Origin: an uncultured delta proteobacterium
GTDB lineage: Bacteria; Desulfobacterota; Binatia; UBA9968
Direction of reading: 5' to 3'
Length of the DNA stretch: 64,000 nucleotides
NCBI GenBank assembly: GCA_963771465.1
Contig: CAVYTU010000017.1
Coordinates: forward strand, 32,001 to 96,000
A program made the translations under genes and the position numbers. The notes under the pieces were generated by a model. It worked only from the letters and a program-made list of their open reading frames with translations. It was not told the origin of the DNA and did not search any database. Positions 1-64,000 of the stretch are shown here, piece by piece; within the stretch, counting starts at the first letter, position 1; each line of letters begins with the position of its first letter.

Positions 1-5
1 CATAT

Positions 6-152
6 AAATCCGAAATCCGAATCGCGAAAACGGCCCCGCGGACCGAGACAAATGGCAAGGAAAATTCAAATAGCCAAATTGGCAACGTCCGAGTTTGGAA
101 TTTGGTTTGTTTTGAACATTTGGATTTGTTTCGGATTTCGAGTTTCGGATTT
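6..152. repeat. ~150-bp imperfect palindromic intergenic element (copy 1) built from AAATCCG/CGGATTT-type heptamers
   Basis: Terminal inverted repeat AAATCCGAAA (6-15) / TTTCGGATTT (143-152). Positions 109-152 match 8557-8600 at 41/44 nt. Confidence 0.8.
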
Positions 153-162
153 GTTTTTGCTT

Positions 163-1173
163 TTAGTTCGTTGCTGTTAACTTCCCCATGACTTCATTCT
201 TGAAAAGCTCTACCGTGCGCAGCGATTCTTCAAGGGACAGATCGCCGAAGGCGAACTGGCCGACGAGATAATTCGCCGCCGATTCATCGAGCTGCGCTTG
301 AAGAAATGTCCGCACGTTATCCGGAGTGCCGGCGACCGCTTGGCCGAGTGCCATCATCTTGTCGAATTCCACAGGTCTTGGATGCGCCGGTGTGCCGCCG
401 AGAAGATAGAACAGAAAATAAAAATGATTGTGCCAGACCGGATAGGCGCGCCGCGCGATGGTCAGCGCTTCCTGATCATTCTCTGCGATGACGATGAAGC
501 GGCTCACGCCGAGCTTCGGCGTCGGCTCGTCGCCATGCAAGGCGTTCCAGACTTGCCGATACTTGTCGTTGTAGCCGCGCGTGTCTTTGGCCGAGTCGAG
601 ACTCATCATGTTCAGGCTTTGCTTGGCGGCGCGCTCGGCGGCTTCCACTGAATGCACGCCGTACCACATGGGCGGGTAGGGTTTTTGCAGCGGTTCGAGC
701 TCCATGGGGATATCTTTGAAGGAAAAGTATTTTCCCTCGAAAGTTAGTTTCTCATGAGTTAGGCCTTGGAGAATCAGCGCGCGCGCTTCGGTGTAAATAT
801 CCTGTGCTTGCGCGGGGTCTTGGCCATAGAACTTGACTTCGGTCGGTGATGAGCCCCGGCCAAAGCCGATTTCCAGACGGCCGCCGCTCATCTGATCGAC
901 CATGCAGATCTCTTCGATCAATCGCAACGGGTGATGCAACGGGAGCGCATATACCATCGGGCCGAAACGCAATCGTTTTGTCCGTTGCGCGATGGCTGAT
1001 AGAAATACGCTCGGCGACGGCGCCAGGCCGATGGGCGTCGAGTGATGTTCGGCGACGTGATACGCGTAGAATCCCGCGCGCTCGTAGGCTTCGATGAGTT
1101 TGAGACGTGCTTCGTAATATTCGTTGAGTGGAAGATCGTTGCGATCCAGATGGTCGAAAATACCAAATTCCAT
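163..1173 (-). CDS. LLM-class (luciferase-like) flavin-dependent oxidoreductase
   Basis: AEHH motif, 'HPLRLIEEICMVDQMSGGRLEIGFGRG' and 'PLQKPYPPMW' are typical of the bacterial luciferase family; 336 aa. Confidence 0.9.
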   Translation of the reverse strand: MEFGIFDHLDRNDLPLNEYYEARLKLIEAYERAGFYAYHVAEHHSTPIGLAPSPSVFLSAIAQRTKRLRFGPMVYALPLHHPLRLIEEICMVDQMSGGRLEIGFGRGSSPTEVKFYGQDPAQAQDIYTEARALILQGLTHEKLTFEGKYFSFKDIPMELEPLQKPYPPMWYGVHSVEAAERAAKQSLNMMSLDSAKDTRGYNDKYRQVWNALHGDEPTPKLGVSRFIVIAENDQEALTIARRAYPVWHNHFYFLFYLLGGTPAHPRPVEFDKMMALGQAVAGTPDNVRTFLQAQLDESAANYLVGQFAFGDLSLEESLRTVELFKNEVMGKLTATN

Positions 1174-1371
1174 ACCAGGCCGGATATATCGTGAATCACG
1201 CGCAAAGCAAAGGCTGAGTATGATTTTGCGCAGGCGGTGTCGCTAGAAAAGATGCGATGCGGTATTGAATAAATCACGGCGTGCAGTCAAATATTGAGAA
1301 ATTCGAATCAGCAGCGTCCGAAACGGCGTCGGTCCCTGGATACCAATGCCAAAAAATACTCAGGAGTTAGT

Positions 1372-2430
1372 ATGATTTTGAAAGTGACTGTCGTCAGTGT
1401 GTTTATTATCGCCCTGTCCGCCATGCGGTTGCCAGTGGAGGCGGCGCAAACAGCGTACTTTCAGGGTAAGACTCTGACATTGCAGGTCGGTGCGCCGGCC
1501 GGCGGTAGGCAGGATCGCATCGCTCGCACTTTGGCCAAGTATTTGACCAAGTATACTCCCGGTGGTCCGGTCTTTTTGATTCAAAACAAAACCGGCGGAC
1601 AGGGAATTCCGGCGATGCTTACGCTAAGCAAGGGGCCCACCGACGGCAGTTTCCTGTCGATGGTTATCTCCTCGTACTTGGAAGCGCCTTATTTCGGCGC
1701 TCCGGGAGCGACTTACGATCCACGAACCTTCGTATACATCGGCGCGCCAAGCACGGGTAAACAGCGCAATTCGCTTTTTATGCATCAACGCTCGGGAATC
1801 AAAACTCTGGACGAGCTGAGAAAGCGCGAAGTCACGCTCGGGGCACAGGGCGTCGGCAACCGCAGTTATCTCTACGCTCGGCTGATCGCCGAGATACTCG
1901 GTCTCAAAGTTCGTTGGGTACTAGGATATGACACGCTGCAGCTTTACGTCGCCTTGGAGCAAGGTGAAATTCAAGGACGTGTGAATGACGCCGCGTCGAT
2001 GATGACCGATCGTCCCGAGTTGTTTAACAAGCGCGAGGTAGTGCCGCTCGTGGCGATGACGCTGCCGGAGGAGTTGCCGCCGGTGAAGCATCCGATCTTT
2101 GACGGGGTCCCGTCCATCATGCAGTTCGCCAAGAGTGACGCGCATAAGAACATTATCCAAAAGATCAACTCCACCGACCGGCTGGGCGCGGCGATGGCCT
2201 TCCCGCCGGGAACTCAAGAGCCGATCCGAAAAATCATCGAAGAAGCGCTGCTCAAAGTCGGCAAAGATCCGGAGTTCCGAAAAGATTGGGAAGAACTGGT
2301 GCTCGAAGGTAACGCATTCGAGCAGATGTTTGGCGGCAAGGAAGTCCTGGAGGACGTCAAGCAGTACACCGACTGGCGCCCGGAAATCCTGACTATGTAT
2401 AAACGGCTGGCGCACGAAGCGCCGAAGTGA
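1372..2430 (+). CDS. TctC/Bug-family (tripartite tricarboxylate transporter) substrate-binding protein
   Basis: AGGAG RBS before ATG 1372; signal peptide; 'YFQGKTLTLQVGAPAGG', 'LGY..ALEQGEIQG' and 'PPGT' TctC-like motifs. Confidence 0.8.
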   Translation: MILKVTVVSVFIIALSAMRLPVEAAQTAYFQGKTLTLQVGAPAGGRQDRIARTLAKYLTKYTPGGPVFLIQNKTGGQGIPAMLTLSKGPTDGSFLSMVISSYLEAPYFGAPGATYDPRTFVYIGAPSTGKQRNSLFMHQRSGIKTLDELRKREVTLGAQGVGNRSYLYARLIAEILGLKVRWVLGYDTLQLYVALEQGEIQGRVNDAASMMTDRPELFNKREVVPLVAMTLPEELPPVKHPIFDGVPSIMQFAKSDAHKNIIQKINSTDRLGAAMAFPPGTQEPIRKIIEEALLKVGKDPEFRKDWEELVLEGNAFEQMFGGKEVLEDVKQYTDWRPEILTMYKRLAHEAPK

Positions 2431-2482
2431 TTGGCGACGGCTGCGGCGCTACCGCACCTCCGTTTTTGTTTCGTCGGAGCCT

Positions 2483-3637
2483 ATGAACATACCGACCCTC
2501 GATGAGATCGATCGGATCGCCGGGCACAGCGATCCGATCCTCCGTAATCTCCAGATCACGCAGTGCTATCACGAGATCTCTCAGTGCGTCGCCAAACTCA
2601 TCGGCGCTTCTGCCAATTGGTGCACGTTCGCGACCTGGGCCTCGAAACAGGCCGGACAAACCATCCGCCAAGAAGATTTAGTCCGCGCCTTCGAGGAGCG
2701 GTTCAATCTTTCGAGCGAGATTTCAGCCGCGCTGGAGGGCATTTCCGGCCATCTCAAAAGCATCGGCGCCAAATTGCATACCCGAGTCCCCAGAGGTGCG
2801 ATTCTCCGGGCGCTCAATCCCGCCGCGGCGTTCGCCCGCGCCGGCGATGCCGTCGCCCGCGGCAACAAGAAAGTCTTCGAGGAAATTGGCCGAGAGTTCG
2901 CTCGCTTTCATGGTCTCTTTCGCGATGACACTATTCTCGATCGCGATAAGACGGCGCGCTTTTGTGCCGCGCTCCGTCCCGGCGAGCCACCGGACGGACA
3001 ACGGCTTCTGCGTGATGCATTCACGATCGAATGCGAGGCCCGCTTCCAAACCGGCAAAGAAAAAGCCGAGCTGATCTTGCTGGCCAACCTTTGCGCTGGT
3101 TTTCACGAGCAGATCAGGCTGCAACCCGAAATCGCCGAGGCGCTTAACGCGACGCTCGGTGATTCCGACGAGGTGAAGCACAATCTGTTGGTGAGCCTGG
3201 TGCCTGGATTAAAGCGTGGTGCGCGTTGGAGCGCGCTGCTGCGCCGCGGGACGGATGATCTGGATCGAGTCTTTGCCCGGCTTATCGAAGCGGTAAACCA
3301 GCTGATTCGCCAAGTCATTACCGATCACTTGATGACGCTTCACTTGTCCGGTACGGAAGTGCTACGCCTTGGACGGGACTTGTCGGGTAAATTCCCCGAG
3401 TTGCTGACCCAAATCGGCAGTGCAAGGTTGGAAGAAATGCTGGCCCGGATCGACTTGACTCCGAACAGCCTGACCGCCAGCGGCGCAAAGGATTGGGCCG
3501 ACTTTCCCGATCGCATGCACTTCATCGCGGACTTCTTTCGCACCTACCAGGATCGGCAAGAACTCTTTGCGGCGCCGTTTACGAGCCGGCAGGTGGCTCT
3601 GATAAAGTTGGGTGAACGGCCCGATGGAGATCTTTAG
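2483..3637 (+). CDS. Conserved hypothetical helical protein, DUF2515-like
   Basis: Motif series RNxxITxxY, WCTFATWASKQAG, GNKKVFxEI, HEQxxLQP, DRMxFI, recalled as DUF2515-like; GGAG RBS. Confidence 0.55.
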   Translation: MNIPTLDEIDRIAGHSDPILRNLQITQCYHEISQCVAKLIGASANWCTFATWASKQAGQTIRQEDLVRAFEERFNLSSEISAALEGISGHLKSIGAKLHTRVPRGAILRALNPAAAFARAGDAVARGNKKVFEEIGREFARFHGLFRDDTILDRDKTARFCAALRPGEPPDGQRLLRDAFTIECEARFQTGKEKAELILLANLCAGFHEQIRLQPEIAEALNATLGDSDEVKHNLLVSLVPGLKRGARWSALLRRGTDDLDRVFARLIEAVNQLIRQVITDHLMTLHLSGTEVLRLGRDLSGKFPELLTQIGSARLEEMLARIDLTPNSLTASGAKDWADFPDRMHFIADFFRTYQDRQELFAAPFTSRQVALIKLGERPDGDL

Positions 3638-3737
3638 ACGCGGTTCATGACATTAACTCGACGTCGTAGTTCTCAAAATTGACCCAATCCTACAGCGCAA
3701 ACGTGCTGCCGACGCGCCTCAACGGGGATTGAGCCGA

Positions 3738-4109
3738 CTATTTGTCGAGATACTCTCTAATGGAAGCGGCAAGCGTTCTTGTGTCGATGGGCTTGGGAAT
3801 GAAACCATCGCAACCGGCGGCGATAATTCGCTTGTCATCTTCCGTTGAGGCATACGCAGAGATAGCAACAATCTTGATGTGTCGCGATACCATATCTGAT
3901 CTAAGCAGCTTCGTCAGCGCCAAGCCGTCCAAGCTGGGCAGATGGATGTCCATCAAGATCAGGTCGGGCTTGGAGGCTTGGACCGCTTGAAGAGCTTCGG
4001 TCGCATTGGCGGCAACCAGCACTTGATATCCTTCGCGCTCGAGCATCAACTGCATGAGTTTTATACTGACGGGTTGGTCATCTACGACCGAGATGGATTC
4101 ATGTGCCAT
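3738..4109 (-). CDS. Single-domain response regulator (CheY/DivK-like)
   Basis: VVDD, 'PDLILMDIHLP', 'ISA' and 'FIPKP' receiver motifs; 123 aa. Confidence 0.92.
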   Translation of the reverse strand: MAHESISVVDDQPVSIKLMQLMLEREGYQVLVAANATEALQAVQASKPDLILMDIHLPSLDGLALTKLLRSDMVSRHIKIVAISAYASTEDDKRIIAAGCDGFIPKPIDTRTLAASIREYLDK

Positions 4110-4449
4110 GGCTGCTCATTCACTTGCTTCGGCACCACGTTAACGACGTGAGCATTTGGAGATGACCGAATATAGCCCACGCAAGGCATTAGTTTTGTAC
4201 CTTGAGAATCGAAAAGGAAGGTTGCGACGATCGTGCGAAGCTCCAAAGATAGGGAAAACCTATTTTGTTGTTTCGCGAAGAGGTCAATAAGTTTGCCTGA
4301 CAGCTATTGATACGATAGACAATTTCTAAAATCCATGATCAAAGGACACAAATTGCATCTGATTGACCCTACCATGGCTTCTAGATTCGATCGGCTGTCG
4401 GAAAACTATGAAGAGATTTTTTGAAGAAGTAGCTTGCTAGGAGGATTGA

Positions 4450-5841
4450 GTGATTGACGATTCGTTATTGACTCCAGAAAGCGTCGCGATCGTTGGCGCA
4501 ACCAACGCCGGCGAAAAACGCGGCAACTCGACCATCCGCTTTCTAAAGAGAGCGGAGTTTCGCGGCACCATTTATCCGGTGAACCCTAAGTACCAAGAGG
4601 TTGCCGGCTACCGGTGTTATGCGAGCTTGAATGAGATTCCCGGTTCCGTAGACCATGTCGTCTGCTGTCTTCCAGCTCATGAAGTTCCGGCGCTGGCTAA
4701 AGAATGTGTTGCGAAAGGCGTCAAGCTGCTGCACATCTACACCGCTGGGTTCAGCGAAACCAGAATTCCCGAGCGTATCGAACTGGAGCAGCAAGTGGTC
4801 GACATTGCCAGGCGGGGCGGGTTGCGTGTTCTCGGTCCAAACTGCATGGGCGTTTATCGCCCAAGTGCCGGTCTTACGTTCAACACTCATTCACCCAAGG
4901 ATGCGGGAGGAGTTTCCGTGATTTCACAGAGTGGCGGCAATGCCAGCGATTTGGGCCGCATGGCATCCGTGCGCGGGCTGCGTTTCAACACCGTCGTCAG
5001 CTACGGCAATGCAGCCGACATCAATGAAACGGAACTACTGCAATTTCTCGGACGCGATCCGCAAACGAAAGTGATCGGAGCTTTCATTGAAGGCGTGCGC
5101 GACATGGGTGCCTTTCACCAAACGTTGTCCGAAGTAAGCCGCGCCAAACCGGTGGTCATGCTTAAAGGCGGCACGACCGACGCAGGCGCTAGAGCGGTAG
5201 CCGCGCACACGGGAGCCCCGGCATCGCGCGAAGCTTGGCAGGCCGTGTGGACGCAGACCAACGCGGTGCCGGTCACTTGCATGGAAGAGTTGATGGACGT
5301 GCTTCTCGCCTTCCAGTCGGTCACGACTCCCGCCGGCAGAAAGGTGGGTGTTGTTGGAATCGGCGGCGGTGACGCGATTCAGGCGGCCGATGACTTGGAG
5401 CACGCCGGACTGATCGTGCCCGAGCTGAGAAAAGAAACCCAGCTCGCGTTGCGCGAGTTTACGCCCCTTCCCGGAACCAGCGTCAACAATCCGCTTGATC
5501 TTAATGTCATGCGGCGCTCCCGAGAGCTGCAAAGAATCTTGCGACTTGTCGCTGGCGAGCCGGCGATTGATGTTTTGATCGTGGTCCTGCGTGTCGATCA
5601 AACCATGGGAAACCCCAAAGGAGAGAAAACCCTAAATGAAATGATCGAAACGGTGGAAAATTTTCATGTCAATTGTGCGAAGCCCATGATCGTTGTCTGC
5701 CGGGCGTTGGGATCGATTGATGCCTTCGCGGCAGGGCTCCAATTACAACAAACCTGCGACCGCTTGGGAATTCCCGTCTATCCTTCCATTACACGCGCCG
5801 CTCACGCTTTGGGCAAGTTTATGGGCTATGTCGCCGCTTAA
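4450..5841 (+). CDS. ADP-forming acyl-CoA synthetase alpha-subunit-like CoA-binding protein
   Basis: 'PESVAIVGAT', 'YPVNP', 'GPNCMG', 'SQSGG', 'SYGNAAD', phospho-His 'AHTGA' and 'NNPLD'; GAGGA RBS before GTG. Confidence 0.88.
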   Translation: MIDDSLLTPESVAIVGATNAGEKRGNSTIRFLKRAEFRGTIYPVNPKYQEVAGYRCYASLNEIPGSVDHVVCCLPAHEVPALAKECVAKGVKLLHIYTAGFSETRIPERIELEQQVVDIARRGGLRVLGPNCMGVYRPSAGLTFNTHSPKDAGGVSVISQSGGNASDLGRMASVRGLRFNTVVSYGNAADINETELLQFLGRDPQTKVIGAFIEGVRDMGAFHQTLSEVSRAKPVVMLKGGTTDAGARAVAAHTGAPASREAWQAVWTQTNAVPVTCMEELMDVLLAFQSVTTPAGRKVGVVGIGGGDAIQAADDLEHAGLIVPELRKETQLALREFTPLPGTSVNNPLDLNVMRRSRELQRILRLVAGEPAIDVLIVVLRVDQTMGNPKGEKTLNEMIETVENFHVNCAKPMIVVCRALGSIDAFAAGLQLQQTCDRLGIPVYPSITRAAHALGKFMGYVAA

Positions 5842-5918
5842 GTGATTGACGAGGGAGCCATTGACGCGAGACGGCGGGTGTCGCTTTAATATCATGTCCG
5901 GTTGATTTGCCGCGCACG

Positions 5919-7523
5919 TTATCGGAGCTCGACGATGACGCTTTCATCGCTGCGCAGTTGGAGGTCGTCGCCCAATTGCTCTTGGTTCCGATCGAGATGA
6001 GTTGAAAGCAGTAAAACGGCCTGTGCGTCGAGCGTGCTCAGGTCAAAGCTCCTCGCTTGCGAAACGAAGTTGAGAACGATCAAAAGTCTGCGCTCATCCG
6101 CCTTGCGCACGTAGGCCATCACGTCATCGACTACCGGGAGCGAGGCGAATGCTCCCACGGACAACGCCGGCTCTGCCCGGCGCAGCTCGATGAGGCGATG
6201 ATAGAGCGTGAGCGTCGAGTTGGGTTGCTCGCGCAATGCCGCCACATTGTTAGTTGTGAAATCAGCAGCGAGCGGCAGCCAGGGCGAGCCCGTCGTAAAG
6301 CCCGCACCATGGCCGGCGGTCCACTGCATTGGCGTGCGCACCGGATCGCGACCGAGGCCGAGACCGGGAACGTTTTTCTCGAAGGGATCGCGCACCTGAT
6401 CCGGTGGGATCGACACATCGTGCATGCCGATTTCATCGCCGTAGTATAGCGTTGGTGTGCCGCGCAGAGTCAGCAGCAACATCGCCGCCACGCGCGCCTG
6501 CGCGGCGCCGATCCGGGTGGCGATGCGCGGTTTGTCGTGATTGCCGAGTACCCAGTTTGGCCAGGCATACGACGGCAGGATCGCTTCGTAGCGCTCGACC
6601 GCAGCGGCAACTTCTTTTGCATTCCATGGCAGCCGGATGAGTTGAAAATTAAACGGCAGGTGCGCTCCCTTGCCGCTTGCGCCGTAGTAGGCCATCAGCC
6701 GCTCCAGTGGAAGATAAATCTCGCCGACTAACATGCGATCGTCATATTCGTCGATCACCGCGCGCATCATTGCGACAATTCCTTGCACTTCCGGCAGATC
6801 CACCGAGTAGGTCGTGAGCAGCTCGCGATATGGCGACATGCCCGGGCGAAAATCCGGGTTGGTCGGATTGTCGCGATACAGCGTGTCTTTCGCGAGATGG
6901 TGCATGACGTCGACGCGGAAGCCATCGACGCCCCGAGTGAGCCAAAAACGCAGTACATCGAGCATCGCTCGTTGCACTTCGACATTGCGCCAGTTGAGAT
7001 CGGGCTGCTCTTTAAGAAACGCGTGGTAATAATATTGCCCGGTCTGCTCGTCCCATGTCCACGCCGCGCCACCGAAGTTGGACCGCCAGTTATTCGGCGG
7101 CCCGCCGCCTTGGGCGGGATCGCGCCAGATATACCAGTCCCGATTCGCGCTCAAGCGAGAAGATCTCGACTCGATGAACCATGGATGGCGATCCGAAGTA
7201 TGATTGGGAACATAGTCCAGCAGCAGCTTCATGCCGCGCGCATGCACGTCGGCTAGCAACGCGTCGAAGTCTGCCAGTGAGCCGAAAATTGGATCGATGT
7301 CGATGTAGTCGCTGACGTCGTAACCGAAATCGGCCATTGGCGACGGATAGATCGGCGAAATCCAAATCGCGTCCACGCCGAGCCATTGCAAGTAATCGAG
7401 CCTCTGGCGAATCCCCTGCAGATCGCCGATGCCGTCACCGTTGCTGTCCATAAACGAGCGCGGGTAGATTTGATAAACGATACCGCGCTCCCACCAGCGA
7501 AATGACTGTGCGGTTGAGTTCAT
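5919..7523 (-). CDS. GH13 alpha-glucosidase / oligo-1,6-glucosidase family
   Basis: 'YQIYPRSF.DSNGDGIGDL', 'VPNHTS', 'GVDGFRVD', 'VGE' and 'GNHD' GH13 conserved regions. Confidence 0.93.
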   Translation of the reverse strand: MNSTAQSFRWWERGIVYQIYPRSFMDSNGDGIGDLQGIRQRLDYLQWLGVDAIWISPIYPSPMADFGYDVSDYIDIDPIFGSLADFDALLADVHARGMKLLLDYVPNHTSDRHPWFIESRSSRLSANRDWYIWRDPAQGGGPPNNWRSNFGGAAWTWDEQTGQYYYHAFLKEQPDLNWRNVEVQRAMLDVLRFWLTRGVDGFRVDVMHHLAKDTLYRDNPTNPDFRPGMSPYRELLTTYSVDLPEVQGIVAMMRAVIDEYDDRMLVGEIYLPLERLMAYYGASGKGAHLPFNFQLIRLPWNAKEVAAAVERYEAILPSYAWPNWVLGNHDKPRIATRIGAAQARVAAMLLLTLRGTPTLYYGDEIGMHDVSIPPDQVRDPFEKNVPGLGLGRDPVRTPMQWTAGHGAGFTTGSPWLPLAADFTTNNVAALREQPNSTLTLYHRLIELRRAEPALSVGAFASLPVVDDVMAYVRKADERRLLIVLNFVSQARSFDLSTLDAQAVLLLSTHLDRNQEQLGDDLQLRSDESVIVELR

Positions 7524-7590
7524 TTAATCTTGACGATCGCCGATGCTCGTGCCAGCGATCCGACTGCTGGGTTTTTCTAACAACGACGGT

Positions 7591-8406
7591 TCAGATAATC
7601 GACCGCGTCGGCTTCGCCGCACCGGGAAACAAGCCATGCTTGGTGAGAAATTCGATCATAAAGCGGTCAAAGAGCCAAGGTTGTTCGATCTGACAGGCGT
7701 GGCCGGCGCCGGGTAAAACTTTCAACTCGCAGTTGGGGACGCGGGCTTGGAGGGCGAAGGAACTCGGATGACTGCCGTCTTCGCTGCCGGTGAGGATGAT
7801 CATCGGGCAGGCGATGCGCTCGTGATGGCCTTCCGGATAGGGCTGGGCGAGCGCTCGGAACTGGTGGATGATGGTTTCGGCATCGGCGTGTTCATTGCGC
7901 TCGCTGAACATGTTAGCGAAGAAATGCGCCAATGGTGTTACGCGAAACGCTGCGCTCATGTCTTCGAAGGTGTAGCGCCAGCGGTATGCGACGCCCTCTG
8001 CGGTGTAATTGTCGATGCGCTTCTTGGTGAACTCTTTAGTCGGGTTGTAGCCGGTGCCGCAGAGCACGAGCGCCGCTGTTTTGGTCGGGCGCTGGTGATA
8101 CATGAAGGGCGCGATCGACGAGCCCACCGAGCAGCCCGCTAGAATCGCGGTTTCGCCTGGGCATGCGTCATCAATCGCTTCCCAACAAGCCTGGGCCATG
8201 TCGTTCATGGTCAACCCGGCGTCGGCTTTTGGCGAGCGCCCGTAACCCGGAATATCGATGGCGATGCAGCGGTACCAAGTCGACAAATGCGCCATTTGAA
8301 AAATCCAGCAAGACTGATCCATGGGATTGGGATGAATAAATGCGATCACCGGGCCGCTGCGTCCCATGCGTTCGTAGTAAAGCGTTCCTTGGATGTGTGT
8401 GGCCAT
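7591..8406 (-). CDS. Alpha/beta-fold hydrolase
   Basis: 'D.PGYGRS', nucleophile elbow GCSVG, 'GSED' and 'GAGH'; GGAGG RBS before ATG 8406. Confidence 0.88.
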   Translation of the reverse strand: MATHIQGTLYYERMGRSGPVIAFIHPNPMDQSCWIFQMAHLSTWYRCIAIDIPGYGRSPKADAGLTMNDMAQACWEAIDDACPGETAILAGCSVGSSIAPFMYHQRPTKTAALVLCGTGYNPTKEFTKKRIDNYTAEGVAYRWRYTFEDMSAAFRVTPLAHFFANMFSERNEHADAETIIHQFRALAQPYPEGHHERIACPMIILTGSEDGSHPSSFALQARVPNCELKVLPGAGHACQIEQPWLFDRFMIEFLTKHGLFPGAAKPTRSII

Positions 8407-8444
8407 AATGGCCTCCCTCAATTGTAGCAGAAATAGTTGCTAAA

Positions 8445-8600
8445 AAATCCGCAATCCCGAATATCTAAATTCGAAGCAAACTCAGACAAGAGTAAATCTC
8501 AATTCAGAAAATTCAAAACGTTGAATTCGAATGATCCTCGATTGGAATCTCGCCTGGTTTTGAGCATTTGGATTTGTTTCGGATTTCGAGCTTCGAATTT
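8445..8600. repeat. ~150-bp imperfect palindromic intergenic element (copy 2)
   Basis: AAATCCGCAA left end and a right arm GGATTTGTTTCGGATTTCGAG; right arm 41/44 identical to 109-152. Confidence 0.8.
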
Positions 8601-8609
8601 TTCGTTCAG

Positions 8610-9692
8610 CTAGACCTTGAACGGATTTTCTTTGCCGAGCCCGCTCATCAATCCGGGTTGCGTCCCTTTGTTCAACGATTGAGCGAGATCAACCAAGTAA
8701 TCCTCCTGTTGGATTGCTTCGTACATCGCCATGGAGCCGTCCGCTTGCAGCGGTTTGCCGCCGATGAAGTGAAATGAATGGCAGTCCCAGTCGTAGAACT
8801 CATCGCCGCGGCTGCATATCTCTTTCCATCTGATGCCGACGGGGCTGCGATGCAAGCCTGTGCGTGCCGGCAGCGCCTCCTGCTGTTCGATGGTTAGATT
8901 CAAGTCTGCTTTGTAACCGGCTTCTTCGGGGATTCCATCCCACATGCGTCGGTAGTTAGGCAGGAACTCTTCGTCGCGAACCGTCAGCGCGGTGTGCATG
9001 TCCCACCAGGTGCCGTGGCCGGAAACGCGCTCGTCGACTCTATCGACTAATTTGTAAACGAGGCGTCCTTTGGCGCGCAGGCGCAACACTAACGTGCCCT
9101 CGGCGGTCTTAAAGTCTTGCTCCGGTTCGATGCCGCAATATTTTTCGAAGAAGGCGGCCGTTTTTGCCAGGTCGCGAGTACCGTAGACGGCATGGCTGAT
9201 GCGACCGACTTTTTCTTCCGTGGCGATCTCCATGGCACCCTCCGGCATATCCACGGGCGCCCAGAATTCGAATTGGTTGCCGTCCGGATCGGCGAAATAA
9301 ATTACCGTCCCGTCCTCGCCGTCGGCGGCGATACGGATCGGATCGGTGTGCGGAATTCGACGGCCGTCGAGCCGGCGCAGGTGATCGTTGATGTCCTGCG
9401 GTCGGATGTAGAAACCGCAGCGCGGCAGATCTTTTCCCAATTCCTTTGCCGGCGGATAAATCTCCGGCTGAAGGAAGGCGCCGATGCGGCACGAGCCGCC
9501 TTCCCACCAGAGGAAGCTGGTGATCTTGATATTGCGTTTTCGCGCCGCGGTGGTGAGTCCGATAATCGGCCGTCGAGTGATGCCGGTAGCACCCACCGCC
9601 CAATCGACCCATGCGCCCATATCGTTGGTGCCGACGACGAAGTGATCGATCCAGTGAACTGCACCTTTGGGTTCGATATCATTCATGGCCAA
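8610..9692 (-). CDS. Two-domain VOC (glyoxalase/extradiol dioxygenase superfamily) protein
   Basis: 'IDHFVV', 'IYFADPDGNQFEF' and second-domain 'ISHAVY..RDL.KTAAFF'; AAGGAG RBS. Confidence 0.75.
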   Translation of the reverse strand: MAMNDIEPKGAVHWIDHFVVGTNDMGAWVDWAVGATGITRRPIIGLTTAARKRNIKITSFLWWEGGSCRIGAFLQPEIYPPAKELGKDLPRCGFYIRPQDINDHLRRLDGRRIPHTDPIRIAADGEDGTVIYFADPDGNQFEFWAPVDMPEGAMEIATEEKVGRISHAVYGTRDLAKTAAFFEKYCGIEPEQDFKTAEGTLVLRLRAKGRLVYKLVDRVDERVSGHGTWWDMHTALTVRDEEFLPNYRRMWDGIPEEAGYKADLNLTIEQQEALPARTGLHRSPVGIRWKEICSRGDEFYDWDCHSFHFIGGKPLQADGSMAMYEAIQQEDYLVDLAQSLNKGTQPGLMSGLGKENPFKV

Positions 9693-9832
9693 TGCTCCTT
9701 TTTGATTAAAAGGAAAACGTGGGTCTAATACGGTTTAGTCGTTCCAAATTTTCCAAGGCAAATTTGCTCTGTCGCGAGCGGTACCAAACGTCTAGATTCG
9801 TGTCAAGTGAGTTTCTGATTTGCCTTGGGTTC

Positions 9833-10324
9833 TCAGTAAATTCCCAGGGTCAATCCAGCGGCGATAGTCGCGCCGATTTCTTCGCAGCGTTGAAGATCGA
9901 ACTGGCCGATCTGTTTGCGCGCTAGGATTTCGTCGGGTGTCTGGGCATAGGTGCAGACGATGATTGGATCGGCGATCGCTTTCAAACGCCAGCCGGTGGC
10001 GATGCGCTGAATCTGGCGCGCGGCGTTTTCGCCGTCGCTGCCAGCGCAAATCAACGTCGCGTAGGGTCGGCCGACGATTCGGTCGAGGGCAGCGTAATAA
10101 GTACGGTCGAAGAAATCTTTCATGACGCCGGACATCATGGCGAGATTTTCCGGCGTGGCGAAAATGTAGCCGTCAGCTTCGAGCACTTCGTTAGCTCCAG
10201 CTTCGCCGGCGTGGATCAAATTCACCACCACTTCTGGTTCTGACGCCGCACCGCTGGCCGCCGCCTGCGCCATCTGGTAGGCCCCGCCGGTCATGGAGTG
10301 AAAGACAATCAGAAGCTTTTTCAT
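9833..10324 (-). CDS. Flavodoxin / WrbA-like NAD(P)H-dependent FMN protein
   Basis: 'LLIVFHSMTGG', 'ADGYIFATPENL..MSG.MKDFFDR' and 'AGSDG'. Start moved to ATG 10324 because the upstream extension runs through repeat DNA. Confidence 0.85.
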   Translation of the reverse strand: MKKLLIVFHSMTGGAYQMAQAAASGAASEPEVVVNLIHAGEAGANEVLEADGYIFATPENLAMMSGVMKDFFDRTYYAALDRIVGRPYATLICAGSDGENAARQIQRIATGWRLKAIADPIIVCTYAQTPDEILARKQIGQFDLQRCEEIGATIAAGLTLGIY

Positions 10325-10435
10325 CCGGAATGATTTAACCACAAAGCTGAGAATCTTCACATAGAAGGAGGAATCGGTGCTTCGGAAGTTTAACCGCAAA
10401 GAACGTAAACTAGGGGGGCGCAGCAAGCTGCACCC

Positions 10436-11356
10436 TTAAGTTAGGCTAGCGATGAGATGGTCGATATAGCCTTCGTCATCCAGTTCTTTGACCCAGTGCA
10501 AATCCCAGAGCGTCAACGGATTCTCCACGGTCGGGCCGTATTCTTGGGCGGCGATATCATTGGTGTTCATTATCGCTTCGATGGTGGGGTAGGGTTTGAC
10601 TTGGAGCAGTTCGGCGATGGAGTCGATTTGGCGGCGTAACTCAGCGTGGTCGGCAACTTTCATCAAGCGCATGGGCTCTTGCTTGATGATCTCCATCGCT
10701 TCGTCGCGGCGATAGATCAAAAGCGCAACCGCGTGAATCACGGCTTTCATGTAGTCTTTGAGCAGCGCGGAATTTTGCCCGCCGAACTCGGCGGTGCAGG
10801 CTTGGGCGAATAGGCTGACGACTTCCGCTTCGGTGGCGGGAAAAACTTTCAGTCCAGCGGCCAACGCGTCGGGCAAATAAATCGGCGCGACGAAACACGC
10901 GGTGCATTCACCGCTTACGACTCTCTGCCACTGCTTCCAGCGGCCGATCTCTTTGTCGGTGACGATGATGGTCTTTACTTCCTTCTCCAAGCCGACCTTG
11001 CGCAGCCAAAGCGTGATTCGGTGCGGCCGGCCGAGATCGCGCACCGCCATTGTTTTGCCGCGCAGATCGTCAAGCGAGTTGAAGGACTGCGCGACGACCA
11101 GTTTCAAACCGCGTTGAATCTGCGGTGCGCAGAACAGTGTGATGTTCCTGCCCTTGGCCGCTTCGGTATGGAGATATTCGATATGTTCGATAATGACGTC
11201 GCAGTGTCCTTGGAATAGCGCTGCTTCGAATGCCGCTTGCTCTTCGATTTGAACGACCTCGACCGCGACACCGTAGTGGCGCTCGGCCATCGCTTTGATG
11301 CAGTAGATAACGGGTGTGCGATCGTGGTCACGGTAGGCGAGTCTGATGTTGCGCAT
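10436..11356 (-). CDS. NMT1/SsuA-like substrate-binding-fold protein lacking a signal peptide
   Basis: 'SLDDLRGKTMAV', 'KPYPT' and C-terminal 'WVKELDDEGYID' are shared with the NMT1-like SBPs at 41.5-43.5 kb; N-terminus is not hydrophobic. Confidence 0.65.
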   Translation of the reverse strand: MRNIRLAYRDHDRTPVIYCIKAMAERHYGVAVEVVQIEEQAAFEAALFQGHCDVIIEHIEYLHTEAAKGRNITLFCAPQIQRGLKLVVAQSFNSLDDLRGKTMAVRDLGRPHRITLWLRKVGLEKEVKTIIVTDKEIGRWKQWQRVVSGECTACFVAPIYLPDALAAGLKVFPATEAEVVSLFAQACTAEFGGQNSALLKDYMKAVIHAVALLIYRRDEAMEIIKQEPMRLMKVADHAELRRQIDSIAELLQVKPYPTIEAIMNTNDIAAQEYGPTVENPLTLWDLHWVKELDDEGYIDHLIASLT

Positions 11357-11369
11357 GATTGGAATCAGA

Positions 11370-12104
11370 TCAGAACGGACCGGCTGACACACTCGGCCAC
11401 GATGCCAATAATTTGCCGTAGCCCGTGATGTTGTAGCTGAGTCCGAGCTTGGAAAGAATCAGCCAGAGCATCGCCGGGTTGCTCGCGATGATGGGCAATT
11501 TCAATTCGACTTCCAGTTTGTCGAGGATCGGGATTGGATCGAGCAGGGCACCCTGAAAGTAAATCGCTTCGACATTGGGATACTCGCTCAGCGCTTTTCG
11601 CGTCATCGCTTCGACATCGCTCGACATCAGTTTCTGGGCGTCCGTGTGGGCGCGCAGGACTTGCGGCGGATAAAACGACTCGATGCCGAACGCCGCAAGA
11701 TAATCGTAATACAATTTCTTCAGTTGGTCGTCGACCGGAGTCATGAGCAGAATGCGCTTGGCGGAGAACGCCTTGAGCGCGGCTACCGATGAACGAAGCG
11801 CCAGAGCGACGGGAATAGGCAATGCCGCAGAAACCTGCTCCCACATGCCGGCATTGAGCACTTCTTTCGGCGCGCCGCTTATGATCAGGCCGTTCCAACC
11901 GTGTGCCGCGATCAATTGCTGCGACTGGTCGATCAGAGCGTCGACTTTGCCTTTGGCATTGTAAAGCGACGAGTTGGCACCCAGCTCTTGCACGAAGGTA
12001 AAGTCGATGTCGTCGGGGATGAAGTTTTTGAAGCTCGTATGATGCGGGCTTGACGCTGCGCTGGAGCCGAGGAAGCCGATCTTGGTTCGCGTCACATCCG
12101 CCAT
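11370..12104 (-). CDS. Asp/Glu racemase superfamily protein (maleate isomerase/AMDase-like) with no cysteines
   Basis: 'ALKAFSAKRILLMTP', 'LEVELKLPIIASNPAMLW' and 'GYGKLL' family motifs; GGGGGA RBS before ATG 12104. Confidence 0.75.
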   Translation of the reverse strand: MADVTRTKIGFLGSSAASSPHHTSFKNFIPDDIDFTFVQELGANSSLYNAKGKVDALIDQSQQLIAAHGWNGLIISGAPKEVLNAGMWEQVSAALPIPVALALRSSVAALKAFSAKRILLMTPVDDQLKKLYYDYLAAFGIESFYPPQVLRAHTDAQKLMSSDVEAMTRKALSEYPNVEAIYFQGALLDPIPILDKLEVELKLPIIASNPAMLWLILSKLGLSYNITGYGKLLASWPSVSAGPF

Positions 12105-12290
12105 TGTTCCCCCGTTTCGCCGCCAACGCCAGGTTTGTTTCACGATGGCGGCGTTTGTTTCCGATACCGTGTTGGCTTCAGAATTATTAAAGCGCGAGCA
12201 CAAACGCAATCGAAAAAATTCGTCAGGCGGCTTGACAGCAACTCAACTTAGGATAAAACTGCGCTCAAGTCGCGAGGGAGAGAAAGTCCA

Positions 12291-12479
12291 ATGGAAAGAA
12301 TCGCTGCTCGTTGGTTAGGCTTCGCCGTATCAGAAAGGTTTTCGTTTTTGCTCAAGTCGTCGATCTTTCTCTCCATCTGCGGCGCGACTCTGTTCATCGC
12401 CCTGGCTTCGAGCTATCCGGCGGTGCACGATACCTTGCACAAAGCTCGTCACGCTCTAGCCGTAGTGCCTTGTCACTAA
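12291..12479 (+). CDS. cbtB: CbtB-like small membrane peptide (putative cobalt/metal uptake subunit)
   Basis: One TM helix followed by 'VHDTLHKARHALAVVPCH', matching the CbtB HDxxHxxRH..PCH signature; GAGGGAG RBS. Confidence 0.75.
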   Translation: MERIAARWLGFAVSERFSFLLKSSIFLSICGATLFIALASSYPAVHDTLHKARHALAVVPCH

Positions 12480-13468
12480 AATCATATCTGGCGTTCCTCG
12501 TTCTTGTTGTCTTTGCTTTGCTGGCCGTTCCGCTCTCGGGCCAGGAGTTGAATATTCTATTTCAAACCTCGCCGCCGGTGGATTCGATTCGGCCCCATTC
12601 CGGATTGGTGCGCATGTCGGTGCTCGTCAGCGATGGCGCGGGCAAGCCGGTGGAAAGCGGTTGGGCTAACATTCGTCTCGATGCGCCTGATCGGAGTGGT
12701 TTTTTCTCGACTGATATTCCGCTCGTCGAAGGCACCAAGCTCGCCGAAATGCGCTTGCCGATCACGAGTGGTAAAGCCGAGTGGCAATACGCTTGGCCGA
12801 TTCGCGGCGAATATCGACTCGCCGTCGAGGCGGCCACCACGGACGGCAAGAAGGCGAGCAAGATTTTTGCCATTTCGGTGCGCGAAAACTTGACGAAGTG
12901 GTTAGCACTGGCGGGATTTACACTGGGGCTTTTTCTGTTTGGTTTCGTTGCCGGGAGAATTTTTACTGCGAGAACTGCGACCGCAGCCATTTTACTGCTA
13001 CCGCTACTTTTGTGTGGAACTGCACTTCCTTGCGCCGTCGCTCAAGTTTCACAAGCGTCGGAACAAGCGGCCCAGGCGAACTTGACCATCGAACCGGCTG
13101 TGGTCGGCAAGCCGAGTCGTATTATTTGGCGTTTGGTTGACGACGTCAACGTTCCGAGCGCAGGTGTGATGCTTAGCTTGGCGATCACGCAATTGGAGGA
13201 AGGGCATGCTTTGTTTGCACTTGAGAGGCTCGCAGTGGCTCGCGAGTTTGCAGTGGATTTTCAGTTCGTTGATGGCTCGGAGCATCGCGTGACGGCGGTC
13301 GCCGAGCTGCCCGGCCGACTGCCGATTTCGACCGAGCAGAGTATTTCAGTGACACCCGTTGAGCCGCCTGCAGCAGCGGCGCTCCCGGCGATGGCATTTT
13401 TTCTCTGCGTGATCGCTCTGGGGCTTGGCGTTGGAAGGTGGAGCAAACTTCGCGTGGCGACGCGATGA
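12470..13468 (+). CDS. Membrane-anchored protein with two beta-rich extracytoplasmic domains
   Basis: In-frame TTG at 12470 overlaps the cbtB end; signal peptide, beta-rich domain, TM, second beta-rich domain, C-terminal TM. Confidence 0.7.
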   Translation: MSLKSYLAFLVLVVFALLAVPLSGQELNILFQTSPPVDSIRPHSGLVRMSVLVSDGAGKPVESGWANIRLDAPDRSGFFSTDIPLVEGTKLAEMRLPITSGKAEWQYAWPIRGEYRLAVEAATTDGKKASKIFAISVRENLTKWLALAGFTLGLFLFGFVAGRIFTARTATAAILLLPLLLCGTALPCAVAQVSQASEQAAQANLTIEPAVVGKPSRIIWRLVDDVNVPSAGVMLSLAITQLEEGHALFALERLAVAREFAVDFQFVDGSEHRVTAVAELPGRLPISTEQSISVTPVEPPAAAALPAMAFFLCVIALGLGVGRWSKLRVATR

Positions 13469-13489
13469 TAGGAGATTGCAGGCGATAAA

Positions 13490-13517
13490 ATAGGGGCACG
13501 GAATGCCGTGCCCCTAT
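13490..13517. repeat. REP-like palindrome between convergent genes
   Basis: ATAGGGGCACGG-AATG-CCGTGCCCCTAT, a 12-bp perfect stem resembling GTAG-family REPs. Confidence 0.7.
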
Positions 13518-13547
13518 ACGACTTACCTGTATGGTGAAATTCCGCTG

Positions 13548-14348
13548 CTACTTCTCCGACACGTCGATCAAAACGCCGTCGGGATCGGCCATCTGATATT
13601 GGCCAAAGCAGCATGAGGCGAGCAGGTTTTTCCTGACATCGCGCTCGGGATTTTTTTCCGGCCGGGTTTCTTCCTTGGCGTACAAATGGGCGTGCTTTTC
13701 TACGTCGGCTTTAAAAGCGGATAGACTTTCCACCTTGAAGCCGATGTGATCGAGTGCGGGCCGCTCGATGCCTGAACCGGAGAAGTCGGAAATCTTCCAC
13801 GGCATCACCGCCAGCGTCACCTTGCCGTCGGATAGGTAATGATTCGGATCACCCTGGGGTTTTTCTAACTCGGTCAGTTCAAAGACATCGCGATAGAATT
13901 CGCCGCATAAATCCGCGTCGACGCAGCGCAGGCCGAAGTGGCCGATGCGCCGTTTGCGCTCTTCGACCTGGTCGGTGTAAATGTCCCGGCGGTTTTCCAT
14001 ATTCAACTGCGACAAATCGAAGACGTTGCCGTTGGGATCGTGCATACTGATGCCGGCGAAGGGCCGGTTGCTCGGCCGATGCAACACTTGGATTTTGGGG
14101 TATTTGTCTTTGAGCCGGCCGAAGACGACCTCGGTGTCTTGGACTTCGAAGCCGAAATGATCGAAGCCGGCTTGGCGCCCCGGCGCGCGCGGGTTCAAGT
14201 TCAACCCAACGTAGCCGTCGCCCACGACCACGGCACCACCGGCGCGCTGTAGGCTTGATCGTTTCATGCCAAAAATATCCCGGTAAAAATTACCTTCATG
14301 ATCTGCATTGCTGGTGACGATAGCCATGTGTCTCATTTGTGCAAACAT
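13548..14348 (-). CDS. Two-domain VOC/glyoxalase family protein
   Basis: 'MRHMAI', 'FDHFGFEV', 'DPNGNVFDL', second domain 'IGHFGL', 'LDHIGFKV' and 'DPDGVLID'. Confidence 0.88.
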   Translation of the reverse strand: MFAQMRHMAIVTSNADHEGNFYRDIFGMKRSSLQRAGGAVVVGDGYVGLNLNPRAPGRQAGFDHFGFEVQDTEVVFGRLKDKYPKIQVLHRPSNRPFAGISMHDPNGNVFDLSQLNMENRRDIYTDQVEERKRRIGHFGLRCVDADLCGEFYRDVFELTELEKPQGDPNHYLSDGKVTLAVMPWKISDFSGSGIERPALDHIGFKVESLSAFKADVEKHAHLYAKEETRPEKNPERDVRKNLLASCCFGQYQMADPDGVLIDVSEK

Positions 14349-14380
14349 AGCGGCTCCTTTTGCGCGGTTAAGATAAAGCT

Positions 14381-14410
14381 AACGTAGTTGAGGTATGAGT
14401 CGGTTGTCAA
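14381..14410 (-). promoter_or_regulatory. Putative sigma70 promoter for the VOC gene
   Basis: Minus-strand TTGACA-N18-TACGTT, about 30 nt upstream of ATG 14348. Confidence 0.45.
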
Positions 14411-14424
14411 CTCGAATGTAAACC

Positions 14425-14483
14425 GAGTGCTGGAGTAATGGGGGAGAGATGCGAACCCAACACTCCACTACTCCACCACGCCA
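14425..14483. repeat. Short-period (TGGAGTA/TACTCCA) inverted intergenic repeat
   Basis: GAGTGCTGGAGTAATGG ... CCAACACTCCACTACTCCA just downstream of the aldehyde dehydrogenase stop. Confidence 0.55.
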
Positions 14484-14495
14484 AATCTTCCCGGC

Positions 14496-15959
14496 TTACA
14501 CGTTAACGATGACCACACCTTTCGGTTCGAGGTAGTAGTCGAGCGCTTCCGGGCCGTGCTCGCGGCCGACGCCGCTCGACTTGACGCCGCCGAAGGGCAG
14601 TTCGTCATAGCCGTAGTGGAGCGAGTTGACCCAGACGTTGCCGGCTTGGAGCTTATCGATCGCCTTGTTGGCGTGGAGTAGATTCCGTGTCCAGATCGAC
14701 GAACCAAGACCGAACTCCGACGAGTTGGCTTTCTCCAACGCTTCATCAAGGGTTTTGAAAGTATAGACCGGCAGCGCGGGACCAAAAACTTCTTCCTTGG
14801 TCAAGCGCGAGTCATCGGGCACGTTGGTCATGAGCGTCGGCAGATAGAAAAAGCCGTTATCGAACTCGGCGCCTTTGGGACGCTCGCCGCCGAAGAGAAC
14901 TTTGCCGCCGCGCGCCTTGGCGTCCTCGACTTGCTCTTCGACTTCCTGGCGCTGCGCGCCGACGTGAATCGGTCCCATGCGGGTCTCTTTGCTCATGCCG
15001 TTGCCGACGGTTTTCTTCTTCAAGATTTCCACCAAGCCGCCGATGAAATTGTCGGCGATGGATTCTTGCAGGAACAATCGCTTCACGCCCAAACACATCT
15101 GGCCGCAGTTAAAATAGCGGCCGACATCGGCCATCTTCACGGCCAAATCAACATTGGCATCTTCCATGACGATCATCGGATCGCTGCCGCCCAATTCCAA
15201 CGTCACGCGCTTGATCTCGCGGCCGGCGACTTCCATGACATGGCGGCCAATGGGCGTCGAGCCGGTGAACGCGATGCGGCGCACGCGCGGATTACGCAAA
15301 AGTTCTTCGCCAACGCTGCCGCCGGGGCCGGTGACGATGTTGACCGTACCCTTGGGCAACTGCTTTTGCGCTTTGCCTTCGCCGAATGTCGCTTGGGCGA
15401 TCAGTTCAATGACTTTGATCGTCGCCAGCGGCGTCGTGCTCGCCGGCTTGATGATGATCGTGTTGCCGGCGGCCAGCGCTGGACCGAGCTTGGTACCCAT
15501 TAAAGTCAGTGGAAAATTCCACGGTACGATACCGCCGCACACGCCGATCGGTTGGCGCACGACCATGCCATAGGCATTTTTTTGCGGCAGGGGCACATGG
15601 GAGCCGCGGACTTTGGACGCCAGGCCGGCGTAAAATTCCAACCCGTGGACAAGATGATGAATCTCCAAGCCCGCTTCGAACAGCGTCTTGCCCTGTTCTT
15701 GAGTCAGCAGTTGGGCGATTTCCGCAGTATTTTTCTTGATTAACTCGCCGGCGTTCATCAGCGCATTGCCGCGATCCTCGGGGGAGACATCGGCCCAAAC
15801 CTTAAAGGCTTCCTCAGCAGCTGAAATAGCTTGCTGTACGTCCTTGTCGTTGCCCTGGGGCACGGTGTCGACGGTCGCGCCGGTGGCGGGATTGCGCACT
15901 TCGCTGGTATTTTTGGTTACCGAATCGACGGACTCGCCGCCGATGAACATCTTGGCCAT
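14496..15959 (-). CDS. NAD(P)-dependent aldehyde dehydrogenase
   Basis: 'PWNFP', 'FTGST', 'LELGG', catalytic Cys in 'GQMC', 'EEVFGP' and 'PFGGVK.SG.GRE'. Confidence 0.95.
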   Translation of the reverse strand: MAKMFIGGESVDSVTKNTSEVRNPATGATVDTVPQGNDKDVQQAISAAEEAFKVWADVSPEDRGNALMNAGELIKKNTAEIAQLLTQEQGKTLFEAGLEIHHLVHGLEFYAGLASKVRGSHVPLPQKNAYGMVVRQPIGVCGGIVPWNFPLTLMGTKLGPALAAGNTIIIKPASTTPLATIKVIELIAQATFGEGKAQKQLPKGTVNIVTGPGGSVGEELLRNPRVRRIAFTGSTPIGRHVMEVAGREIKRVTLELGGSDPMIVMEDANVDLAVKMADVGRYFNCGQMCLGVKRLFLQESIADNFIGGLVEILKKKTVGNGMSKETRMGPIHVGAQRQEVEEQVEDAKARGGKVLFGGERPKGAEFDNGFFYLPTLMTNVPDDSRLTKEEVFGPALPVYTFKTLDEALEKANSSEFGLGSSIWTRNLLHANKAIDKLQAGNVWVNSLHYGYDELPFGGVKSSGVGREHGPEALDYYLEPKGVVIVNV

Positions 15960-16034
15960 TAGGAAACCTCCGAAGAAATTAAAAATTCAATATTAAAAGT
16001 TAAAAAAGTTTCGGACTCTACATTATTGCCTTGG

Positions 16035-16817
16035 TTATTTTCCCTTGAATTGCGCCGTGCGTTTTTCGAGGTAGGCTTTGACGCCTTCTTGGCCGTCTTC
16101 GCTGCCGAAGGTTTGTGCGAGCAATTCGCGCTCGAAAGCCAAGCCGTCCGGCAACGATAGTTCGAGGCCGGTGGTGATGGCGCGCTTTACTTTGCCGACC
16201 GCGAGGCTGCTCTTGTTGGGCACGACGAACTGTTTGGCGTAATCCATTACCTGATCCATGAAGCCGTCTTTCTCGTAGATGTAATGGACGAGACCTATGT
16301 CGAGAGCTTCTTCGAAGGCGATGGTTTTACCCGTGAAGCAAAGCTCCATGGCGCGTGCTTTGCCGACCAAGCGCGGCAAGCGCTGGGTGCCGCCCATGCC
16401 GGGCATGACGCCCAAATTGATTTCCGCCAAGCCGACCTTGCCGCCTTCCTTCTTGGCGATGCGGATGTCGCAGGCCATGGCGATTTCCAAGCCGCCGCCG
16501 ACGGCGTGGCCGTTGATCGCGGCGATGATGATCTTGGGCGTGTTCTCCAAGCGCATCAATACTTCGTGGCCGTGCAGGGCGAAGTTATTTTTAAACCCCA
16601 GAGATTTACTCGACAGCATATTGATGTCGGCGCCGGCGGAGAAAAACTTCTCGACTTTGCCGGTGATGATGATGGCGTGCACGTCGTCGTTAAAACGCGC
16701 GTCGAGAATCGCCGCGTCGAGTTCTTTCAACAGCTCCGTCGTGTAGCTGTTGACCGGCGGGCGGTTGATTTCTAACACCGCGATACCGTTATCAATGCGA
16801 GAATCGATCATTGCCAT
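16035..16817 (-). CDS. Enoyl-CoA hydratase/isomerase (crotonase family)
   Basis: 'FSAGADI', 'GGGLEIAMACDIR' and 'GLAEINLG.MPG.GGTQRL'; GAGGAGG RBS before ATG 16817. Confidence 0.93.
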   Translation of the reverse strand: MAMIDSRIDNGIAVLEINRPPVNSYTTELLKELDAAILDARFNDDVHAIIITGKVEKFFSAGADINMLSSKSLGFKNNFALHGHEVLMRLENTPKIIIAAINGHAVGGGLEIAMACDIRIAKKEGGKVGLAEINLGVMPGMGGTQRLPRLVGKARAMELCFTGKTIAFEEALDIGLVHYIYEKDGFMDQVMDYAKQFVVPNKSSLAVGKVKRAITTGLELSLPDGLAFERELLAQTFGSEDGQEGVKAYLEKRTAQFKGK

Positions 16818-16960
16818 AACTACCTCCTCAAGCAAAATCAACTTCATGAATTAGCTGGCATGACCGCGTAAGTCAAGGCGGCGTCAGCCTCTCTAAGTGG
16901 TTGGAAAGTGCATGCAACTATGGCATCAGTAAGCGAAATTGGCGGCGGAAGGAATGACGG

Positions 16961-18127
16961 TTGGCGAAGCAAGATTTGCATGACGAGCGGCGCGAAAAAG
17001 GGCTTGCGGCGCTGGTCGCGGCGGGAATTGCGATCGACGCGCCCACGATCGCGAGCATCGCGTCGCTCAAAGACGCCATCGGCAAATCGCCGGAGGCCGA
17101 TATTGCCGCGGTATATTTGCTTGGCAAGATTGCCGCGCATGAATCAGTCGAACTCCTTCGCCGGATTGAAAAAAGCGCCGGCGACAAAGACGTAAAGAAA
17201 GAGATCAAGCGCGCCTTATTCAAACTCGCGCAAAAAGGGCTGGCGATCGCCGACGATGCACCAAAGGAGAAAAAGCCCGCAAGGCTGTTTGAGCGCACGC
17301 CCGACATCGAAGCTTACATGTCGGCGGTGGACGGCGGCGGCGGACGTTTGATCTGGATCGCCAAGGCGCAGCCTAGTCACGGCTTGCAAGTGATCCAAGC
17401 GATGTTGCACGACCGCGAAGGACTACTTCGTTTCAGCGGCGTGCAAATGAAACGCAAAGAGCTGCGCGCCATGACTGACCAGATTAAACAGCAGCATGGC
17501 GTGAACATGATCGCGATCCCTTGGCAGTTTGCCGACCAAATTGTCTATGACGGCTACGAGAAAGCCAAAGCGCGAGGCCAGAGCGGTCTGGAGAATTTTC
17601 ACGACATCCGCTCGCTCATTGCCACCGGAAAGCCAAAGCCGGTTACCCATCCGGTTTACGCCAAGCTCGGCGCCGCTGATCTGCGCGACGGTTCCTGGCG
17701 CGAACAGTCGCGCCGGCTGCTCGACGAGCCGGAGCTGCGTTACTGGATCGTGATCGACGATTGGCTGAAAGGATACTTGGAACAGATCGAAGATGCGCGC
17801 ACCAGCCCGCTGGTACTCAATCAAATGCAAAAAGAGGAACGACTCGCGGCGATCGTGCGCGAGGCCGTGAAAAGTTTATGCGCCGGCGAGAGCGGCAAAG
17901 CCTTCAAGCAGCGTATGGAGGATACCGCGCTCTACTTTGCCGAGACCCAGCGCCTGGACCAGGCGAAACTTGCGCTCGCGATCGCCCAGCAAGTCGGCGA
18001 AGGCGAGCCAGGGCCGTTAGATATTTCTTTTCTGACCGGACTGATTCAAAAGAGCTTTGCATTCTACATGTCGCAACAAAAAGCGCAGCAAGACGAAGAG
18101 GAGTCGAGGTTGATCATCAAGCCGTAA
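16961..18127 (+). CDS. Hypothetical helical protein (N-terminal HEAT-like repeat)
   Basis: 388-aa ORF with GAAGGA RBS and natural composition; 'KDVKKEIKRALFKL' HEAT-like helix. Confidence 0.7.
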   Translation: MAKQDLHDERREKGLAALVAAGIAIDAPTIASIASLKDAIGKSPEADIAAVYLLGKIAAHESVELLRRIEKSAGDKDVKKEIKRALFKLAQKGLAIADDAPKEKKPARLFERTPDIEAYMSAVDGGGGRLIWIAKAQPSHGLQVIQAMLHDREGLLRFSGVQMKRKELRAMTDQIKQQHGVNMIAIPWQFADQIVYDGYEKAKARGQSGLENFHDIRSLIATGKPKPVTHPVYAKLGAADLRDGSWREQSRRLLDEPELRYWIVIDDWLKGYLEQIEDARTSPLVLNQMQKEERLAAIVREAVKSLCAGESGKAFKQRMEDTALYFAETQRLDQAKLALAIAQQVGEGEPGPLDISFLTGLIQKSFAFYMSQQKAQQDEEESRLIIKP

Positions 18128-18258
18128 AACGAATTGCAGCGATTTAACAAATCCCATTTTTGGGACGCCGAACGAAGTCATTGTCGATAGAAAAATATTG
18201 AATTCTCGGTAGCTTTGCGATAGACGTTTCCAGGCTTTCCCGAAATCGCACAATCAGC

Positions 18259-19725
18259 ATGATTTACCGGATACTCAAGCGCTGGGCTAAAGTCGACCCC
18301 GATAGGATTGTCATAGTCGCTGAGCGACGCTCGCTGAGTTACCGCCAATTGTTGGCCGAGGTCGATGACTGCGCCGCTTACTTTCAATCCCTCGGTCTCA
18401 AGCAGCAAACGCCGATTCTAATCGGCGTCCCGCCGGCGCCTGAGTTCTATGTGGCCTTCTTCGCTACCTGCGCCATCGGCGCAACCGCCATTCCGCTTTT
18501 GCCGTCATCGAGCGGAATAGCCGCGCCGGTGCGAGAGTGCAAGCCGGCTGTCGCCGTCGGCGGCCGGGCCTTTCTTAAATGCGTCAGGACTCAACTGCCT
18601 GAGCTTCGGTACGAAATTCTTTGGGATGCGAAGGTTGGCTTGCATTTGCCGCAAACCCGCCACCGATTTAGCAAAGAGCAGCTAGTGCGCGAGGAGAAAG
18701 TCCTGGCATTGCCAAGCTCGGGCAGCATGGGCGAGCCGATGCTGCGCTATCGCTCCGCCGAGATCGTCGTCAAACGGGCGCAATTGAGAGCCGAGCTAAC
18801 CGGCATCACGACCCGCGATGTGCTGCTTACCACCCGGCCAATCAACAGCGGCGCCGGTTTTAGTTTTCATGTCACGTTACCCGTGCTGTCCGGTTGTAAA
18901 GTCGTCGTGCACGAAAAATTCCAACGCTTTAAGGCGGCTGATACCATCGCCAAAGAGCGCGTTACAGTGCTCAATACCGTTCCCCTGGTTTTCGATCTCT
19001 TGGCTTCTATTCCCACTTCCTATCAGGTCGACTTTACGTCGCTCCGTTTGTGCATGTCGGGCGGCGCGCCGCTGTCACGCTTCGTGCGTGAAAAATTTCT
19101 CGAGCGCTATGGTATCCATCTGCGCCAACGCTACGGCGGCCGCCACTTCAGTCCAGCGTGTGCGTGGAACTATTCCGACGTTGCCGACGCGGTCGGGCAG
19201 AAAGCCGGACCCTTTCCGTTGACCGTAATTGGCGATGATGACCGCGAGATTGAGCCCGGCCAGATTGGCGAAGTGGCGTTCGATTATTCAAAAATGGCGC
19301 GGATCTGGAAGAAGGCCTTGAAGGATAATCCAAACCGCCGTGGCAAATATATCTACACCGGCGATTTGGGCAGGACCGACGCCGACGGCAATGTTTTTAT
19401 CGTCGGGCGCAAGAGTCGATTTATCAAGGTCGCGTCCAATCGAGTGGAGCCCGCGGAAGTCGAGAGTGTTCTGCGCTCTCATCCCCGGGTGCGCGACGCT
19501 CTCGTCTTTGGCTTGAGCGTGGGCCATGCCGACGAGGCGGTGGGCGCCATTATCGTAGCGTCGGGTAACGTCACGACTGAAGATATCCAAAGCTTTTGCG
19601 CCAAGCGGTTGGAACCATACAAATGTCCGCGTCGTATCGAGTTTCGCCGCAGCCTTCCGCACAACGCTCATGGGAAAGTGATCCGTCACCTCTTTACGAG
19701 CGGGATTGGTCAATCTTCGCCTTAA
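18259..19725 (+). CDS. AMP-binding (adenylate-forming) acyl ligase with divergent motifs
   Basis: 'YTGDLGR', 'GRKSRFIKV..NRVEPAEVE' and C-terminal 'LPHNAHGKV'; P-loop reads PSSGSMGEP. Confidence 0.8.
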   Translation: MIYRILKRWAKVDPDRIVIVAERRSLSYRQLLAEVDDCAAYFQSLGLKQQTPILIGVPPAPEFYVAFFATCAIGATAIPLLPSSSGIAAPVRECKPAVAVGGRAFLKCVRTQLPELRYEILWDAKVGLHLPQTRHRFSKEQLVREEKVLALPSSGSMGEPMLRYRSAEIVVKRAQLRAELTGITTRDVLLTTRPINSGAGFSFHVTLPVLSGCKVVVHEKFQRFKAADTIAKERVTVLNTVPLVFDLLASIPTSYQVDFTSLRLCMSGGAPLSRFVREKFLERYGIHLRQRYGGRHFSPACAWNYSDVADAVGQKAGPFPLTVIGDDDREIEPGQIGEVAFDYSKMARIWKKALKDNPNRRGKYIYTGDLGRTDADGNVFIVGRKSRFIKVASNRVEPAEVESVLRSHPRVRDALVFGLSVGHADEAVGAIIVASGNVTTEDIQSFCAKRLEPYKCPRRIEFRRSLPHNAHGKVIRHLFTSGIGQSSP

Positions 19726-19752
19726 CAAATTGATTTTAGAAATTAGCTTCGC

Positions 19753-20634
19753 ATGACGCGGGTACCGCTAATCAAGCTTTGCCATCGGGTGCCTGGTTTC
19801 ATGCGCTTGGGCCGGGCCATTCCAGTTCACTGGTATTTTAGCTGGATCAAGACGGTTGCGCCGCTGATCGGTTTTTTTTCCGTTCATGCCAGAGAACAGC
19901 GACGCTATGTCACGCTGGCGTTAGCCACGAGTCGCGGGCCGGGAGAATCGAAGAGTATTGCGCGCCGCAATCTGATCTACAGAAAATGGCGCGTTTGTCT
20001 GCAAGTGGCGTGGCCAAACATCGCCGGCCGCTATCACCAGTGGGTCTGCCTGCAAGGCGAGGAATACCTCAATCAGGTCTGCGCGGCGGGCCGAGGGGCG
20101 ATTTTGCTGTCAGGTCACAGTTTTGGTTTTAGCGGCATGGCGGTTCGAACGCTGGCACAGCGAGGTCATGAAATTATCAGGACCGGCGCGGGCCGAAATC
20201 CGGAGCGGCAGCGACGTCGCTGGGGCAATGGCGACTTTCAGCGCTGGCAATATCTTGGTTACCATGGTGATTACTGGCACCGGTTTCGTGTCCTCAAACA
20301 GCTGCAAGACGCGCTTAGACGCAAGGCGGTGCTGTATATCGGCATCAGAGGATTGCCTGCCGGCGATCCTGAATACGAGATCGATTATTGCCACGGCCGG
20401 TTTTTTCTCGATCCGCAGATTCTGCGGCTGATCGAAATATTGCAGGTTCCCGTTTTGCCTTGTTTTGTCTTGTGCGATAAGAACGGGCGGGCTGGGATAA
20501 AAATTTTCCCGGCGATAACTCCAGTTGCCAAGGAGATCATAACGGGTTTTGGTTCGCTCTATGCGGAGTATCTGCGAAACTTTCCCGAGAACGCCAATAT
20601 CTGGAAAAGAGTCGCGCGCGGAGAGGAGATTTAA
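19753..20634 (+). CDS. LpxL/HtrB-like lipid acyltransferase family protein
   Basis: 'GEEYL....AAGRGAILLSGH' and 'VPVLPCF' are typical of the lipid A/lysophospholipid acyltransferase fold. Confidence 0.6.
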   Translation: MTRVPLIKLCHRVPGFMRLGRAIPVHWYFSWIKTVAPLIGFFSVHAREQRRYVTLALATSRGPGESKSIARRNLIYRKWRVCLQVAWPNIAGRYHQWVCLQGEEYLNQVCAAGRGAILLSGHSFGFSGMAVRTLAQRGHEIIRTGAGRNPERQRRRWGNGDFQRWQYLGYHGDYWHRFRVLKQLQDALRRKAVLYIGIRGLPAGDPEYEIDYCHGRFFLDPQILRLIEILQVPVLPCFVLCDKNGRAGIKIFPAITPVAKEIITGFGSLYAEYLRNFPENANIWKRVARGEEI

Positions 20635-20888
20635 TGACTCGCGGAGAGATTCACAATAGCGTCGAGGCCTTGGTTAAGGAACTCTACCATCAAGAGGACG
20701 GCGTAAACCTCGCTGAGAATTTCCCGGTTCTTGGCCCTGATGGTGTTCTCGACTCTGTGCTCGCATTGCAGCTCCTTCTCAAGATCGAGGAGCGATTTGG
20801 CATCGTCGTTAACGACGATGAGATCGAGCGCGAAAACCTAGCCAACCTGGCGAGCATCACGAAATTTATCGAGCGTAAATTGGCCTGA
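20634..20888 (+). CDS. Acyl carrier protein
   Basis: Acidic 84-aa protein with 'GVLDSV' phosphopantetheine Ser and 'IEERFGI'; TAATG overlap with the upstream stop. Confidence 0.88.
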   Translation: MTRGEIHNSVEALVKELYHQEDGVNLAENFPVLGPDGVLDSVLALQLLLKIEERFGIVVNDDEIERENLANLASITKFIERKLA

Positions 20889-20967
20889 ACTGATGCGTGA
20901 TTCTTTCTCTGATCCTCTGCACGGGAATAGCGTGGCGGACATTCGGTAAGAGCTTTCAGCAGACCAG

Positions 20968-23900
20968 TTAGTTGGGGGCTTCGACGGAAGGAATCGTAAA
21001 ATAAGCCGGGTCTGAAACGGCGGACCGGAGCAATTGGAGTTCCCTTTCCAGTTCCGCCACAGCTTCCGGCGTTTGGTACTGATCTCGTTCGCTACTTACT
21101 TGCTCGAGAGTCTTTGCGGCGGCATAGGCCCGTTGACCCGCAAGTTGTCCCACAGAAGATGCCAGGGTGTGGGCGGCCTTGGCGAGTGATTCATAGTCTG
21201 ATCGGGACAAGGCCTGATGAGTTTTTTCTAGTAGTTTGGGATATTGGTCGAGGAAAATCCGCGCCACCTCACAAAGCAGCTCGCGGTTTCCATCGACTAG
21301 ACTTAGGGCCGTGGAGAAATTGAGGATGTCGGCTTGAGTCGATGACTCCAGCGCGGGATCCGTTAAGGGAATGGTTTTGGCGGCGGCTATGCGGCGCGCT
21401 ATGGCGGCTTTAAGATCCCCAGGGTTTATCGGCTTAGAAACATAGTCATCCATGCCAGCCGCCAAGCATTCGTCTCGATCCACTTTCCGCGCATGAGCTG
21501 TGATCGCGATGATGGGAGTATGACGGCCCTTGCTCGCTTCCAGTGCGCGGATTTGGCGGCATGTCTCCAAGCCATCGGCCTCCGGCATCTGTATATCCAT
21601 CAACACCATGTCGTAAGGTACGAGCTTGAAGGCCTCCAACGCCTCTTTGCCGTTGCCGACCACATCGGCCCGATGGCCCATCTTGTTGAGTAGACTGGAA
21701 ATCACTTTTTGGTTGATGTGATTATCGTCGGCTACCAAGACCCGCAACCGATGCGTCGAATTTTGCTCCGAGGATATTTTTCCAAACATCGCGGTGGTGG
21801 AAGAGCCGCTCCTTGACGGCTCTGCCATCAAGTCTGCCAGGCGCTCAGCGAGAACTGAATGCGTAACCGGTGCGGCTAGCCAGGCGTCGACACCGGCTGC
21901 TTTGGCGAGTTTTTCGGCGCCATTTTTCTGCACTGAAGTGACCAGCAAAAGCTTCAGCGCGCTGAACTCGGAGTTGTTCCGTATGGTTTGGGCGAGCTCT
22001 TGCCCGTCCATTCCCGGCAGCATGAATTCCATAATCACCAAATCGAAGGGCTCGCCGGTTGCGCGGGAGATCCGTAATAACTCCATCGCAGTCGGGCCAT
22101 CCTCCGTGCTCTGACTTTTGATTCCCAAGGAACTCACGCAGTGCTCGATGACGCTGCGGCTGGTCTCGTTGCCGTCGACGATAAGCGCACGCAGGCCGGC
22201 CAAATTCGCTTGGGTACGCAGGGTCTTCCGATCGGGTGCAGGCTGTTTTAGCAACGGCAGGGTAAACCAAAAGGTGCTGCCCAATTCTGGTTTACTGTCC
22301 ACCCCGATCTCACCTCCCATCAGCTCGACAAGATTCTTGCAAATCGCCAAGCCGAGTCCGGTGCCGCCGTACTTACGGCTAATCGAGGCGTCGATCTGAG
22401 TGAACGAGTGGAAGAGCTTTTTGACGTTGTCCTCAGGAATACCGATACCGGTGTCGGTGACGGAGAATCGGAGGTTAGCGTGAGTGTCAGTTTGCTCTAG
22501 CTGGGCGACCTCGACGATCGCATTTCCCTTGGCGGTATACTTCAACGCATTGTTGACCAGATTGGAAAGGATTTGGCGTAATCGGCCGGGGTCTCCCTGT
22601 AAATCAGTCGGCACATCGTCCTGGATCGAGCTGATAAGCTCTATATTTTTGTCCGCGGCTTGCTTGGCGAAAAGATCGGTAACTTCGGAGACCACGCTGC
22701 GCAAATCAAAATCGATGATCTCGAGCTCGAGCTTGCCTGATTCAACTTTAGAAAAATCCAAAACTTCGTTTATCACCGTAAGCAAGGATTCGCTCGACCG
22801 TCTGATGATGCCACAATACTCAGTCTGTTCGGGTGAAAGTTCGGTGTCGGACATCAGGCCCGCCACGCCGATGATGCCGGTCATCGGTGTCCTGATCTCG
22901 TGGCTGATATTGGCCAAGAATGCGGACTTGGCCTGATTCGCTGCGTCGGCTCCTTCTTTGGCCAGTCTGAGTTCCTCTTCAATGCGCCTGCGCCGGGTCA
23001 GATCACCAGTGACTTGGGCAAAACCTGTAAGCGTGCCGGCTTTGTCACGCACCGTCGCGATAACCACATTGGCCCAAAACATCGAGCCGTCCTTATGCAG
23101 CCGCCAGCCCTCGTCTTCACAGTGACCCTCGGCGAGCGCAGCCTGCAATAACTGCTCGGGTGTACCGTTGTCGCAGACGTCGATGGGGAAGAAACAAGAG
23201 TAATGTTTACCGAGAATCTCATCCGGACGATAGCCCATGAGCCGTTCTGCGCCTTTGTTCCAGGTCAAGACGCGTCCTTCGGGATCGAGCATAATGATCG
23301 CGTGGTCTTTCACATTCTCGATCATCGAACGGAAACGTTCTTCGCTCTGCCGTAACGTTTCCTCGGCCTGCTTGCGCTCGGTGATGTCGACGACGGAAGC
23401 CAGAACATGAATTCCACCGGGTGTTTCAAGCGGGTTCAAACCGATTTCGACGGGAAAAGCATCGCCGTCTTTGCGGATACCGTAGAGTTCCTGACCAGCG
23501 TCCGTTGCGCGCCACTGCGGCAGGGGCGAGGCTATTCCTCCAGGGCGCGAGTGTCTTTCGCGATGGCGCCATGGCAGTAGGCGCTCTACCGGTTGATCGA
23601 TCAGTTCTGCTTTGCTGTAGCCGAAGAGCCGCTCAACCTGCGAGTTGACGAGTTCGATCCGGCCCTTCTGATCGACCATCACAATGCCGTTTGGCGCCGA
23701 TTCCACGATGTGGCGGAAGCGCTCTTCGCTCTGCCGCATGGTATTTTCTGCCTGCTGGCGTTCGGCAAGAACAGCGGCTAACACCAGGGTTGTCACGGCT
23801 TCGGTGGCCATGAAAGCCTGTAATAGCATGAGCGACGCAGTGGGGGTTTCCCCCGAAAAGGAACCGACTCCTTGCAGTGTACCCCAGATGGCGGTCGCGG

Positions 23901-24627
23901 ACATCAAAGCGGTAGATGTCACAGCTCCGTATTGTCCAAAAAGCAGCGCCGACAACAAGAGCGGTAAAATACTTAAGAACGACAGCGGATAATTTTTGAT
24001 ATCGCTGAAGATCCATTCGCCAAAGACAATCTGGCTAAAGACAAAGACGAGCACGAACAAACACACCGCATCGAATATCCAACGCCTGTGCCAAGGCGGA
24101 AAAGTCGCGGCGCCCCAGACCAACAGAAGGGGAGCGACGACGATATCGCTGGTCATATCTCCGAGCCACCAGGTCATCCAGATGGCGGAATAATTATCCC
24201 AAGGAGCAAAACCGCCAAGGCACAGGGCAGTCACGCCGACGGTGGCGCTGACCAGAGTGCTGCCCGCGCCGGCAAAAACGACAAATTTGACGACATCGGT
24301 AGAGCGCTCAAACGCCGCCGAACCATTGGCGAAGCGGCGCACGAGAAAGGCGCCCAAAAGTGCTTCCATTGTATTTCCCGCGGCGATGGCAAGGGAGGTC
24401 TGGACAGACCCTGCGGTGAGTTCGTTGATCAGGAAGGCACCCAACATAATCCCCGGCCAAACTCGATTGCCAAACAGGAGAACTGCTGCTAGTGCAATGC
24501 CTGTCGGCGGCCAAACTAGCGTTGCGCTCGGATGAACTACGGCCAAGGACAAGCCGAGTTTTCCGGCGTAAAAATACAGCGGGCAAAGAGTTCCAACGAT
24601 TGCTAGATAAGTTAAATATCTCTTCAT
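20968..24627 (-). CDS. Hybrid histidine kinase (MASE1-PAS-PAS-HisKA-HATPase-REC-REC-HPt)
   Basis: MASE1 'WPPTG' and 'WWLGD', two PAS domains, 'FLANISHEIRTP', 'GGTGLGL', two receivers and HPt 'AHTL'. Confidence 0.93.
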   Translation of the reverse strand: MKRYLTYLAIVGTLCPLYFYAGKLGLSLAVVHPSATLVWPPTGIALAAVLLFGNRVWPGIMLGAFLINELTAGSVQTSLAIAAGNTMEALLGAFLVRRFANGSAAFERSTDVVKFVVFAGAGSTLVSATVGVTALCLGGFAPWDNYSAIWMTWWLGDMTSDIVVAPLLLVWGAATFPPWHRRWIFDAVCLFVLVFVFSQIVFGEWIFSDIKNYPLSFLSILPLLLSALLFGQYGAVTSTALMSATAIWGTLQGVGSFSGETPTASLMLLQAFMATEAVTTLVLAAVLAERQQAENTMRQSEERFRHIVESAPNGIVMVDQKGRIELVNSQVERLFGYSKAELIDQPVERLLPWRHRERHSRPGGIASPLPQWRATDAGQELYGIRKDGDAFPVEIGLNPLETPGGIHVLASVVDITERKQAEETLRQSEERFRSMIENVKDHAIIMLDPEGRVLTWNKGAERLMGYRPDEILGKHYSCFFPIDVCDNGTPEQLLQAALAEGHCEDEGWRLHKDGSMFWANVVIATVRDKAGTLTGFAQVTGDLTRRRRIEEELRLAKEGADAANQAKSAFLANISHEIRTPMTGIIGVAGLMSDTELSPEQTEYCGIIRRSSESLLTVINEVLDFSKVESGKLELEIIDFDLRSVVSEVTDLFAKQAADKNIELISSIQDDVPTDLQGDPGRLRQILSNLVNNALKYTAKGNAIVEVAQLEQTDTHANLRFSVTDTGIGIPEDNVKKLFHSFTQIDASISRKYGGTGLGLAICKNLVELMGGEIGVDSKPELGSTFWFTLPLLKQPAPDRKTLRTQANLAGLRALIVDGNETSRSVIEHCVSSLGIKSQSTEDGPTAMELLRISRATGEPFDLVIMEFMLPGMDGQELAQTIRNNSEFSALKLLLVTSVQKNGAEKLAKAAGVDAWLAAPVTHSVLAERLADLMAEPSRSGSSTTAMFGKISSEQNSTHRLRVLVADDNHINQKVISSLLNKMGHRADVVGNGKEALEAFKLVPYDMVLMDIQMPEADGLETCRQIRALEASKGRHTPIIAITAHARKVDRDECLAAGMDDYVSKPINPGDLKAAIARRIAAAKTIPLTDPALESSTQADILNFSTALSLVDGNRELLCEVARIFLDQYPKLLEKTHQALSRSDYESLAKAAHTLASSVGQLAGQRAYAAAKTLEQVSSERDQYQTPEAVAELERELQLLRSAVSDPAYFTIPSVEAPN

Positions 24628-24663
24628 CGCTTCGCGGCGTCGATCTGTGTCGGGAGTGGCATA

Positions 24664-24692
24664 AGTTTAGTGAGTAGGGTGAGTAGCGTCAA
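24664..24692 (-). promoter_or_regulatory. Putative sigma70 promoter for the hybrid kinase
   Basis: Minus-strand TTGACG-N17-TAAACT; the spacer contains a CTACTCAC direct repeat. Confidence 0.5.
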
Positions 24693-24887
24693 GGGAAAGT
24701 TTGCGCACGGAGTAGTTTTAGGAATCTGTCGTAAGTTTTTGGTGAACCGTCCGCTTCGTCACGGGCGAAAGCCGGCCTGCCTGGATGGAGGGCTGGCTCT
24801 TTCGCCCGTTAGATTCTCATCGATGTTCACGAGCGCCGTCGATCGTGTTATGGATAGCCTCACACGCTAGGCACGGAAGGAGCACTC

Positions 24888-26048
24888 ATGCGCCACGATT
24901 TTAAGATTTATGATTCGGACACGCACCTCAATCCCTCGGCCGAAACCCTGGAGCCCTATTTCGATGCCGCCATGCGCAAGCGGCTGCCAGAGTGGGAGAG
25001 CTGCAAGGTGCCATTTCGTATCGGCTGGGCCGGCGAGATTTTAGAGCCGCCTTATCGCCACCGTTATCGGTTTAAGCAAAGAGCCGGCTGGCGCGAGGAG
25101 TTGCGTATTCTAGGAGAGGCGGGTCCCCGGCAGCATGTCGAGCATCACTTCCCGAAGTTCATGGGTAGTCGTTTCCCGACCCCGGGCGGCTCTGATGATG
25201 ACGCTGAAGCACGTGTTCGGGATATGAACGAGGAGGGAGTGGACGTGCAACTCATGCTTCCCGGATTGCCGCCGGCCACCGACGACGCCGAAGTTGAAAT
25301 CGGCTTTATCCAGGCCAACCATCGCTTTACCGATGACTTCTGCCGCAAGCAACCGCACCGTCTCAAGTCTCTCATCGTAGTGAGTAGCAAAGCGATCGAA
25401 CAATCGGTGCAAGAAATAAAAGCATGGGCGCGTGCGCCATGGGCCGCCGGCATTCATCCCAACCTGGCTGAAGGCGTTCCCATCGACCATCCGGACCTCG
25501 AACCGATCTGGGCCGCGGCCAACGACGCAGGGCTTTGCGTGACGCATCACAGCTTCACCTCCGGCTATCCCGGTTACCGCGATCTCTGGGACAATCCCTT
25601 CATCGGCCGCACTGCCTCGCACCCGTGGGGCGCCATGAGAGCCGTGACGGCATTTTTCGGTGCCGGGATCATGGATCGCTACCCTGACATTCGCTATTGT
25701 ATCCTCGAGTCGGGCTTTGGCTGGCTGCCGTTTTGGGCCGCGCGCATGGACGACCAATGCGAATACATGCCTTATGCCCTGCCAAAAAATCTCGCTCGCA
25801 AACCCAGCGAGTACATGACCAGTGGGCGCTTCTTCGCCAGCGTGGTGATCCACGAAGGCGAAAAGATGGCCCGCATGGTCACCGAATTCCTTGGCGACGG
25901 CGTGTTAATGTATTCGTCCGATTATCCCCACGCGGAGTCGCGTTTTCCCGAGTCCACCAACAAGGTGCTCGGGTGGAAATCCCTGGGCGACCAAGTTATG
26001 GGAAAAATGCTCTGGGACAACGCCACGAAATGCTTTGGCGAGCCGTAA
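24888..26048 (+). CDS. Amidohydrolase_2 family protein
   Basis: 'DSDTH', 'LESGFGWLP', 'KPSEY' and 'SSDYPH'; AAGGAG RBS. Confidence 0.9.
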   Translation: MRHDFKIYDSDTHLNPSAETLEPYFDAAMRKRLPEWESCKVPFRIGWAGEILEPPYRHRYRFKQRAGWREELRILGEAGPRQHVEHHFPKFMGSRFPTPGGSDDDAEARVRDMNEEGVDVQLMLPGLPPATDDAEVEIGFIQANHRFTDDFCRKQPHRLKSLIVVSSKAIEQSVQEIKAWARAPWAAGIHPNLAEGVPIDHPDLEPIWAAANDAGLCVTHHSFTSGYPGYRDLWDNPFIGRTASHPWGAMRAVTAFFGAGIMDRYPDIRYCILESGFGWLPFWAARMDDQCEYMPYALPKNLARKPSEYMTSGRFFASVVIHEGEKMARMVTEFLGDGVLMYSSDYPHAESRFPESTNKVLGWKSLGDQVMGKMLWDNATKCFGEP

Positions 26049-26164
26049 AGTATGTTCGGCAATTTTGGGAACCTATGCAAAATAATCATAACGGCCAATC
26101 GTGTTTATCGACCGGCGCGTTGAAAACAATGAATTGCGACGTCGCAGACGGAAAGGAGTCGCTC

Positions 26165-26302
26165 ATGAACCCACTCCGGCATTTGGGCATAGGTTCCGAA
26201 GAGCCCGAGAAGCTCGCTGCTTTTTATACAGAGGCTTTTGGCTTGCCAGTGTTATCCGCGGAACCGGCGGCTCGATTAGAGTTGTCCACGAGAGGGATTA
26301 CT
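26165..26302 (+). pseudogene. 5' remnant of a VOC/glyoxalase gene in frame with the downstream SBP
   Basis: AAAGGAG RBS before ATG 26165; 'LRHLGIGSEEPEKLAAFYTEAFGL' is the first VOC beta-alpha motif, with no further VOC sequence. Confidence 0.55.
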
Positions 26303-27436
26303 TTGCTTCGCCAGCTTGCAGTCTGCGCGCTTTTGATTCTGAGTTTTCATGTAGCGCGAGCCACGCCCGCCGCAACGGCGGCGGAGAAGCCCGGCTGGCA
26401 AGCGGAGTGGGAACGCACTCTTGCCGGCGCCAAGAAGGAAGGTGCGGTGTATCTGTGGGGTGATGCGGAGATCACGCACTCCGATATCATAGCAGCCTTT
26501 ACGAAAGAATTTCCGTTCATAAAACCGATCATGGTCACGGGAAAAAGCGGCGACCTCACAGTGCGTCTGTTATCGGAGAGACGCGCAGGAAAATTTTTGG
26601 CCGACGTTTATAGCGGGACAATGAGCGGCGCGGCATTCTATGAATTTTATCGCTCCGGGGTCTTCAATCCGATCAAACCTACTTTTATTCTGCCAGAGGT
26701 TGCCAGCGAGTCCGGCTGGCTCGGCGGCAAACACTATTACGTCACCGCCGAGAATTATATGATCCTGTACGAAGGCAATGTTGCGGGCACAAGCATCTAC
26801 TACAACACCCAGTCGGTAAGGCCCGACGACTTCAGCTCTTACTGGGATCTACTTGCCCCAAAGTGGAAGGGGAAAATTGGCATGTTCGAGAGGGCCGGTT
26901 CCAGTTTTCCAAGCTTGACGGCGGTCTATTACCATCCGCAACTCGGCCCTGATTATATAAAGCGCCTGGTCGGCGAAATGAACGTCACGGTTTCGCGCGA
27001 TCGGCGGCAAGCCACGGACTGGCTGGGAACCGGGAGGTTTGCTTTGTGCATCGGTTGCGGCGACGTGGAGCGCGCAAGCAGAGACGGTATGCCGGTGGGC
27101 GAGCTGGAGCGCAGACACCTTAAGGAGGCCGGAAACAGCATCACCCTCAATGGCAACAGCGCGCTTGGCCTAGTCAGCAAGGCGACTCATCCGCATGCCG
27201 CCGCGGTTTTTATCAACTGGTTTCTCTCGCGCAGAGGGCAGATGGTTTGGCAGGAGGTCATGAACGCAAAGGTGGGAGAACCATCGAATTCCATGAGGAT
27301 CGATATCCCGAAAGATAATGTCTTACCCGCAGCGCGGCGGGATGACGGTGAGAAGTACCAGGTCACCGGTTTTCTCGACCCAGCGCCTCCTACCAAACTT
27401 ATCGAGGAGCTTTTGTCAAAGAGAGGCGCGAAGTAA
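26303..27436 (+). CDS. ABC-type extracellular solute-binding protein (family 1/6, Fe3+/polyamine-like)
   Basis: GAGGGA + TTG 26303 opens a signal peptide; 'WERTLAGAKKEG', 'WDLLAPKWKGKI' and 'HPHAAAVFINWFLSRRGQ'. Confidence 0.8.
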   Translation: MLRQLAVCALLILSFHVARATPAATAAEKPGWQAEWERTLAGAKKEGAVYLWGDAEITHSDIIAAFTKEFPFIKPIMVTGKSGDLTVRLLSERRAGKFLADVYSGTMSGAAFYEFYRSGVFNPIKPTFILPEVASESGWLGGKHYYVTAENYMILYEGNVAGTSIYYNTQSVRPDDFSSYWDLLAPKWKGKIGMFERAGSSFPSLTAVYYHPQLGPDYIKRLVGEMNVTVSRDRRQATDWLGTGRFALCIGCGDVERASRDGMPVGELERRHLKEAGNSITLNGNSALGLVSKATHPHAAAVFINWFLSRRGQMVWQEVMNAKVGEPSNSMRIDIPKDNVLPAARRDDGEKYQVTGFLDPAPPTKLIEELLSKRGAK

Positions 27437-27481
27437 CGCTGTTCCGAGCCCGAAGCCGATTTTGTGCTTCTCTGAAAAAAT

Positions 27482-28609
27482 TTACTTAACTTTAAATTCC
27501 TTGGCCGCGTCCTCGTTGATTTCGAGTCCCAGTCCGGGGCTCTCACTTAAAGTCACCCAACCGTTCACGGTTTTGGGCGCATCTTTAAAAATCACGTCGG
27601 CGGCTAACCAGTTCGGTACGCGAACCTCGGCTCTCCATCCATTGGGAACAGCGGCAAGCAAGTGCAGGTCGAAATAATCGCCATTGGCGATCGGCAGATT
27701 GAACGCCTGAGCCACGGCCGCCACCTTCATGCCCATGGTGAAGCCGCCAACTGAGCCGACGTGGGGTTGCACAATGTCAACGGCGTGCTCGCTGGCTAAT
27801 TCGCACAGTTTGGCAAAATTATCTCGCTGGCCGGCGCCAATGGGAATGCTGGTGCTTTTGCGTAGCTCCGCCAGCAAGCGAGTATCATTGAATAGGATAG
27901 GTTCCTCGAACCACATTAGGTTATAGGGCTCGAGACGCTTGCACCAGCGTAGCGCGGTGTCGAACTTCATCAAGCAGTTGGCATCGACCATCAACTCGAC
28001 GTCGTCGCCAACGGCTTCCCTGACGGCTCTAATGCGGGCTTCATCTTCGGCTGGGTCATCCTCGCGGTGCTCGGCACTCGCTCCCGCACTGTCCATCTGT
28101 CCGTGAATGTTCATTCGGCCGACCACGATCTTGAGCCGTTTGTTGCCTTGCGCAACGAAATGCTTGGCCGCTTCAACCAGTTCCTCACGGGAATAACTCC
28201 TGAAGCCATAGGTTAGATAGGACGGCACAGACTTTTGCGCGCCGCCGAGCAGACGCCAAACAGGGATGTTAAAAAACTTGCCCTTGATATCCCAAAGCGC
28301 GACATCGACGGCGCTGACGCCAAAGCTCCACACTCCCGCGTGGGCACGGCTGTTGAAGTTCCACAGCATCTGATGCATCAAACGCTCGGTCTCCAGCGGA
28401 TCTTTTCCCTGGAGAAAAGGGGCGAGATCCTGGCGGATGAACGCGATCGTTGCCGAAGGCATAGCGCCGCCGATTTGCGAGAGGCCGACGATGCCATTAT
28501 CCGTTTTCACCTGTAGCAGAGTCACCGATTGAGACATCGGTGCCTTGACGAAGGGTGGAGTTACCGGAATATTAGCGAGCTCAAAAATTTCGATTGCGTC
28601 GATTTTCAT
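27482..28609 (-). CDS. Mandelate racemase / muconate lactonizing enzyme (enolase superfamily) protein
   Basis: 'SAVDVALWDIKGK', 'LLGG', 'LMVDAN', 'WFEEP' and 'PGLG'; AGGAGG RBS. Confidence 0.9.
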   Translation of the reverse strand: MKIDAIEIFELANIPVTPPFVKAPMSQSVTLLQVKTDNGIVGLSQIGGAMPSATIAFIRQDLAPFLQGKDPLETERLMHQMLWNFNSRAHAGVWSFGVSAVDVALWDIKGKFFNIPVWRLLGGAQKSVPSYLTYGFRSYSREELVEAAKHFVAQGNKRLKIVVGRMNIHGQMDSAGASAEHREDDPAEDEARIRAVREAVGDDVELMVDANCLMKFDTALRWCKRLEPYNLMWFEEPILFNDTRLLAELRKSTSIPIGAGQRDNFAKLCELASEHAVDIVQPHVGSVGGFTMGMKVAAVAQAFNLPIANGDYFDLHLLAAVPNGWRAEVRVPNWLAADVIFKDAPKTVNGWVTLSESPGLGLEINEDAAKEFKVK

Positions 28610-29012
28610 TGGTGCCTCCTGTGTATTTTCAATTGGATAAAGAGCACGGTAACGGAGAGGTTTTCAAGGGCCCGACTCAACTTCTTGAAAGATGTTTGGG
28701 GTCATGTGTGCCGTCAGGATTGAAAATCATTCCAGTCATTTTTCCCATTGCGGCAGCAAGTGAAGATGAACGAGAGCGCAATCGCCGCCAATCGTTAAGC
28801 CGCAGTCCTTTGCGTTGGTAAAGACTTCACTTAAGTTTGCGGCTGTGGTGAGCTTTTGATATGGCCTCGGTGTGTTACAGGAGTTTCGGCGGACCGTGAG
28901 GCGTGATGGAATCTGCTGATCGCCGTCGGGAAGAGTGGTCGTCACTGACCATTTACAATAATTTATGTTCGGATAGTTTTCACTCGTAGCAGTTCTAAGA
29001 AAGGGAACAAAC

Positions 29013-30689
29013 ATGGCACAGCTCGAAGTGTTCAATCCGGTGGCCGAGATTCGTGGTGACTTAACGCCTCAGGGGGTGAGCCCGCGCGTCGCGAGTCTGG
29101 AAGGGAGTACATTGGGGTTACTGTGGTCTGGAACCACCAATGGCGATGTGGCGCTGCGTCGAGTCGAACGGCACATGCGTGAGCGCTTTCCAAAAGTGCA
29201 AACAAAATTTTTTCAAGGCGACCATCCATTTACCGAGCGCCTTTTGCGCGAAGTCGCCGACACCTGCGATGGTGTCGTCATCGCAACGGCCGATTGAGGC
29301 GCATGTAGCTCGTGGAGTATCCACGGCGCAGTGCAGCTTGAGAAACTAGGAAGACCGGCCGTTACCATCGTGTCCGGGCGGTTGGAAGGGGATGCCGTCG
29401 AGAGCGCCCGTGTCTTCGGCATGCCGGAATTGCAGTACGTGCTGGTGCCGTGGATATATCGCAACCTCGATCCCGAGCGGGTGGTGGCGCAGACGGACGC
29501 GGCGATGGACGACATCGTGCGCGAGCTGACGACGCTGCGATCGGCAAAAAACCAACGCGTTGAAGCAGCAATGCGGGAACGATTCGAGGGCGACTCCCAG
29601 CTGGATGCGTTGGAGCGCATGAATGAGGAATTCCTCCTGCGTGATTGGGGCGATGGTTATCCCTTACTACCGCCGACGACCGAGGCGGTGGAGCGGATGC
29701 TGACGGGAACCTGTCTAGCACCAGACCATGTGTTGTGTGACGTGGCGCCAGGATGGGGATTGGCCACCGTCGAAAAGGTCGCCATCAATGCCGCTATGGC
29801 CGGTGCCAAGCCGGAGCAACTGCCAGTAATTTTGGCGGCACTCAAAGCGCTCGCCAAGCTCGACCCTGAGATGGCGCGCTTCTTCCTCATGTCCACCGGC
29901 TCCCATGCTTCCTTGCTGTTGGTAAACGGGCCCATTGCGAAGGAGATCGGCATCAATGCGCGCGCGGCCATGGGACCTGGACGGGATAATCAGGCCAATC
30001 TGATGATCGGCAGGTCATACACCCTATGCCTGAAAAATATCGGCCACTGGTATCCAGGACTGATGGATATGGACACCTTGGGATCGGTGCGCAAGTTCAC
30101 TGTGTGCGTGGCGGAGAATGAGGAAGCAAGTCCGTGGGAACCGTTTCATGTCGAGAAAGGATTTCGCAAGGAGGAGAGCGTGGTCACGCTCATGGGAACC
30201 CGAGGAGAGATTGACGTACCAGACCAAGGTAACACGACCCCGGAAGGTCTCTTGAAGAACATCGCGTTCAACTGCACCTTCGGCCAAAAAGATCTGCGCC
30301 ATAGCGCGGATCCAGATATCGGGCGTCGGGTCATCCTTATGGTGCCGCCTGATCCAGCGCGAGTCATCGGCGAGGGCGGCATCAGTAAAGTGGGAGCCAA
30401 GGAGTTCATCCATTTCCACGCCCGCAAATCGTTGCTTCACTCTCTGGCGTTCATGCCGTTGCGCGGTAGCAAGGGCGATCTGCGTTGGCTGCCGCGGCAA
30501 TGGCATTGGCTGCGTGATCTTTCGGATAAAGAGTTGGATGCGATCGTCGAGCCAGTGGTGGAACGCGCCGACCGATACGATCTGCTTTGCGTTGGCGCGG
30601 ACCGAGCCAAGTTTCAGATCATGCCGGGCGGGCCATTCAGCCCGTCGAGCGAGAACATCGACCAGTACCGCGCCGGCGCCAGACAGTAG
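29013..30689 (+). CDS. Putative selenoprotein (558 aa, Sec at TGA 29295-29297, UGAC motif): UGSC-family domain fused to its large partner domain
   Basis: ORFs 29013..29297 and 29331..30689 share a frame (offset 318 nt). Read-through gives ATAD-U-GACSSWSIHGAVQLEKLGRP. The C-terminal part has 'WGDGYPLLPPT', 'TVEKVAINA.MAG' and 'ENEE.SPW'. Confidence 0.85.
29304..29330 (+). promoter_or_regulatory. Candidate bacterial SECIS element
   Basis: UGU-a-GC-u-CGUGGA[GUA]UCCACG-GC-GCA hairpin with a bulged U; loop G lies 20 nt after the UGA. Confidence 0.7.
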
Positions 30690-30716
30690 AACGGGCAATT
30701 CAATGGAGTTAGGAAT

Positions 30717-31796
30717 ATGAAGCAAACAAGATCCGGATGCGGGTTTGTTATCAAGTCGTTGCTATGGGCATTTCTGATGAGCCCGCTAATCGTCGATGAC
30801 GCCTTCGCGCAAGCTCAGTTTTACGAGGGCAAAACGATTAGAGCGATTGTCGGACAAGCGCCCGGCGGACTGGGAGCTAATCGAGTCAAAGCTCTTGTTC
30901 CCTTTCTGCAAAAATATATTCCGGGAAAGCCGCACATTGTTACCGAGTACATGGACGGTGCGGGCGGCCAGAAAGCCGCAAACTATGTTCACAAGACCGC
31001 ACGTCCCGATGGACTTACGATCGGCTTTTGGTCCGCCGGTGCCGTGCCGGCAGCTGTGCTCGGACAAATGGGCGTGCTCTACGATCTCAAGGAAGCGATT
31101 TTTCTCGGCGCTCATCAAACGGGCCGGAGCACGACTTTCTTTACCCGTAAAGAACTGGGTCTGGATAATTTGGAGAAGCTACGCGCGGCCTCCGGTTTGC
31201 GCGTCGGTGCTCAGGCGGTGGGTCATGGCGGCTACTACGTCGCGCGACTCTTTGCTTATGTATTCGGTCTGAAGGAGCCCAAATGGGTGACAGGTTACAA
31301 TGGCCCCGAGTCCGATATCGCCATTACGACCGGCGAGATCGACAGCCGGGCGTCTGCTATCGACCAAATCTTGGCGTCACGACTCGACTGGGTCGATAAG
31401 GGTCTCATGCATTTCCATGCGATCTACGAGGTTCCCAAAGGTCAGCACCATTCTCATCCGCGATTTGCTCAACTTGCGGATTTTAGCGCCTTTGCCAAGT
31501 CCGAGAGAGAACGCAAAGTTTTAGATCTTTACCGCATCACGCAAAGCGCCTCCCATCCGGTGGTGTTGCCGCCGAAAACACCAAAGCAGATCGTGCAGAC
31601 CTTACGCGACGCGATGGCGAAAGTGTTCGACGATCCGCAATTCTATAAAGACTACGAAAAACTCACAGGAGAGGAACCTCGGCCGCTGACGGGCGATTTG
31701 CTCGAGCGGGAGATTCGCGACATCGGCGGCCAGCAAGACATCGCCGAGCTGCTCAAAAAAATCGGCGGCCCCGATACTTTGCCGGCGCGCCAATGA
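30717..31796 (+). CDS. TctC/Bug-family substrate-binding protein
   Basis: Signal peptide; 'FYEGKTI..IVGQAPGG', 'MDGAGG', 'PDGLTI' and 'GY.G....A...GEID'. Confidence 0.82.
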   Translation: MKQTRSGCGFVIKSLLWAFLMSPLIVDDAFAQAQFYEGKTIRAIVGQAPGGLGANRVKALVPFLQKYIPGKPHIVTEYMDGAGGQKAANYVHKTARPDGLTIGFWSAGAVPAAVLGQMGVLYDLKEAIFLGAHQTGRSTTFFTRKELGLDNLEKLRAASGLRVGAQAVGHGGYYVARLFAYVFGLKEPKWVTGYNGPESDIAITTGEIDSRASAIDQILASRLDWVDKGLMHFHAIYEVPKGQHHSHPRFAQLADFSAFAKSERERKVLDLYRITQSASHPVVLPPKTPKQIVQTLRDAMAKVFDDPQFYKDYEKLTGEEPRPLTGDLLEREIRDIGGQQDIAELLKKIGGPDTLPARQ

Positions 31797-31870
31797 AAAA
31801 ATTTGTGCGGCAACCAAGTGCGCACAGTACTTACGTATAGCAATCGGCCAGCGAATTATTTGGAGACGCG

Positions 31871-32116
31871 ATGATAGAGACGATCGAAGCGGCATTGCAA
31901 CCCATTCGAAACTCGCTCGAGGTTGACGGTTTCGATCTTAGAGTTGATGGCATCAACGACGGTATTGTTTCTGTAGTAGTTTTCGCTGGGCCGGATGCCT
32001 GCCTCGAATGCTTGATCCCCGAAGAACACTTCAAGTTGCGGATTGAGGATAAACTGAAGGGACTCGTTAAAGCGGTGCGATTGCGTTATCCGCAAACCGT
32101 TCAACCATCGCATTAG
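31871..32116 (+). CDS. NifU C-terminal-like small protein with CxxC
   Basis: 'LQPIRNSLEVDGFDL' and 'DACLECL'; GGAG RBS; 81 aa. Confidence 0.7.
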   Translation: MIETIEAALQPIRNSLEVDGFDLRVDGINDGIVSVVVFAGPDACLECLIPEEHFKLRIEDKLKGLVKAVRLRYPQTVQPSH

Positions 32117-32122
32117 CGCTGC

Positions 32123-33595
32123 CTAGTCCTGTGACGCTTTGGCTGCGGCCAACGGCGTCTGTAGTCCGAGCTCGTCAGCCACCGCGCGCTCGACGACGGT
32201 GCCCTTGAAGAAGTCGGGGTTGTTACGCGTATGCAGACTGGCGGCGTTGGTGAACGTGAACTCGCGGAAGTCCTGCACCGTTACGAAGCCCTTTTCCAAC
32301 ATCTCAAACGCTTCAGGAATCACGTCTCTGAAATCAGGCACGTCGAAATGGGTGAAGTCGGAGCTGAACACCGGTCGCAGGCGAACACCCATACGGGGAT
32401 CGAAGGCCCACATGGTCGCCCGGTCGTCGGCCTCGCAGCCGAAGTAGAAGTTGCCGGAGAAGACTGCCCGGACATCTTCTTTGGAGTTGATTCCCGCCGC
32501 TTCAAAATCGTCCGCGACGTGCTCAGGCCGCGCGAGCTCTTCAAGACTGCACTCCGGGCGGAATGCGTCCAGGCTGTTCATGATCGCGTCGGCGTTGGCT
32601 TTCAGTTTTTGATCGCCGTACTTGCCGATGAGCTGATGCATCTCGGCGACGCTGGTTGCGCTCGGATACTGCAACCCGGCGCGGCGGCGCTTCTCCCAGT
32701 GTTCGATCATGTCGGCGCACATCTGACAGGCCCAGCTGACGCCGCCTTCCATGAAACCGAAATTGAGGCTTGGGTAGCGCCGCACGAGACCGCCGAGGAA
32801 AACGCCGCGCGCGAAGGCGTGATTGGATTCGGCGAAGTGGCCGACGTGGTTGTAAGTGAAGTTGCTGATCGACGCGCGATCCGACCAGCGGCCGCTGCCC
32901 GAGTGTTGAGTCACAGCCACGCCGAGATCGACACATCGCTGCCATAACCGCTCGTAGTCATAGGGGCTGTCCAGCGCGATGGTATCGCAATACCAGGCGG
33001 CCTTCTGCGGGTCGATTCCTCCTTCCGCTGCGGCTGGGATCGGCCGCTCCTGGTTTCCCCGCAGCATGATCGCTTTAAAACCACGCTGACTGACCGCGTA
33101 TTCGAGCTCCTCAAGAGCTTCGTCCGGCGTCTGGGAGGGGATGATCGCAACCGGCGCAAACCTTGCGGCGAACGGCGCGAACATGTCCGCCGTCATCATG
33201 TTGTAGGCACGCACCGCGGCCCGATGCAGATCGCTCTGGACAATGCCGTTGATGCTGAGGCCGAAGCTCGGATAGATCAGCGCGAAGTCGATGCCCAATT
33301 CCGGCAGCCGTTCGTTCAGCAACGCCGGCAGCAGCGCCGTCGCCTTATCGAGCGTATTGCTAGTCACACCCCACCAGATGGTGCGCCGCATGCGGTTGTG
33401 CTGGCGTTCCTCCCAGGTCGCTTGGTACCACGCTTGATTGCGGCGCCACAGCGCTCGCATCTGATCGACCGATGCCGCGCCGGCCACTTCGCGCAGGTAC
33501 TCGAGAAAGATCGGTATCGGCTCCATCCAATGGCCATCGCCGTCGATCACCGGGTGCTTCAGCTCATCGTGGATCTGTGCCGCTCGATTCTCCAT
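32123..33595 (-). CDS. Amidohydrolase_2 family protein (long form)
   Basis: 'IDGDGH', 'FMEGG..W', 'YFGCEADD' and 'SSDFTH'; AAGGAG RBS before ATG 33595. Confidence 0.88.
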   Translation of the reverse strand: MENRAAQIHDELKHPVIDGDGHWMEPIPIFLEYLREVAGAASVDQMRALWRRNQAWYQATWEERQHNRMRRTIWWGVTSNTLDKATALLPALLNERLPELGIDFALIYPSFGLSINGIVQSDLHRAAVRAYNMMTADMFAPFAARFAPVAIIPSQTPDEALEELEYAVSQRGFKAIMLRGNQERPIPAAAEGGIDPQKAAWYCDTIALDSPYDYERLWQRCVDLGVAVTQHSGSGRWSDRASISNFTYNHVGHFAESNHAFARGVFLGGLVRRYPSLNFGFMEGGVSWACQMCADMIEHWEKRRRAGLQYPSATSVAEMHQLIGKYGDQKLKANADAIMNSLDAFRPECSLEELARPEHVADDFEAAGINSKEDVRAVFSGNFYFGCEADDRATMWAFDPRMGVRLRPVFSSDFTHFDVPDFRDVIPEAFEMLEKGFVTVQDFREFTFTNAASLHTRNNPDFFKGTVVERAVADELGLQTPLAAAKASQD

Positions 33596-33917
33596 GGTCG
33601 CGACTCCTTTCGCCAATCTACTTTCTCCTACCGCTAAGCCGGCGAATCGTCAATCGCAATCGATCACACGAGTGTTGGCCAAGCGTGTCTGAGATTTCGT
33701 CGCGATCAAAGTGTGTAGAGCTGCGACGCGTAAAGGAAACGGCGCTCTTGTTGGAGGCCACGAGAATAGTGAAAAGAAGATCGATGCAACAATTCAACGT
33801 GCTCGCGTTGTCGCCTAATTGGGACGTACGAAATTTTCTCTAAGCTCCGCACGAAATTCCCTTCCTCATTCATCCTCCATAGTGGCATAAATCTAGAGTT
33901 ATCTACTATTTACGCTC

Positions 33918-33934
33918 TTGGTACGGTGATTGCG
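33918..33934 (+). promoter_or_regulatory. Putative sigma54 (-24/-12) promoter
   Basis: TTGGTACGGTGATTGCG has exact GG-N10-GC spacing and lies about 35 nt before ATG 33968. Confidence 0.6.
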
Positions 33935-33967
33935 TTTATTTCCTCATAGGAAGAGGAGGAACAGACA

Positions 33968-34327
33968 ATGAAGAAATCGAAATCGATCTTATCCATGAGT
34001 GTGTTGGCGGCTTCTCTAATGATCCCGATCGGCGCTTCCGCCGATGTAAACCCCCCGGGCAACGCCCGGCAGCGTCAAGAGCTGCGCGAAGATTTGCAGC
34101 GGCTCGAACGTTTGAGACAGCAACGGGATCGCGAGCTGCGCCAAGGCGATAGGCGCGAAGCCCGTGAATACAACGAGAAGATACGCGACACGCAGAGAGA
34201 AATTCGTCAAGACCGGAGAGAGATCTACGGGCAAAACGACGGATGGTATCGTGATTACGACAACAGATGGTATCGCAATAATAATGGCAGATGGAATCGT
34301 GATCGCTGGCGTTATGATCGTGACTAA
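33968..34327 (+). CDS. Small secreted charged protein (coiled-coil plus W/Y/R/D-rich repeat tail)
   Basis: GAGGAGG RBS; signal peptide ending ASA; R/E/Q-rich helix; tail 'GWYRDYDNRWYRNNNGRWNRDRWRYDRD'. Confidence 0.75.
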   Translation: MKKSKSILSMSVLAASLMIPIGASADVNPPGNARQRQELREDLQRLERLRQQRDRELRQGDRREAREYNEKIRDTQREIRQDRREIYGQNDGWYRDYDNRWYRNNNGRWNRDRWRYDRD

Positions 34328-34361
34328 AGACGGATTCCAAGCCTAACTTTTTCGGGTGAGC

Positions 34362-34394
34362 AAGGAAGGGGCCGCCATTGGCGGCCCCTTCCTT
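34362..34394. terminator. Perfect 16-bp inverted repeat (terminator-like hairpin)
   Basis: AAGGAAGGGGCCGCCA-T-TGGCGGCCCCTTCCTT, 35 nt after the 34327 stop; no long U-tract. Confidence 0.6.
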
Positions 34395-34696
34395 ATCGCG
34401 CGCATCCGTTGTGTGCTGTCCCACCTTCGCCGGACGCCGGCTTTTTCTTTTGCCGTGAAAAAACCTGCCGACGGCGGCGCCGCTAGCGCGTAGAGCTTGG
34501 GTGCCGTTTGCGATTTGTTAGCCAATCGATGTATCACGACGGGTACTTCCTAGCTTTTAATCTGCTGAGAGTCCCGAGCATTAGCCGAACACAAGATTGA
34601 ATTCAAGCTACGATCGCCTAACGGTCGAAGATTCATTTAACCAAAGGGAAGTTAGGACCGAGCTATTTTAAGCGCAGCCCTAAGGTCCAAGTTACG

Positions 34697-34847
34697 TTAG
34701 CTTCTCGCCCGCGTGCAGATATCCAGCGCAATCAGCGCGTAGAGTTTGCCGCGTTGACCATCACGTCGATTTCGATTTCCTCCTTGCGCGGGCCGATGCG
34801 GCGGCCGCGTGGGCCGATCTTGATGGTGGGGATGCCCAATTCGTTAT
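34697..34847 (-). pseudogene. Diverged duplicate of the last ~49 codons of the M20 gene (36698..36849) with a 1-nt deletion
   Basis: Encodes NELGIPTIKIGPRGRRIGPRKEEIEIDVMVNAA/LYALIALDICTRARS*, nearly identical to the M20 C-terminus. Confidence 0.85.
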
Positions 34848-34871
34848 CCTCACTACCGCAGCCGGGATCGT

Positions 34872-36419
34872 CTATTTGTCCAGCCAGGTATGATTCATGC
34901 CGCCGCCCGACCAGCGATAGACGTCGTCGCCTGAGGTGGTGAATCCTTTGACGTATTCACGCATGGAATAAAAGCGCGGCGCGTAGCCGATATAAATTTC
35001 CGCCACGTCCTCGAAATGCTTGTGTAGGATCTGTTTGAACAAAGCTCTGCGCTTGGCATTATCCAGCTCCTGCTCCGCCTGATCGAGCAGAGCCTCGACC
35101 TCCTTGTCGCAATGGCCGGAGAGGTTGTTGCGGCGTTTTTTGAGATCCGACTCACAGCGTCGATTCACGCCATAGGCTTCATAGGGATCGGTCTCGAGAT
35201 TTCCACCGGAGACATTCAGAGTGTAATCGCCGCTCCGGATACGGGCGCGATGAGCGCCGAAATCCATATTTTCGATCTTGACGTTGATGCCGACCTTTTT
35301 AAGCTGGGCCTGGAGAGTGGTTATCATCGGCTCGTACTCGCCCGGATAGGAATTCACCGAGATCACTTCGCCTTTGTAACCGGCTTCCTTCAAGAGGGCG
35401 GCGGCCTTTGCCGGATCGCGGGTCTGCGGCGGAAATCCTTCAATAAACCATGAATGGCGGGCCGGGTATCTCTGATCCACCGCCTCACCATAACCGAAAA
35501 AGCCAGCCTCCATGAGTTCCTTCTTATCGATCGCATAGGCGACGGCCTGGCGCATCTTCTTATTATCAAACGGCGGCGCCGCAACGTTGAAAACAAGACG
35601 ACGGAAACTCGCGTAGGGTGCCCTAACTAAATGAAGGCCTTTGACCTTTTTATCCGCCACCTGTTTCACCCACTCGAACGGCGTAAATTCTATCATATCG
35701 ACGTCCCCCGCCTGGACCGCCGTAAATCTGACCACTCCGTCCGAAACGGTGCGCATGATCAGACGGTCTATGAAGGCCTTGTGACCCCAGTAGTCCGCGA
35801 AACGCTCGAACACGAAGCGCTGGCCCGGCTGCCATTCAACGACTTTGAAGGGACCGGTCCCCGGAGGAAATCGATCGAGCTTAGTGATCCCTTCCGGCAG
35901 CGAATCTTTCGGCACCACGGTAAACGGCTGTATGTCGGTCAACGAGGCAAGGAAAGGCGGGCTCGCTTTCTTAAGAAACATTTTGACGACATATTTCCCT
36001 TCCGTTTCGACTCGGTCCAACGGGGCGAGCATACTCTGGCCGTAAGCGCCGTTCTTCGGGTTCATGGCGTAGAGTACGGCGTATTTGACATCCTCGCCCG
36101 TCATTTCCCGCCCGTCATGAAACTTCACTCCTCGGCGCAGATTGAAAGTGTACAGCCGGCCGTTGTCCGTGATCGTCCAGGACTCGGCCAGACTCGGTTG
36201 AATTTTTCCGTTGATATCGACGCCCAATAGCGACTCGAACATCAGCTCGCGAACTTTTCGTTCAACACTGCCGGTGGCGACCATCGGATGCATCAATACC
36301 GGTTCCCTGGATATCCCCAGGGTAAGAGTACCGCCACGTTTGGGTGTGTTCGAGGCGCCTTGGACAGGAGCTACCGCGATGAGCCACGAGCAGAGGACTA
36401 AGAGCCAGAAGTTTTGCAT
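34872..36419 (-). CDS. ABC substrate-binding protein family 5 (peptide/nickel type)
   Basis: Signal peptide; 'PKRGGTL', 'LAESW', 'LRRGVKFHDG' and 'GTGPF'; AGGAGG RBS. Confidence 0.9.
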   Translation of the reverse strand: MQNFWLLVLCSWLIAVAPVQGASNTPKRGGTLTLGISREPVLMHPMVATGSVERKVRELMFESLLGVDINGKIQPSLAESWTITDNGRLYTFNLRRGVKFHDGREMTGEDVKYAVLYAMNPKNGAYGQSMLAPLDRVETEGKYVVKMFLKKASPPFLASLTDIQPFTVVPKDSLPEGITKLDRFPPGTGPFKVVEWQPGQRFVFERFADYWGHKAFIDRLIMRTVSDGVVRFTAVQAGDVDMIEFTPFEWVKQVADKKVKGLHLVRAPYASFRRLVFNVAAPPFDNKKMRQAVAYAIDKKELMEAGFFGYGEAVDQRYPARHSWFIEGFPPQTRDPAKAAALLKEAGYKGEVISVNSYPGEYEPMITTLQAQLKKVGINVKIENMDFGAHRARIRSGDYTLNVSGGNLETDPYEAYGVNRRCESDLKKRRNNLSGHCDKEVEALLDQAEQELDNAKRRALFKQILHKHFEDVAEIYIGYAPRFYSMREYVKGFTTSGDDVYRWSGGGMNHTWLDK

Positions 36420-36611
36420 GGTTGGACCCTCCTGCGTATTAATGTCGCTGTGCTTCCGTTCGAAACATTCGAGTTGTTCAAACTGTTAGCCGCATTTCCC
36501 CCAATTCCCGGTGATTGCGATGAAGACTCGGCAGGGCGTGCCGATATGACGCTGCATACTCCAGGGCAGGGGAAATGTCTATCCTCGGCTAAAAGCTGCG
36601 TCTGAGAACCC

Positions 36612-36642
36612 GAACGGGTCGGAGCTGAGAAGCGACCCGTTC
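36612..36642. other. 10-bp stem hairpin between the M20 gene and the SBP gene
   Basis: GAACGGGTCG-N11-CGACCCGTTC. Confidence 0.4.
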
Positions 36643-36697
36643 AAAATATTTAGAGCTGGAGCGAGGCCAGGAGGCTGACTAGGACAGCGTTTTTGTG

Positions 36698-37981
36698 CTA
36701 GCTTCGCGCCCGCGTGCAGATATCCAGCGCAATCAGCGCGTAGAGCTTCGCGGCGTTCACCATCACGTCGATCTCTATTTCTTCGTTGCGCGGACCGATG
36801 CGCCGGCCGCGCGGGCCGATCTTGATGGCGGGGATTCCCAATTCATTATAAGCGTTGGTGTCAGTCCAGATACTGGCGCGGTCGGCGGCTTCGTGTTTGA
36901 TCTTTTCTTTGAACAGATACTGAAAGACTTCTTCGGATGATTTGACTAGCGGTTCCACGTTTTTGCCTTCGTGACCGAGCAGCGACTTGTAGATGTCGAG
37001 TTGATAGTCGAGGCCGGTGGCGTTCAAGGTTTTTTCCAGCTCGTATTGGATCTGCACCGGGCGCACTTGCGGCGGCATGCGGATGTCGACGTAGATCGCG
37101 CACACGCCAGGAAAATAGTTGGGCCGGTAGGGCGCGCCGCCTTCGATGCCGCCGATGTTTACTTTCGGGTAGAGCGGGCCGGTGGGCGATTGATAGACGT
37201 ACTCGGTTTCGAATTGCGCGCCCCATTTTTCAATCGCCTCGATGATCTTGGTCATCTTCACGATCGCATTCATCTTGCTCATCGGATGGGTTTCGCGATT
37301 GCTGCCCCAGGCGGCTTCGGCTTTACCGAAAGTCTGGATTTTCACTTGCACCACGCCGTTCTGTGTCCAGACGATGTTCATGTCGGAGCCGTCGCAACAG
37401 ACGGCATAGTCGGAGTGCATGCCGTGAGTGAGCAAATGGCGCGTGCCGGCGCCTTCGCCGCGGTATTCTTTGGTCTGCCACGGGCCGATGGGCGTGCGTG
37501 AGATCTCGCCGACGACCGCGGCCAGGATCACGTCGCCTTTCAACGTCACGCCGCTTTTCTTGAGCGCTTTGCCGGCCATCATGAAGGCCGCCACGCCGCC
37601 TTTCATGTTCGAGATCCCCAACCCTTGAACTTTGTCGCCGACGATTTTGCCGGCCAGTTCCGACTGCGGTTCCATGATGGCGACCATGCGGCGGTCTTCT
37701 TCGGTGCCGGTGAAGCTGGTGTCGGTGTGGCCGTTAAAACCGAGGCTCAATCCCGTACCGTCGCCTTTGACCACGCCGATGGCATTGGGCCGATCGAACT
37801 CGACCTCCTGGCGGACGGCTTTGACGCCGTTGGCTTCGAACCAATTTAGAATAAATTCGCCGATGGCTTTTTCTTGCCCGGTGGGACTAGGGATGCTGGT
37901 GAGATCGGCGCCCAATTGCGCGAGCTCGTTGCGGTCGATTTGCGCCAAGACTTTGTTTGCGGCTTCAGTATCAAGTGCCAT
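36698..37981 (-). CDS. M20/ArgE-DapE-like metallopeptidase family protein with divergent metal site
   Basis: 'IPSPTGQE', 'NGHTDT', 'G.G..NMKGG' and 'VVGEI'; GGAGGA RBS. Confidence 0.82.
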   Translation of the reverse strand: MALDTEAANKVLAQIDRNELAQLGADLTSIPSPTGQEKAIGEFILNWFEANGVKAVRQEVEFDRPNAIGVVKGDGTGLSLGFNGHTDTSFTGTEEDRRMVAIMEPQSELAGKIVGDKVQGLGISNMKGGVAAFMMAGKALKKSGVTLKGDVILAAVVGEISRTPIGPWQTKEYRGEGAGTRHLLTHGMHSDYAVCCDGSDMNIVWTQNGVVQVKIQTFGKAEAAWGSNRETHPMSKMNAIVKMTKIIEAIEKWGAQFETEYVYQSPTGPLYPKVNIGGIEGGAPYRPNYFPGVCAIYVDIRMPPQVRPVQIQYELEKTLNATGLDYQLDIYKSLLGHEGKNVEPLVKSSEEVFQYLFKEKIKHEAADRASIWTDTNAYNELGIPAIKIGPRGRRIGPRNEEIEIDVMVNAAKLYALIALDICTRARS

Positions 37982-38169
37982 GGAAGTTCCTCCAAAATTG
38001 TTTTCATTAACTAACTAGCGGCTTTGTCTAAGTCAATCTGAGCAACGCCGTTGGACTCGTCTTGAAAAATGCTGCCCGGCTCTTTACTGTCTCGATTCAA
38101 AGGTTTCACCGATCCGCAAATCGCAGCATGCCACTGGCAGACAAATTCCGCATCGCTCTAAGGAGATCT

Positions 38170-38670
38170 ATGGACACTTCGACAGTCGTCATGATGGCGG
38201 CGGCGGTGATCATGTTCATCGCGGTTTACGCCAAATCGCCGGCGGCTGCGCAACACGGTCTCAATGCCACCGGGTCGCTGCTCCTGGAAATCACCCCGCG
38301 GATGATCGCGGCGTTTACGCTCGCCGGTTTGTTTCAGGCCGTCGTGCCGCAGGAACTGATCGTGCGTTGGATGGGACATGGCTCCGGTTGGCGTGGACTG
38401 CTGATCGGCATGTCGCTTGGCGGCGTGACGCCGGGCGGACCGATGACTCATTTTCCAGTGATCGCGTCGCTCTACAAGATGGGCGTCGGCGTCGGACCGA
38501 TGGTTGCCTACCTGAGCGCGTGGTCGCTATTTGGCCTGCAACGGATCATAATGTGGGAGATTCCATTCCTTGGGCCTAAAGTCGTGGCGATTCGCGTTGC
38601 GGTGAGTTTTCTCTTCCCGCTCTTAGCGGGTTGGCTCACCGAATTGATTTGGGATAGATTGAGCGTCTAA
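38170..38670 (+). CDS. Small DUF318/ArsP-like permease
   Basis: About 5 TM helices; 'G.TPGGP' and 'G.G.GPMVAYL.AW'; AAGGAG RBS before ATG 38170. Confidence 0.7.
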   Translation: MDTSTVVMMAAAVIMFIAVYAKSPAAAQHGLNATGSLLLEITPRMIAAFTLAGLFQAVVPQELIVRWMGHGSGWRGLLIGMSLGGVTPGGPMTHFPVIASLYKMGVGVGPMVAYLSAWSLFGLQRIIMWEIPFLGPKVVAIRVAVSFLFPLLAGWLTELIWDRLSV

Positions 38671-38676
38671 CTGAGC

Positions 38677-39951
38677 ATGAACCGGCGTGAGTTTCTCAAA
38701 ATATTAGGCGGGGCGGGGGTCGCAATCCCGGGCCTGTTAACGAGCTCATCCTGTGCGCCGGTCATCGTTCCGACCAATCCCGACACTGGGCTGTCACTGG
38801 GCTACGTTTGCGGCGATGTCACGGCGACTAGCGCACTTATCTGGCTGCGCGCCGAAGCTGACAGTGAGGTTGCGCTACAGTTTGGAGTCGACGCTGGTTT
38901 CGCCGAATTCAGTTCGACTAAGGCTTTCGCCGTCGATCCGAGCGCCGATCTTACGGCACAAATCTCGCTCGACAATTTGCAGCCATCGACGCGTTATTAT
39001 TATCGAGCGGTTGGCGGTAAATCGCCGGGACGGGTTGGCAGTTTTCTCACCGCGCCCCGGCCCGATGAAAATGCCAAGGTGAGCTTCTGCTTCAGCGGCG
39101 ATACTCGGGAAAGCTATCAGCCCTTTACTGTCATGCAGGCGGTGCAAGCACAGCGGACGGATTTTTTCTTACATTTAGGCGATACGATTTATGCGGACCG
39201 CGGCAGCAGCGCGCGCCGTGTGGAAGAGTTTTGGCAAAAATACCGGGCCAATCGCAACGATCCGTTTCAGCGCAATTGCTTCGCCACCACGAGCGTCTAC
39301 GCGCTGTGGGACGATCACGAAGTGGCAGACAACTATTTGCCGGGGAATCCGCTGGCACCGATCGGTCAGAAGGCTTTCCTGGATTATTGGCCGATTCGCC
39401 GCTCGGTGGCCGAACCGCAGCGCATCTATCGGTCGGCCCGTTGGGGCGGTGCGGTGGAATTGTTTTTGCTCGACACGCGCCAATATCGTGACCCGAAAAG
39501 CGCGACGATGCTTGGCCAATCCCAGTGTGCCTGGCTATTAGACGGCTTGGCGCGCTCGACAGCGGCGTTCAAGTTTGTCGCGACGGCGGTGCCGATGTCC
39601 GGCGGCGGCAGCGATCGCTGGGATGGCTATCCTAAAGAACGGGATAAAATCGTGCGCTTCATCAACGAGAAAAAATTGCCCGGCGTGGTTTTCTTGAGCG
39701 CCGACTTGCATTGCGCCGCGGTCTGCAGAATTCCCAAGAGCGGCGGGCTGCTCGATATTATAGCGGGGCCGCTGGCGGCGCCGCTCAATCGGGTGACCAA
39801 CGGCACGAACCGGCGCTACGAGTTTTTTCGCGCTGAGAATTTCAACTTTGCCAAGATCACTGTCGATCCTAAAGTCAATGCCAACGAAGCGATGCTCGAA
39901 TTTATCGATCAGGACAATCAAGTGTTTTACACCAGGAAGCTGCGCGCCTGA
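38677..39951 (+). CDS. phoD: Alkaline phosphatase D family protein, Tat-exported
   Basis: 'NRREFLK' twin-arginine motif; 'LHLGDTIYAD', 'WDDHE', 'LDTRQYR', 'WDGY' and 'SADLH'. Confidence 0.88.
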   Translation: MNRREFLKILGGAGVAIPGLLTSSSCAPVIVPTNPDTGLSLGYVCGDVTATSALIWLRAEADSEVALQFGVDAGFAEFSSTKAFAVDPSADLTAQISLDNLQPSTRYYYRAVGGKSPGRVGSFLTAPRPDENAKVSFCFSGDTRESYQPFTVMQAVQAQRTDFFLHLGDTIYADRGSSARRVEEFWQKYRANRNDPFQRNCFATTSVYALWDDHEVADNYLPGNPLAPIGQKAFLDYWPIRRSVAEPQRIYRSARWGGAVELFLLDTRQYRDPKSATMLGQSQCAWLLDGLARSTAAFKFVATAVPMSGGGSDRWDGYPKERDKIVRFINEKKLPGVVFLSADLHCAAVCRIPKSGGLLDIIAGPLAAPLNRVTNGTNRRYEFFRAENFNFAKITVDPKVNANEAMLEFIDQDNQVFYTRKLRA

Positions 39952-39995
39952 GGATGCTCGCCGCGTCGGCTAATCGTCAGTGCCGCACAGTCTCG

Positions 39996-40084
39996 TGTCA
40001 TTCCGAACGGAGTGAGGAATCTCCACCGGCTAGCGGTTAAACAAATTCAAAAAGCATATCCTTGGGCTTCGCCTCAGGATGACA
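39996..40084. repeat. REP-like bipartite palindromic element between convergent genes
   Basis: TGTCATTCCGAACGGAGTGAGGAATCTC ... CTTCGCCTCAGGATGACA; inverted ends TGTCAT/ATGACA with internal small hairpins. Confidence 0.7.
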
Positions 40085-40126
40085 AAGGGAGGTTGGTTTG
40101 AGTCATCGCCGGGGTGGGACGGTGTA

Positions 40127-41104
40127 TTAGTTCTGCTTACGGCGGTAGTCGAGCGCTTCCGGATTGAGCGCCCGCGTGAGTTTGCCTTCCATGTAATCGA
40201 GTATGTTAGTGACGGCGTTTTCGGCGAAGCCTTTGAAGCCGGAATCTGTGGGCCAACCGAGATGGGGCGTGATGACGACGTTGTCGAGCTGAGTGAGCGG
40301 ATGAGATCTCGCCAGGGGCTCTTCGACGAAGACATCGAGGGCTGCGCCGGCGATGGTTTTCTCTTTAAGAATTTTCACCAGAGCCGTTTCATCGACGATG
40401 GCGCCGCGGGCCGTGTTGACCAGATAGGCCGACTTTTTCATCAGGCGCAGCCGTGCTTCATTCAACAGATTTTGGCTTTGCTCGGATAATTTTAAATGCA
40501 CGCTGATCACGTCGGCGCTTCCTAGGACATCTTCTAATGGCATGAACGTCGCGTCAGATTTGGCCGCGCGTTCTTGTGTGAGCGTCGGTCCCCAAGCGAT
40601 CACTTTCATGCCGAAGGCGCGTGCAACGGCCGCGACTTCGGTGCCGATTTTACCGAGCCCGAGTATGCCGATCGTCTTGCCTTTGAGCACATAGCCCAAT
40701 ACCAGCGGCCATTCGCCGCGGCGCATGGCCTGATCGCTTTGAGAAATCCGCCGCATGACATCGAGCATCAAGCCAAAGGTCAACTCCGTCGTGCTATTGC
40801 CGCCCGGCGCCAAGCTGACGACGATGCCGCGCTCGGTCGCCGCGTCCATGTCGATGTGGTAGGCGTGATTGCCGGTCTGCGAGATGAACTGGAGATCGGC
40901 GAGTTTTCCGAGCAAGGCGGCGGGAAACTTCGTCCGTTCGCGAACCGGAATGATCGCTTGGCTGCCCTTCAGTTTGTCGACGAGTTCGTCTTCATGGGCA
41001 AGCTTTTCGGTGAAAATCTGCACGTCGGCTTTTTGACGCAACCGCGCGATCGCCTCGGTGGGCGCAATGGCATGCTGGTAGTCGTCGAGGACGGTGACTT
41101 TCAT
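40127..41104 (-). CDS. D-2-hydroxyacid dehydrogenase family protein
   Basis: 'LDDYQ', 'RERT', 'GLGKIG', 'NTARG', 'LDVF..EP' and 'TPHLG'. Confidence 0.92.
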   Translation of the reverse strand: MKVTVLDDYQHAIAPTEAIARLRQKADVQIFTEKLAHEDELVDKLKGSQAIIPVRERTKFPAALLGKLADLQFISQTGNHAYHIDMDAATERGIVVSLAPGGNSTTELTFGLMLDVMRRISQSDQAMRRGEWPLVLGYVLKGKTIGILGLGKIGTEVAAVARAFGMKVIAWGPTLTQERAAKSDATFMPLEDVLGSADVISVHLKLSEQSQNLLNEARLRLMKKSAYLVNTARGAIVDETALVKILKEKTIAGAALDVFVEEPLARSHPLTQLDNVVITPHLGWPTDSGFKGFAENAVTNILDYMEGKLTRALNPEALDYRRKQN

Positions 41105-41106
41105 GG

Positions 41107-41496
41107 TCAAATGACCGCAATGCCGGCGATTTCGATCAAGTAGTCCGGATTGGCAAGCCCGCTGACGATGACCAGTGTGCTCGTCGGCGGAGTCTTTTTG
41201 TACTGCGTGCTGCGCACCCGGTTATAACCTTCGCGGTGTTCTCTCCCGGTGATGTAGGTGGTGGTCATGACGAGATTGTCCAGCGTGCCGCCGGCGGCTT
41301 TCAACACGGCGCGCAGATTGTCGAAGACTTGCCGGGTTTGCGCTTCGATATCGCCTTTGCCGACGACGTTGCCGTCTTTGTCGGAAGCGGTTTGGCCGGC
41401 GACAAAGAGCAGCTTGCCGCCGCTATTCAGAATTCCCTGGCTATAGCGTGGACGCGGATCGTTCAAGGTTTTCGGTTGAATCACTTTTCGCGGCAT
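41107..41496 (-). CDS. Rid (YjgF/YER057c/UK114) family protein
   Basis: 'YSQG', 'VAGQ', 'QTRQV..NL' and 'PTSTLV.V.GL..P.YLIEI'. Confidence 0.88.
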   Translation of the reverse strand: MPRKVIQPKTLNDPRPRYSQGILNSGGKLLFVAGQTASDKDGNVVGKGDIEAQTRQVFDNLRAVLKAAGGTLDNLVMTTTYITGREHREGYNRVRSTQYKKTPPTSTLVIVSGLANPDYLIEIAGIAVI

Positions 41497-41508
41497 GTTG
41501 TTCCTCCT

Positions 41509-42516
41509 TCAGTTTTTCGTCGGGTAGCGTTTTGCCATTTCGTTGAAGAAGCCTTCCTTTTCTAACTCTTGGAGAAAGCTCAAGTCAACGAATTGTTCGG
41601 GTTTAAAATTCTTGGCGTTGGGCAGCGTCGGCGCGAGCACGTCGAGCATGAACTGAATGCCTTTCATGGTCGGGTAAGGCTTCTTGGGAATCGACTTGAT
41701 GTAACCGTTGTAAGAATCTTCAAGCACTTCCGGATTGTTGGTGCGCATGTATTTGGCGAAGACTTTCTGCGCCGCCGCTTTGTTGGCGTAAACCAGATAG
41801 ATCGCCTCGACAAAGCCTTTGAGCGCGCTTTTGACGACGTCGCGGTTGGCGGCGATATAGGCGCGCGACGTGGCGAAACCGTTGCCTTGCACTTCGACGC
41901 CGAGATCGCCGACCGAAACGATTTCCGTCAAGCCCGCCTTGCGCGCCAGCGGCGCCGCCGAGGAGGAGACGTAGGTCGCATCCAAGACCCCGGTGGTGAC
42001 ACTGGCGATACGCTCGGTGTCCAGACCTGCCGGGACCAGGGTCAATTCTTTCAATTCAACGCCGATATGGCGGGCGACAATGATCGAGGCGTAATGAGTT
42101 GCCGAATTGAAACCAGTAATGCCGATCTTCTTGCCCTTGAGCTGCTCCAACTGGGTGATGCCGGGACGAGTGAACACGATCAGGTCGTATTTATTTTCCA
42201 CCGCCGCGGTGAGCACCAGATTATGGCCTTGAATCGTCGCCTGCACGACAGTGCCGATGTTGACGATCGGCGGATCGCCGCTGACCAACGCTTGTGTGGC
42301 AACTTGACCGCCGCGGAAAAGAATAGGTTCCACTTCCAGGCCATACTTGTTGAAGAGCCCCATCTCGCGCGCGACCCAGACGTTGCTCTGGCGAAAACTG
42401 AGCGACGGGTAGCCGATCTTGATGCGCTTGAGGGTCTGCGCGTCGGCGACACCGAATTGGCATAGGACGATTAGGGCGAATAGGACGAATATTTTCGTCA
42501 AAGCTAATCTATTTAC
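41509..42516 (-). CDS. NMT1/SsuA-like ABC substrate-binding protein (tandem copy B)
   Basis: Signal peptide from GTG 42516; 'GLFNKYGLEVE', 'LKGKKIGI', 'KPYPT' and 'FVDLSFLQELEKEGFF'. Confidence 0.85.
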   Translation of the reverse strand, partial: VNRLALTKIFVLFALIVLCQFGVADAQTLKRIKIGYPSLSFRQSNVWVAREMGLFNKYGLEVEPILFRGGQVATQALVSGDPPIVNIGTVVQATIQGHNLVLTAAVENKYDLIVFTRPGITQLEQLKGKKIGITGFNSATHYASIIVARHIGVELKELTLVPAGLDTERIASVTTGVLDATYVSSSAAPLARKAGLTEIVSVGDLGVEVQGNGFATSRAYIAANRDVVKSALKGFVEAIYLVYANKAAAQKVFAKYMRTNNPEVLEDSYNGYIKSIPKKPYPTMKGIQFMLDVLAPTLPNAKNFKPEQFVDLSFLQELEKEGFFNEMAKRYPTKN

Positions 42517-43501
42517 TCGGATATCTTTTCGCCATCTCATTGAAGAACCCTTCTTTTTCCAATTCTTGGAGAAAGCTCAGATCGACAAATTGTTCCGGCT
42601 TGGCGTTTTTCGCCTGGGGCAGTTGCGGCGCGACCAGGTCGAGCATGTACTGAATGCCCTTGAGCGTGGGGTAGGGCTTCTTCGGAATCCACTTGATGTA
42701 GCCATTGTAAGAATCTTCGAGCATCTCCGGATCATTGGTGCGCATGTATTTGGCGAAGACTCTTTGCGCCTCTTTCTTGTTGGCGAAGACAAAATAAATC
42801 GCTTCGACGAAACCCTTGAGCGCGTTTTTCACAGTGTCACGGTTGCTCGCAATATAGCTGCGCGAAGTGGCAAATCCGTTGCCTTGTACTTCGACCCCCA
42901 AATCGGCAACGGAGAACAGCTCTACGAAGCCATTCTTGCGTGCCGGGGCTGCCGCCGAAGAGGTGAAGAATGTTGCGTCGATCCTGCCGGCCAACATGGC
43001 TCCCATCCGTTCCGCGTCCGGTCCAGTGGGAACCAGCGCGACGTCTTTGTTTACCTCCAGGTTAAGGTGCTGGAACAGGATATTGGCCGCGTTATGGGTC
43101 GCCGAGCCGTAGCCGCTGATGCCGAACTTCTTGCCTTTGAGTTCTTCGAGCTTGCTGATGCCTTTGCGGGCGAAAACGATCTGATCGTATTTGGTTTCGA
43201 CGGCAGCGATCAGCACGAGGTTATAGCCTTGCAGGCTCGCTTGCACCACCGTGCCGATGTTGACGATGGGCGGATCGCCGGCGACCAGCGCCTGGGTCGC
43301 CATCTGGCCGCCGCGTAAAAAGATCGGTTCAACCTCGAGGCCGTATTTCGCGAACAGTCCCATCTCCCGTGCGACCCAGACGTTGCTTTGGCGGAAACTC
43401 AGCGACGGATAGCCGATGCGGATACGCTTCAATGTTTGGCCGTCGGCGGCCGTGCACATGAATAGGACAACTGGGAGCAATAGGGCCAATGATTTTTTCA
43501 C
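42509..43501 (-). CDS. NMT1/SsuA-like ABC substrate-binding protein (tandem copy A)
   Basis: AAGGTG RBS before GTG 43501; signal peptide; long identical blocks shared with copy B. Confidence 0.85.
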   Translation of the reverse strand: MKKSLALLLPVVLFMCTAADGQTLKRIRIGYPSLSFRQSNVWVAREMGLFAKYGLEVEPIFLRGGQMATQALVAGDPPIVNIGTVVQASLQGYNLVLIAAVETKYDQIVFARKGISKLEELKGKKFGISGYGSATHNAANILFQHLNLEVNKDVALVPTGPDAERMGAMLAGRIDATFFTSSAAAPARKNGFVELFSVADLGVEVQGNGFATSRSYIASNRDTVKNALKGFVEAIYFVFANKKEAQRVFAKYMRTNDPEMLEDSYNGYIKWIPKKPYPTLKGIQYMLDLVAPQLPQAKNAKPEQFVDLSFLQELEKEGFFNEMAKRYPSK

Positions 43502-43626
43502 GTTACACCTTTCGATGAATGATTGATTACCATGTTCAGCCCATTTGATCGCTTCGTCGTTGCGGCAGCTGTCGACATATTCGCTCGGCGGTGGGAACAG
43601 GAGACAAAGGTATGCGCAATATGTCA

Positions 43627-43707
43627 TCGAGGATCGAAGGTCGAGAATGGAAAATCGAGAATCGAGGATTGCTAGCATTGAGCATCGACCTCCAGCTTCG
43701 ATCCTCG
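43627..43707. repeat. Heptamer tandem array (TCGAGRA x6) with a degenerate inverted arm
   Basis: TCGAGGA TCGAAGG TCGAGAA TGGAAAA TCGAGAA TCGAGGA, then ...CTTCGATCCTCG. Confidence 0.65.
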
Positions 43708-43744
43708 GCTCGTGCCAATCGATTCTAACTGACCGCGCCTCCCA

Positions 43745-46258
43745 TCAACGGTATAACTCTGGATCGGCGCCGGCGTTGGTGCCGGTGCGGATGTGCGGAT
43801 AAAGCGAAACGCCGCCGGGGCGGCCTTGAACCATGAAGTCGATGGGTATGAAGCCATCGAGTAGCGGGATTGGCAACTGGACGCCGGCGAAGGCGCCGCC
43901 GCGATCGTTGCCGACAGCGAGCTGATTACCCCAGAGTCCCGTAGGCAGGGTGCCGGTCATGCTGAAGCGGCTCGCTGATATGCTGCCCTGCATCGGCGGC
44001 AATTGGTATTTGCTGCCGGGGTCGCGTTCGTTGTCGCTGAGCATTTGACTGTCTAACACTCTGGGGAAATTGCCGGTCGGGCCGCCGGCTTCGCGCACCA
44101 AGGTCAATGTTGCTTCCTCTCGTTCCTCGTTGCCGGCGCCGCGCCGTTCCCGTTCTGCTCGAATAATCGATCCGGGAAGATTTCTAATGCCGCCGACGCT
44201 ATCTCTTGCCCGTTGATTCACGTCGGCGAGGGCGACCTGGAGATTTTTCTCGCGCAAGGTGACGAAGAAACGCTCGGTGGTGGTTTTGGGCAGCGCATAG
44301 CTTTCGCTGCGCACGCCCCAGGGCGTCTGATAATAGACGAGCACTTCGCTATCGGTAACGAGATTGACACCGCGGTCGGCGAGCTCCAAGTTTTGCGCCT
44401 TGCCGTCGAACAGAGAGGCTTTCAGGCCAAGGCCGCGCGGGCCGTACAGCTCGGGATGCTCCATGAGAAACTGTTTGCTCATGCGCAAGCCCTGATTCTC
44501 TTGCTTAGCCGCGATGGCCAGCGATTTCATCGCTTCGGCTGCGGCCGGCGTATCGGGATGCTGGTCGATCACGCTGGTGAGATAATATTCGCGCAAATCG
44601 CGCTCCGAGCTTTTGCTCGCCGCGTTGAGCAGCGCCTTGGCCGATTTGTCCTTGAGGGCGGCCAGTTTCTCTTTGGGCGATCCCGCCAGTTCATGATAGC
44701 TGATCGCTTTGTCCAGCAGGCCGCGCTCTTCAAAGGCGTTGGCCAGGACTTGGTAAACTTCCGCGGCGTTGTCAGAGTTGGGATGGTTGCGCACGTAGGC
44801 AACGCCGGCATCGATGATCGGTTGAGCCGAAATCGGATTGTTGGTCATCACCGCATAAAAGTTCGTGCTCACCATCAGCGCATTGGCCATGCCCAAGCTC
44901 GCCACGGCCGCCGGACCGGCGGCAGCCATCGCGCCGGCGGCAAATAATAAATTCTTGCGCAAAAAATCCTCGCCGAGCAGCACGTATTTTGCGGATTGCA
45001 GCTGGCGATCCGTGCGCGCATCGTGAAACGGCGTGAGCAAATTGTATTCGGGACTCTGCAACAGCGCCGCGGCGCGTTGCCTCAGTTCGGGACTGCTGCT
45101 CGACTTGGCCAGCTCTTCGAGAGTTTTCTTGGCCGCCTCGCGCCAACCTTTTAGCTCTAGACCGACGGACTCGGCGTCGCGGGCGGCGTCGCCGAGCGGC
45201 TTGCCGTGGTATTTTCTGTCGAGGTCGATGGCGACGCGCTGGATCTGATTGCTGTCGCGTAAGCTCAGTGCTTGCAGCAGTCTGCTGACATCGGCCTTTT
45301 GCTCGGCGCTGCTATTCGACTCGGTGACCGCGGCCAAGGATTTTTTCTGCGCTGCGGCCTTTTCGCCAAGCGCTTTTTGCGCCTGCTCGCGGAGCTGCTC
45401 CGCGTCCTTCGATTGCGCGTCGAGGAACGACGCCAACTCGCCGTGAAATATCGCTTTGTCGAAGTCGCCCTTGGCCAGCGCTTCCTTGGCTTTGTCGAGC
45501 TGTTTACGTATCAGCGCCTCTTTCTTCTTCTTTTCGAGAGTGGCGATTTCTTTAGCGATGGCGGCATTTTTCGGGTCGTTGGGATAGCGTTTCAAGTGAT
45601 CGAGATCGCGCGCCAGCGCGCGCCGCTCTTCAATCGCCATGTCGCGGTCCATGAGCGCGTAAAGTTGTCCAACGGCGGTTTCCGCGGCGGCGCCGATGAA
45701 GTTGCCTGAAGCCACGCCAACGAGATCCACCGAGCTCAGTAAACGATTGGCCAAACCGCCCCAAAAATTGGTCGAGCTCTGGCGCATGAGCTGTTCACTC
45801 TGGTTTAGGTCGTCGCGGTTGATGATCGCTTCGAGATATTTCTGTCGAGTCGGCGCGCTGCTGTTTCTCAGGGCGTCTTTCTGCGCCGCCAGGTAACGCT
45901 CGCGGTCGTGGATCGTGTTATTGACCAAATCCTGGGCATGCTCGGTGAGGCCGGTGGTCGTGCCATGCTGTTTTTGCAGCCGGTCGTCTTCGGCTTGGAG
46001 CGCTTGCAGATGGCCCGCCAAGGATTCCTTTCGATTGGTCAACGCATCGATCAACAGTTCGCGCGCCCGCTTGTCGGTATCATCGGGGAAAAACTGCGGC
46101 GTCGTGCCGGCTTTCTCAAAGGGATCGTAATCCGGCATGGGATTGAGAATCTTTTCCAATTCCAATTGCCGTTCCTGAGCGGCGCCCTGGGTGATTGTCA
46201 CGGCTAGGAGCGCGAGGCACAAAGAGAGTGCGATCAGAGTGTTGGCTTGGCGCTTCAT
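43745..46258 (-). CDS. Large secreted hypothetical protein with TPR-like helices
   Basis: 837 aa; signal peptide; helical repeats such as 'YQVLANAFEERG..DKAI.Y'; ATGA overlap with the upstream gene. Confidence 0.75.
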   Translation of the reverse strand: MKRQANTLIALSLCLALLAVTITQGAAQERQLELEKILNPMPDYDPFEKAGTTPQFFPDDTDKRARELLIDALTNRKESLAGHLQALQAEDDRLQKQHGTTTGLTEHAQDLVNNTIHDRERYLAAQKDALRNSSAPTRQKYLEAIINRDDLNQSEQLMRQSSTNFWGGLANRLLSSVDLVGVASGNFIGAAAETAVGQLYALMDRDMAIEERRALARDLDHLKRYPNDPKNAAIAKEIATLEKKKKEALIRKQLDKAKEALAKGDFDKAIFHGELASFLDAQSKDAEQLREQAQKALGEKAAAQKKSLAAVTESNSSAEQKADVSRLLQALSLRDSNQIQRVAIDLDRKYHGKPLGDAARDAESVGLELKGWREAAKKTLEELAKSSSSPELRQRAAALLQSPEYNLLTPFHDARTDRQLQSAKYVLLGEDFLRKNLLFAAGAMAAAGPAAVASLGMANALMVSTNFYAVMTNNPISAQPIIDAGVAYVRNHPNSDNAAEVYQVLANAFEERGLLDKAISYHELAGSPKEKLAALKDKSAKALLNAASKSSERDLREYYLTSVIDQHPDTPAAAEAMKSLAIAAKQENQGLRMSKQFLMEHPELYGPRGLGLKASLFDGKAQNLELADRGVNLVTDSEVLVYYQTPWGVRSESYALPKTTTERFFVTLREKNLQVALADVNQRARDSVGGIRNLPGSIIRAERERRGAGNEEREEATLTLVREAGGPTGNFPRVLDSQMLSDNERDPGSKYQLPPMQGSISASRFSMTGTLPTGLWGNQLAVGNDRGGAFAGVQLPIPLLDGFIPIDFMVQGRPGGVSLYPHIRTGTNAGADPELYR

Positions 46259-47184
46259 CGGTTGAGTCTCGTCATTTTTTCGAGAAAGCCGCGCGCCGCT
46301 TCGATTTTGCCCTGGGCTTCGATTTTTTCGATGATGCCGTCCACTTGTGCGACTTCGGAATAAAGTTTGAGCGCGGATTTAACGAACTGGTCAAATACCT
46401 TGGAGTCGAATGCCAAGCCTTCGGGATCGTACTGGGATGCATATTCTTTTGCAAGGAGCAGATAGAAGTCGCCGAAGTCGAGCAAATAGCGGTGGATATT
46501 TTTGCTCTGCTGGTGCTTGGTCACCAACTGGCTGAAGCCGACGGTCACCAACTGATTGCCTTCTTTGAGTCGGGCGCGATTGGCGTCGACGAAGGCGACT
46601 TTGGCGCGGTCGATGCGCTCTTCCTCGACCCTGGCGAGAAACTCATAAGGCGTTCCTTGATGGCGCTTGATCAGGGCATTCCATGCCGCGACTTTGTCGT
46701 CGAGACCGGCGATGTATTTGAACGGGTCGTCGAGCGGAATCGTCCGATCGAAAATGCGTAAAAAATTATCGAGAATCTCCGCGTTCTTGGCCGCCTCACT
46801 GCCGAGCCGGCCGTCGGTTTCTCCCACCTTGCGGTAAAGCGCCGCGGCTTGATCGTACTCGCGCAAGCGCTCGAGGGCGAGGGCTTTATTGTACTGAACG
46901 ATATCGGTGAACTGGCCGCGATTCTTGCGCTCATAATCGTCGAGGCGGATCAGCGTCGCCTTCATGATATTGATGCCGGTCACGTCCTTGGGAATCGGGA
47001 AACGATAGGTGTCCTCGCGCGCCAGCCGCTGAAAGTCTTTGACGATGTCAAGCAGGTCGCCGGCCGGCGCGTATCGCCCTTCGGGTGTGGCGCTGCGCGA
47101 CGAGCAACCGGCAAAAGAAAAAAATAAAAGTGAAGCGAAAAGCGCGTCAACGAAAGACCGTCGTGTTAAGCGAATAGAGCTCAA
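46255..47184 (-). CDS. TPR-like lipoprotein
   Basis: Lipobox FAGC after an RR-containing leader; 'KALALERLREYDQAAALY' TPR-like segment. Confidence 0.72.
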   Translation of the reverse strand: MSSIRLTRRSFVDALFASLLFFSFAGCSSRSATPEGRYAPAGDLLDIVKDFQRLAREDTYRFPIPKDVTGINIMKATLIRLDDYERKNRGQFTDIVQYNKALALERLREYDQAAALYRKVGETDGRLGSEAAKNAEILDNFLRIFDRTIPLDDPFKYIAGLDDKVAAWNALIKRHQGTPYEFLARVEEERIDRAKVAFVDANRARLKEGNQLVTVGFSQLVTKHQQSKNIHRYLLDFGDFYLLLAKEYASQYDPEGLAFDSKVFDQFVKSALKLYSEVAQVDGIIEKIEAQGKIEAARGFLEKMTRLNR

Positions 47185-47436
47185 GAGCGAATTCGGCGTG
47201 TATTAATTTTCGCGAAGCCCATGACAAAACCTGGGAGTATTTTCCGAGAAATCGCCGGCAAGTCAAGGGAGAGGTCTGAGAAAGTCGAGAAACGGCATGC
47301 CGTCTGTGATTTTGTCCGAGCGCAGGCGGTTAAGAGATCACCCATGGCGTAGTCAGCTTATCAGTGGACAAGCTGGGTTCCTTTCAGTCCGGTTAGGAAT
47401 TTACTGGGCTCTAATCGCTGCGTCGGCTATAATTCA

Positions 47437-48363
47437 ATGATGGGATTGCGAGGTATTAATCAAAGCCGATTCGTCGCGACAGGGGCATCATGGTTGCGTT
47501 CGGCGCGTGAATCCATCATCCATCGGGTTGTCGAAAGCTTGATTTGGCGACTTGGACTGCAGGGAATCAATGCCAGAGTCGCCACCATTGAACAGCAGCT
47601 CTCCGGCGTGACGACTTCCGTGTCAACTTGGGCGGTGACGAGTTGGATAGAACAGGCTTCCTTGGATCAGCATCCGCTCGTGTCGGTGATCTTGCCAACC
47701 CATAATCGCAGCCAGTTGCTTCGACGCGCAGTGACGTCCATCGTTAAGCAGAGCTATACGGACTGGGAAATTATTCTTATCGACGACGGCAGCAGCGATG
47801 ATACTCCTGCCGTCGTCGAACAATTGCAGCGTGAACTCGGCCAGCAAAAACTGCGGGCGATTTGCATTTCTCCCGGCGGTGTATGTGCCGCGCGTAACGT
47901 CGGCCTGGGAGCCGCCCGCGGTGAGTTGATCAGCTATCTCGACGACGATAATACGATGCACCCATTGTGGCTTAAGGCGGTGGTTTGGGCGTTCACTCAA
48001 CGGCCGGAAGTGGATGTCGTATATGGAGGAATTGCGGTGGACGATTTCAGCCGCTTGAATCACCATGGAGGGGGAGATATGCCGTCCTTTCATCTCAATC
48101 CTTTCGACGTGAGTACCTTACGCGAATATAACCTAGCCGATATGGGGGCGATCGCGCATCGTAAATTGCCCGACGCGCGTTTCGATGAGAGTTTGCGCGT
48201 TTTCGGCGACTGGGATTTACTCGTGCGCTTGACTCGTGAGAAGCCGCCATTGGTCTTGCCGGTGATCGCTTGCTATTACACCACTTCGGCGTCGAACCGT
48301 CTGAGCGAGCATCCCTCGTTCGCCACCGAAATTGATTTTGTGAGAGAAAGATCGAAGCGATGA
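47437..48363 (+). CDS. Glycosyltransferase family 2
   Basis: 'VSVILPTHNR', 'DDGSSD', 'ARN.G', 'YLDDD' and 'DWDL'. Confidence 0.9.
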   Translation: MMGLRGINQSRFVATGASWLRSARESIIHRVVESLIWRLGLQGINARVATIEQQLSGVTTSVSTWAVTSWIEQASLDQHPLVSVILPTHNRSQLLRRAVTSIVKQSYTDWEIILIDDGSSDDTPAVVEQLQRELGQQKLRAICISPGGVCAARNVGLGAARGELISYLDDDNTMHPLWLKAVVWAFTQRPEVDVVYGGIAVDDFSRLNHHGGGDMPSFHLNPFDVSTLREYNLADMGAIAHRKLPDARFDESLRVFGDWDLLVRLTREKPPLVLPVIACYYTTSASNRLSEHPSFATEIDFVRERSKR

Positions 48364-49949
48364 AAACTCGCACACCGATCGTGCTGTTGGGCTTCGACGC
48401 CTGCGATATCGGCGTGGTGAAAAATTTCGTCAAAGCGGGAAAGCTGCCGACATTTGGTCGGTTGTTGCGCGAATGGGCCTTCACACGGGTGCGCAATCCT
48501 CACGCTTTTTTCGTCAATAGTGTTTGGCCAAGTTTCTTTACCGCCAAGTCTGCCGGTCGACTCGGCTTTCACTGCTGGGAAACCGTTTCACCGAACTATG
48601 AATGGAGGCTGACTTCTCCTTTGGAAATTCAGGGTAGGCCATTTTGGTACGCACTCGGCGACGCCGGGCGAAGAGTTGCAGTGCTCGACGTTCCTCATGC
48701 ACGGGCTGCCGCGCGGGACGATATTGTCGAGGTGTCCGAGTATGGCGCTCATGATCGGCATTTCGGTTTTCGTACTTCGCCGCCAGGGCTGCGCGACGAG
48801 ATCGTCGGTCGATTCGGCTTCCATCCGGTATTAACCGTGGAACCGTACGTGGAAAGACTTTTTGCCGCAGACGACTACGTCCATCGCGCCGGCGCTCTCC
48901 GAACCGCGCAGGAAGAAGCGCTATTGTTGAGCGATTTGCGCAACGGGCTGCAGCGCAAGATCGAGCTTTCCAGATGGATTTACAGTCAGGATACGTGGGA
49001 TCTCTTTATTTCTATTTTTGGTGAAGGTCATGCTGTCGGACACCAATCGTGGTACCTGCACGATCCGACCCATCCGCGGCATGACGCCGCACTGGTGCGC
49101 GAAATCGGCGATCCGGTCGAGCAAGTCTATGCAGCGCTGGATTCGGCATTGGCAGACCATCTCACCTTGTTCGGCCCGGACTCGACGGTCTTCGTGCTGT
49201 TCAGTCACGGCATGCGCGCCCATTATGACGGCACCTATATTCTCGAGCCGGCGCTTGCCCGCTTCGATACGTACGAGCGGTTGGGCATCAGAGGAAGCAT
49301 GATGGGGCGTTTAGTTAAATCGACTTGGCAGCAACTTAATGATGCTTCCCGCGGTGTTCTAGCGCCACCCTTAATGGCGGCTTTGCGTCCGCATGTTCGC
49401 GCGCACCCGTCCACGCCACATTTTGAAAACGATATAGGACCTACCGTGCGTTCGCGGCAGCGCTATTTTATGTCGCCCAACAATACGGTCTACGGCGGAG
49501 TCAGAATCAATCTGAAGGGACGAGAACCTGCCGGTCGGGTATGTCCCGGCGCGGAATTTGACGCTGTGTGCGAGCAATTGAAGCAGGATCTAACGTCACT
49601 GATCAATGTGATGACCGGCGACCCCGTGGTTCGTTCGGTCGAGCGCACCGATGCACACTACGAGCGCGACGTCATCGACGAGCTGCCGGATCTACTGATC
49701 TATTGGAACCATGATGCGCCGGTTGAAACGGTCTGGTCTCCTAAAACTGGTGTGATACACGCGCCGTACTGGCACTGGCGGACGGGCGATCACCGAGCAG
49801 GCGGGCTCTTACTTGCCAGTGGTCCTAACGTTCCTGCCGGAGCCGATCTGGGCCGGATGGAGAATCGGGACCTCGGCCCGACGATCTGCGCCATGCTCGG
49901 CGTAGAGCTGACGAACGTCGATGGTTATCCGATGCCTGGGCTGGTTTAG
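48360..49949 (+). CDS. Alkaline phosphatase superfamily (type I phosphodiesterase/NPP-like) protein
   Basis: 'LLGFDA', 'WPSF.T', 'GHQ.W', 'NLKGREP.G' and 'TGDH'; ATGA overlap with the GT2 gene. Confidence 0.82.
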   Translation: MKTRTPIVLLGFDACDIGVVKNFVKAGKLPTFGRLLREWAFTRVRNPHAFFVNSVWPSFFTAKSAGRLGFHCWETVSPNYEWRLTSPLEIQGRPFWYALGDAGRRVAVLDVPHARAAARDDIVEVSEYGAHDRHFGFRTSPPGLRDEIVGRFGFHPVLTVEPYVERLFAADDYVHRAGALRTAQEEALLLSDLRNGLQRKIELSRWIYSQDTWDLFISIFGEGHAVGHQSWYLHDPTHPRHDAALVREIGDPVEQVYAALDSALADHLTLFGPDSTVFVLFSHGMRAHYDGTYILEPALARFDTYERLGIRGSMMGRLVKSTWQQLNDASRGVLAPPLMAALRPHVRAHPSTPHFENDIGPTVRSRQRYFMSPNNTVYGGVRINLKGREPAGRVCPGAEFDAVCEQLKQDLTSLINVMTGDPVVRSVERTDAHYERDVIDELPDLLIYWNHDAPVETVWSPKTGVIHAPYWHWRTGDHRAGGLLLASGPNVPAGADLGRMENRDLGPTICAMLGVELTNVDGYPMPGLV

Positions 49950-50020
49950 ATTCGCCTCAGATCTCTGACTCTGGAAAGAGTTGGCGAGGATGGTAATGGG
50001 GTTCGGTGCTTCGTGGGATT

Positions 50021-50872
50021 TTACAACATCCCGCTCGCAGAAAACGTATCGCACTGTTTTAGATCGCCGGTTTGGATGCCGGTGCGAAACCAGCGGACGC
50101 GCTGTTGGGCGCTGCCATGGGTGAAGCCTTCTGGCACGACATAGCCTTGAGAGCGTTTTTGTAGCGTGTCATCGCCGATCATCGCCGCGGCGTTCAGGCC
50201 TTCCTCGAGATCGCCTTGTTCGAGAATCTTTCGCTCCCGGTTGGCCAAACTCGCCCAGATTCCGGCCAGGCAATCGGCTTGCAATTCGAGACGGACTGAA
50301 AGTGCATTGGCGTCGCGCTCGCTGGCGCGCTGCTGGCGTGCCTGCACTTTGCCCATGATGCCAAGCAGGTTTTGCACGTGATGGCCGACTTCGTGGGCGA
50401 TGACGTAGGCTTGAGCGAAGTCGCCGGGTGCTTTAAAGCGGTCGCGCAGCTCGCGATAGAAGGCGAGATCGATATAAACCTTTTGGTCTTGGCCGCAATA
50501 GAACGGACCGGCCGCGGCTTGAGCAAAGCCGCAAGCTGACTGCACTCGGCCGGAGAACAGCACTAATTTAGGCTCAACATATTTCCTGCCTGCCTGCTGA
50601 AATATCTCGCCCCAAACCCGCTCACTGCTGCCGAGCACTCGCGCGACGAACTCGCGGCCTTCATCGCGCGCGCCCGACTGACTGGCGGACGGCGGCTCTT
50701 GGACGTTGGACTGCGGGTTTTCCTGCAAGATCGCGCTCGGATCGATGCCGAAGAAGAGCGCGATCAAGACCAAAGCGATGCTGCCGATACCGCCGCCGGC
50801 GACGCCTTTGGAGACGCGGAAACCGCGGCGGTCTTCTACGTTGCTACTTTCTTGTTCGTCATCGAGGCGCAT
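50021..50872 (-). CDS. Neutral zinc metallopeptidase (YpfJ family)
   Basis: 'SSNVEDRRG', 'GPFYC', 'AHEVGHHVQ', 'ELQADCLAG' and 'FTHGS'. Confidence 0.92.
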   Translation of the reverse strand: MRLDDEQESSNVEDRRGFRVSKGVAGGGIGSIALVLIALFFGIDPSAILQENPQSNVQEPPSASQSGARDEGREFVARVLGSSERVWGEIFQQAGRKYVEPKLVLFSGRVQSACGFAQAAAGPFYCGQDQKVYIDLAFYRELRDRFKAPGDFAQAYVIAHEVGHHVQNLLGIMGKVQARQQRASERDANALSVRLELQADCLAGIWASLANRERKILEQGDLEEGLNAAAMIGDDTLQKRSQGYVVPEGFTHGSAQQRVRWFRTGIQTGDLKQCDTFSASGML

Positions 50873-50935
50873 GATGCTCCTCCGTATTCGGTAGTGCTAG
50901 GGACTAGACTTAGCAGAGAGCTTATAGGTCGGCAC

Positions 50936-50975
50936 AAAAAAGACAACCCCGCCGCGTTGCCGCGAGCGGGGTTGT
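50936..50975 (-). terminator. Rho-independent terminator after the comEA-like gene
   Basis: Stem ACAACCCCGC/GCGGGGTTGT followed by T6 on the minus strand. Confidence 0.75.
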
Positions 50976-50993
50976 TGTCGGACAAAGTGCGGG

Positions 50994-51476
50994 TTACTTC
51001 TTTTCCACTTTCTTTTCGTCCTTCGTTTCGACTTTGGTGTCGGCGGTTTTCTTGGTGTCCTTCTCGGCCGACTTTTTTTCCACCTTGGTATCAATCTTCG
51101 TCTCAGTGCCCTTAGCCTTCTCGTCGGCTTTCGACTTCGCGGCGACTTTTTCCTTGGCTGTATCCGACTTCATCGCGTCGCCTTTGGCTTTGGCGGCCTT
51201 TTCAGGCTTGTCGACGGTCGTCTTGCCCGAGACCGCGATTTGCGATCGAATCTGCTTCATCGTCCCTGGACCGATGCCCTCGACCTTTTCGAGATCTTCG
51301 ACGGTCTTAAAGGCGCCATTTTTCTTGCGGTAATCGATGATCGCCTGGGCTTTCTTGTCGCCGATGCCTTTCAGCGTGGTCAACTCTTCTTTCGTCGCCG
51401 TGTTGATGTTTACCGCCGCAAAGGCCGCTCCGGCGATCGCGAACCACAGTGCCAGTACCAACAATAGTTTTGCCAC
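50994..51476 (-). CDS. comEA: ComEA-like helix-hairpin-helix DNA-binding protein with Lys-rich tail
   Basis: Signal peptide; 'VNINTAT.EEL..LKGIG..KA.AII.YR...G.F...EDL..V.GIG'; AAGGAG RBS. Confidence 0.85.
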   Translation of the reverse strand: MAKLLLVLALWFAIAGAAFAAVNINTATKEELTTLKGIGDKKAQAIIDYRKKNGAFKTVEDLEKVEGIGPGTMKQIRSQIAVSGKTTVDKPEKAAKAKGDAMKSDTAKEKVAAKSKADEKAKGTETKIDTKVEKKSAEKDTKKTADTKVETKDEKKVEKK

Positions 51477-52062
51477 ACGTCTCTCCTTCTTGTTTTTGAC
51501 GGATTCTCCGTCGTTTGGTTTGTTAGACGATTGGCCGCGAGTGGCTATTCAACCGGCGCTTGAAGGACTTTGGAACGGGGTAATAGCCGAGAGCACGGGG
51601 TAAAGTCAAGCTAATTTTGGTCTCAGGCTGAGCCCAATTCATTCGCTCACGATCGTGGGAAGTTCGCAATCCCAAGACACTGGAGCTTGAACATGATCCA
51701 AAAGGGGCCTTTCAGAGGACGCCAGTGCTCGGCCGGGCAGGTCAAAATTTCGATGGCCGTGGTGAATTCTTCCTCATGCTTTTCAGCAAAACTTCGAGCG
51801 TTTGCCCGATCCCCCCAACCCGTGCCGTCGAATGGCTAACAAAGCTCTCTTATGTCAAGTTAGTCGAGGGGAGACAGAATTTTATTGCCTTCGACAACTT
51901 TTCGGGTGGCGGATTTCACCTTCCGGCGCTTGCCGTCATTTGTCGATGACGGATGAACCATCGATGACACACGAGGCTATCGGTTTGGAAAAGTTTGGTC
52001 GATCGCTTAGAGTCGATTTTGACACGGGTATAGAAATCGAATCGTTACTGTTGGGATAGTCG

Positions 52063-53421
52063 GTGTTGCGCTACCGAAGAATATTTTTCCTCGCCGGATT
52101 GGCATATTTGACCTTCATGGTCTATGGAAGTCTTGTTCCCCTGGATTTTCATCACCGACCGTTTGATGCGGCCATACGAGATTTTTCGCGTATACCCTAT
52201 CTCCGACTCGGCATGGACTCGCGCGCCGATTGGGTCGCCAATATTCTATTGTATATTCCCCTGCCCATTCTTTGGCTCAGCTGTCTGAGCCGGGAAAGCC
52301 GGTTTTATCTCCGCGCGATCTGCTCGCTCGCGATTTTCATCTTTTGCGTCGCTCTTAGTCTGGCTATTGAGTTCACACAGTTATTTTTTCCGCCACGAAC
52401 TGTGTCTTTGAACGATATTATCGCCGAAATATTGGGATCCTTTCTCGGCGTCGCACTTTGGTGGGCAAGCGGGAAAACGTTGCGTGGATTGATCGAACCC
52501 GTTTTCGCGCAAGGCCGGCGTGCTGCGTACGCGGGACTTGTTCTTTATGCCGTCGCCTACCTAGCCTTCAGTTTGTTTCCCTATGATTTTTTGATTTCTA
52601 TCGCCGAGATCAAGGCGAAACTCAACGGCGAATATTTTCATTGGTTCGCTTCTTCGGCCAATTGTGGCGGACCTCTTCGGTGCGGTGTGAAGCTGACGGT
52701 CGAAGCGTCGGCAGCGGCACCGCTCGGTTTGTTGCTAGCCCTCACTCTCCGGTATTCATTCGGGCGCTTGATCGGACTTTCGATGTTGATCGGGTTCTGT
52801 TTGGGGTTAACCATCGAAACTTTACAGATCTTGTTGGTATCGGGGCTAACTCTCGGAGCGTCTGTTATTACGCGTGTAGTTGGTGTTGCGGCGGGCGCCG
52901 CAGCAGGATACCTGCTCAAGCAGAACAGTCTTTGGCCGGTACTTTATTTGGTTCGCCCGATTGTACCGGTCGCCGCCATCCTCTATGTGGTGCTACTCGC
53001 TGGGCTGGTAAGCGTCGGCAAGGGGCCAATGCTGACGTTGGAGCAAGGAGTGCGCCGTCTAAATGAAATAAATTACTTGCCCTTTTTCTACCATTACTAC
53101 ACCTCCGAATCGGCGGCGATGACCAGTTTGCTCGGCGTCGTGGCGATGTTTTTACCGATCGGCGTTCAATATTGGATTTGGCGCGTTACCCAATTCCACG
53201 CGTTCCTTGCCCGTGGCGCATTCGCGGCGGCCTTCCTGGGTTGGGTCGTTTGTATGGGCTTGGAATTCTATAAGCTGTTTCTCGCCGGCGCCCGTCCGGA
53301 CCCAACCAATGTCGTGGTGGCAACGTTGGCCACCGCGGCTGGGTTCCTGGGTGCGTCAATCTGTGCCCAAGCGAGTTTAGGTTTACCAGGGTCAAGGAGT
53401 GAGAATGAACTTATCGTTTAG
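52063..53421 (+). CDS. VanZ-family multi-pass membrane protein (repeated VanZ units)
   Basis: 'YGSLVP', 'DWVANILLY.P', 'IEFTQLF.P.RT.SLND' and repeated 'LFPYDF'. Confidence 0.8.
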   Translation: MLRYRRIFFLAGLAYLTFMVYGSLVPLDFHHRPFDAAIRDFSRIPYLRLGMDSRADWVANILLYIPLPILWLSCLSRESRFYLRAICSLAIFIFCVALSLAIEFTQLFFPPRTVSLNDIIAEILGSFLGVALWWASGKTLRGLIEPVFAQGRRAAYAGLVLYAVAYLAFSLFPYDFLISIAEIKAKLNGEYFHWFASSANCGGPLRCGVKLTVEASAAAPLGLLLALTLRYSFGRLIGLSMLIGFCLGLTIETLQILLVSGLTLGASVITRVVGVAAGAAAGYLLKQNSLWPVLYLVRPIVPVAAILYVVLLAGLVSVGKGPMLTLEQGVRRLNEINYLPFFYHYYTSESAAMTSLLGVVAMFLPIGVQYWIWRVTQFHAFLARGAFAAAFLGWVVCMGLEFYKLFLAGARPDPTNVVVATLATAAGFLGASICAQASLGLPGSRSENELIV

Positions 53422-53445
53422 CGTCGGGTACTGCCAAATCGTCAA

Positions 53446-55332
53446 ATGACTCTTGGAATCATTTCAGCCCGTCTTTTGGCGCTGGTTGTTTTCGCTTCGA
53501 TTGTCCTAGCGATTGTCGATTTTCCGTTCGCCCAGCTTCCGATAACATTTGGCTTGTGCATCTACGCGGCGATTCTCTACCGCTATCCCCAAACATGGCT
53601 GGTAGTGATTCCTGCGTTGTTGCCGGTGCTGGATCTGACTCCATGGTCGGGACGCTTTTTCTTCACGGAATTTGATTTCCTCGTGCTCACAACTTTTGCC
53701 GTTGGGCTTTGGCGGCGAAAAACCTGGGCTTGTCTATCTCACTTATCAGGCGCCTTCAAAATCGCCATTGGGATCATGACGCTGTCTTACCTGGTCAGTA
53801 TGATTGTGGGAATCCTGCCGTTGGAGCCGCTCGATGCCAACGCGTTCGCGAATTACTTCAGCCATTATAATAGCCTTAGGGTCGTAAAGGGTTTTGTCTG
53901 GGCGCTTTGTTTGCTTTACGTCGCGAGATACGGTTTATCCCAGCCGAATGGCGATGCGGAAGAAAAAAGGTTGTTTGCGCTGGGAACGGTTCTCGGCCTA
54001 CTCGCACTCAATTTGGCTGTGCTCTACGAAAGATTTATCTTTTCCGGGATTCTCAATTTCAATACCGATCTTCGCGCCGTCGCCACCTTTTCCGGATTGC
54101 ATAACGGCGGCAACGATATCGAAGCTTATCTGGTGTTCAGCGCGCCGTTCATTGTCGCCTGGGTATTCGATTCACGAGCGTGGGGTCGTTATTTCTTGGG
54201 CACTGCGGTCTTTGTCCTCACGTGTTACGCTCTCTTGGTTACCTTTTCCCGCGGCGGTTATATGGGATTTGTTGTTGCTTGGTTGATTCTCGTTGTTTGT
54301 CTCATGCCGGTAACACGACTACGTTCTGACTCACTCGTTTCTTTCAGAGCTCCTCTCTTTGTTCTCCTGCTAATCATGGTCGGTGGGGCCGTGGCGTTGC
54401 CAATATTCAAAGGTGATTATATTCGGGCACGATTTGCGACGGTCGCCCTGGATTGGCAGAGCCGCGTCGAGCAATTGGAGAATACTTTTCAAAGAATGGA
54501 TTCGGATCTAGTGACTGCGATTTTTGGCATGGGGCTGGGTCGCTTCCCCGCGACCTATATTGCCAAGCAACCGCCAAAAGCCATTCCGACAACGTATACG
54601 TTCGAGAAGGAGTCGGACAACTCATTTCTTCGGATCAAGGCCGCTAGCTCGCTTTATTTCGGCCAATGGATCAAGGTCGAGCCGCACAAAGTTTATGAGT
54701 TGTCGCTGGATCTACGGAACGTTACCCCAAAAGCTTCGTTGAGTGTTGTGATCTGCGAGAAACAGCTTCAACAGTCCTTCCGCTGTCAGTCGATTCCATT
54801 TCACTCCACTGGCAGAGGCGCGTGGGAGCATTTTGAACGGCGCTTCAATATGGACGAAGTAGGAGGAGATATTGGCCGCCTGGCGAAACGTTTTTCTCGT
54901 AGGCCGGTTGAATTAGCGCTCTACGTTGCGACACCTCATAGCGTTTTGGATGTCGACAATGTCAAGTTGGTCGGTGAAACGGGTACAAACCTAGTCTCCA
55001 ATGGAGACTTCTCCAGAGGTCTCGATCGGTGGTTTTTTACCGTCGACGATCTGATGCCCTGGCAATCCTCAAACCACTGGGGTCAGATTTTTTTTGAACA
55101 AGGTTGGTTTGGGCTGATCGGGTTCAACCTATTTATCGGCTGTTTGTTGATACAGTCGATTTCTCAGATTCGCCGCGGTGATTTGTTTGCAGCCGTCGCC
55201 GTCTCCGGAGCCGCAGGCTTCCTCACCGTTGGTTTGTTCGGCAGTCTCTTCGATACGCCGAGGTTGGCGACTTTATTTTTTTTCGGGTCGGTGTTGCCTT
55301 TCTTGCGCAAAGAAACGGTCGCTGTAAACTAA
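53446..55332 (+). CDS. O-antigen ligase/Wzy-like membrane protein with an inserted carbohydrate-binding-like domain
   Basis: Multiple TMs; 'TFSRGG', 'FGMGLGRFP', 'NLVSNGDF' and 'FEQGWFG'. Confidence 0.72.
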   Translation: MTLGIISARLLALVVFASIVLAIVDFPFAQLPITFGLCIYAAILYRYPQTWLVVIPALLPVLDLTPWSGRFFFTEFDFLVLTTFAVGLWRRKTWACLSHLSGAFKIAIGIMTLSYLVSMIVGILPLEPLDANAFANYFSHYNSLRVVKGFVWALCLLYVARYGLSQPNGDAEEKRLFALGTVLGLLALNLAVLYERFIFSGILNFNTDLRAVATFSGLHNGGNDIEAYLVFSAPFIVAWVFDSRAWGRYFLGTAVFVLTCYALLVTFSRGGYMGFVVAWLILVVCLMPVTRLRSDSLVSFRAPLFVLLLIMVGGAVALPIFKGDYIRARFATVALDWQSRVEQLENTFQRMDSDLVTAIFGMGLGRFPATYIAKQPPKAIPTTYTFEKESDNSFLRIKAASSLYFGQWIKVEPHKVYELSLDLRNVTPKASLSVVICEKQLQQSFRCQSIPFHSTGRGAWEHFERRFNMDEVGGDIGRLAKRFSRRPVELALYVATPHSVLDVDNVKLVGETGTNLVSNGDFSRGLDRWFFTVDDLMPWQSSNHWGQIFFEQGWFGLIGFNLFIGCLLIQSISQIRRGDLFAAVAVSGAAGFLTVGLFGSLFDTPRLATLFFFGSVLPFLRKETVAVN

Positions 55333-55463
55333 GCCTGCGCGTGGCTCGGGGCGATCGCGCTCTGCGTCGTCGATGGGCGCAATTTTCCGGAAGACGGCGA
55401 GGCGACGAGCGCCCAAATTGAAGTTGTCGAGGCAACCGGCACCCAGCGGGCAAAATTTTTATC

Positions 55464-55979
55464 ATGAAAGATCCCCGACAAGACGCTCGGCAGCTCGTCC
55501 GTCGCTGGAGCGAAGCTCATCAGAGCGCCGTGATCTACGACGATGAAAGCGCCATTCTTCGTGACGTAACGTCCGGTAAAGCGCTAAAGCTCTCATGGCG
55601 TGATGTGAATGCGTTCGAGGAAAAGCTTCATCCAGAAACACACGACACATATATTGCTCTCTTGTTTGAGAATGGCACGCAACTGGCCCTGGTGGATCCC
55701 GGTGGTGTGGCGTTCGCACCAATATTTGACAATTCAGGTCGGTTGGAAGGGCTGCCATCGGTAGTCTGTTTGCGCGACTTCTTTACGCTCAAGCAACGCG
55801 TCGACCATTATCTCCACGACCACCGCGATGAGGAGCCGCCGCGTGAATGTCTCGATCTAGTCATGAGTTGCATTGCGATTCTTGACGGGGCACGGAGAGT
55901 GGGTTTCGATGTCGGCGACTTAGAAGGCGAACTGGAAATCACGCTAGGCGAGCTAGAACGGCGCCGCGACAATGGATGA
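55464..55979 (+). CDS. Hypothetical protein
   Basis: 171-aa ORF co-oriented with its neighbours, natural composition, no recognised motif. Confidence 0.65.
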   Translation: MKDPRQDARQLVRRWSEAHQSAVIYDDESAILRDVTSGKALKLSWRDVNAFEEKLHPETHDTYIALLFENGTQLALVDPGGVAFAPIFDNSGRLEGLPSVVCLRDFFTLKQRVDHYLHDHRDEEPPRECLDLVMSCIAILDGARRVGFDVGDLEGELEITLGELERRRDNG

Positions 55980-55994
55980 TTCGCAGGGGAAACT

Positions 55995-57281
55995 ATGAGT
56001 CGACGAGTATCATGGCTTAGTGGGGTAACGGTCCTGATTCTAGGCTGCGCCGCAATTGCTTATTTTATTTTTCCAACCTGGATCGGTTTCAGCGTGGCTC
56101 CGCCCAAAGCTGTTAGTTTTGAAGAGCTGACCGGGAGTTTGTTTTTAGGCGTGCCGAAGGAACCGTTTAAGACGCCAGAAGTCCGTGAGCTGGTTATGCC
56201 GACGTTTGACAACGCCACGAGCATCTGGGGATCAACTGGGCGGGATAGACGGGGCCACATCTGGGTTGGCGTGTCCGCTAGCTCGGGGGGTAAAAGCGCG
56301 CACCTCTTTGAATATGTTCCGGATGTAGATACCTGGCATGATCGAGGCTCAGTGATCGACCAACTAAAGGCCGTTTCCTTATTCAGCGAGGGAGAAGGAC
56401 AGATAAAAATCCACTCAAAAATTATTTCTGGCAGCGATGATTGGCTCTACTTCGCGTCTACGGATGAAGAGGGTGAAAGCGTCGACCTCGATAAGCCGCC
56501 GCGATGGGGCGCCCACCTGTGGCGGATTCATCCTGAACGTCACACCTGGCAACATCTGGTGGCGGTACGTGAGGGGCTCGTCGCTGTGAACGGCGTTGGA
56601 CAGTATATTTATGGGCTTGGATACTGGGATCACGTCCTCTATCAATACAATACGGCGAGCGGCAGGGCTAAGCGCGTAGTTGTCGGCTCCACTGGCGGCC
56701 ACGTGTCGCGCAATTTTCTCGCCGATGCGCACGGACACGCGTATGTGCCTCGGCTCAGTGCGGCGCCTAACGGCGCCGTGTCGGTAGCGCTTGTTGAATA
56801 TGACGAGAATCTTAAAGAGATCGGCATCACACCGTTACAATTCTATTTGGACAATGGTTCTCCAGAGTCGAATCATGGAATCGTCGGACTCGCGTATTTG
56901 CCCGACGGCCGCATGGTGTTCACTACGCATGTCGGCCATCTTTACATAATCGAGCCGCATGAGAAGGGGCCTGCGACCGTGACTGCCGCCGGATGGTTTC
57001 ATCCAGACGGCGAGGCCTATGCCCCTGCGCTGTTCTCTTTTGGCGGTAGTAACTGGATCGCCGGTGTGGCGCGACGCCAGAAAGGATTTGAATGGGTGGT
57101 ATCTGATTTGAGCGCGCGCCTAGCAGCGGCCTTTCCAATTGATACCAAGGGACTGCAAAAAGTTTTGCTCTATGGTTCAATCAGCCGCGACAACGCTGGA
57201 CGAGTTTATTTGGGCGGTTGGGCCGAAGGAGAACCCGGCAAACAGCGGCCTCTCATGCTGCAAGTCCAACCGGGCGGTTAG
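55995..57281 (+). CDS. Membrane-anchored beta-propeller-like protein
   Basis: N-terminal TM; repeated 'G.IWVG / LYFA / GRMVF / GRVYLG' blade motifs; AGGGG RBS. Confidence 0.65.
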   Translation: MSRRVSWLSGVTVLILGCAAIAYFIFPTWIGFSVAPPKAVSFEELTGSLFLGVPKEPFKTPEVRELVMPTFDNATSIWGSTGRDRRGHIWVGVSASSGGKSAHLFEYVPDVDTWHDRGSVIDQLKAVSLFSEGEGQIKIHSKIISGSDDWLYFASTDEEGESVDLDKPPRWGAHLWRIHPERHTWQHLVAVREGLVAVNGVGQYIYGLGYWDHVLYQYNTASGRAKRVVVGSTGGHVSRNFLADAHGHAYVPRLSAAPNGAVSVALVEYDENLKEIGITPLQFYLDNGSPESNHGIVGLAYLPDGRMVFTTHVGHLYIIEPHEKGPATVTAAGWFHPDGEAYAPALFSFGGSNWIAGVARRQKGFEWVVSDLSARLAAAFPIDTKGLQKVLLYGSISRDNAGRVYLGGWAEGEPGKQRPLMLQVQPGG

Positions 57282-57369
57282 ATCTTCCATTGGGCGAGGC
57301 ACAGAGTTAGTAATCCGAGCGCGTCGATTCGTGATTTCAGCTAGGGTTCACGAAAGGTAGTTAGAAAAA

Positions 57370-58603
57370 TTGTTGCTTTGTCCGAAATGTGGAGATGAAC
57401 CGGCGGATAGAACAACCTTCCGCTGCACCGCATGCGGCAGTGTTCTCGAAGTTCGGGTCACAATCGATCATCTCACTCGATCCGACTTCGAAGCGATGCG
57501 TCGCAGTCGCGACCTTTCCATCTGGCGTTGGTTCGAGTTTTTTCCCGTCGAAAAACGCTCGTCGATCGTTTCACTGGGCGAAGGGAGCACGCCACTCATC
57601 CACGCGCGGCGGCTAGGCGAGCGAATCGGTGTGCCCAATCTTTACCTAAAAAACGACACAGTCTTACCCACCGGATCGCTCAAGGACCGGAGCAATAGCG
57701 TGGGCATTTCAGTGGGCAAGGAGTTGGGTTTCACGACCGCGAGCGTGATTTCGACCGGTAACGCTGCCGCGTCCGTGGCGGCGTACGCGGCGGCGGCGGG
57801 GATGACGAGCATTGTCATGGTGCCGAAGGGCACGGCGCTGACGAAGATCCTCCAAGCGCGCGCTTACGGCGCGACGGTTATCGTCGTCGACGGCAGGTTC
57901 GATTACGAAGTTGCCGAGCTTTATAAAATAGCCGTCGCCGAATTCGGTTGGTACGATTGTCTTTCGTCCAATCCTTACCGGGTCGGCAAAAAATCCTACG
58001 CTTACGAACTCGTCGACGGGTTCGACGGTGCTATTCCCGATTGGGCGATTCATCCTACCGCCGGCGGCACCGGCATCTTTGCCATGTGGCAAGGCTTCAA
58101 AGAATTCTTATCGCTTGGTTGGATTGACGCGAGCACCGAAATTAGTCGCAGCGCAGAGCGAAGCCGCGGCGCCGTTTGTCGCCGCAATGACGAAAGGCAG
58201 CGCGATCATTGAAGCGGTCGTAGCCAAAGAGACAGTGGCCGAGAGCATTCAAGTCGGCAATCCGGCGGCGCTCGGTTGGCGCGCGCTGGCGGCGTTGCGC
58301 GAATCGAACGGTACGGCGGTTGCGCTGAGCGATGCGGAAATTCTCGAGGCGCAGGCGCAAACCGCGAGCTTGGCGGGAATCTTTGCCGAACCCGCGGCGG
58401 CAACTTCAGTCGCAGCCGCGAAAAGACTGCGTGCCGCCGGGGTGATTAAAATCGATGATGTCGTCGTTTGTAACTTAACCGGCCACGGACTGAAACAGCC
58501 TGAAGCGATACGCTTCGCTGACAATGAGTTTGCGCCGATCGCTCCGACGTTGGCGTCGATAAGGGAACGCATTCGACGGCACGGCGGCGCGGCCGCAGGA
58601 TAG
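57370..58603 (+). pseudogene. thrC: Threonine synthase-like PLP enzyme (fold type II) split by a 1-nt frameshift near 58129
   Basis: CxxC..CxxC N-terminus, 'SLGEG.TPL', 'PTGSLKDR' and 'STGN' in one frame; 'PKLVAAQ', 'GIFAEPA.A' and 'TGHGLK' in the next frame. Confidence 0.8.
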
Positions 58604-58672
58604 TTCAGCCTTAGCTTGACAGCGAATAATTCGGTGCAATATCGTTCGATCACTCAATCCGGAGGTTCCTCA

Positions 58673-59650
58673 ATGAATCCTATCGACGCTAAAGCGACGG
58701 CGCTCCATATCGCAACTTACTCGGGCTGGTATCGCTTTGAACAGCGGGAAGGACAATGGGAAAAGACCCATAAGGCGCTGACCTTCTGGAAAATGACTTC
58801 GTTGCAAGTCGATCCCGATGACCCCGGCCATATCTATGTCGCGACGGAGCATTCCGGACTCTTTGTCACGCACAATGGTGGCGCGGAATGGCGGCGGGCT
58901 AAGCCGAACGTGCCGCGCTTAACGACCAATGCGCTGCTGGCTTTGCCGGGGATGATTCTCGCGGGCACTTGGCCGGCAGCACTTTATCAGGCGCACAACG
59001 GCAGTGGTTGGCAAGAACTAGACGGCGTGCGCCTTGGCGCTACGGGCGGCAGTTTTCCGCCGAGTCCCGAGCTGAGCGCGCGCGTCCGCTACCTCGCCGC
59101 GGAGAATGAAACACCGCGCCGGCTGTTTGCCGCCATCGAAGTGGGTGGGTTGCTGATTAGCGATGACGACGGTGCGCACTGGACGCAAGTAACGGCAGGA
59201 CTAGACGACCCGGATGTGCACCAGATTCTTGCGAGTTCGCGGCACAAGGGAGTTGTCATCGCGGTTTGCGGCGAGGGCGTTTATCGCAGCGCCGATCGCG
59301 GCGATCATTGGCAAAAGATTACGCCGAACGGCGCGCGCACCTTTGGTTCGTCGGTCACTGAGGATGGCACGGGGACGATTTATCTCGGGATCGCTTTGGA
59401 TCGGCCCAACGCCTGGCTCCGTCAAGAACGGGCAAACGCGGCGCTTTTTGTCAGCAAAGATGGCGGCACGCGTTGGGACGCAGCAATCGAAGGAGTCGAC
59501 GGCGGCATCATGGCGATGTGTGGTGGAATTTCCGTTAATGGTGTTTTCGCCTCGACATCGGAAGGTGACGTCTTTCGAGTTGACGATTCCGGCGCGCGCA
59601 GAATCATCAGCGGATTGCCTGCGATCACGGCAATCGCTGTCGGTGCGTGA
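58673..59650 (+). CDS. WD40/YVTN/BNR (Asp-box) repeat beta-propeller protein
   Basis: Asp-boxes 'SDDDGAHW', 'SADRGDHW' and 'SKDGGTRW'; GGAGG RBS before ATG 58673. Confidence 0.82.
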   Translation: MNPIDAKATALHIATYSGWYRFEQREGQWEKTHKALTFWKMTSLQVDPDDPGHIYVATEHSGLFVTHNGGAEWRRAKPNVPRLTTNALLALPGMILAGTWPAALYQAHNGSGWQELDGVRLGATGGSFPPSPELSARVRYLAAENETPRRLFAAIEVGGLLISDDDGAHWTQVTAGLDDPDVHQILASSRHKGVVIAVCGEGVYRSADRGDHWQKITPNGARTFGSSVTEDGTGTIYLGIALDRPNAWLRQERANAALFVSKDGGTRWDAAIEGVDGGIMAMCGGISVNGVFASTSEGDVFRVDDSGARRIISGLPAITAIAVGA

Positions 59651-59671
59651 ATCCTCTAGAAACTTTTCGAG

Positions 59672-60715
59672 TTATTTCCGCGCGATTTCCTGCAGTGTCT
59701 TGTGCCACCGTTCGACGGTGTTGGCGTATTCATAACTGCTCATACCCTGTTCGGGATACCAGCGTTTGAAGCCATACTCTTTGCGCGCGCCGCCGTAGCC
59801 GAGTTTGTCGACGAGCAGTTTCTGTCCGTCCGGACCGATCAGAAAATCGATGAACAACAGGGCGGCGTTGGGGCGCGGCGTAGTCGCTAGGATCGCGACG
59901 TTGCCGGCATTGACCGGGACCAAATCCATCGGCAGCCAGCTCACCGGCGCGCCGCGCGCTGCCGCTAGTCTCACGTTGCTATCGACTGCGGTAAACGTCA
60001 GCGGCACTTCGCCCGATACGACCAGTTCATTCAAGCCGAGCGCCGGTATGCTGTAAAGTTTACTTTCCTGAGCCGCGAGTCTTTTGAGGAACGCTTCACC
60101 CTTGGCTCGCAGCATGGCACCGATCACGCGCGCGCCGATCTCTTCGCCGCTGATGCCCATCTTGCCTTTGAGCGACGGCTTGAGCAGGTCGTCAAAATTT
60201 TTCGGCACGTCGGCTTCGCGAATCGCAGTGCGATTGTAGCCGACGCCGGGATAAGACTCACGATCGACGGTGGCGTAAACCAAACCGCCGGGCGCCTTCT
60301 CTTTCGAGCCGTCGGGAAAGTCGGCCAAATGCGGCGAGTGATAGGGCAGGAGTAACTTGTTGTCGCGCAAGAGCATGATCGCGCCGGGCGTGGTTTCAAT
60401 CGCATCGGCGAGATAACGGCGCGCGGAACTTTCGCCCAGGATGCGCGTTGCTAAATTGGTCGCCGGAGCGCGATAGAATTCCACGTTCACCCCCGGGTAT
60501 TTCGTTTCGAACGCCTTAGCGACTTCTTTATAGGTGCTTAACGAGGTGTACCAAACGAGCTTGCCTTCCTTCTTGGCGCCGTCATGGAGCAACCGCTCGC
60601 GATCGGCGCCGGAATATTTTGCTAATTCGACAGCAGTGGATGGACGGGGAGTTTGGCACCAGCCTTTTGCACCGACACTGGCAATGAGGATCATGGCGAT
60701 AACTAACTTCGTCAT
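59672..60715 (-). CDS. ABC-type extracellular solute-binding protein (family 1/6)
   Basis: Signal peptide; 'GAKKEGKLVWYTS', 'DLLKP.LKGK' and 'PNAALLFIDFL.G.DGQ'. Confidence 0.85.
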   Translation of the reverse strand: MTKLVIAMILIASVGAKGWCQTPRPSTAVELAKYSGADRERLLHDGAKKEGKLVWYTSLSTYKEVAKAFETKYPGVNVEFYRAPATNLATRILGESSARRYLADAIETTPGAIMLLRDNKLLLPYHSPHLADFPDGSKEKAPGGLVYATVDRESYPGVGYNRTAIREADVPKNFDDLLKPSLKGKMGISGEEIGARVIGAMLRAKGEAFLKRLAAQESKLYSIPALGLNELVVSGEVPLTFTAVDSNVRLAAARGAPVSWLPMDLVPVNAGNVAILATTPRPNAALLFIDFLIGPDGQKLLVDKLGYGGARKEYGFKRWYPEQGMSSYEYANTVERWHKTLQEIARK

Positions 60716-60746
60716 TATGCGTCTCCCGCGTTATTGACTGCGTGAC

Positions 60747-61712
60747 TCACACTTTAAATCCATGCTCGCGGTACCATTTCGCGGCACCCGGGTGGAGCGG
60801 CACGTCGCGCGGCGTGGCGTCGGTATTTTCGCCGAGCTGACCGATGCCGGTGTAGGAATCCTCCCAGAACATTTGTTCCTTGCGGGCGGCGAGCGCGTCG
60901 CAAATTTTGTAGGCGTCGCCGTCCGGCAGCGCCGCGCGGGTGTAGAGCGGCCAGCCGCTGTAGTCGATGCAGGTGTAGTCTTCGGCAAGACCTTTGAAGC
61001 GGCCGGGTTTGATCGTGTATCTGCGCCAGCCCAGCCCTTCGACCAAATACTGGAAGGCATGATCGTCTAGCGTGATGGGTTTCATGCCGGCGGCCAAGGC
61101 TGCTTCAAACCACAACGGTAAACCTTCGTCGAAGATTGCGTCGATGGATTGATCGCCAATCGCCTTCATGCGCCGCTCGTCGCCGGGGCCGCCGTTCAAT
61201 TGCAGGCTGCCGCCCCAGCTTTCGATATCTTTGACCGTCATGCCATAGGCGGCTAGCGTTTGGTCGACCAGCACGCGCGTCGAATGGGTCGCGTCTTCGC
61301 GAATCGATAAGCGCAGCGGGTATTTCTTCTCCTTGATTTCAGCCAGCGATTTGAGTCCCGTGCGCGGATGAATCACGTAGACGAAATGATCGAGGGACGG
61401 ATAGACCGCGAGAATTCGCACCGGCAACGGCTGGGGAAACAGGCCGGTGCCGCGATACGCTTGGGTCAGCAGGCCCGAAGGATTGATCATCGCCACTTCG
61501 AGCTCTTCGCGACAAATGCCGTGGGCCAAGATCGGCGAGCCGGTGGACATGCGCAGCCACGGTTTGATGCTTTCGTTGGAGCCGCTGCCGACTGTGATGC
61601 ACATATCGCGTGGGCCGTAGTATGGCGTGTTGGGATCGCCGGCGATGTGCAAACCAATTTCCCACAGCATCAATGCGCGCTGAAAGTTTGCTCCACGGGG
61701 CAGGGGCTCCAT
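60747..61712 (-). CDS. TAXI-family TRAP solute-binding-like protein lacking a signal peptide
   Basis: 'AYRGTG.F' and C-terminal 'VPLHPGAAKWYRE.G' TAXI signature; GGAGG RBS; hydrophilic N-terminus. Confidence 0.72.
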   Translation of the reverse strand: MEPLPRGANFQRALMLWEIGLHIAGDPNTPYYGPRDMCITVGSGSNESIKPWLRMSTGSPILAHGICREELEVAMINPSGLLTQAYRGTGLFPQPLPVRILAVYPSLDHFVYVIHPRTGLKSLAEIKEKKYPLRLSIREDATHSTRVLVDQTLAAYGMTVKDIESWGGSLQLNGGPGDERRMKAIGDQSIDAIFDEGLPLWFEAALAAGMKPITLDDHAFQYLVEGLGWRRYTIKPGRFKGLAEDYTCIDYSGWPLYTRAALPDGDAYKICDALAARKEQMFWEDSYTGIGQLGENTDATPRDVPLHPGAAKWYREHGFKV

Positions 61713-61733
61713 TTCATCACCTCCGCTAGAAAT

Positions 61734-61777
61734 TGTAACTGGCGGTCACATTAGTGATTAGAGCATCTTCATGTCAA
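61734..61777 (-). promoter_or_regulatory. Putative sigma70 promoter with overlapping palindromic operator
   Basis: Minus-strand TTGACA-N18-TAATGT; dyad TGTAAC-N5-GTCACA (61734-61750) overlaps the -10/+1 region. Confidence 0.4.
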
Positions 61778-61905
61778 CCGGATATGAGCTTTACTATGAA
61801 GGACACGGCGACCATGAAATCCGCATGTGATTTTCGAAAACCGTCGTGCGGTTCGTGAACTTCATGGTGAATTATGTCACAACATATCGACCGCTTCAGG
61901 TTGCT

Positions 61906-62304
61906 ATGACTTTCGATGCGCAGGCGATATTCGCCAATCTTAGCGAGAAGGAACGTATTCACGGCCATCATTCGCCCGAGGGTCAGGCGATCCGCACGCT
62001 TGGCCGCGCACTGCACGGTTGGTCAACGGGGAATCTCTCGGGCGCCGACGTGGTTGTGTTGTGTGATCAGGCGATTGCAGATTGGCTGAAGCGGAAACTC
62101 AAAGTGTCGGCATGGTCGGCAACCCGCATGACTGAATTGCTGGCGGCCGCGGTGACAAACGATGTGCTGTCGCGTGGCGACGCGCTGCGTTTGCAGCGCA
62201 TGCACGCCGTGCGCGCTGATGCGAATAAAGGCGTCATCGCCGCGGCGGACGTTGAAGCCGTGTTAGAGTGCGCGATTGCAGTCGTCGAGCAACATTGGTC
62301 ATGA
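61906..62304 (+). CDS. Hypothetical all-helical protein (possible HEPN/DUF4145-like fold)
   Basis: 132-aa ORF whose TGA overlaps the ATG of the MFS gene (ATGA). Confidence 0.6.
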   Translation: MTFDAQAIFANLSEKERIHGHHSPEGQAIRTLGRALHGWSTGNLSGADVVVLCDQAIADWLKRKLKVSAWSATRMTELLAAAVTNDVLSRGDALRLQRMHAVRADANKGVIAAADVEAVLECAIAVVEQHWS

Positions 62305-63731
62305 CCGCCGGGCAAGTCAATTGGTTGTTGCTCAGCAACGCGGCGCTCGGTAACTTTCTTGCCGGCACCTCGAGCCGCATCTTTGCCGTGTCGTTGCCGA
62401 CGGTGGCCAACAGTTTGGAGACGACCATCGTCGGCATCTCGTGGGCGGTGATCGCTTACCAGATTTCACAGATCAGTTTGTCTTTAATATTTGGTCGCAT
62501 CGGCGATATCTACGGCAGGCACACGCTCTTTGGTCTGGGATTGATCGTGTCGTCTTTGGCTGCGCTTGCCTGCGGCTTGTCGCAGAGCGCGGCACAATTG
62601 ATTCTCTTTCGTGTATTCCAAGGCGTGGGCGCGTCGATGACGCAGTCCCAGGGGCGCGCGCTCGCGCTCGAAGCGTTGCCCAAGGAGTCGTCGGGACGAG
62701 CGCAAGGATTTATGACGACGGCGTTTCACACCGGCGTGTTGATTGGACCGAGTATCGGCGGCCTGATTATCGAATATATTCACTGGCGCGCGATTTTCTT
62801 TTTTCTCATCCCCATCGCCATGTGCGCGATGGTGCTGACGCTGATCAACCGCATCAAGGGCAATGTGCCGCCGCCAACCGCGTCGAAGGACCGACAGGGC
62901 AGTATAGACTATCTCGGCGCGCTGCTGTTGATCGGCGCTACATTGACATTGGTCGCGAGCGTCGACCATCGGATCATGGAATCGCTCAGCGTCGTTTTAC
63001 GCTGGGCTGTCATCGCGGCGTTCCTGCTGAGCTTGGCCGGCTTTGTCTATCGAGAGCAAACCACCGCGAGCCCGATCCTCGATCTGTCGCTGTTTCGTAT
63101 CCGCATGTTCACGCTGAGTAGTTTGGCGCTGCTGTTGGTCGGTATCGCCCAGGTAATGATCGGGTTCCTTTTGCCGTTTTATCTCCAAGACGTGCTTCAC
63201 CTAAAGCCATCCTTTATCGGCCTGCTGTTTGTCAGCGCGCCGATCTTTACCGTCACACTGTCGCCACTGGTCGGTTGGGCGGTGGATAAAGTCGGACCGC
63301 GGCTGCCGGCGACCGTCGGCATTTCATTTCTCGCCGGGGCCGGTTTTTTTGGCTCCTACTTGCGCGCCGACTCGCATTGGTTGGCGGCAGTGGGCGTGTT
63401 GGCGCTGTGGGGCTTGGCCACTGCATTATTCTTTACTTCCAACCATACGGCGATGATTACCTCGGTGCCGGCGCAGCACCGCGGCGTTGCTACCGGAGCG
63501 ATTTACGTCATGTTCGGCTTGGGCACAACCTTCGGTGTTTCGCTCGGCACAATGCTTTTGACCCTAGCATTTCGCTACTATAGCGGCGACCCGCTGGCCA
63601 CGCCGACGGCGGCGAGCCCCGAGACATTTGTTCGCTCGATGAATTTTAGTTTTCTCGTCGGCGGCTTTATGGCGCTGGCGGCGATGAGCTGCTCGGCGCT
63701 GCGCGGTGAAAGCGCGGCGCAAAGCCATTGA
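62301..63731 (+). CDS. MFS transporter, DHA2/EmrB-like (14 TM)
   Basis: Motif A 'GRIGDIYGR', 'FRVFQGVG', 'GPSIGG', 'WRAIFF' and 'PILDLSLF'. Confidence 0.9.
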   Translation: MTAGQVNWLLLSNAALGNFLAGTSSRIFAVSLPTVANSLETTIVGISWAVIAYQISQISLSLIFGRIGDIYGRHTLFGLGLIVSSLAALACGLSQSAAQLILFRVFQGVGASMTQSQGRALALEALPKESSGRAQGFMTTAFHTGVLIGPSIGGLIIEYIHWRAIFFFLIPIAMCAMVLTLINRIKGNVPPPTASKDRQGSIDYLGALLLIGATLTLVASVDHRIMESLSVVLRWAVIAAFLLSLAGFVYREQTTASPILDLSLFRIRMFTLSSLALLLVGIAQVMIGFLLPFYLQDVLHLKPSFIGLLFVSAPIFTVTLSPLVGWAVDKVGPRLPATVGISFLAGAGFFGSYLRADSHWLAAVGVLALWGLATALFFTSNHTAMITSVPAQHRGVATGAIYVMFGLGTTFGVSLGTMLLTLAFRYYSGDPLATPTAASPETFVRSMNFSFLVGGFMALAAMSCSALRGESAAQSH

Positions 63732-63782
63732 AGTTGCGCCCAAAGACAAGTTTTGTATCGTGAACCCGTAAGGAGATCTGTG

Positions 63783-64000
63783 ATGAGGTCAACCAGGTTA
63801 AATGCCGTGATCCTGCTGTTAACTTTGCCACTGCTGGGAAGTTGTTCCAAGGAACCGAAGAGTGAACCCGCCAAGGCGTCGCAGGCGGCGCCACCGTCAG
63901 TTCCCACGCCCGAGCCGGCCAGGTCGAGTCCCGGCGAAGGCGTTGGCACGATCACCGGCAAAGTCGTATTTACCGGTAGCTATGCGGCAGGTAAAACCGC
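63783..64000 (+). CDS. 5' part of a lipoprotein (carboxypeptidase-regulatory-like beta domain), truncated by the window edge
   Basis: AAGGAG RBS; MRSTRLNAVILLLTLPLLGSC lipobox, Pro-rich linker, then 'GTITGKVVFTG'. Not in the ORF track. Confidence 0.7.
   Translation, partial: MRSTRLNAVILLLTLPLLGSCSKEPKSEPAKASQAAPPSVPTPEPARSSPGEGVGTITGKVVFTGSYAAGKT

Follow-up and report, generated by a model that had tools for sequence, protein, structure and literature searches.

Organization of the locus

The window (the whole 64,000-nucleotide stretch of DNA analysed here) contains two forward-strand open reading frames, encoding 94 and 452 aa, that lie in one frame and are interrupted only by the TGA at 29295-29297, an arrangement described in the original prediction of a hidden selenoprotein and borne out by our analysis. 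The features of the locus and its surroundings are as follows.

29000..29006, + strand: putative Shine-Dalgarno-like sequence, purine-rich AAAGGGA, 6 nt 5' of ATG 29013
29013..29297, + strand: ORF of 94 aa with an ATG start
29013..30689, + strand: predicted complete selenoprotein gene, a fusion of UGSC and partner domains, 558 codons followed by TAG
29028..29531, + strand: UGSC domain, residues 6-173 (PF24696; model with five beta-alpha units)
29295..29297, + strand: TGA read as selenocysteine U95 (TGA-as-U translation, alignments and model)
29304..29306, + strand: TGT encoding Cys98, probable resolving cysteine of U-G-A-C
29308..29327, + strand: predicted SECIS-type hairpin (RNAfold; covariation in 50 Sec-form sequences)
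29331..30689, + strand: ORF of 452 aa with a GTG start
29565..30686, + strand: partner domain, residues 185-558, 374 aa (conservation, relatives and model)
30717..31796, + strand: solute-binding-protein-like secreted ORF, 27 nt past the stop, with a signal-peptide-like N-terminus

Translation of TGA as selenocysteine yields a 558-residue read-through product in which only one codon is recoded, as U95, in the context ...VVIATAD-U-GACSSW...LEKLGRPAVTIVS. In the frame-1 translation, ATG 29013 is the earliest ATG, GTG or TTG past the upstream in-frame stop. Between the TGA and the GTG of the second ORF lie GGC GCA TGT AGC TCG TGG AGT ATC CAC GGC GCA (GACSSWSIHGA), 11 codons that contain the best-conserved motif of the UGSC family, G-x-C-x-x-W. 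The read-through protein can be aligned over its whole length with full-length Cys homologues, which measure 528-600 aa.

Read with table 11, TGA 29295 would instead be a true stop, and the locus would encode two products, a peptide of 94 aa and a protein of 452 aa initiated at GTG 29331. The best 120 listed relatives are annotated in line with such a reading: they measure 319-460 aa and cover 57-81% of the read-through protein, and are therefore called from a start 3' of the UGA, just as gene callers had been expected to split this gene. Termination at this codon is nevertheless very improbable, because it would cut a single Pfam domain in two, because the G-x-C-x-x-W motif lies past the TGA and because full-length homologues carry Cys in its place; the hairpin covariation and the Sec machinery described below also argue against it.

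Evidence for selenocysteine decoding

We aligned the codon corresponding to TGA 29295 across 80 homologous loci, spanning the Chloroflexota, Entotheonella, the Beta-, Alpha- and Gammaproteobacteria, Acidobacteriota, Desulfobacterota, Binatia, Methylomirabilota and Bacillota. Of these loci, 67 carry TGA, six a Cys codon, one Thr and one Ala, with five unaligned at this position, and Sec is thus strongly favoured over Cys among the UGSC homologues examined here (67 versus 6 loci). The set includes Robertmurraya sp., with the Sec form, and Nonomuraea corallina, with the Cys form. Among the selenoprotein families of aquatic metagenomes, UGSC is one of the most abundant; its Sec and Cys forms number 255 to 21, and those of Trx-like 1 321 to 7,880 (PMC2398784, Table 2). 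Among 40 full-length database homologues, Cys occupies position 95 in 26 and the column of Cys98 in 25; the other 14 are without Sec or Cys at position 95, and some family members must therefore function without that redox centre. Homologues that align through the UGA and have Sec or Cys there, which had been anticipated for a selenoprotein, are hence present in both collections.

The genome also encodes the machinery for selenocysteine insertion. A tRNA-Sec was identified (76.7 bits; SeC(tca) by ARAGORN), together with selA, selB and selD in one gene cluster, and the tRNA-Sec, SelA, SelB and SelD matches all lie above their family cut-offs, in agreement with the presence of Sec machinery foreseen for this genome. 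Elsewhere in the window TGA is an ordinary stop, terminating 3 of the 16 long ORFs. Besides the window copy, the genome harbors two fused paralogues, two that are split into adjacent genes and one that is degraded, with five intact UGSC/partner copies when the window copy is included; in the two split copies, the stand-alone UGSC parts sit in open frames 183 and 189 aa long. The degraded paralogue (C14:928016-929583) is interrupted by a number of frameshifts and stops, and the window gene might likewise be a pseudogene, its TGA the result of faulty sequencing or of a nonsense mutation that arose recently. Such an origin is, however, extremely improbable: in the window copy a single stop interrupts the frame, at the Sec position of the UGSC family, and no frameshift is present, the equivalent TGA recurs in 67 of the 80 loci from unrelated assemblies, and each of the four further copies in the genome has one TGA at the equivalent site.

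A candidate SECIS-type hairpin spans 14-33 nt counted from the U of UGA (29308..29327), and is predicted by RNAfold to consist of a 6-bp core (CGUGGA / UCCACG), a GUA loop and two further pairs with a bulged U. Across 50 Sec forms, standard pairs occupy 95.8% of hairpin cells versus 90.6% in shuffles, with none of 500 shuffles equalling the observed value. Six of the eight hairpin pairs vary on both sides in a compensatory manner, whereas slid controls are only 16-50% paired, and the double changes (alignment columns 15/33 and 18/30) fall on third codon positions, which are synonymous sites. When evaluated as a fixed structure, the hairpin has a mean energy of -11.5 kcal/mol in the 50 Sec forms, and is weaker in eight Cys, Thr or Ala forms (+4.2 to -8.3).

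Folded as a single sequence, the 72 nt past the UGA are unexceptional with respect to shuffles (z -1.67; 15 of 200 shuffles equally stable), and Rfam searches yielded no matches, either for the whole window at gathering scores or for 29200-29450 at E<=10, which means that the hairpin corresponds to no catalogued SECIS model. Both results would be compatible with a true stop, against which stand the covariation of the hairpin and the Sec machinery of the genome. For the hairpin signal, comparative analysis was informative and single-sequence folding was uninformative. On these sequence comparisons, 29013..30689 is almost certainly a genuine selenoprotein gene, predicted to encode a member of a Sec/Cys family.

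The UGSC and partner domains

The original prediction of a hidden UxxC selenoprotein belonging to the described UGSC family is substantiated by the Pfam UGSC model (PF24696), which matches the read-through protein with 110.8 bits (cut-off 25), is aligned over profile positions 2-171 of 172 and extends over both sides of the TGA, and by the motif U95-G-A-C98. The NCBIfam model NF041046 (147 positions) scores 95.2 bits, under its equivalog cut-off of 125. Judged by sequence, the predicted read-through protein is a divergent, fused UGSC member and not an equivalog by the NCBI rule. It resembles the family in its N-terminal 173 residues, which match the model across the Sec codon, in its U-G-[S/A]-C motif and in the strong preference for Sec, and differs from stand-alone UGSC proteins, modelled over 147 positions, in being 558 aa long with a 374-aa partner domain, and in carrying U-G-A-C instead of the family motif U-G-S-C.

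The predicted model of the full 558-aa protein has a pLDDT of 94.4 and a pTM of 0.94, and the mutual placement of the two domains in the model is therefore confident. As assigned by DSSP, the modelled UGSC domain comprises five beta-alpha units in a Rossmann/flavodoxin-like arrangement, with U95 directly after strand 87-93 and directly before helix 96-111. Structural matches to the domain model cover residues 27-179, and the 50 listed are all of Rossmann, flavodoxin or CheY type. No match to the thioredoxin Pfam family was detected in the read-through protein, and a PDB sequence search with the family profile returned nothing (best E 0.17). The UGSC Sec module models as Rossmann/flavodoxin-like and apparently not as thioredoxin-like, in contrast to the Trx-like fold guessed at in the 2008 study (PMC2398784); absence of a family from the listed structural matches does not in itself exclude that family. 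With thioredoxin systems, the UGSC model shares a redox U/C-x-x-C motif at the N-terminus of a helix, and departs from them in the missing Trx Pfam match and in its five beta-alpha units with flavodoxin-, Rossmann- and CheY-type listed matches.

Residues 185-558 yielded no Pfam or NCBIfam family matches, and have 1736 relatives at E<=1e-5; with the read-through protein as query, phmmer retrieved 4515 representatives at E<=1e-3. D214, T222, T252, N329, R334, E368 and W375 are near-invariant, and Cys is partly conserved in two columns of the partner domain (104 of 144 sequences in the first, where the window protein has Ala, and 89 of 137 in the second). One homologue representative (P0192) presents the two domains in reversed order. 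The domain is probably the 'Unknown_1' component of the UGSC/Unknown_1 fusion reported in 2008 (PMC2398784).

The partner-domain model has a pLDDT of 93.9. Submitted alone to Foldseek, the domain produced no matches at E<=1e-3; the best candidate was class I fumarate hydratase (E 7.5e-3, prob 0.41), which did not lead to an assignment, and cyclic amide hydrolases rank next in the list. Comparison with 48,161 chains using VIA-align returned none at Z>=8 and six at Z>=5, the best of them at Z 5.8 (rmsd 3.0 over 87 residues), and all matches at Z>=5 cover parts of the domain only. Such weak fold matches of a predicted model amount to no assignment, and are not proof of a new fold.

Genomic context, possible relation to selenoprotein B and proposed function

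The ORF downstream of the selenoprotein gene (30717..31796) resembles TctC weakly (E 3.8e-4; 20.5 bits, under the cut-off of 27), and is possibly co-transcribed with it. Neighbors of the window gene include MR/MLE, amidohydrolase and solute-binding-protein genes, and no thioredoxin or reductase gene was found beside this copy. Several of the five intact copies adjoin solute-binding-protein and amidohydrolase genes. To extend these observations across homologues, we scanned 88 ORFs in the 44 of the 80 loci with usable flanks, excluding near-duplicate loci. No Pfam family was assigned to 32 of the 88 ORFs, and the remainder include TctC (5 ORFs in 3 loci), TetR (3), MmgE/PrpD, succinyl-CoA-synthetase-like and acyl-CoA dehydrogenase (2 each) and MR/MLE, ComA-like, TrxR-Trx and DsbA-like (1 each). 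The nearest flanking ORFs are very diverse, with no conserved partner gene across the 44 loci. Given these varied flanks, and the occurrence of TrxR-Trx and DsbA-like ORFs in 1 of 44 loci each, context points to no particular substrate and to no fixed reductant.

Several homologues link the partner domain to flavoproteins. Of 12 homologues exceeding 655 aa, three have this domain fused to a Pyr_redox_2 flavoprotein, and one of the three (P0301) is 41% identical to the window partner domain over 282 residues. After the paralogue on C11 comes a Pyr_redox_2 gene of 308 aa, and at one homologous locus (L036) a Pyr_redox_2-thioredoxin fusion gene lies immediately upstream. Partner-domain relatives that are fused or adjacent to Pyr_redox_2 flavoproteins thus present a likeness to thioredoxin/thioredoxin-reductase systems.

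PrdB catalyzes reductive C-N cleavage through U-x-x-C. The original prediction had likened the Sec region of the window protein to that of GrdB/PrdB, and this likeness persists at the profile level without extending to family membership. Alignment of UGSC with four PF07355 selenoproteins of the same genome using hhalign gave a probability of 90.6% (E 1.3e-6, 47 columns) and, in a second run, of 89.1% (E 2.3e-6, 85 columns), values near 90% rather than 99% for a local match to a thin GRDB profile of four paralogues. The alignment places Sec on Sec and is gapless over a unit of strand, Sec-G-x-x, helix, E-K-x-G-I-P-x-V and strand; in both systems, moreover, the Sec protein is paired with a second, substrate-specific polypeptide or domain. 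These profile comparisons suggest kinship between the Sec-bearing half of UGSC and the C-terminal, Sec-bearing part of GrdB/PrdB.

The PF07355 model matches five other genes of the genome (286-439 bits) and has no match in the read-through protein at E<=1; the window protein also differs from GrdB in the absence of its ~330-aa N-terminal part. The partner domain did not align significantly with the genome's own GrdE-like (PF09338) proteins (hhalign probability 3.2%), and no gene for a GrdE/PrdA-like (PF09338) or pyruvoyl-type partner was found adjoining the window gene. Lacking the PF07355 match, the GrdB N-terminal part and a GrdE/PrdA-like neighbor, the window protein was rejected as a member of GrdB/PrdB. 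A PDB search with the profile of the four GRDB paralogues returned nothing at E<=1, and no solved GrdB/PrdB structure could therefore be found by sequence for comparison.

With moderate confidence, we favour a two-module selenium-dependent reductase composed of the UGSC redox module and the partner domain, for which we infer its role as a reductase, the way electrons flow through it and the kind of substrate. SelB and tRNA-Sec would decode UGA 29295-29297 as selenocysteine, guided by the hairpin at 29308-29327, and the UGSC domain would serve as the selenol/thiol redox module. The 374-aa C-terminal domain would bind the substrate, which is probably a small organic acid or amine taken up by the cell, and the U95 selenolate would act in this substrate site, along the lines of the substrate-attacking reductase chemistry put forward in the original prediction; C98 would then resolve U95 as a selenenylsulfide, to be re-reduced by a thioredoxin-reductase-type system.

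Alternatively, UGSC might only be a thioredoxin-like dithiol/selenol carrier or redox switch that regulates or protects a non-reductive C-terminal domain (a hydrolase, lyase or isomerase, for instance). The placement of U-x-x-C where a helix begins, also seen in thiol-disulfide oxidoreductases, is consistent with this role, as are the classification of UGSC with Trx-like redox proteins (PMC2398784 and PMC13188914), the 14 of 40 full-length homologues without Sec and Cys at the site, the weak fold hints of the partner domain towards hydro-lyases and cyclic amide hydrolases, and the amidohydrolases and MR/MLE and MmgE/PrpD enzymes among the neighbors. Its five beta-alpha units and uniformly Rossmann-, flavodoxin- or CheY-type listed matches argue against it, as do the preference for Sec by 67 to 6, unlike the Cys-dominated Trx-like families tabulated in PMC2398784, the fusion of the partner domain to thioredoxin-reductase-like flavoproteins and the apparent relatedness of the Sec segment to GrdB/PrdB, and we regard a carrier or switch as unlikely.

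The 'UGSC-containing protein' family of Zhang and Gladyshev has been in print since 2007 (PMC1976440) and 2008 (PMC2398784), and UGSC/Unknown_1 fusion selenoproteins were reported in 2008 from Global Ocean Sampling data (PMC2398784, text and Figure S1A legend). A 2026 review lists UGSC among families whose biological functions are largely uncharacterised (PMC13188914). The family (known since 2007, with Pfam and NCBIfam models) and the fusion are hence already known, and the window gene itself is unannotated; annotation pipelines cut UGSC-fusion genes short at the UGA, as in the best 120 listed relatives. The gene provides a clean example of a fused UGSC protein, from a genome whose Sec machinery is complete and which carries five intact copies. 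It also offers a handle on UGSC: a Sec module modelled as not thioredoxin-like and apparently related to the GrdB/PrdB Sec segment, and a partner that belongs to a very large family without a Pfam model, has a confident predicted structure with no solved relative found and is naturally fused to thioredoxin-reductase-like enzymes. More tentatively, and as a possibility that falls somewhat short of probable, UGSC and its partner may constitute an undescribed class of selenium-dependent reductase whose Sec module shares ancestry with selenoprotein B, whose partner fold would be absent from the Protein Data Bank and whose electrons would come from thioredoxin-reductase-type flavoproteins, all of these taken jointly. 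If so, the five intact copies would represent a set of reductive, substrate-specific steps by which imported organic compounds are broken down.

A selenocysteine codon in a UGSC-family gene

The layout given in the original prediction for the window gene (29013..30689, forward strand) proved exact. Two entries of the window ORF list, of 94 aa (29013..29297) and 452 aa (29331..30689), share one frame, TGA 29295-29297 is their sole interruption, and the 11 codons that follow it encode GACSSWSIHGA. Reading the TGA as selenocysteine (Sec, U) yields 558 residues with a single recoded codon, U95, in the context ...VVIATAD-U-GACSSW...LEKLGRPAVTIVS. The earliest possible start past the upstream in-frame stop is ATG 29013, preceded by a purine-rich stretch read from the sequence:

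6 nt upstream of ATG 29013: AAAGGGA

The observation of a hidden gene with an in-frame TGA is thus confirmed. Pfam UGSC (PF24696) matches the read-through protein as one domain over residues 6-173 (110.8 bits; cut-off 25), which puts the TGA inside a domain, while the NCBIfam UGSC model scores 95.2 bits, under its equivalog cut-off of 125. The window gene is an unannotated member of the known UGSC family.

A phmmer search with the read-through protein against 1.84 billion representatives returned 4515 relatives at E<=1e-3, many of them 430-460 aa long and starting at query residues 103-118, just past the UGA, and others 528-600 aa long and aligning from residue 1. The U95 column of 40 full-length proteins contains Cys in 26, Ser in six, Thr, Ile and Ala in two each, and Gly and Leu in one each. 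Among 80 related loci drawn from GTDB species genomes, the corresponding codon is TGA in 67, Cys in six, Thr in one and Ala in one, with five unaligned across the site. Carriers of these loci include Dehalococcoidia and other Chloroflexota, Candidatus Entotheonella, Beta-, Alpha- and Gammaproteobacteria, Acidobacteriota, Desulfatiglans and other Desulfobacterota, Binatia, Methylomirabilota and a Robertmurraya (Bacillota).

The source genome also encodes the selenocysteine machinery, with a tRNA-Sec (76.7 bits; SeC with anticodon tca in ARAGORN) and a selA-selB-selD cluster in which each gene scores above its cut-off. The selD gene of this cluster (contig C14:200711-201637, locus L013) has one in-frame TGA, and SelD is therefore itself a selenoprotein. 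On the same contig, C14:13177-14205 (-) gives a translation-GTPase-like match that stays under the cut-off of the selB model at 85.7 bits and likewise has one in-frame TGA.

A conserved hairpin after the UGA

As a single sequence, the RNA following the UGA is no more stable than many of its shuffled versions (z -1.67), and Rfam contains no match to it. We folded the 48 nt from the TGA in the window and in 66 of the 67 TGA loci, omitting L087 because its best match is on the opposite strand; most share a hairpin formed from the codons of S-W-x-x-H-D, located in the window as follows:

29308-29327: SECIS hairpin, loop GUA

The hairpin was aligned across the window and 49 main-group loci, excluding L038 and L048 as identical rows and 15 loci of two subgroups with a different post-Sec peptide and other hairpins. 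Its 8-bp stem (columns 15-22 with 26-33) has standard pairs in 95.8% of cells, as compared with 90.6% in shuffles, none of 500 of which attained the observed value, and with 16-50% in slid controls. Two-sided changes are present in six of the eight stem pairs (15 cells against 2.9 expected), and double changes fall at third codon positions (e.g. G-C to A-U at columns 18/30 and 15/33), so they are not explained by protein conservation. The energy of the fixed hairpin averages -11.5 kcal/mol over 50 Sec forms (range -7.0 to -12.6), whereas eight control forms with Cys, Thr or Ala range from +4.2 to -8.3. Loop positions G23 and U24, together with the U that bulges out a few bases earlier, match the geometry of the E. 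coli fdhF SECIS. This comparative evidence is much stronger than the single-sequence fold. Loci with a GSCTKFLVYNG-type or GSCTFVGVAGT-type post-Sec peptide have their own hairpin after the UGA (L053, L055, L059, L060, L064, L066, L067, L068 and L092; L051, L069, L080, L084 and L086), the stem of the first subgroup seeming to start within the UGA itself.

TGA terminates three of the 16 long ORFs in the window and is therefore a normal stop in the source organism. Set beside the Sec/Cys column across loci, the hairpin and the machinery, a true stop at 29295-29297 is very unlikely, and the same holds for a sequencing error at this codon and for a pseudogene. Judged on its sequence, the window gene is a selenoprotein gene, as had been predicted.

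Fold and relatives of the two domains

The full-length AlphaFold2 model, built from 145 sequences (pLDDT 94.4, pTM 0.94), arranges residues 33-173 as five beta-alpha units, with U95 directly after strand 87-93 and directly before helix 96-111. Foldseek matched the N-terminal part to flavodoxin-like azoreductases and the flavodoxin domains of flavodiiron proteins (best E 3e-4, target TM ~0.4), and VIA-align matched residues 27-179 to Rossmann/CheY/flavodoxin-type chains (best Z 11.5, rmsd 2.8 over 127 aligned residues), with many further N-terminal-domain matches at Z 9 to 11. The Sec module is thus predicted to adopt a Rossmann/flavodoxin-like fold, and the 'Trx-like fold' guessed for UGSC in the 2008 paper (PMC2398784) is not borne out by the model.

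The remaining 374 residues (185-558), here termed the partner domain, match no family in Pfam or NCBIfam, yet one search returned 1736 relatives at E<=1e-5. Near-invariant positions are D214 (137/142), T222 (133/142), T252 (134/143), N329 (135/142), R334 (136/142), E368 (135/137) and W375 (133/137). Modelled alone (pLDDT 93.9), the domain had no convincing solved relative in Foldseek (best E 7.5e-3), and none of 48,161 chains reached a VIA-align Z of at least 8 (best 5.8).

Both domains recur in the source genome, which holds six UGSC loci:

Window, 29013..30689 (+): fused
C18: fused copy, one TGA
C11:145524-146720 (-), L021: fused, one TGA, variant motif H-U-S-T-C; TctC-type binding-protein gene upstream
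C17 near 441 kb and 457 kb (two loci): stand-alone UGSC gene with TGA, then separate partner-domain gene
C14:928016-929583 (-), L016, L020 and L022: several frameshifts and stops

At 56% identity the C14 copy, with motif NAA-U-GSCCSW, stands closer to the window gene than any other paralogue, and its frameshifts and stops make it a pseudogene or an assembly error. Elsewhere, tandem or nearby extra UGSC-type copies with TGA at the common site occur in L054 (three), L053 and L079 (two each), L060, L067 and L087. A 'UGSC/Unknown_1' fusion appears in Figure S1A of the 2008 paper (PMC2398784), and one database representative (P0192) has the reversed domain order. Twelve relatives exceed 655 aa: eight with UGSC, three with a Pyr_redox_2 fusion and one with unrelated domains. 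Representatives P0297-P0300 (670-705 aa) combine UGSC and partner with 115-150 extra N-terminal residues; they are labelled 'Fe-S cluster biogenesis protein NfuA' in one source, but the two scanned contain no Nfu domain (Pfam, E<=1e-3). In P0166, P0216, P0224 and P0229 (709-741 aa), which match no Pfam family at all, two stretches match the partner domain and may be tandem duplications.

Proposed reductase chemistry and genomic context

Profile-profile alignment placed the UGSC Sec on the Sec of the GrdB/PrdB-family (GRDB) proteins of the source genome, represented by a profile of four paralogues (prob 90.6%, E 1.3e-6, 47 columns), and a deeper UGSC profile extended the match to the end of both domains (prob 89.1%, E 2.3e-6, 85 columns). 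The N-terminal 330 residues of the GRDB proteins gave no hhalign alignment to the UGSC profiles; the partner domain gave nothing significant against GrdE-like proteins (prob 3.2%). The UGSC Sec segment is therefore probably related to GrdB/PrdB, but locally. The source genome has five genes of that family (PF07355; L103-L108), all outside the window:

C17:161512-162549
C11:115398-116438
C7:3954-5009
C13:124779-125825
C15:776900-777939

Their ORFs end ...LT[S/A]T at a TGA followed in frame by G-T-S-T-R-S-G-A-A-I-T-T-E-L-E-K-A-G-I-P-T-V, and are thus five more split selenoprotein genes. In the C15 copy the match is split into three pieces that lie in different frames, and a frameshift there is possible. 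At the one PF07355 locus scanned, L103, a GrdE-like gene (PF09338) lies upstream.

The three Pyr_redox_2 fusions carry an N-terminal partner domain and a thioredoxin-reductase-like flavoprotein (residues 363 to ~640); P0301 shares 41% identity with the window partner domain across 282 residues. A 308-aa thioredoxin-reductase-like Pyr_redox_2 gene directly follows the C11 paralogue on the same strand, and a Pyr_redox_2-thioredoxin fusion gene lies just upstream of L036, a Cys form.

The best-supported reading of the window protein is a two-module selenium-dependent reductase, in which the UGSC domain would provide the selenolate of U95 and the resolving thiol of C98, the partner domain would hold the substrate, and a thioredoxin-reductase-type system would restore the reduced state. 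We infer the reductive chemistry, the action of Sec in the partner's site and the substrate class. Against this reading, neither Sec nor Cys is present in the U95 column of 14 of the 40 full-length relatives, the Cys of the MAGC motif, shared by 104 of 144 relatives, is replaced by Ala in the window protein, no reductant gene adjoins the window gene, and the evidence names no substrate. The main rival, that UGSC is a redox switch or carrier beside a non-reductive enzyme, we consider unlikely. Of the original interpretation, the GrdB-like Sec segment was upheld by the profile alignments; the substrate-attacking reductase chemistry is unproven.

The neighbourhood of the window gene includes:

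27482..28609: MR/MLE enolase-superfamily gene, divergent from the window gene
24888..26048 (+): Amidohydro_2 gene
32123..33616: Amidohydro_2 gene

Several solute-binding proteins are encoded around it, and the gene directly downstream encodes a secreted protein that matches TctC weakly. Among the five intact UGSC copies of the source genome, four adjoin a solute-binding-protein gene and two lie downstream of an Amidohydro_2 gene, which counts as weak evidence because the window is rich in such genes in any case. The nearest ORFs in 44 other loci are highly varied. The 579-aa ORF 25697..27436 (+) overlaps the amidohydrolase gene 24888..26048 (+) by ~350 nt; its solute-binding match does not begin until residue 310, which makes a true start far downstream of the listed one probable. 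In two unrelated genomes, a ComA-like gene (phosphosulfolactate synthase family, PF02679) closely follows the UGSC/partner unit:

L072:5650-6504
Source genome (G000), C17 near 443 kb (L018:2667-3617)

In the UGSC coverage of PMC1976440, PMC2398784, PMC9312934 and PMC13188914, the family is a predicted selenoprotein of unknown function, and a Rossmann/flavodoxin-like Sec module, a profile-level tie to the GrdB/PrdB Sec segment and partner-domain fusions to thioredoxin-reductase-like flavoproteins are not found. The selenoprotein status of the window gene would not surprise a specialist; the function of the abundant UGSC family is a long-standing question, for which the window locus offers a compact fused form for testing.

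Follow-up and report, generated by a model that had tools for sequence, protein, structure and literature searches.

Genes A and C of the 64,000-nt stretch of DNA analysed here (the window) may well form a cytoplasmic two-gene selenoenzyme system, in which the product of C, an 81-aa NifU/Nfu-like protein, would serve as the reductant of the selenocysteine (Sec)/Cys pair of A. A further gene, B, lies between the two and is facultative, not a constant member of the unit. The sequence data establish the gene structure, the signals and machinery for decoding Sec, the linkage of A to C, the optional status of B and the thioredoxin reductase-like neighbour of a paralog; we infer what chemistry the reductase performs, what C does and what kind of substrate is used.

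Organization of the locus

In the list of open reading frames of the window, genes A, B and C were all found on the + strand in the order A-B-C, with a gap of 27 nt between A and B (30690-30716) and of 74 nt between B and C (31797-31870). No terminator-like sites were seen between A, B and C on the + strand. The features are as follows.

27482..28609, - strand: enolase-superfamily gene, divergent (Pfam)
29013..30689, + strand: gene A, 558-aa selenoprotein with a UGSC domain and an unnamed domain of ~370 aa (ORF with TGA read as U; Pfam)
29028..29531, + strand: UGSC domain of A, aa 6-173, three-layer alpha/beta, flavodoxin/Rossmann-like in the model (Pfam; model)
29295..29297, + strand: Sec codon, U95 of the U-G-A-C motif, with C98 as the paired cysteine (conservation of the TGA column)
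29308..29327, + strand: core of a SECIS-like hairpin, GC-TCGTGGA / GTA loop / TCCACG-GC (fold; conservation)
29565..30686, + strand: C-terminal domain of A, aa 185-558 (conservation; model)
30717..31796, + strand: gene B, exported divergent TctC/Bug-type solute-binding protein, facultative (sub-threshold Pfam match; tblastn)
31871..32116, + strand: gene C, 81-aa NifU/Nfu-like protein (sub-threshold Pfam match; family alignment)
32000-32011, + strand: C44-x-x-C47 of gene C (invariant in the alignment)
32123..33616, - strand: Amidohydro_2 gene, convergent; membership in the unit not shown (Pfam)

A preliminary description of this DNA had reported three co-oriented genes with 27- and 74-nt gaps, the peptides WGDGYPLLPPT, NAAMAG, ENEEASPW and ACLEC, and enolase-family and amidohydrolase genes on the flanks. 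The coordinates match, the peptides are all present in the translations, and Pfam assigned the flanks to a divergent enolase-superfamily gene and a convergent Amidohydro_2 gene. The further proposal that these neighbours complete a catabolic route fared less well, as its enolase member lacks conservation: A in L133 is immediately preceded by an ortholog (82%) of the window gene at 16961-18124. Orthologs of the Amidohydro_2 gene (87-100%) were found downstream of C in L125, L126, L127, L129, L131, L133 and L135 and different genes at the remaining loci, so that this neighbour is kept in close relatives only. The genome contains 138 Amidohydro_2 matches.

The selenocysteine codon of gene A

Gene A has a single in-frame TGA, at codon 95 (context ATAD-U-GACSSW), and TGA was found in the same column in 81/81 orthologous A loci. 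The columns of U95 and C98 are invariant in the 38 sequences of alignment A2, and U95-G-A-C98 occupies the conserved place of the U-x-x-C motif of the UGSC family. A contig from an RNA library spans the TGA with no base change. The SECIS-like hairpin sits 13 nt downstream of the TGA, and its outer stem extends over ~29295-29341. Its motif, TCGTGGA-N3(5)-CCACG, was found in all 81 A loci, in which the Ser codon within the hairpin is always TCG (81/81) and the His codon always CAC (81/81). The single-sequence fold of the hairpin is unremarkable against shuffles (z-score -0.69), and its evidential weight lies in its conservation. None of the curated SECIS models is applicable, since an Rfam search of the whole window matched no family at the gathering score. 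The Sec machinery of the genome is complete, with selA (614.1 bits), selB (358.6 bits), selD (376.3 bits) and a tRNA-SeC detected by aragorn; gene A thus has both the downstream hairpin and the SelA, SelB, SelD and tRNA-Sec expected of a bacterial selenoprotein gene.

It could be argued that translation really stops at the TGA, or that the TGA results from faulty sequencing, and that A is either two genes (94 and 452 aa) or a pseudogene. Standard ORF calling does split A into 29013..29297 and 29331..30689. Among 1327 homologs of A, the 120 listed are all 319-460 aa long, shorter than the 558-aa read-through protein, and all of those listed correspond to the fragment after the TGA. A decayed UGSC copy with 8 stops is also present elsewhere in the genome. 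Against this stand the Pfam UGSC match that runs across the TGA, the conservation of TGA and hairpin in every one of the 81 loci, the complete Sec machinery, and the existence of full-length Cys-type fusions with GD-C-GSC in the same place, all of which make a stop or an error very improbable. Judged by its sequence, gene A is a genuine Sec-containing UGSC fusion protein, in agreement with the preliminary description.

Domains of gene A and paralogous loci

The Pfam UGSC domain (PF24696) was mapped to aa 6-173 of A with an E-value of 1.1e-31 and 110.8 bits, well above the cut-off of 25, while the NCBIfam equivalog NF041046 (aa 31-173) reached 95.2 bits, below its cut-off of 125. By these matches A is a divergent, fused form of the UGSC family. 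An AlphaFold model of A (pLDDT 83.4, pTM 0.80) gave the UGSC domain a three-layer alpha/beta fold, which in VIA fold searches matched solved chains with Z up to 11.9 (rmsd 2.7, 123 aligned); 229 chains were at Z>=8, as generic fold matches. Foldseek placed it with azoreductases and flavodoxin-like proteins (best E 2.9e-4). Among the matches listed for the UGSC model no thioredoxin-fold chain was present, and the best ones were flavodoxin/Rossmann-like. Fold searches with the whole model returned only generic matches to the N-terminal domain, the A profile found no relevant sequence in the PDB (one match, E 0.81), and in the ESM Atlas 29/30 matches were in unannotated clusters of the query's own kind.

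The C-terminal domain belongs to no Pfam or NCBIfam family. Modeled alone it gave a pLDDT of 85.5 and a pTM of 0.87, and no solved relative was found by VIA (best Z 5.8 in the wide search and 5.3 in a second look) or by Foldseek (best E 2.5e-3, with a TM of about 0.2). Its family has 6959 representative clusters at E<=0.001, with D214, T222, N305-G-P, R334, E368-N-E370, W375 and K459 invariant family-wide. C242, C339 and C365 are invariant in 31/31 sequences of the window's type; other clades keep C365 alone. As far as can be told from the text of PMC2398784, this is probably the 'Unknown_1' domain of the 2008 paper.

Six UGSC matches were found in the genome, all with a TGA; three are fused, two are split into a UGSC gene and a partner gene of its own, and the sixth is decayed. 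The two split loci bear out the statement in the preliminary description that the two parts are often encoded by separate genes lying side by side. Of 33 long representatives of the partner domain, 19 have UGSC fused at the N terminus, 3 show the two domains in reverse order and 2 begin with a redoxin/AhpC-TSA fold. By these arrangements the UGSC and partner domains are coupled. One of the paralogous fusions, the C11-type, has a thioredoxin reductase (TrxR)-like gene directly downstream in this genome (TIGR01292, 321 bits), and its relatives in this genus keep such a gene downstream in 11/12 loci; in one of these, L183, the TrxR-like gene lies ~1.5 kb further away. TctC-like genes flank the C11-type paralog in 10/12 of its relatives' loci.

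Gene B

Gene B codes for a protein of 359 aa whose match to PF03401 (TctC), at 20.5 bits, is below the cut-off of 27. In tblastn searches B had 107 matches in the genome, some of them at loci above the Pfam TctC cut-off, to which B shows 26-32% identity. The genome has ~540 binding-protein genes and more than 100 TctC-like paralogs, of which B is one. A signal-peptide-like sequence was read by eye at the N terminus of the translation, and B is therefore predicted to work in a compartment other than that of A and C. Of the window ORFs scanned with Pfam, none matched TctA or TctB. B was found in 12 metagenome loci and as a remnant in one more (L146, ~50 aa), and is absent from 5 A-C loci.

Binding-protein genes lie within 100 nt of 4/5 intact UGSC loci of the genome. 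At the ~15% per gene that follows from ~540 such genes, the probability of at least 4/5 is about 0.002; this is a rough estimate, and the paralog loci are not independent. A simulation with random intervals (P=0.025 per locus) was set aside as anti-conservative, the random intervals not being aligned to gene ends, and the gene-count estimate was preferred. B hints at an imported carboxylate as the substrate of A.

Gene C and its linkage to gene A

The match of C to PF01106 (NifU) is 24.5 bits, below the cut-off of 27. Its family comprises 63 clusters of 58-129 aa, mostly 79-81 aa, with 62-100% identity, and in precomputed annotation about half of these clusters carry PF01106. C44, C47, H53 and D19-G-F-D22 are invariant in 19/19 aligned members. 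When the C profile was compared to solved chains, the matches were weak, of the Nfu type only and with the CxxC aligned; C44xxC47 aligns with the cluster-binding CxxC of 2z51_A, as in a NifU-like protein. C has no second copy in the genome. No C-related protein longer than 142 aa and no A::C fusion were found, which is weak evidence.

C was found to be specifically linked to this clade of A, whose members are 78-93% identical, lying almost only directly downstream. At 24 metagenome loci centred on C, the gene immediately before C is A in 5 and B in 13, one of these being the remnant; where a locus reaches beyond B, A is next in 5/5. One C locus has an A remnant, and another, which carries the most divergent C (53%), has no A. 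Taken together, the C family lies beside A or an A remnant in 11/12 loci that reach far enough. The order A-B-C was also found in G041 (L044/L149) and G336 (L151), and in L150, a decayed second copy in G041, a fragment of A is still joined to a fragment of C. Of the 401 phylum genomes sampled, only G000 and G336 had a strong match to C, 399 being without one. Weak NifU-like matches occur in 229 other genomes of the phylum, and neither A nor B was near them at the 28 loci fetched.

A itself has a wider distribution. At 80 species-representative loci of A orthologs, mostly of Dehalococcoidia and with 47-57% identity, B and C were present in one only, and 79/80 had neither. No C-family match at E<=0.01 was obtained in 4 Dehalococcoidia genomes with A orthologs, each searched whole (0/4), so that A can work without C. 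The Dehalococcoidia loci have no conserved neighbour, the commonest being present in 19/80. The co-occurrence with NifU-like and TctC genes expected in the preliminary description therefore held for C, which is tied to one clade of A, and did not hold for B, which is optional. Likewise, its three-gene module is reduced to a two-gene core of A plus C, and its TctC-type receptor recurs in the order A-B-C and is missing from the 5 A-C loci without B.

RNA-library contigs that match A, B and C at >=99% were found in 4 studies, one of them running from the end of B across the spacer into the start of C. Such contigs cannot show a single transcript, and DNA may occur in RNA libraries. Positions 29011-29232 and 30343-30564 of A are left uncovered, which says nothing on expression.

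Proposed mechanism and alternative explanations

In the mechanism that we propose, A would carry a redox-active Sec95-x-x-Cys98 pair on its flavodoxin-like UGSC domain, and the C-terminal domain would most likely bind and position the substrate by means of its invariant polar residues (E368-N-E370, R334, N305 and K459). Each turnover would leave the pair as a selenenylsulfide needing re-reduction. In this clade the re-reduction would be carried out by C, the Nfu-like protein with the invariant CxxC, while in sister clades thioredoxin-fold fusions or a dedicated TrxR-like gene would take the place of C. B, an exported TctC-type protein, would be an insertion between A and C within one sub-clade and lie outside the core. 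That the Sec domain has a dithiol partner, as was earlier suggested, is plausible by analogy, given the TrxR-like gene at 11/12 paralog loci and the redoxin-fold fusions in 2/33 long representatives. Since the paralogous fusion keeps its TrxR-like gene, C is by this comparison most likely the dedicated redox partner of A, with a role as Fe-S donor as the main rival.

Nfu-type proteins are Fe-S cluster carriers, and we know of none that acts as a disulfide reductant. C might accordingly be a dedicated Nfu-type carrier that loads or repairs an Fe-S cluster on A, with C242, C339 and C365 binding a [4Fe-4S] cluster. Consistent with such a role, C has no detectable relatives other than Nfu/NifU domains, whose CxxC occupies the cluster-binding place, about half of the C-family clusters are annotated PF01106, and the three cysteines of A are invariant in all 31 sequences of the window's type. 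The faint matches of the C-terminal domain also include [4Fe-4S] hydro-lyases, namely class I fumarate hydratase (Foldseek E 2.5e-3, VIA Z 4.6-5.3), L-serine dehydratase (Z 4.1) and CyuA (Z 4.2-4.3). These fold matches are, however, below any reliable level (Z<6, TM about 0.2) and concern a small alpha/beta sub-domain of a common kind, to which chorismate mutase matches as well. Moreover, the cysteine triad is not family-wide, and Dehalococcoidia orthologs keep C242, C339 and C365 yet have no C gene. We consider a carrier role for C somewhat unlikely; if it were true, A would be a selenium plus Fe-S enzyme.

In the full module that was first suggested, B would capture a ligand, A would reduce or cleave it, C would recycle A, and the enolase-family and amidohydrolase genes would complete the route. 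The co-orientation, the short gaps and the lack of a terminator-like site between the genes on the + strand fit such a unit, as do the recurrence of A-B-C in G041, G336 and 5 metagenome loci, the convergent Amidohydro_2 gene after C in close relatives, the binding-protein gene within 100 nt at 4/5 intact UGSC loci and the TctC-like genes beside the C11-type paralog in 10/12 loci. Yet 5 A-C loci do without B and L146 keeps a mere remnant of it; B has a predicted signal peptide, and A and C do not; TctA and TctB had no match among the window ORFs scanned; the enolase gene is not upstream of A in L133; and no neighbour is conserved among the Dehalococcoidia orthologs. Genes of the binding-protein and Amidohydro_2 types are, in addition, very common in the genome (107 B-like and 138 Amidohydro_2 matches), and the full module appears improbable. 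Slightly less probable still is that A, B and C are mere neighbours, C being a general Fe-S assembly protein and A relying on the general thioredoxin system. For this speak the 79/80 A ortholog loci that manage without B or C and the small NifU-like proteins, seen as weak matches, in 229 other genomes of the phylum. However, the strict C family (62-100% identity, 63 clusters) is found beside A or its remnant in 11/12 far-reaching loci, a strong C match is missing from 399/401 genomes of the phylum, and the junction of decayed A and C fragments in L150 of G041 argues against chance adjacency.

The reductant role of C remains our preferred reading. In a broader form, which we put forward tentatively, A and C could make up a self-contained selenoenzyme in which the Nfu-fold protein C acts either as dithiol reductant or as private Fe-S donor, and whose substrate is an imported organic acid. 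Should C be the reductant, the role would be new for the NifU fold; should it be the donor, A would represent a selenium plus iron-sulfur enzyme on a fold that has no solved relative. In either case C could offer a biochemical handle on a selenoprotein family without known function since 2007-2008, the optional TctC-type B a route to the substrate class, and the partner domain is a large family (6959 representative clusters) with neither a name nor a solved relative. The value of the system is limited by its uncultured host and by the lack of a C partner for most A orthologs.

Comparison with known systems

The B protein resembles the TctC/Bug proteins of tripartite tricarboxylate transporters in its length of 359 aa, its N-terminal export signal and its BLAST kinship, and differs from them in falling below the PF03401 cut-off and in having no TctA or TctB among the window ORFs scanned. 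Similarly, C is like the Nfu/NifU C-terminal domain proteins (2z51_A, 2m5o_A and 1veh_A) in its size and in the alignment of its CxxC with the cluster-binding CxxC. Unlike these, C scores below the Pfam cut-off, has D-G-F-D and A-C-x-E-C-L-I-P in place of the usual Nfu pattern of the aligned chains, and is a member of a narrow family that is bound to a single selenoprotein gene.

Glycine/sarcosine/betaine and D-proline reductases are thioredoxin-fed enzymes in which a thiol-disulfide system regenerates the selenol. A possible likeness to GrdB/PrdB with GrdE/PrdA lies in the combination of a U-x-x-C selenoprotein part (motif table of PMC9312934) with a substrate-specific part. The UGSC domain has no sequence relation to these proteins, and its partner domain has no solved relative. 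The PF07355 (GRDB) model matched the genome 8 times at E<=10, each time away from the six UGSC loci, and Pfam searches at E<=10 with three UGSC domains (that of the window and the two split ones) returned PF24696 only. Kinship of UGSC to GRDB was not detected in either search. The genome has 5 separate GRDB-family loci, and no GrdA-like protein was identified.

According to the text of PMC2398784, UGSC was among the most abundant predicted selenoproteins of aquatic metagenomes, with 255 Sec and 21 Cys forms in GOS, and a thioredoxin-like fold was suggested for it in 2008. In that paper Zhang and Gladyshev had already published a UGSC fusion to an unnamed conserved domain, as 'UGSC/Unknown_1'; the fusion itself, one element of what the preliminary description took as its best candidate for an undescribed system, is therefore not new. 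A 2026 review, in its statement on UGSC, still gives the function as unknown (PMC13188914). Like the family and the fusion of 2008, A has a U-x-x-C motif, a domain match across the Sec codon, a fusion to a conserved domain without known function and a residue that is almost always Sec; unlike the UGSC of that description, it has U-G-A-C as its motif and a model that is flavodoxin/Rossmann-like, as opposed to the thioredoxin-like fold suggested. No published description of a dedicated Nfu-like CxxC partner gene for UGSC was found, and it is this C partner gene, not the UGSC fusion, that seems to be the new element.

Gene organisation and expression

The preliminary description placed three co-oriented genes together. 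They are gene A, a UGSC selenoprotein domain (motif U95-G-A-C98) fused to an unnamed C-terminal partner domain of about 370 aa, gene B, a TctC/Bug-type binding protein, and gene C, an 81-aa NifU/Nfu-like protein (C44-x-x-C47). This arrangement, with its TGA-containing UGSC fusion, was confirmed by coordinates and translations.

29013..30689, + strand: gene A, open reading frame read through TGA, 558 aa
30717..31796, + strand: gene B, open reading frame
31871..32116, + strand: gene C, open reading frame

The spacers measure 27 nt (A-B) and 74 nt (B-C), each gene is preceded by a GGAG-type ribosome-binding site, and no terminator-like sites were found on the + strand between A, B and C. The 3.3-kb stretch with A, B and C occurs in 20 public sequencing runs from 16 studies, labelled as soil, rhizosphere, urban and freshwater-sediment metagenomes and including six RNA libraries, four of which give contigs matching the stretch at 99% or more. 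Among the RNA-library contigs, one (29277-29488) includes the TGA, unchanged, another (30668-30859) runs from the last 22 nt of A through the spacer into the first 143 nt of B, and a third (31708-31949) begins 89 nt before the end of B, crosses the spacer and takes in the first 79 nt of C. Being assembled, and with DNA carry-over possible, these contigs do not prove one transcript and are weakly suggestive of expression only.

Selenocysteine in gene A

Standard ORF calling cuts A at the TGA (29295-29297) into pieces of 94 and 452 aa. The UGSC family (Pfam PF24696) covers residues 6-173, spanning the TGA, with 110.8 bits, and the NCBIfam equivalog model for UGSC gives A 95.2 of 125 bits, below its stricter cut-off. 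In the window's genome, G000 (6.9 Mb, 19 contigs), selA, selB and selD are adjacent on contig 14, selD has a TGA of its own, a tRNA-SeC was found, and all six UGSC-family matches carry an in-frame TGA. When 80 A-ortholog loci from species-representative genomes were compared together with the window, the TGA lay at the identical position in 81/81, and a hairpin (TCGTGGA-loop-TCCACG) lay 13 nt past it in every one. The serine codon of the hairpin is TCG and the histidine codon CAC in all 81, and such fixed synonymous positions are as predicted by structural RNA constraint. The same hairpin occurs in three of the four remaining intact UGSC genes of G000; its single-sequence folding energy is ordinary (z -0.69), and Rfam returned no match for it. 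Full-length fusions of the Cys type, with GD-C-GSC at the Sec position, are known from other sequences. For practical purposes we regard it as settled that the TGA of A encodes selenocysteine.

Genes A and C form the conserved core

The A ortholog is absent from all 24 same-genus genomes, whose best matches (36% identity at most) are other paralog types; the tally includes the unpublished genome G005. B and C stand beside A in one of the 80 species-representative loci, L044, from a 'delta proteobacterium' MAG (79% identical); the other 79, mostly Dehalococcoidia/SAR202 with one Entotheonella record (47-58% identity), have neither. Neighbours of the A-ortholog loci are varied, the commonest family being zinc alcohol dehydrogenase (19/80), and four Dehalococcoidia/SAR202-type genomes with an A ortholog, searched whole, gave no C-family match at E<=0.01.

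Seen from gene C, the association is tighter. The C family is narrow (63 clusters, 62-100% identity, mostly 79-81 aa), with C44, C47, H53 and D-G-F-D invariant. Its 24 metagenome loci were read by tblastn and ORF lists. B lies immediately 5' of C in 13, a count that includes L146, where B is reduced to about 50 residues, and wherever the contig extends beyond B (5/5) the next gene is A. In five further loci (L134, L136, L138, L139 and L145) A itself is immediately 5' of C, 35-110 nt off, and B is missing. L137 has C with a decayed A fragment, and L144, holder of the most divergent C (53%), has a glyoxalase-family gene in A's place; in the remainder C sits at a contig edge (3) or the match is too weak to count (1). 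Within a 401-genome sample of the phylum strong C matches were found only in G000 and in G336. The latter belongs to the same family and another genus, and has the three genes consecutively, with identities of 81% (A), 67% (B) and 68% (C). Neither A nor B was seen within 1.5 kb of weak NifU-like matches at any of 28 fetched loci. From these C-side, A-side and phylum counts, the conserved core is therefore A and C, and B is optional. The three-gene module first proposed thus holds for the tie of C to A, and B is facultative, as the five A-C loci show. No earlier description of a linked Nfu-like CxxC partner of a UGSC fusion was found in the literature, and as far as our searches go it is undescribed.

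Several loci show decay. The B remnant of L146 (1675-1830) lies between intact A and C; L129 (227-1901) has a frame break in A, with the overlap duplicated across two frames; and in a second, broken copy at L150 (G041 contig 30, about 207 kb) an A fragment (residues 1-88) abuts a C fragment (32-81), as if an A...C unit had lost its interior.

Binding proteins and flanking genes

An N-terminal signal-peptide-like sequence was read by eye in B and in neither A nor C, so B would be exported and A and C would not. The Pfam TctC match of B is below cut-off; tblastn with B gave 107 matches in G000, some at loci passing the TctC cut-off. Solute-binding protein genes are extremely expanded in this genome, with about 540 binding-protein loci (TctC/NMT1/SBP_bac-like and others), and Amidohydro_2 matches number 138. 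A binding-protein gene lies within 100 nt of four of the five intact UGSC loci of G000; with an expectation of roughly 15% per gene, P for at least 4/5 is about 0.002. This is a rough estimate, since neither the paralog loci nor the catabolic islands can be treated as independent; a random-interval simulation of adjacency is anti-conservative. In 10/12 loci of relatives, the contig-11-type paralog, another UGSC fusion of G000, likewise has TctC-like genes at its flanks. The recurrent loose link between UGSC enzymes and imported-solute genes is real within the lineage of G000, and no single binding protein is obligatory for UGSC enzymes.

No TctA or TctB family match was found with Pfam among the window ORFs scanned. 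Three ORFs of about 380 aa (1294-2427, 2483-3634 and 12311-13465) have no Pfam match, and the first overlaps a tblastn match of B (28% identity, 1360-2307); further divergent TctC-like paralogs are thus probably present in the window. Immediately 3' of a split partner gene on G000 contig 17 (L010 10093-11043, about 443 kb) stands a ComA-family gene, (2R)-phospho-3-sulfolactate synthase-like, and NMT1/SsuA-like binding proteins come after it, which hints that this split UGSC paralog handles sulfonated compounds.

It had been suggested that an enolase-family gene and amidohydrolases flanking the trio could complete a catabolic route. The enolase-family neighbour is not conserved: in L133, where A is 93% identical, the gene immediately 5' of A is an ortholog (82%) of window 16961-18124, so that the window has about 10.9 kb extra at that place. 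The convergent Amidohydro_2 gene is kept in close relatives and is missing beyond them. The stretch missing at that place in L133 (18125-29012) contains an AMP-binding enzyme, an Amidohydro_2 gene, an SBP_bac_6-like gene and the enolase-family gene. It also encodes a hybrid histidine kinase of 1218 aa with MASE1 and PAS domains (20968-24627, - strand). In two A-B-C loci (L140, 1332-1811; L141, 2058-2537) a small sCache_2 (single-Cache) gene lies between C and the convergent Amidohydro_2 gene.

Proposed function

One domain of A bears the U-x-x-C pair, and its coupling to a substrate-type domain is obligatory. This combination suggests a reductase whose selenol/thiol pair would be oxidised at every turnover and then need re-reduction. 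The contig-11-type fusion of G000 has a thioredoxin-reductase-like gene directly 3' (TIGR01292, full length, 321 bits against a cut-off of 343), which is kept in 11/12 loci of relatives; this neighbour and the redoxin-fold::partner-domain fusions would, by analogy, support a re-reduced pair in UGSC fusions. As C is the sole constant companion of A in the window's clade, its most likely role is that of reductant or electron carrier for A, with about even chances.

The main rival, that C is an Fe-S carrier, is in line with its fold and appears rather unlikely. C242, C339 and C365 of A are invariant in 31/31 window-type sequences, other clades retaining only C365, and the faint fold matches of the C-terminal domain include [4Fe-4S] hydro-lyases; those matches, however, are far too weak, and the three cysteines are retained by Dehalococcoidia orthologs lacking C. 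For the redox unit of the preliminary description as a whole, partial support was obtained: C is linked to A, and B and the enolase flank drop out as constant members.

Relation to known UGSC proteins

UGSC and the partner domain are fused at three G000 loci (window, contig 18 and contig 11) and are two adjacent genes at two (contig 17, 441 kb and 457 kb), in agreement with the earlier remark that they are often separate neighbours. The sixth copy (L013 7017-8445; contig 14, 928016-929444, - strand) is a decayed window-type fusion, 53-56% identical to A, with six TGA, one TAG and one TAA; neither a B-like nor a C-like neighbour was seen. Residues 185-558 of A match no Pfam or NCBIfam family, the Pfam scan being taken to E<=10, and a partner-domain profile search gave 6959 representative clusters at E<=0.001. 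Among 33 long representatives scanned for architecture, 19 have UGSC N-terminally, three have a UGSC piece C-terminally, two have an N-terminal redoxin/AhpC-TSA fold and seven carry two partner-domain copies (709-741 aa). Tandem partner domains with no Pfam family were noted in P0185, P0188, P0189, P0197, P0214, P0221 and P0293 (616-741 aa).

A 'UGSC/Unknown_1' fusion was already reported, and UGSC named as a major aquatic selenoprotein, in the accessible text of Zhang and Gladyshev (PMC2398784), and we infer that the partner domain of A is their 'Unknown_1'. The accessible text of two reviews, from 2022 (PMC9312934) and 2026 (PMC13188914), lists UGSC as a selenoprotein without known function. 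The UGSC fusion is thus known but uncharacterised, and gene A is a new member. GrdB/PrdB kinship was undetected, their model not being matched by UGSC domains at E<=10. G000 has five GRDB-family loci (PF07355, glycine/proline reductase selenoprotein B; contigs 17, 11, 7, 13 and 15), one split across three frames and all free of in-frame stops, and so non-Sec forms.

An AlphaFold model of A from a 38-sequence alignment reached pLDDT 83.4 and pTM 0.80, and the C-terminal domain modelled separately 85.5 and 0.87. For the latter no convincing solved relative was found (best VIA Z 5.8 over 81 residues; Foldseek best E 2.5e-3, TM about 0.2; in a second fold comparison maximum Z 5.3, on a small sub-domain shared with chorismate mutase). 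The UGSC part is modelled as a three-layer alpha/beta domain with Sec95 between strand 87-93 and helix 96-111. VIA gave 229 chains at Z>=8, generic flavodoxin/Rossmann-like ones (Z up to 11.9, rmsd 2.7, 123 aligned), and Foldseek gave azoreductases (E 2.9e-4). Whereas a thioredoxin fold was proposed for the family in 2008, the modelled UGSC domain of A does not look like one among the fold matches listed, and appears flavodoxin/Rossmann-like.
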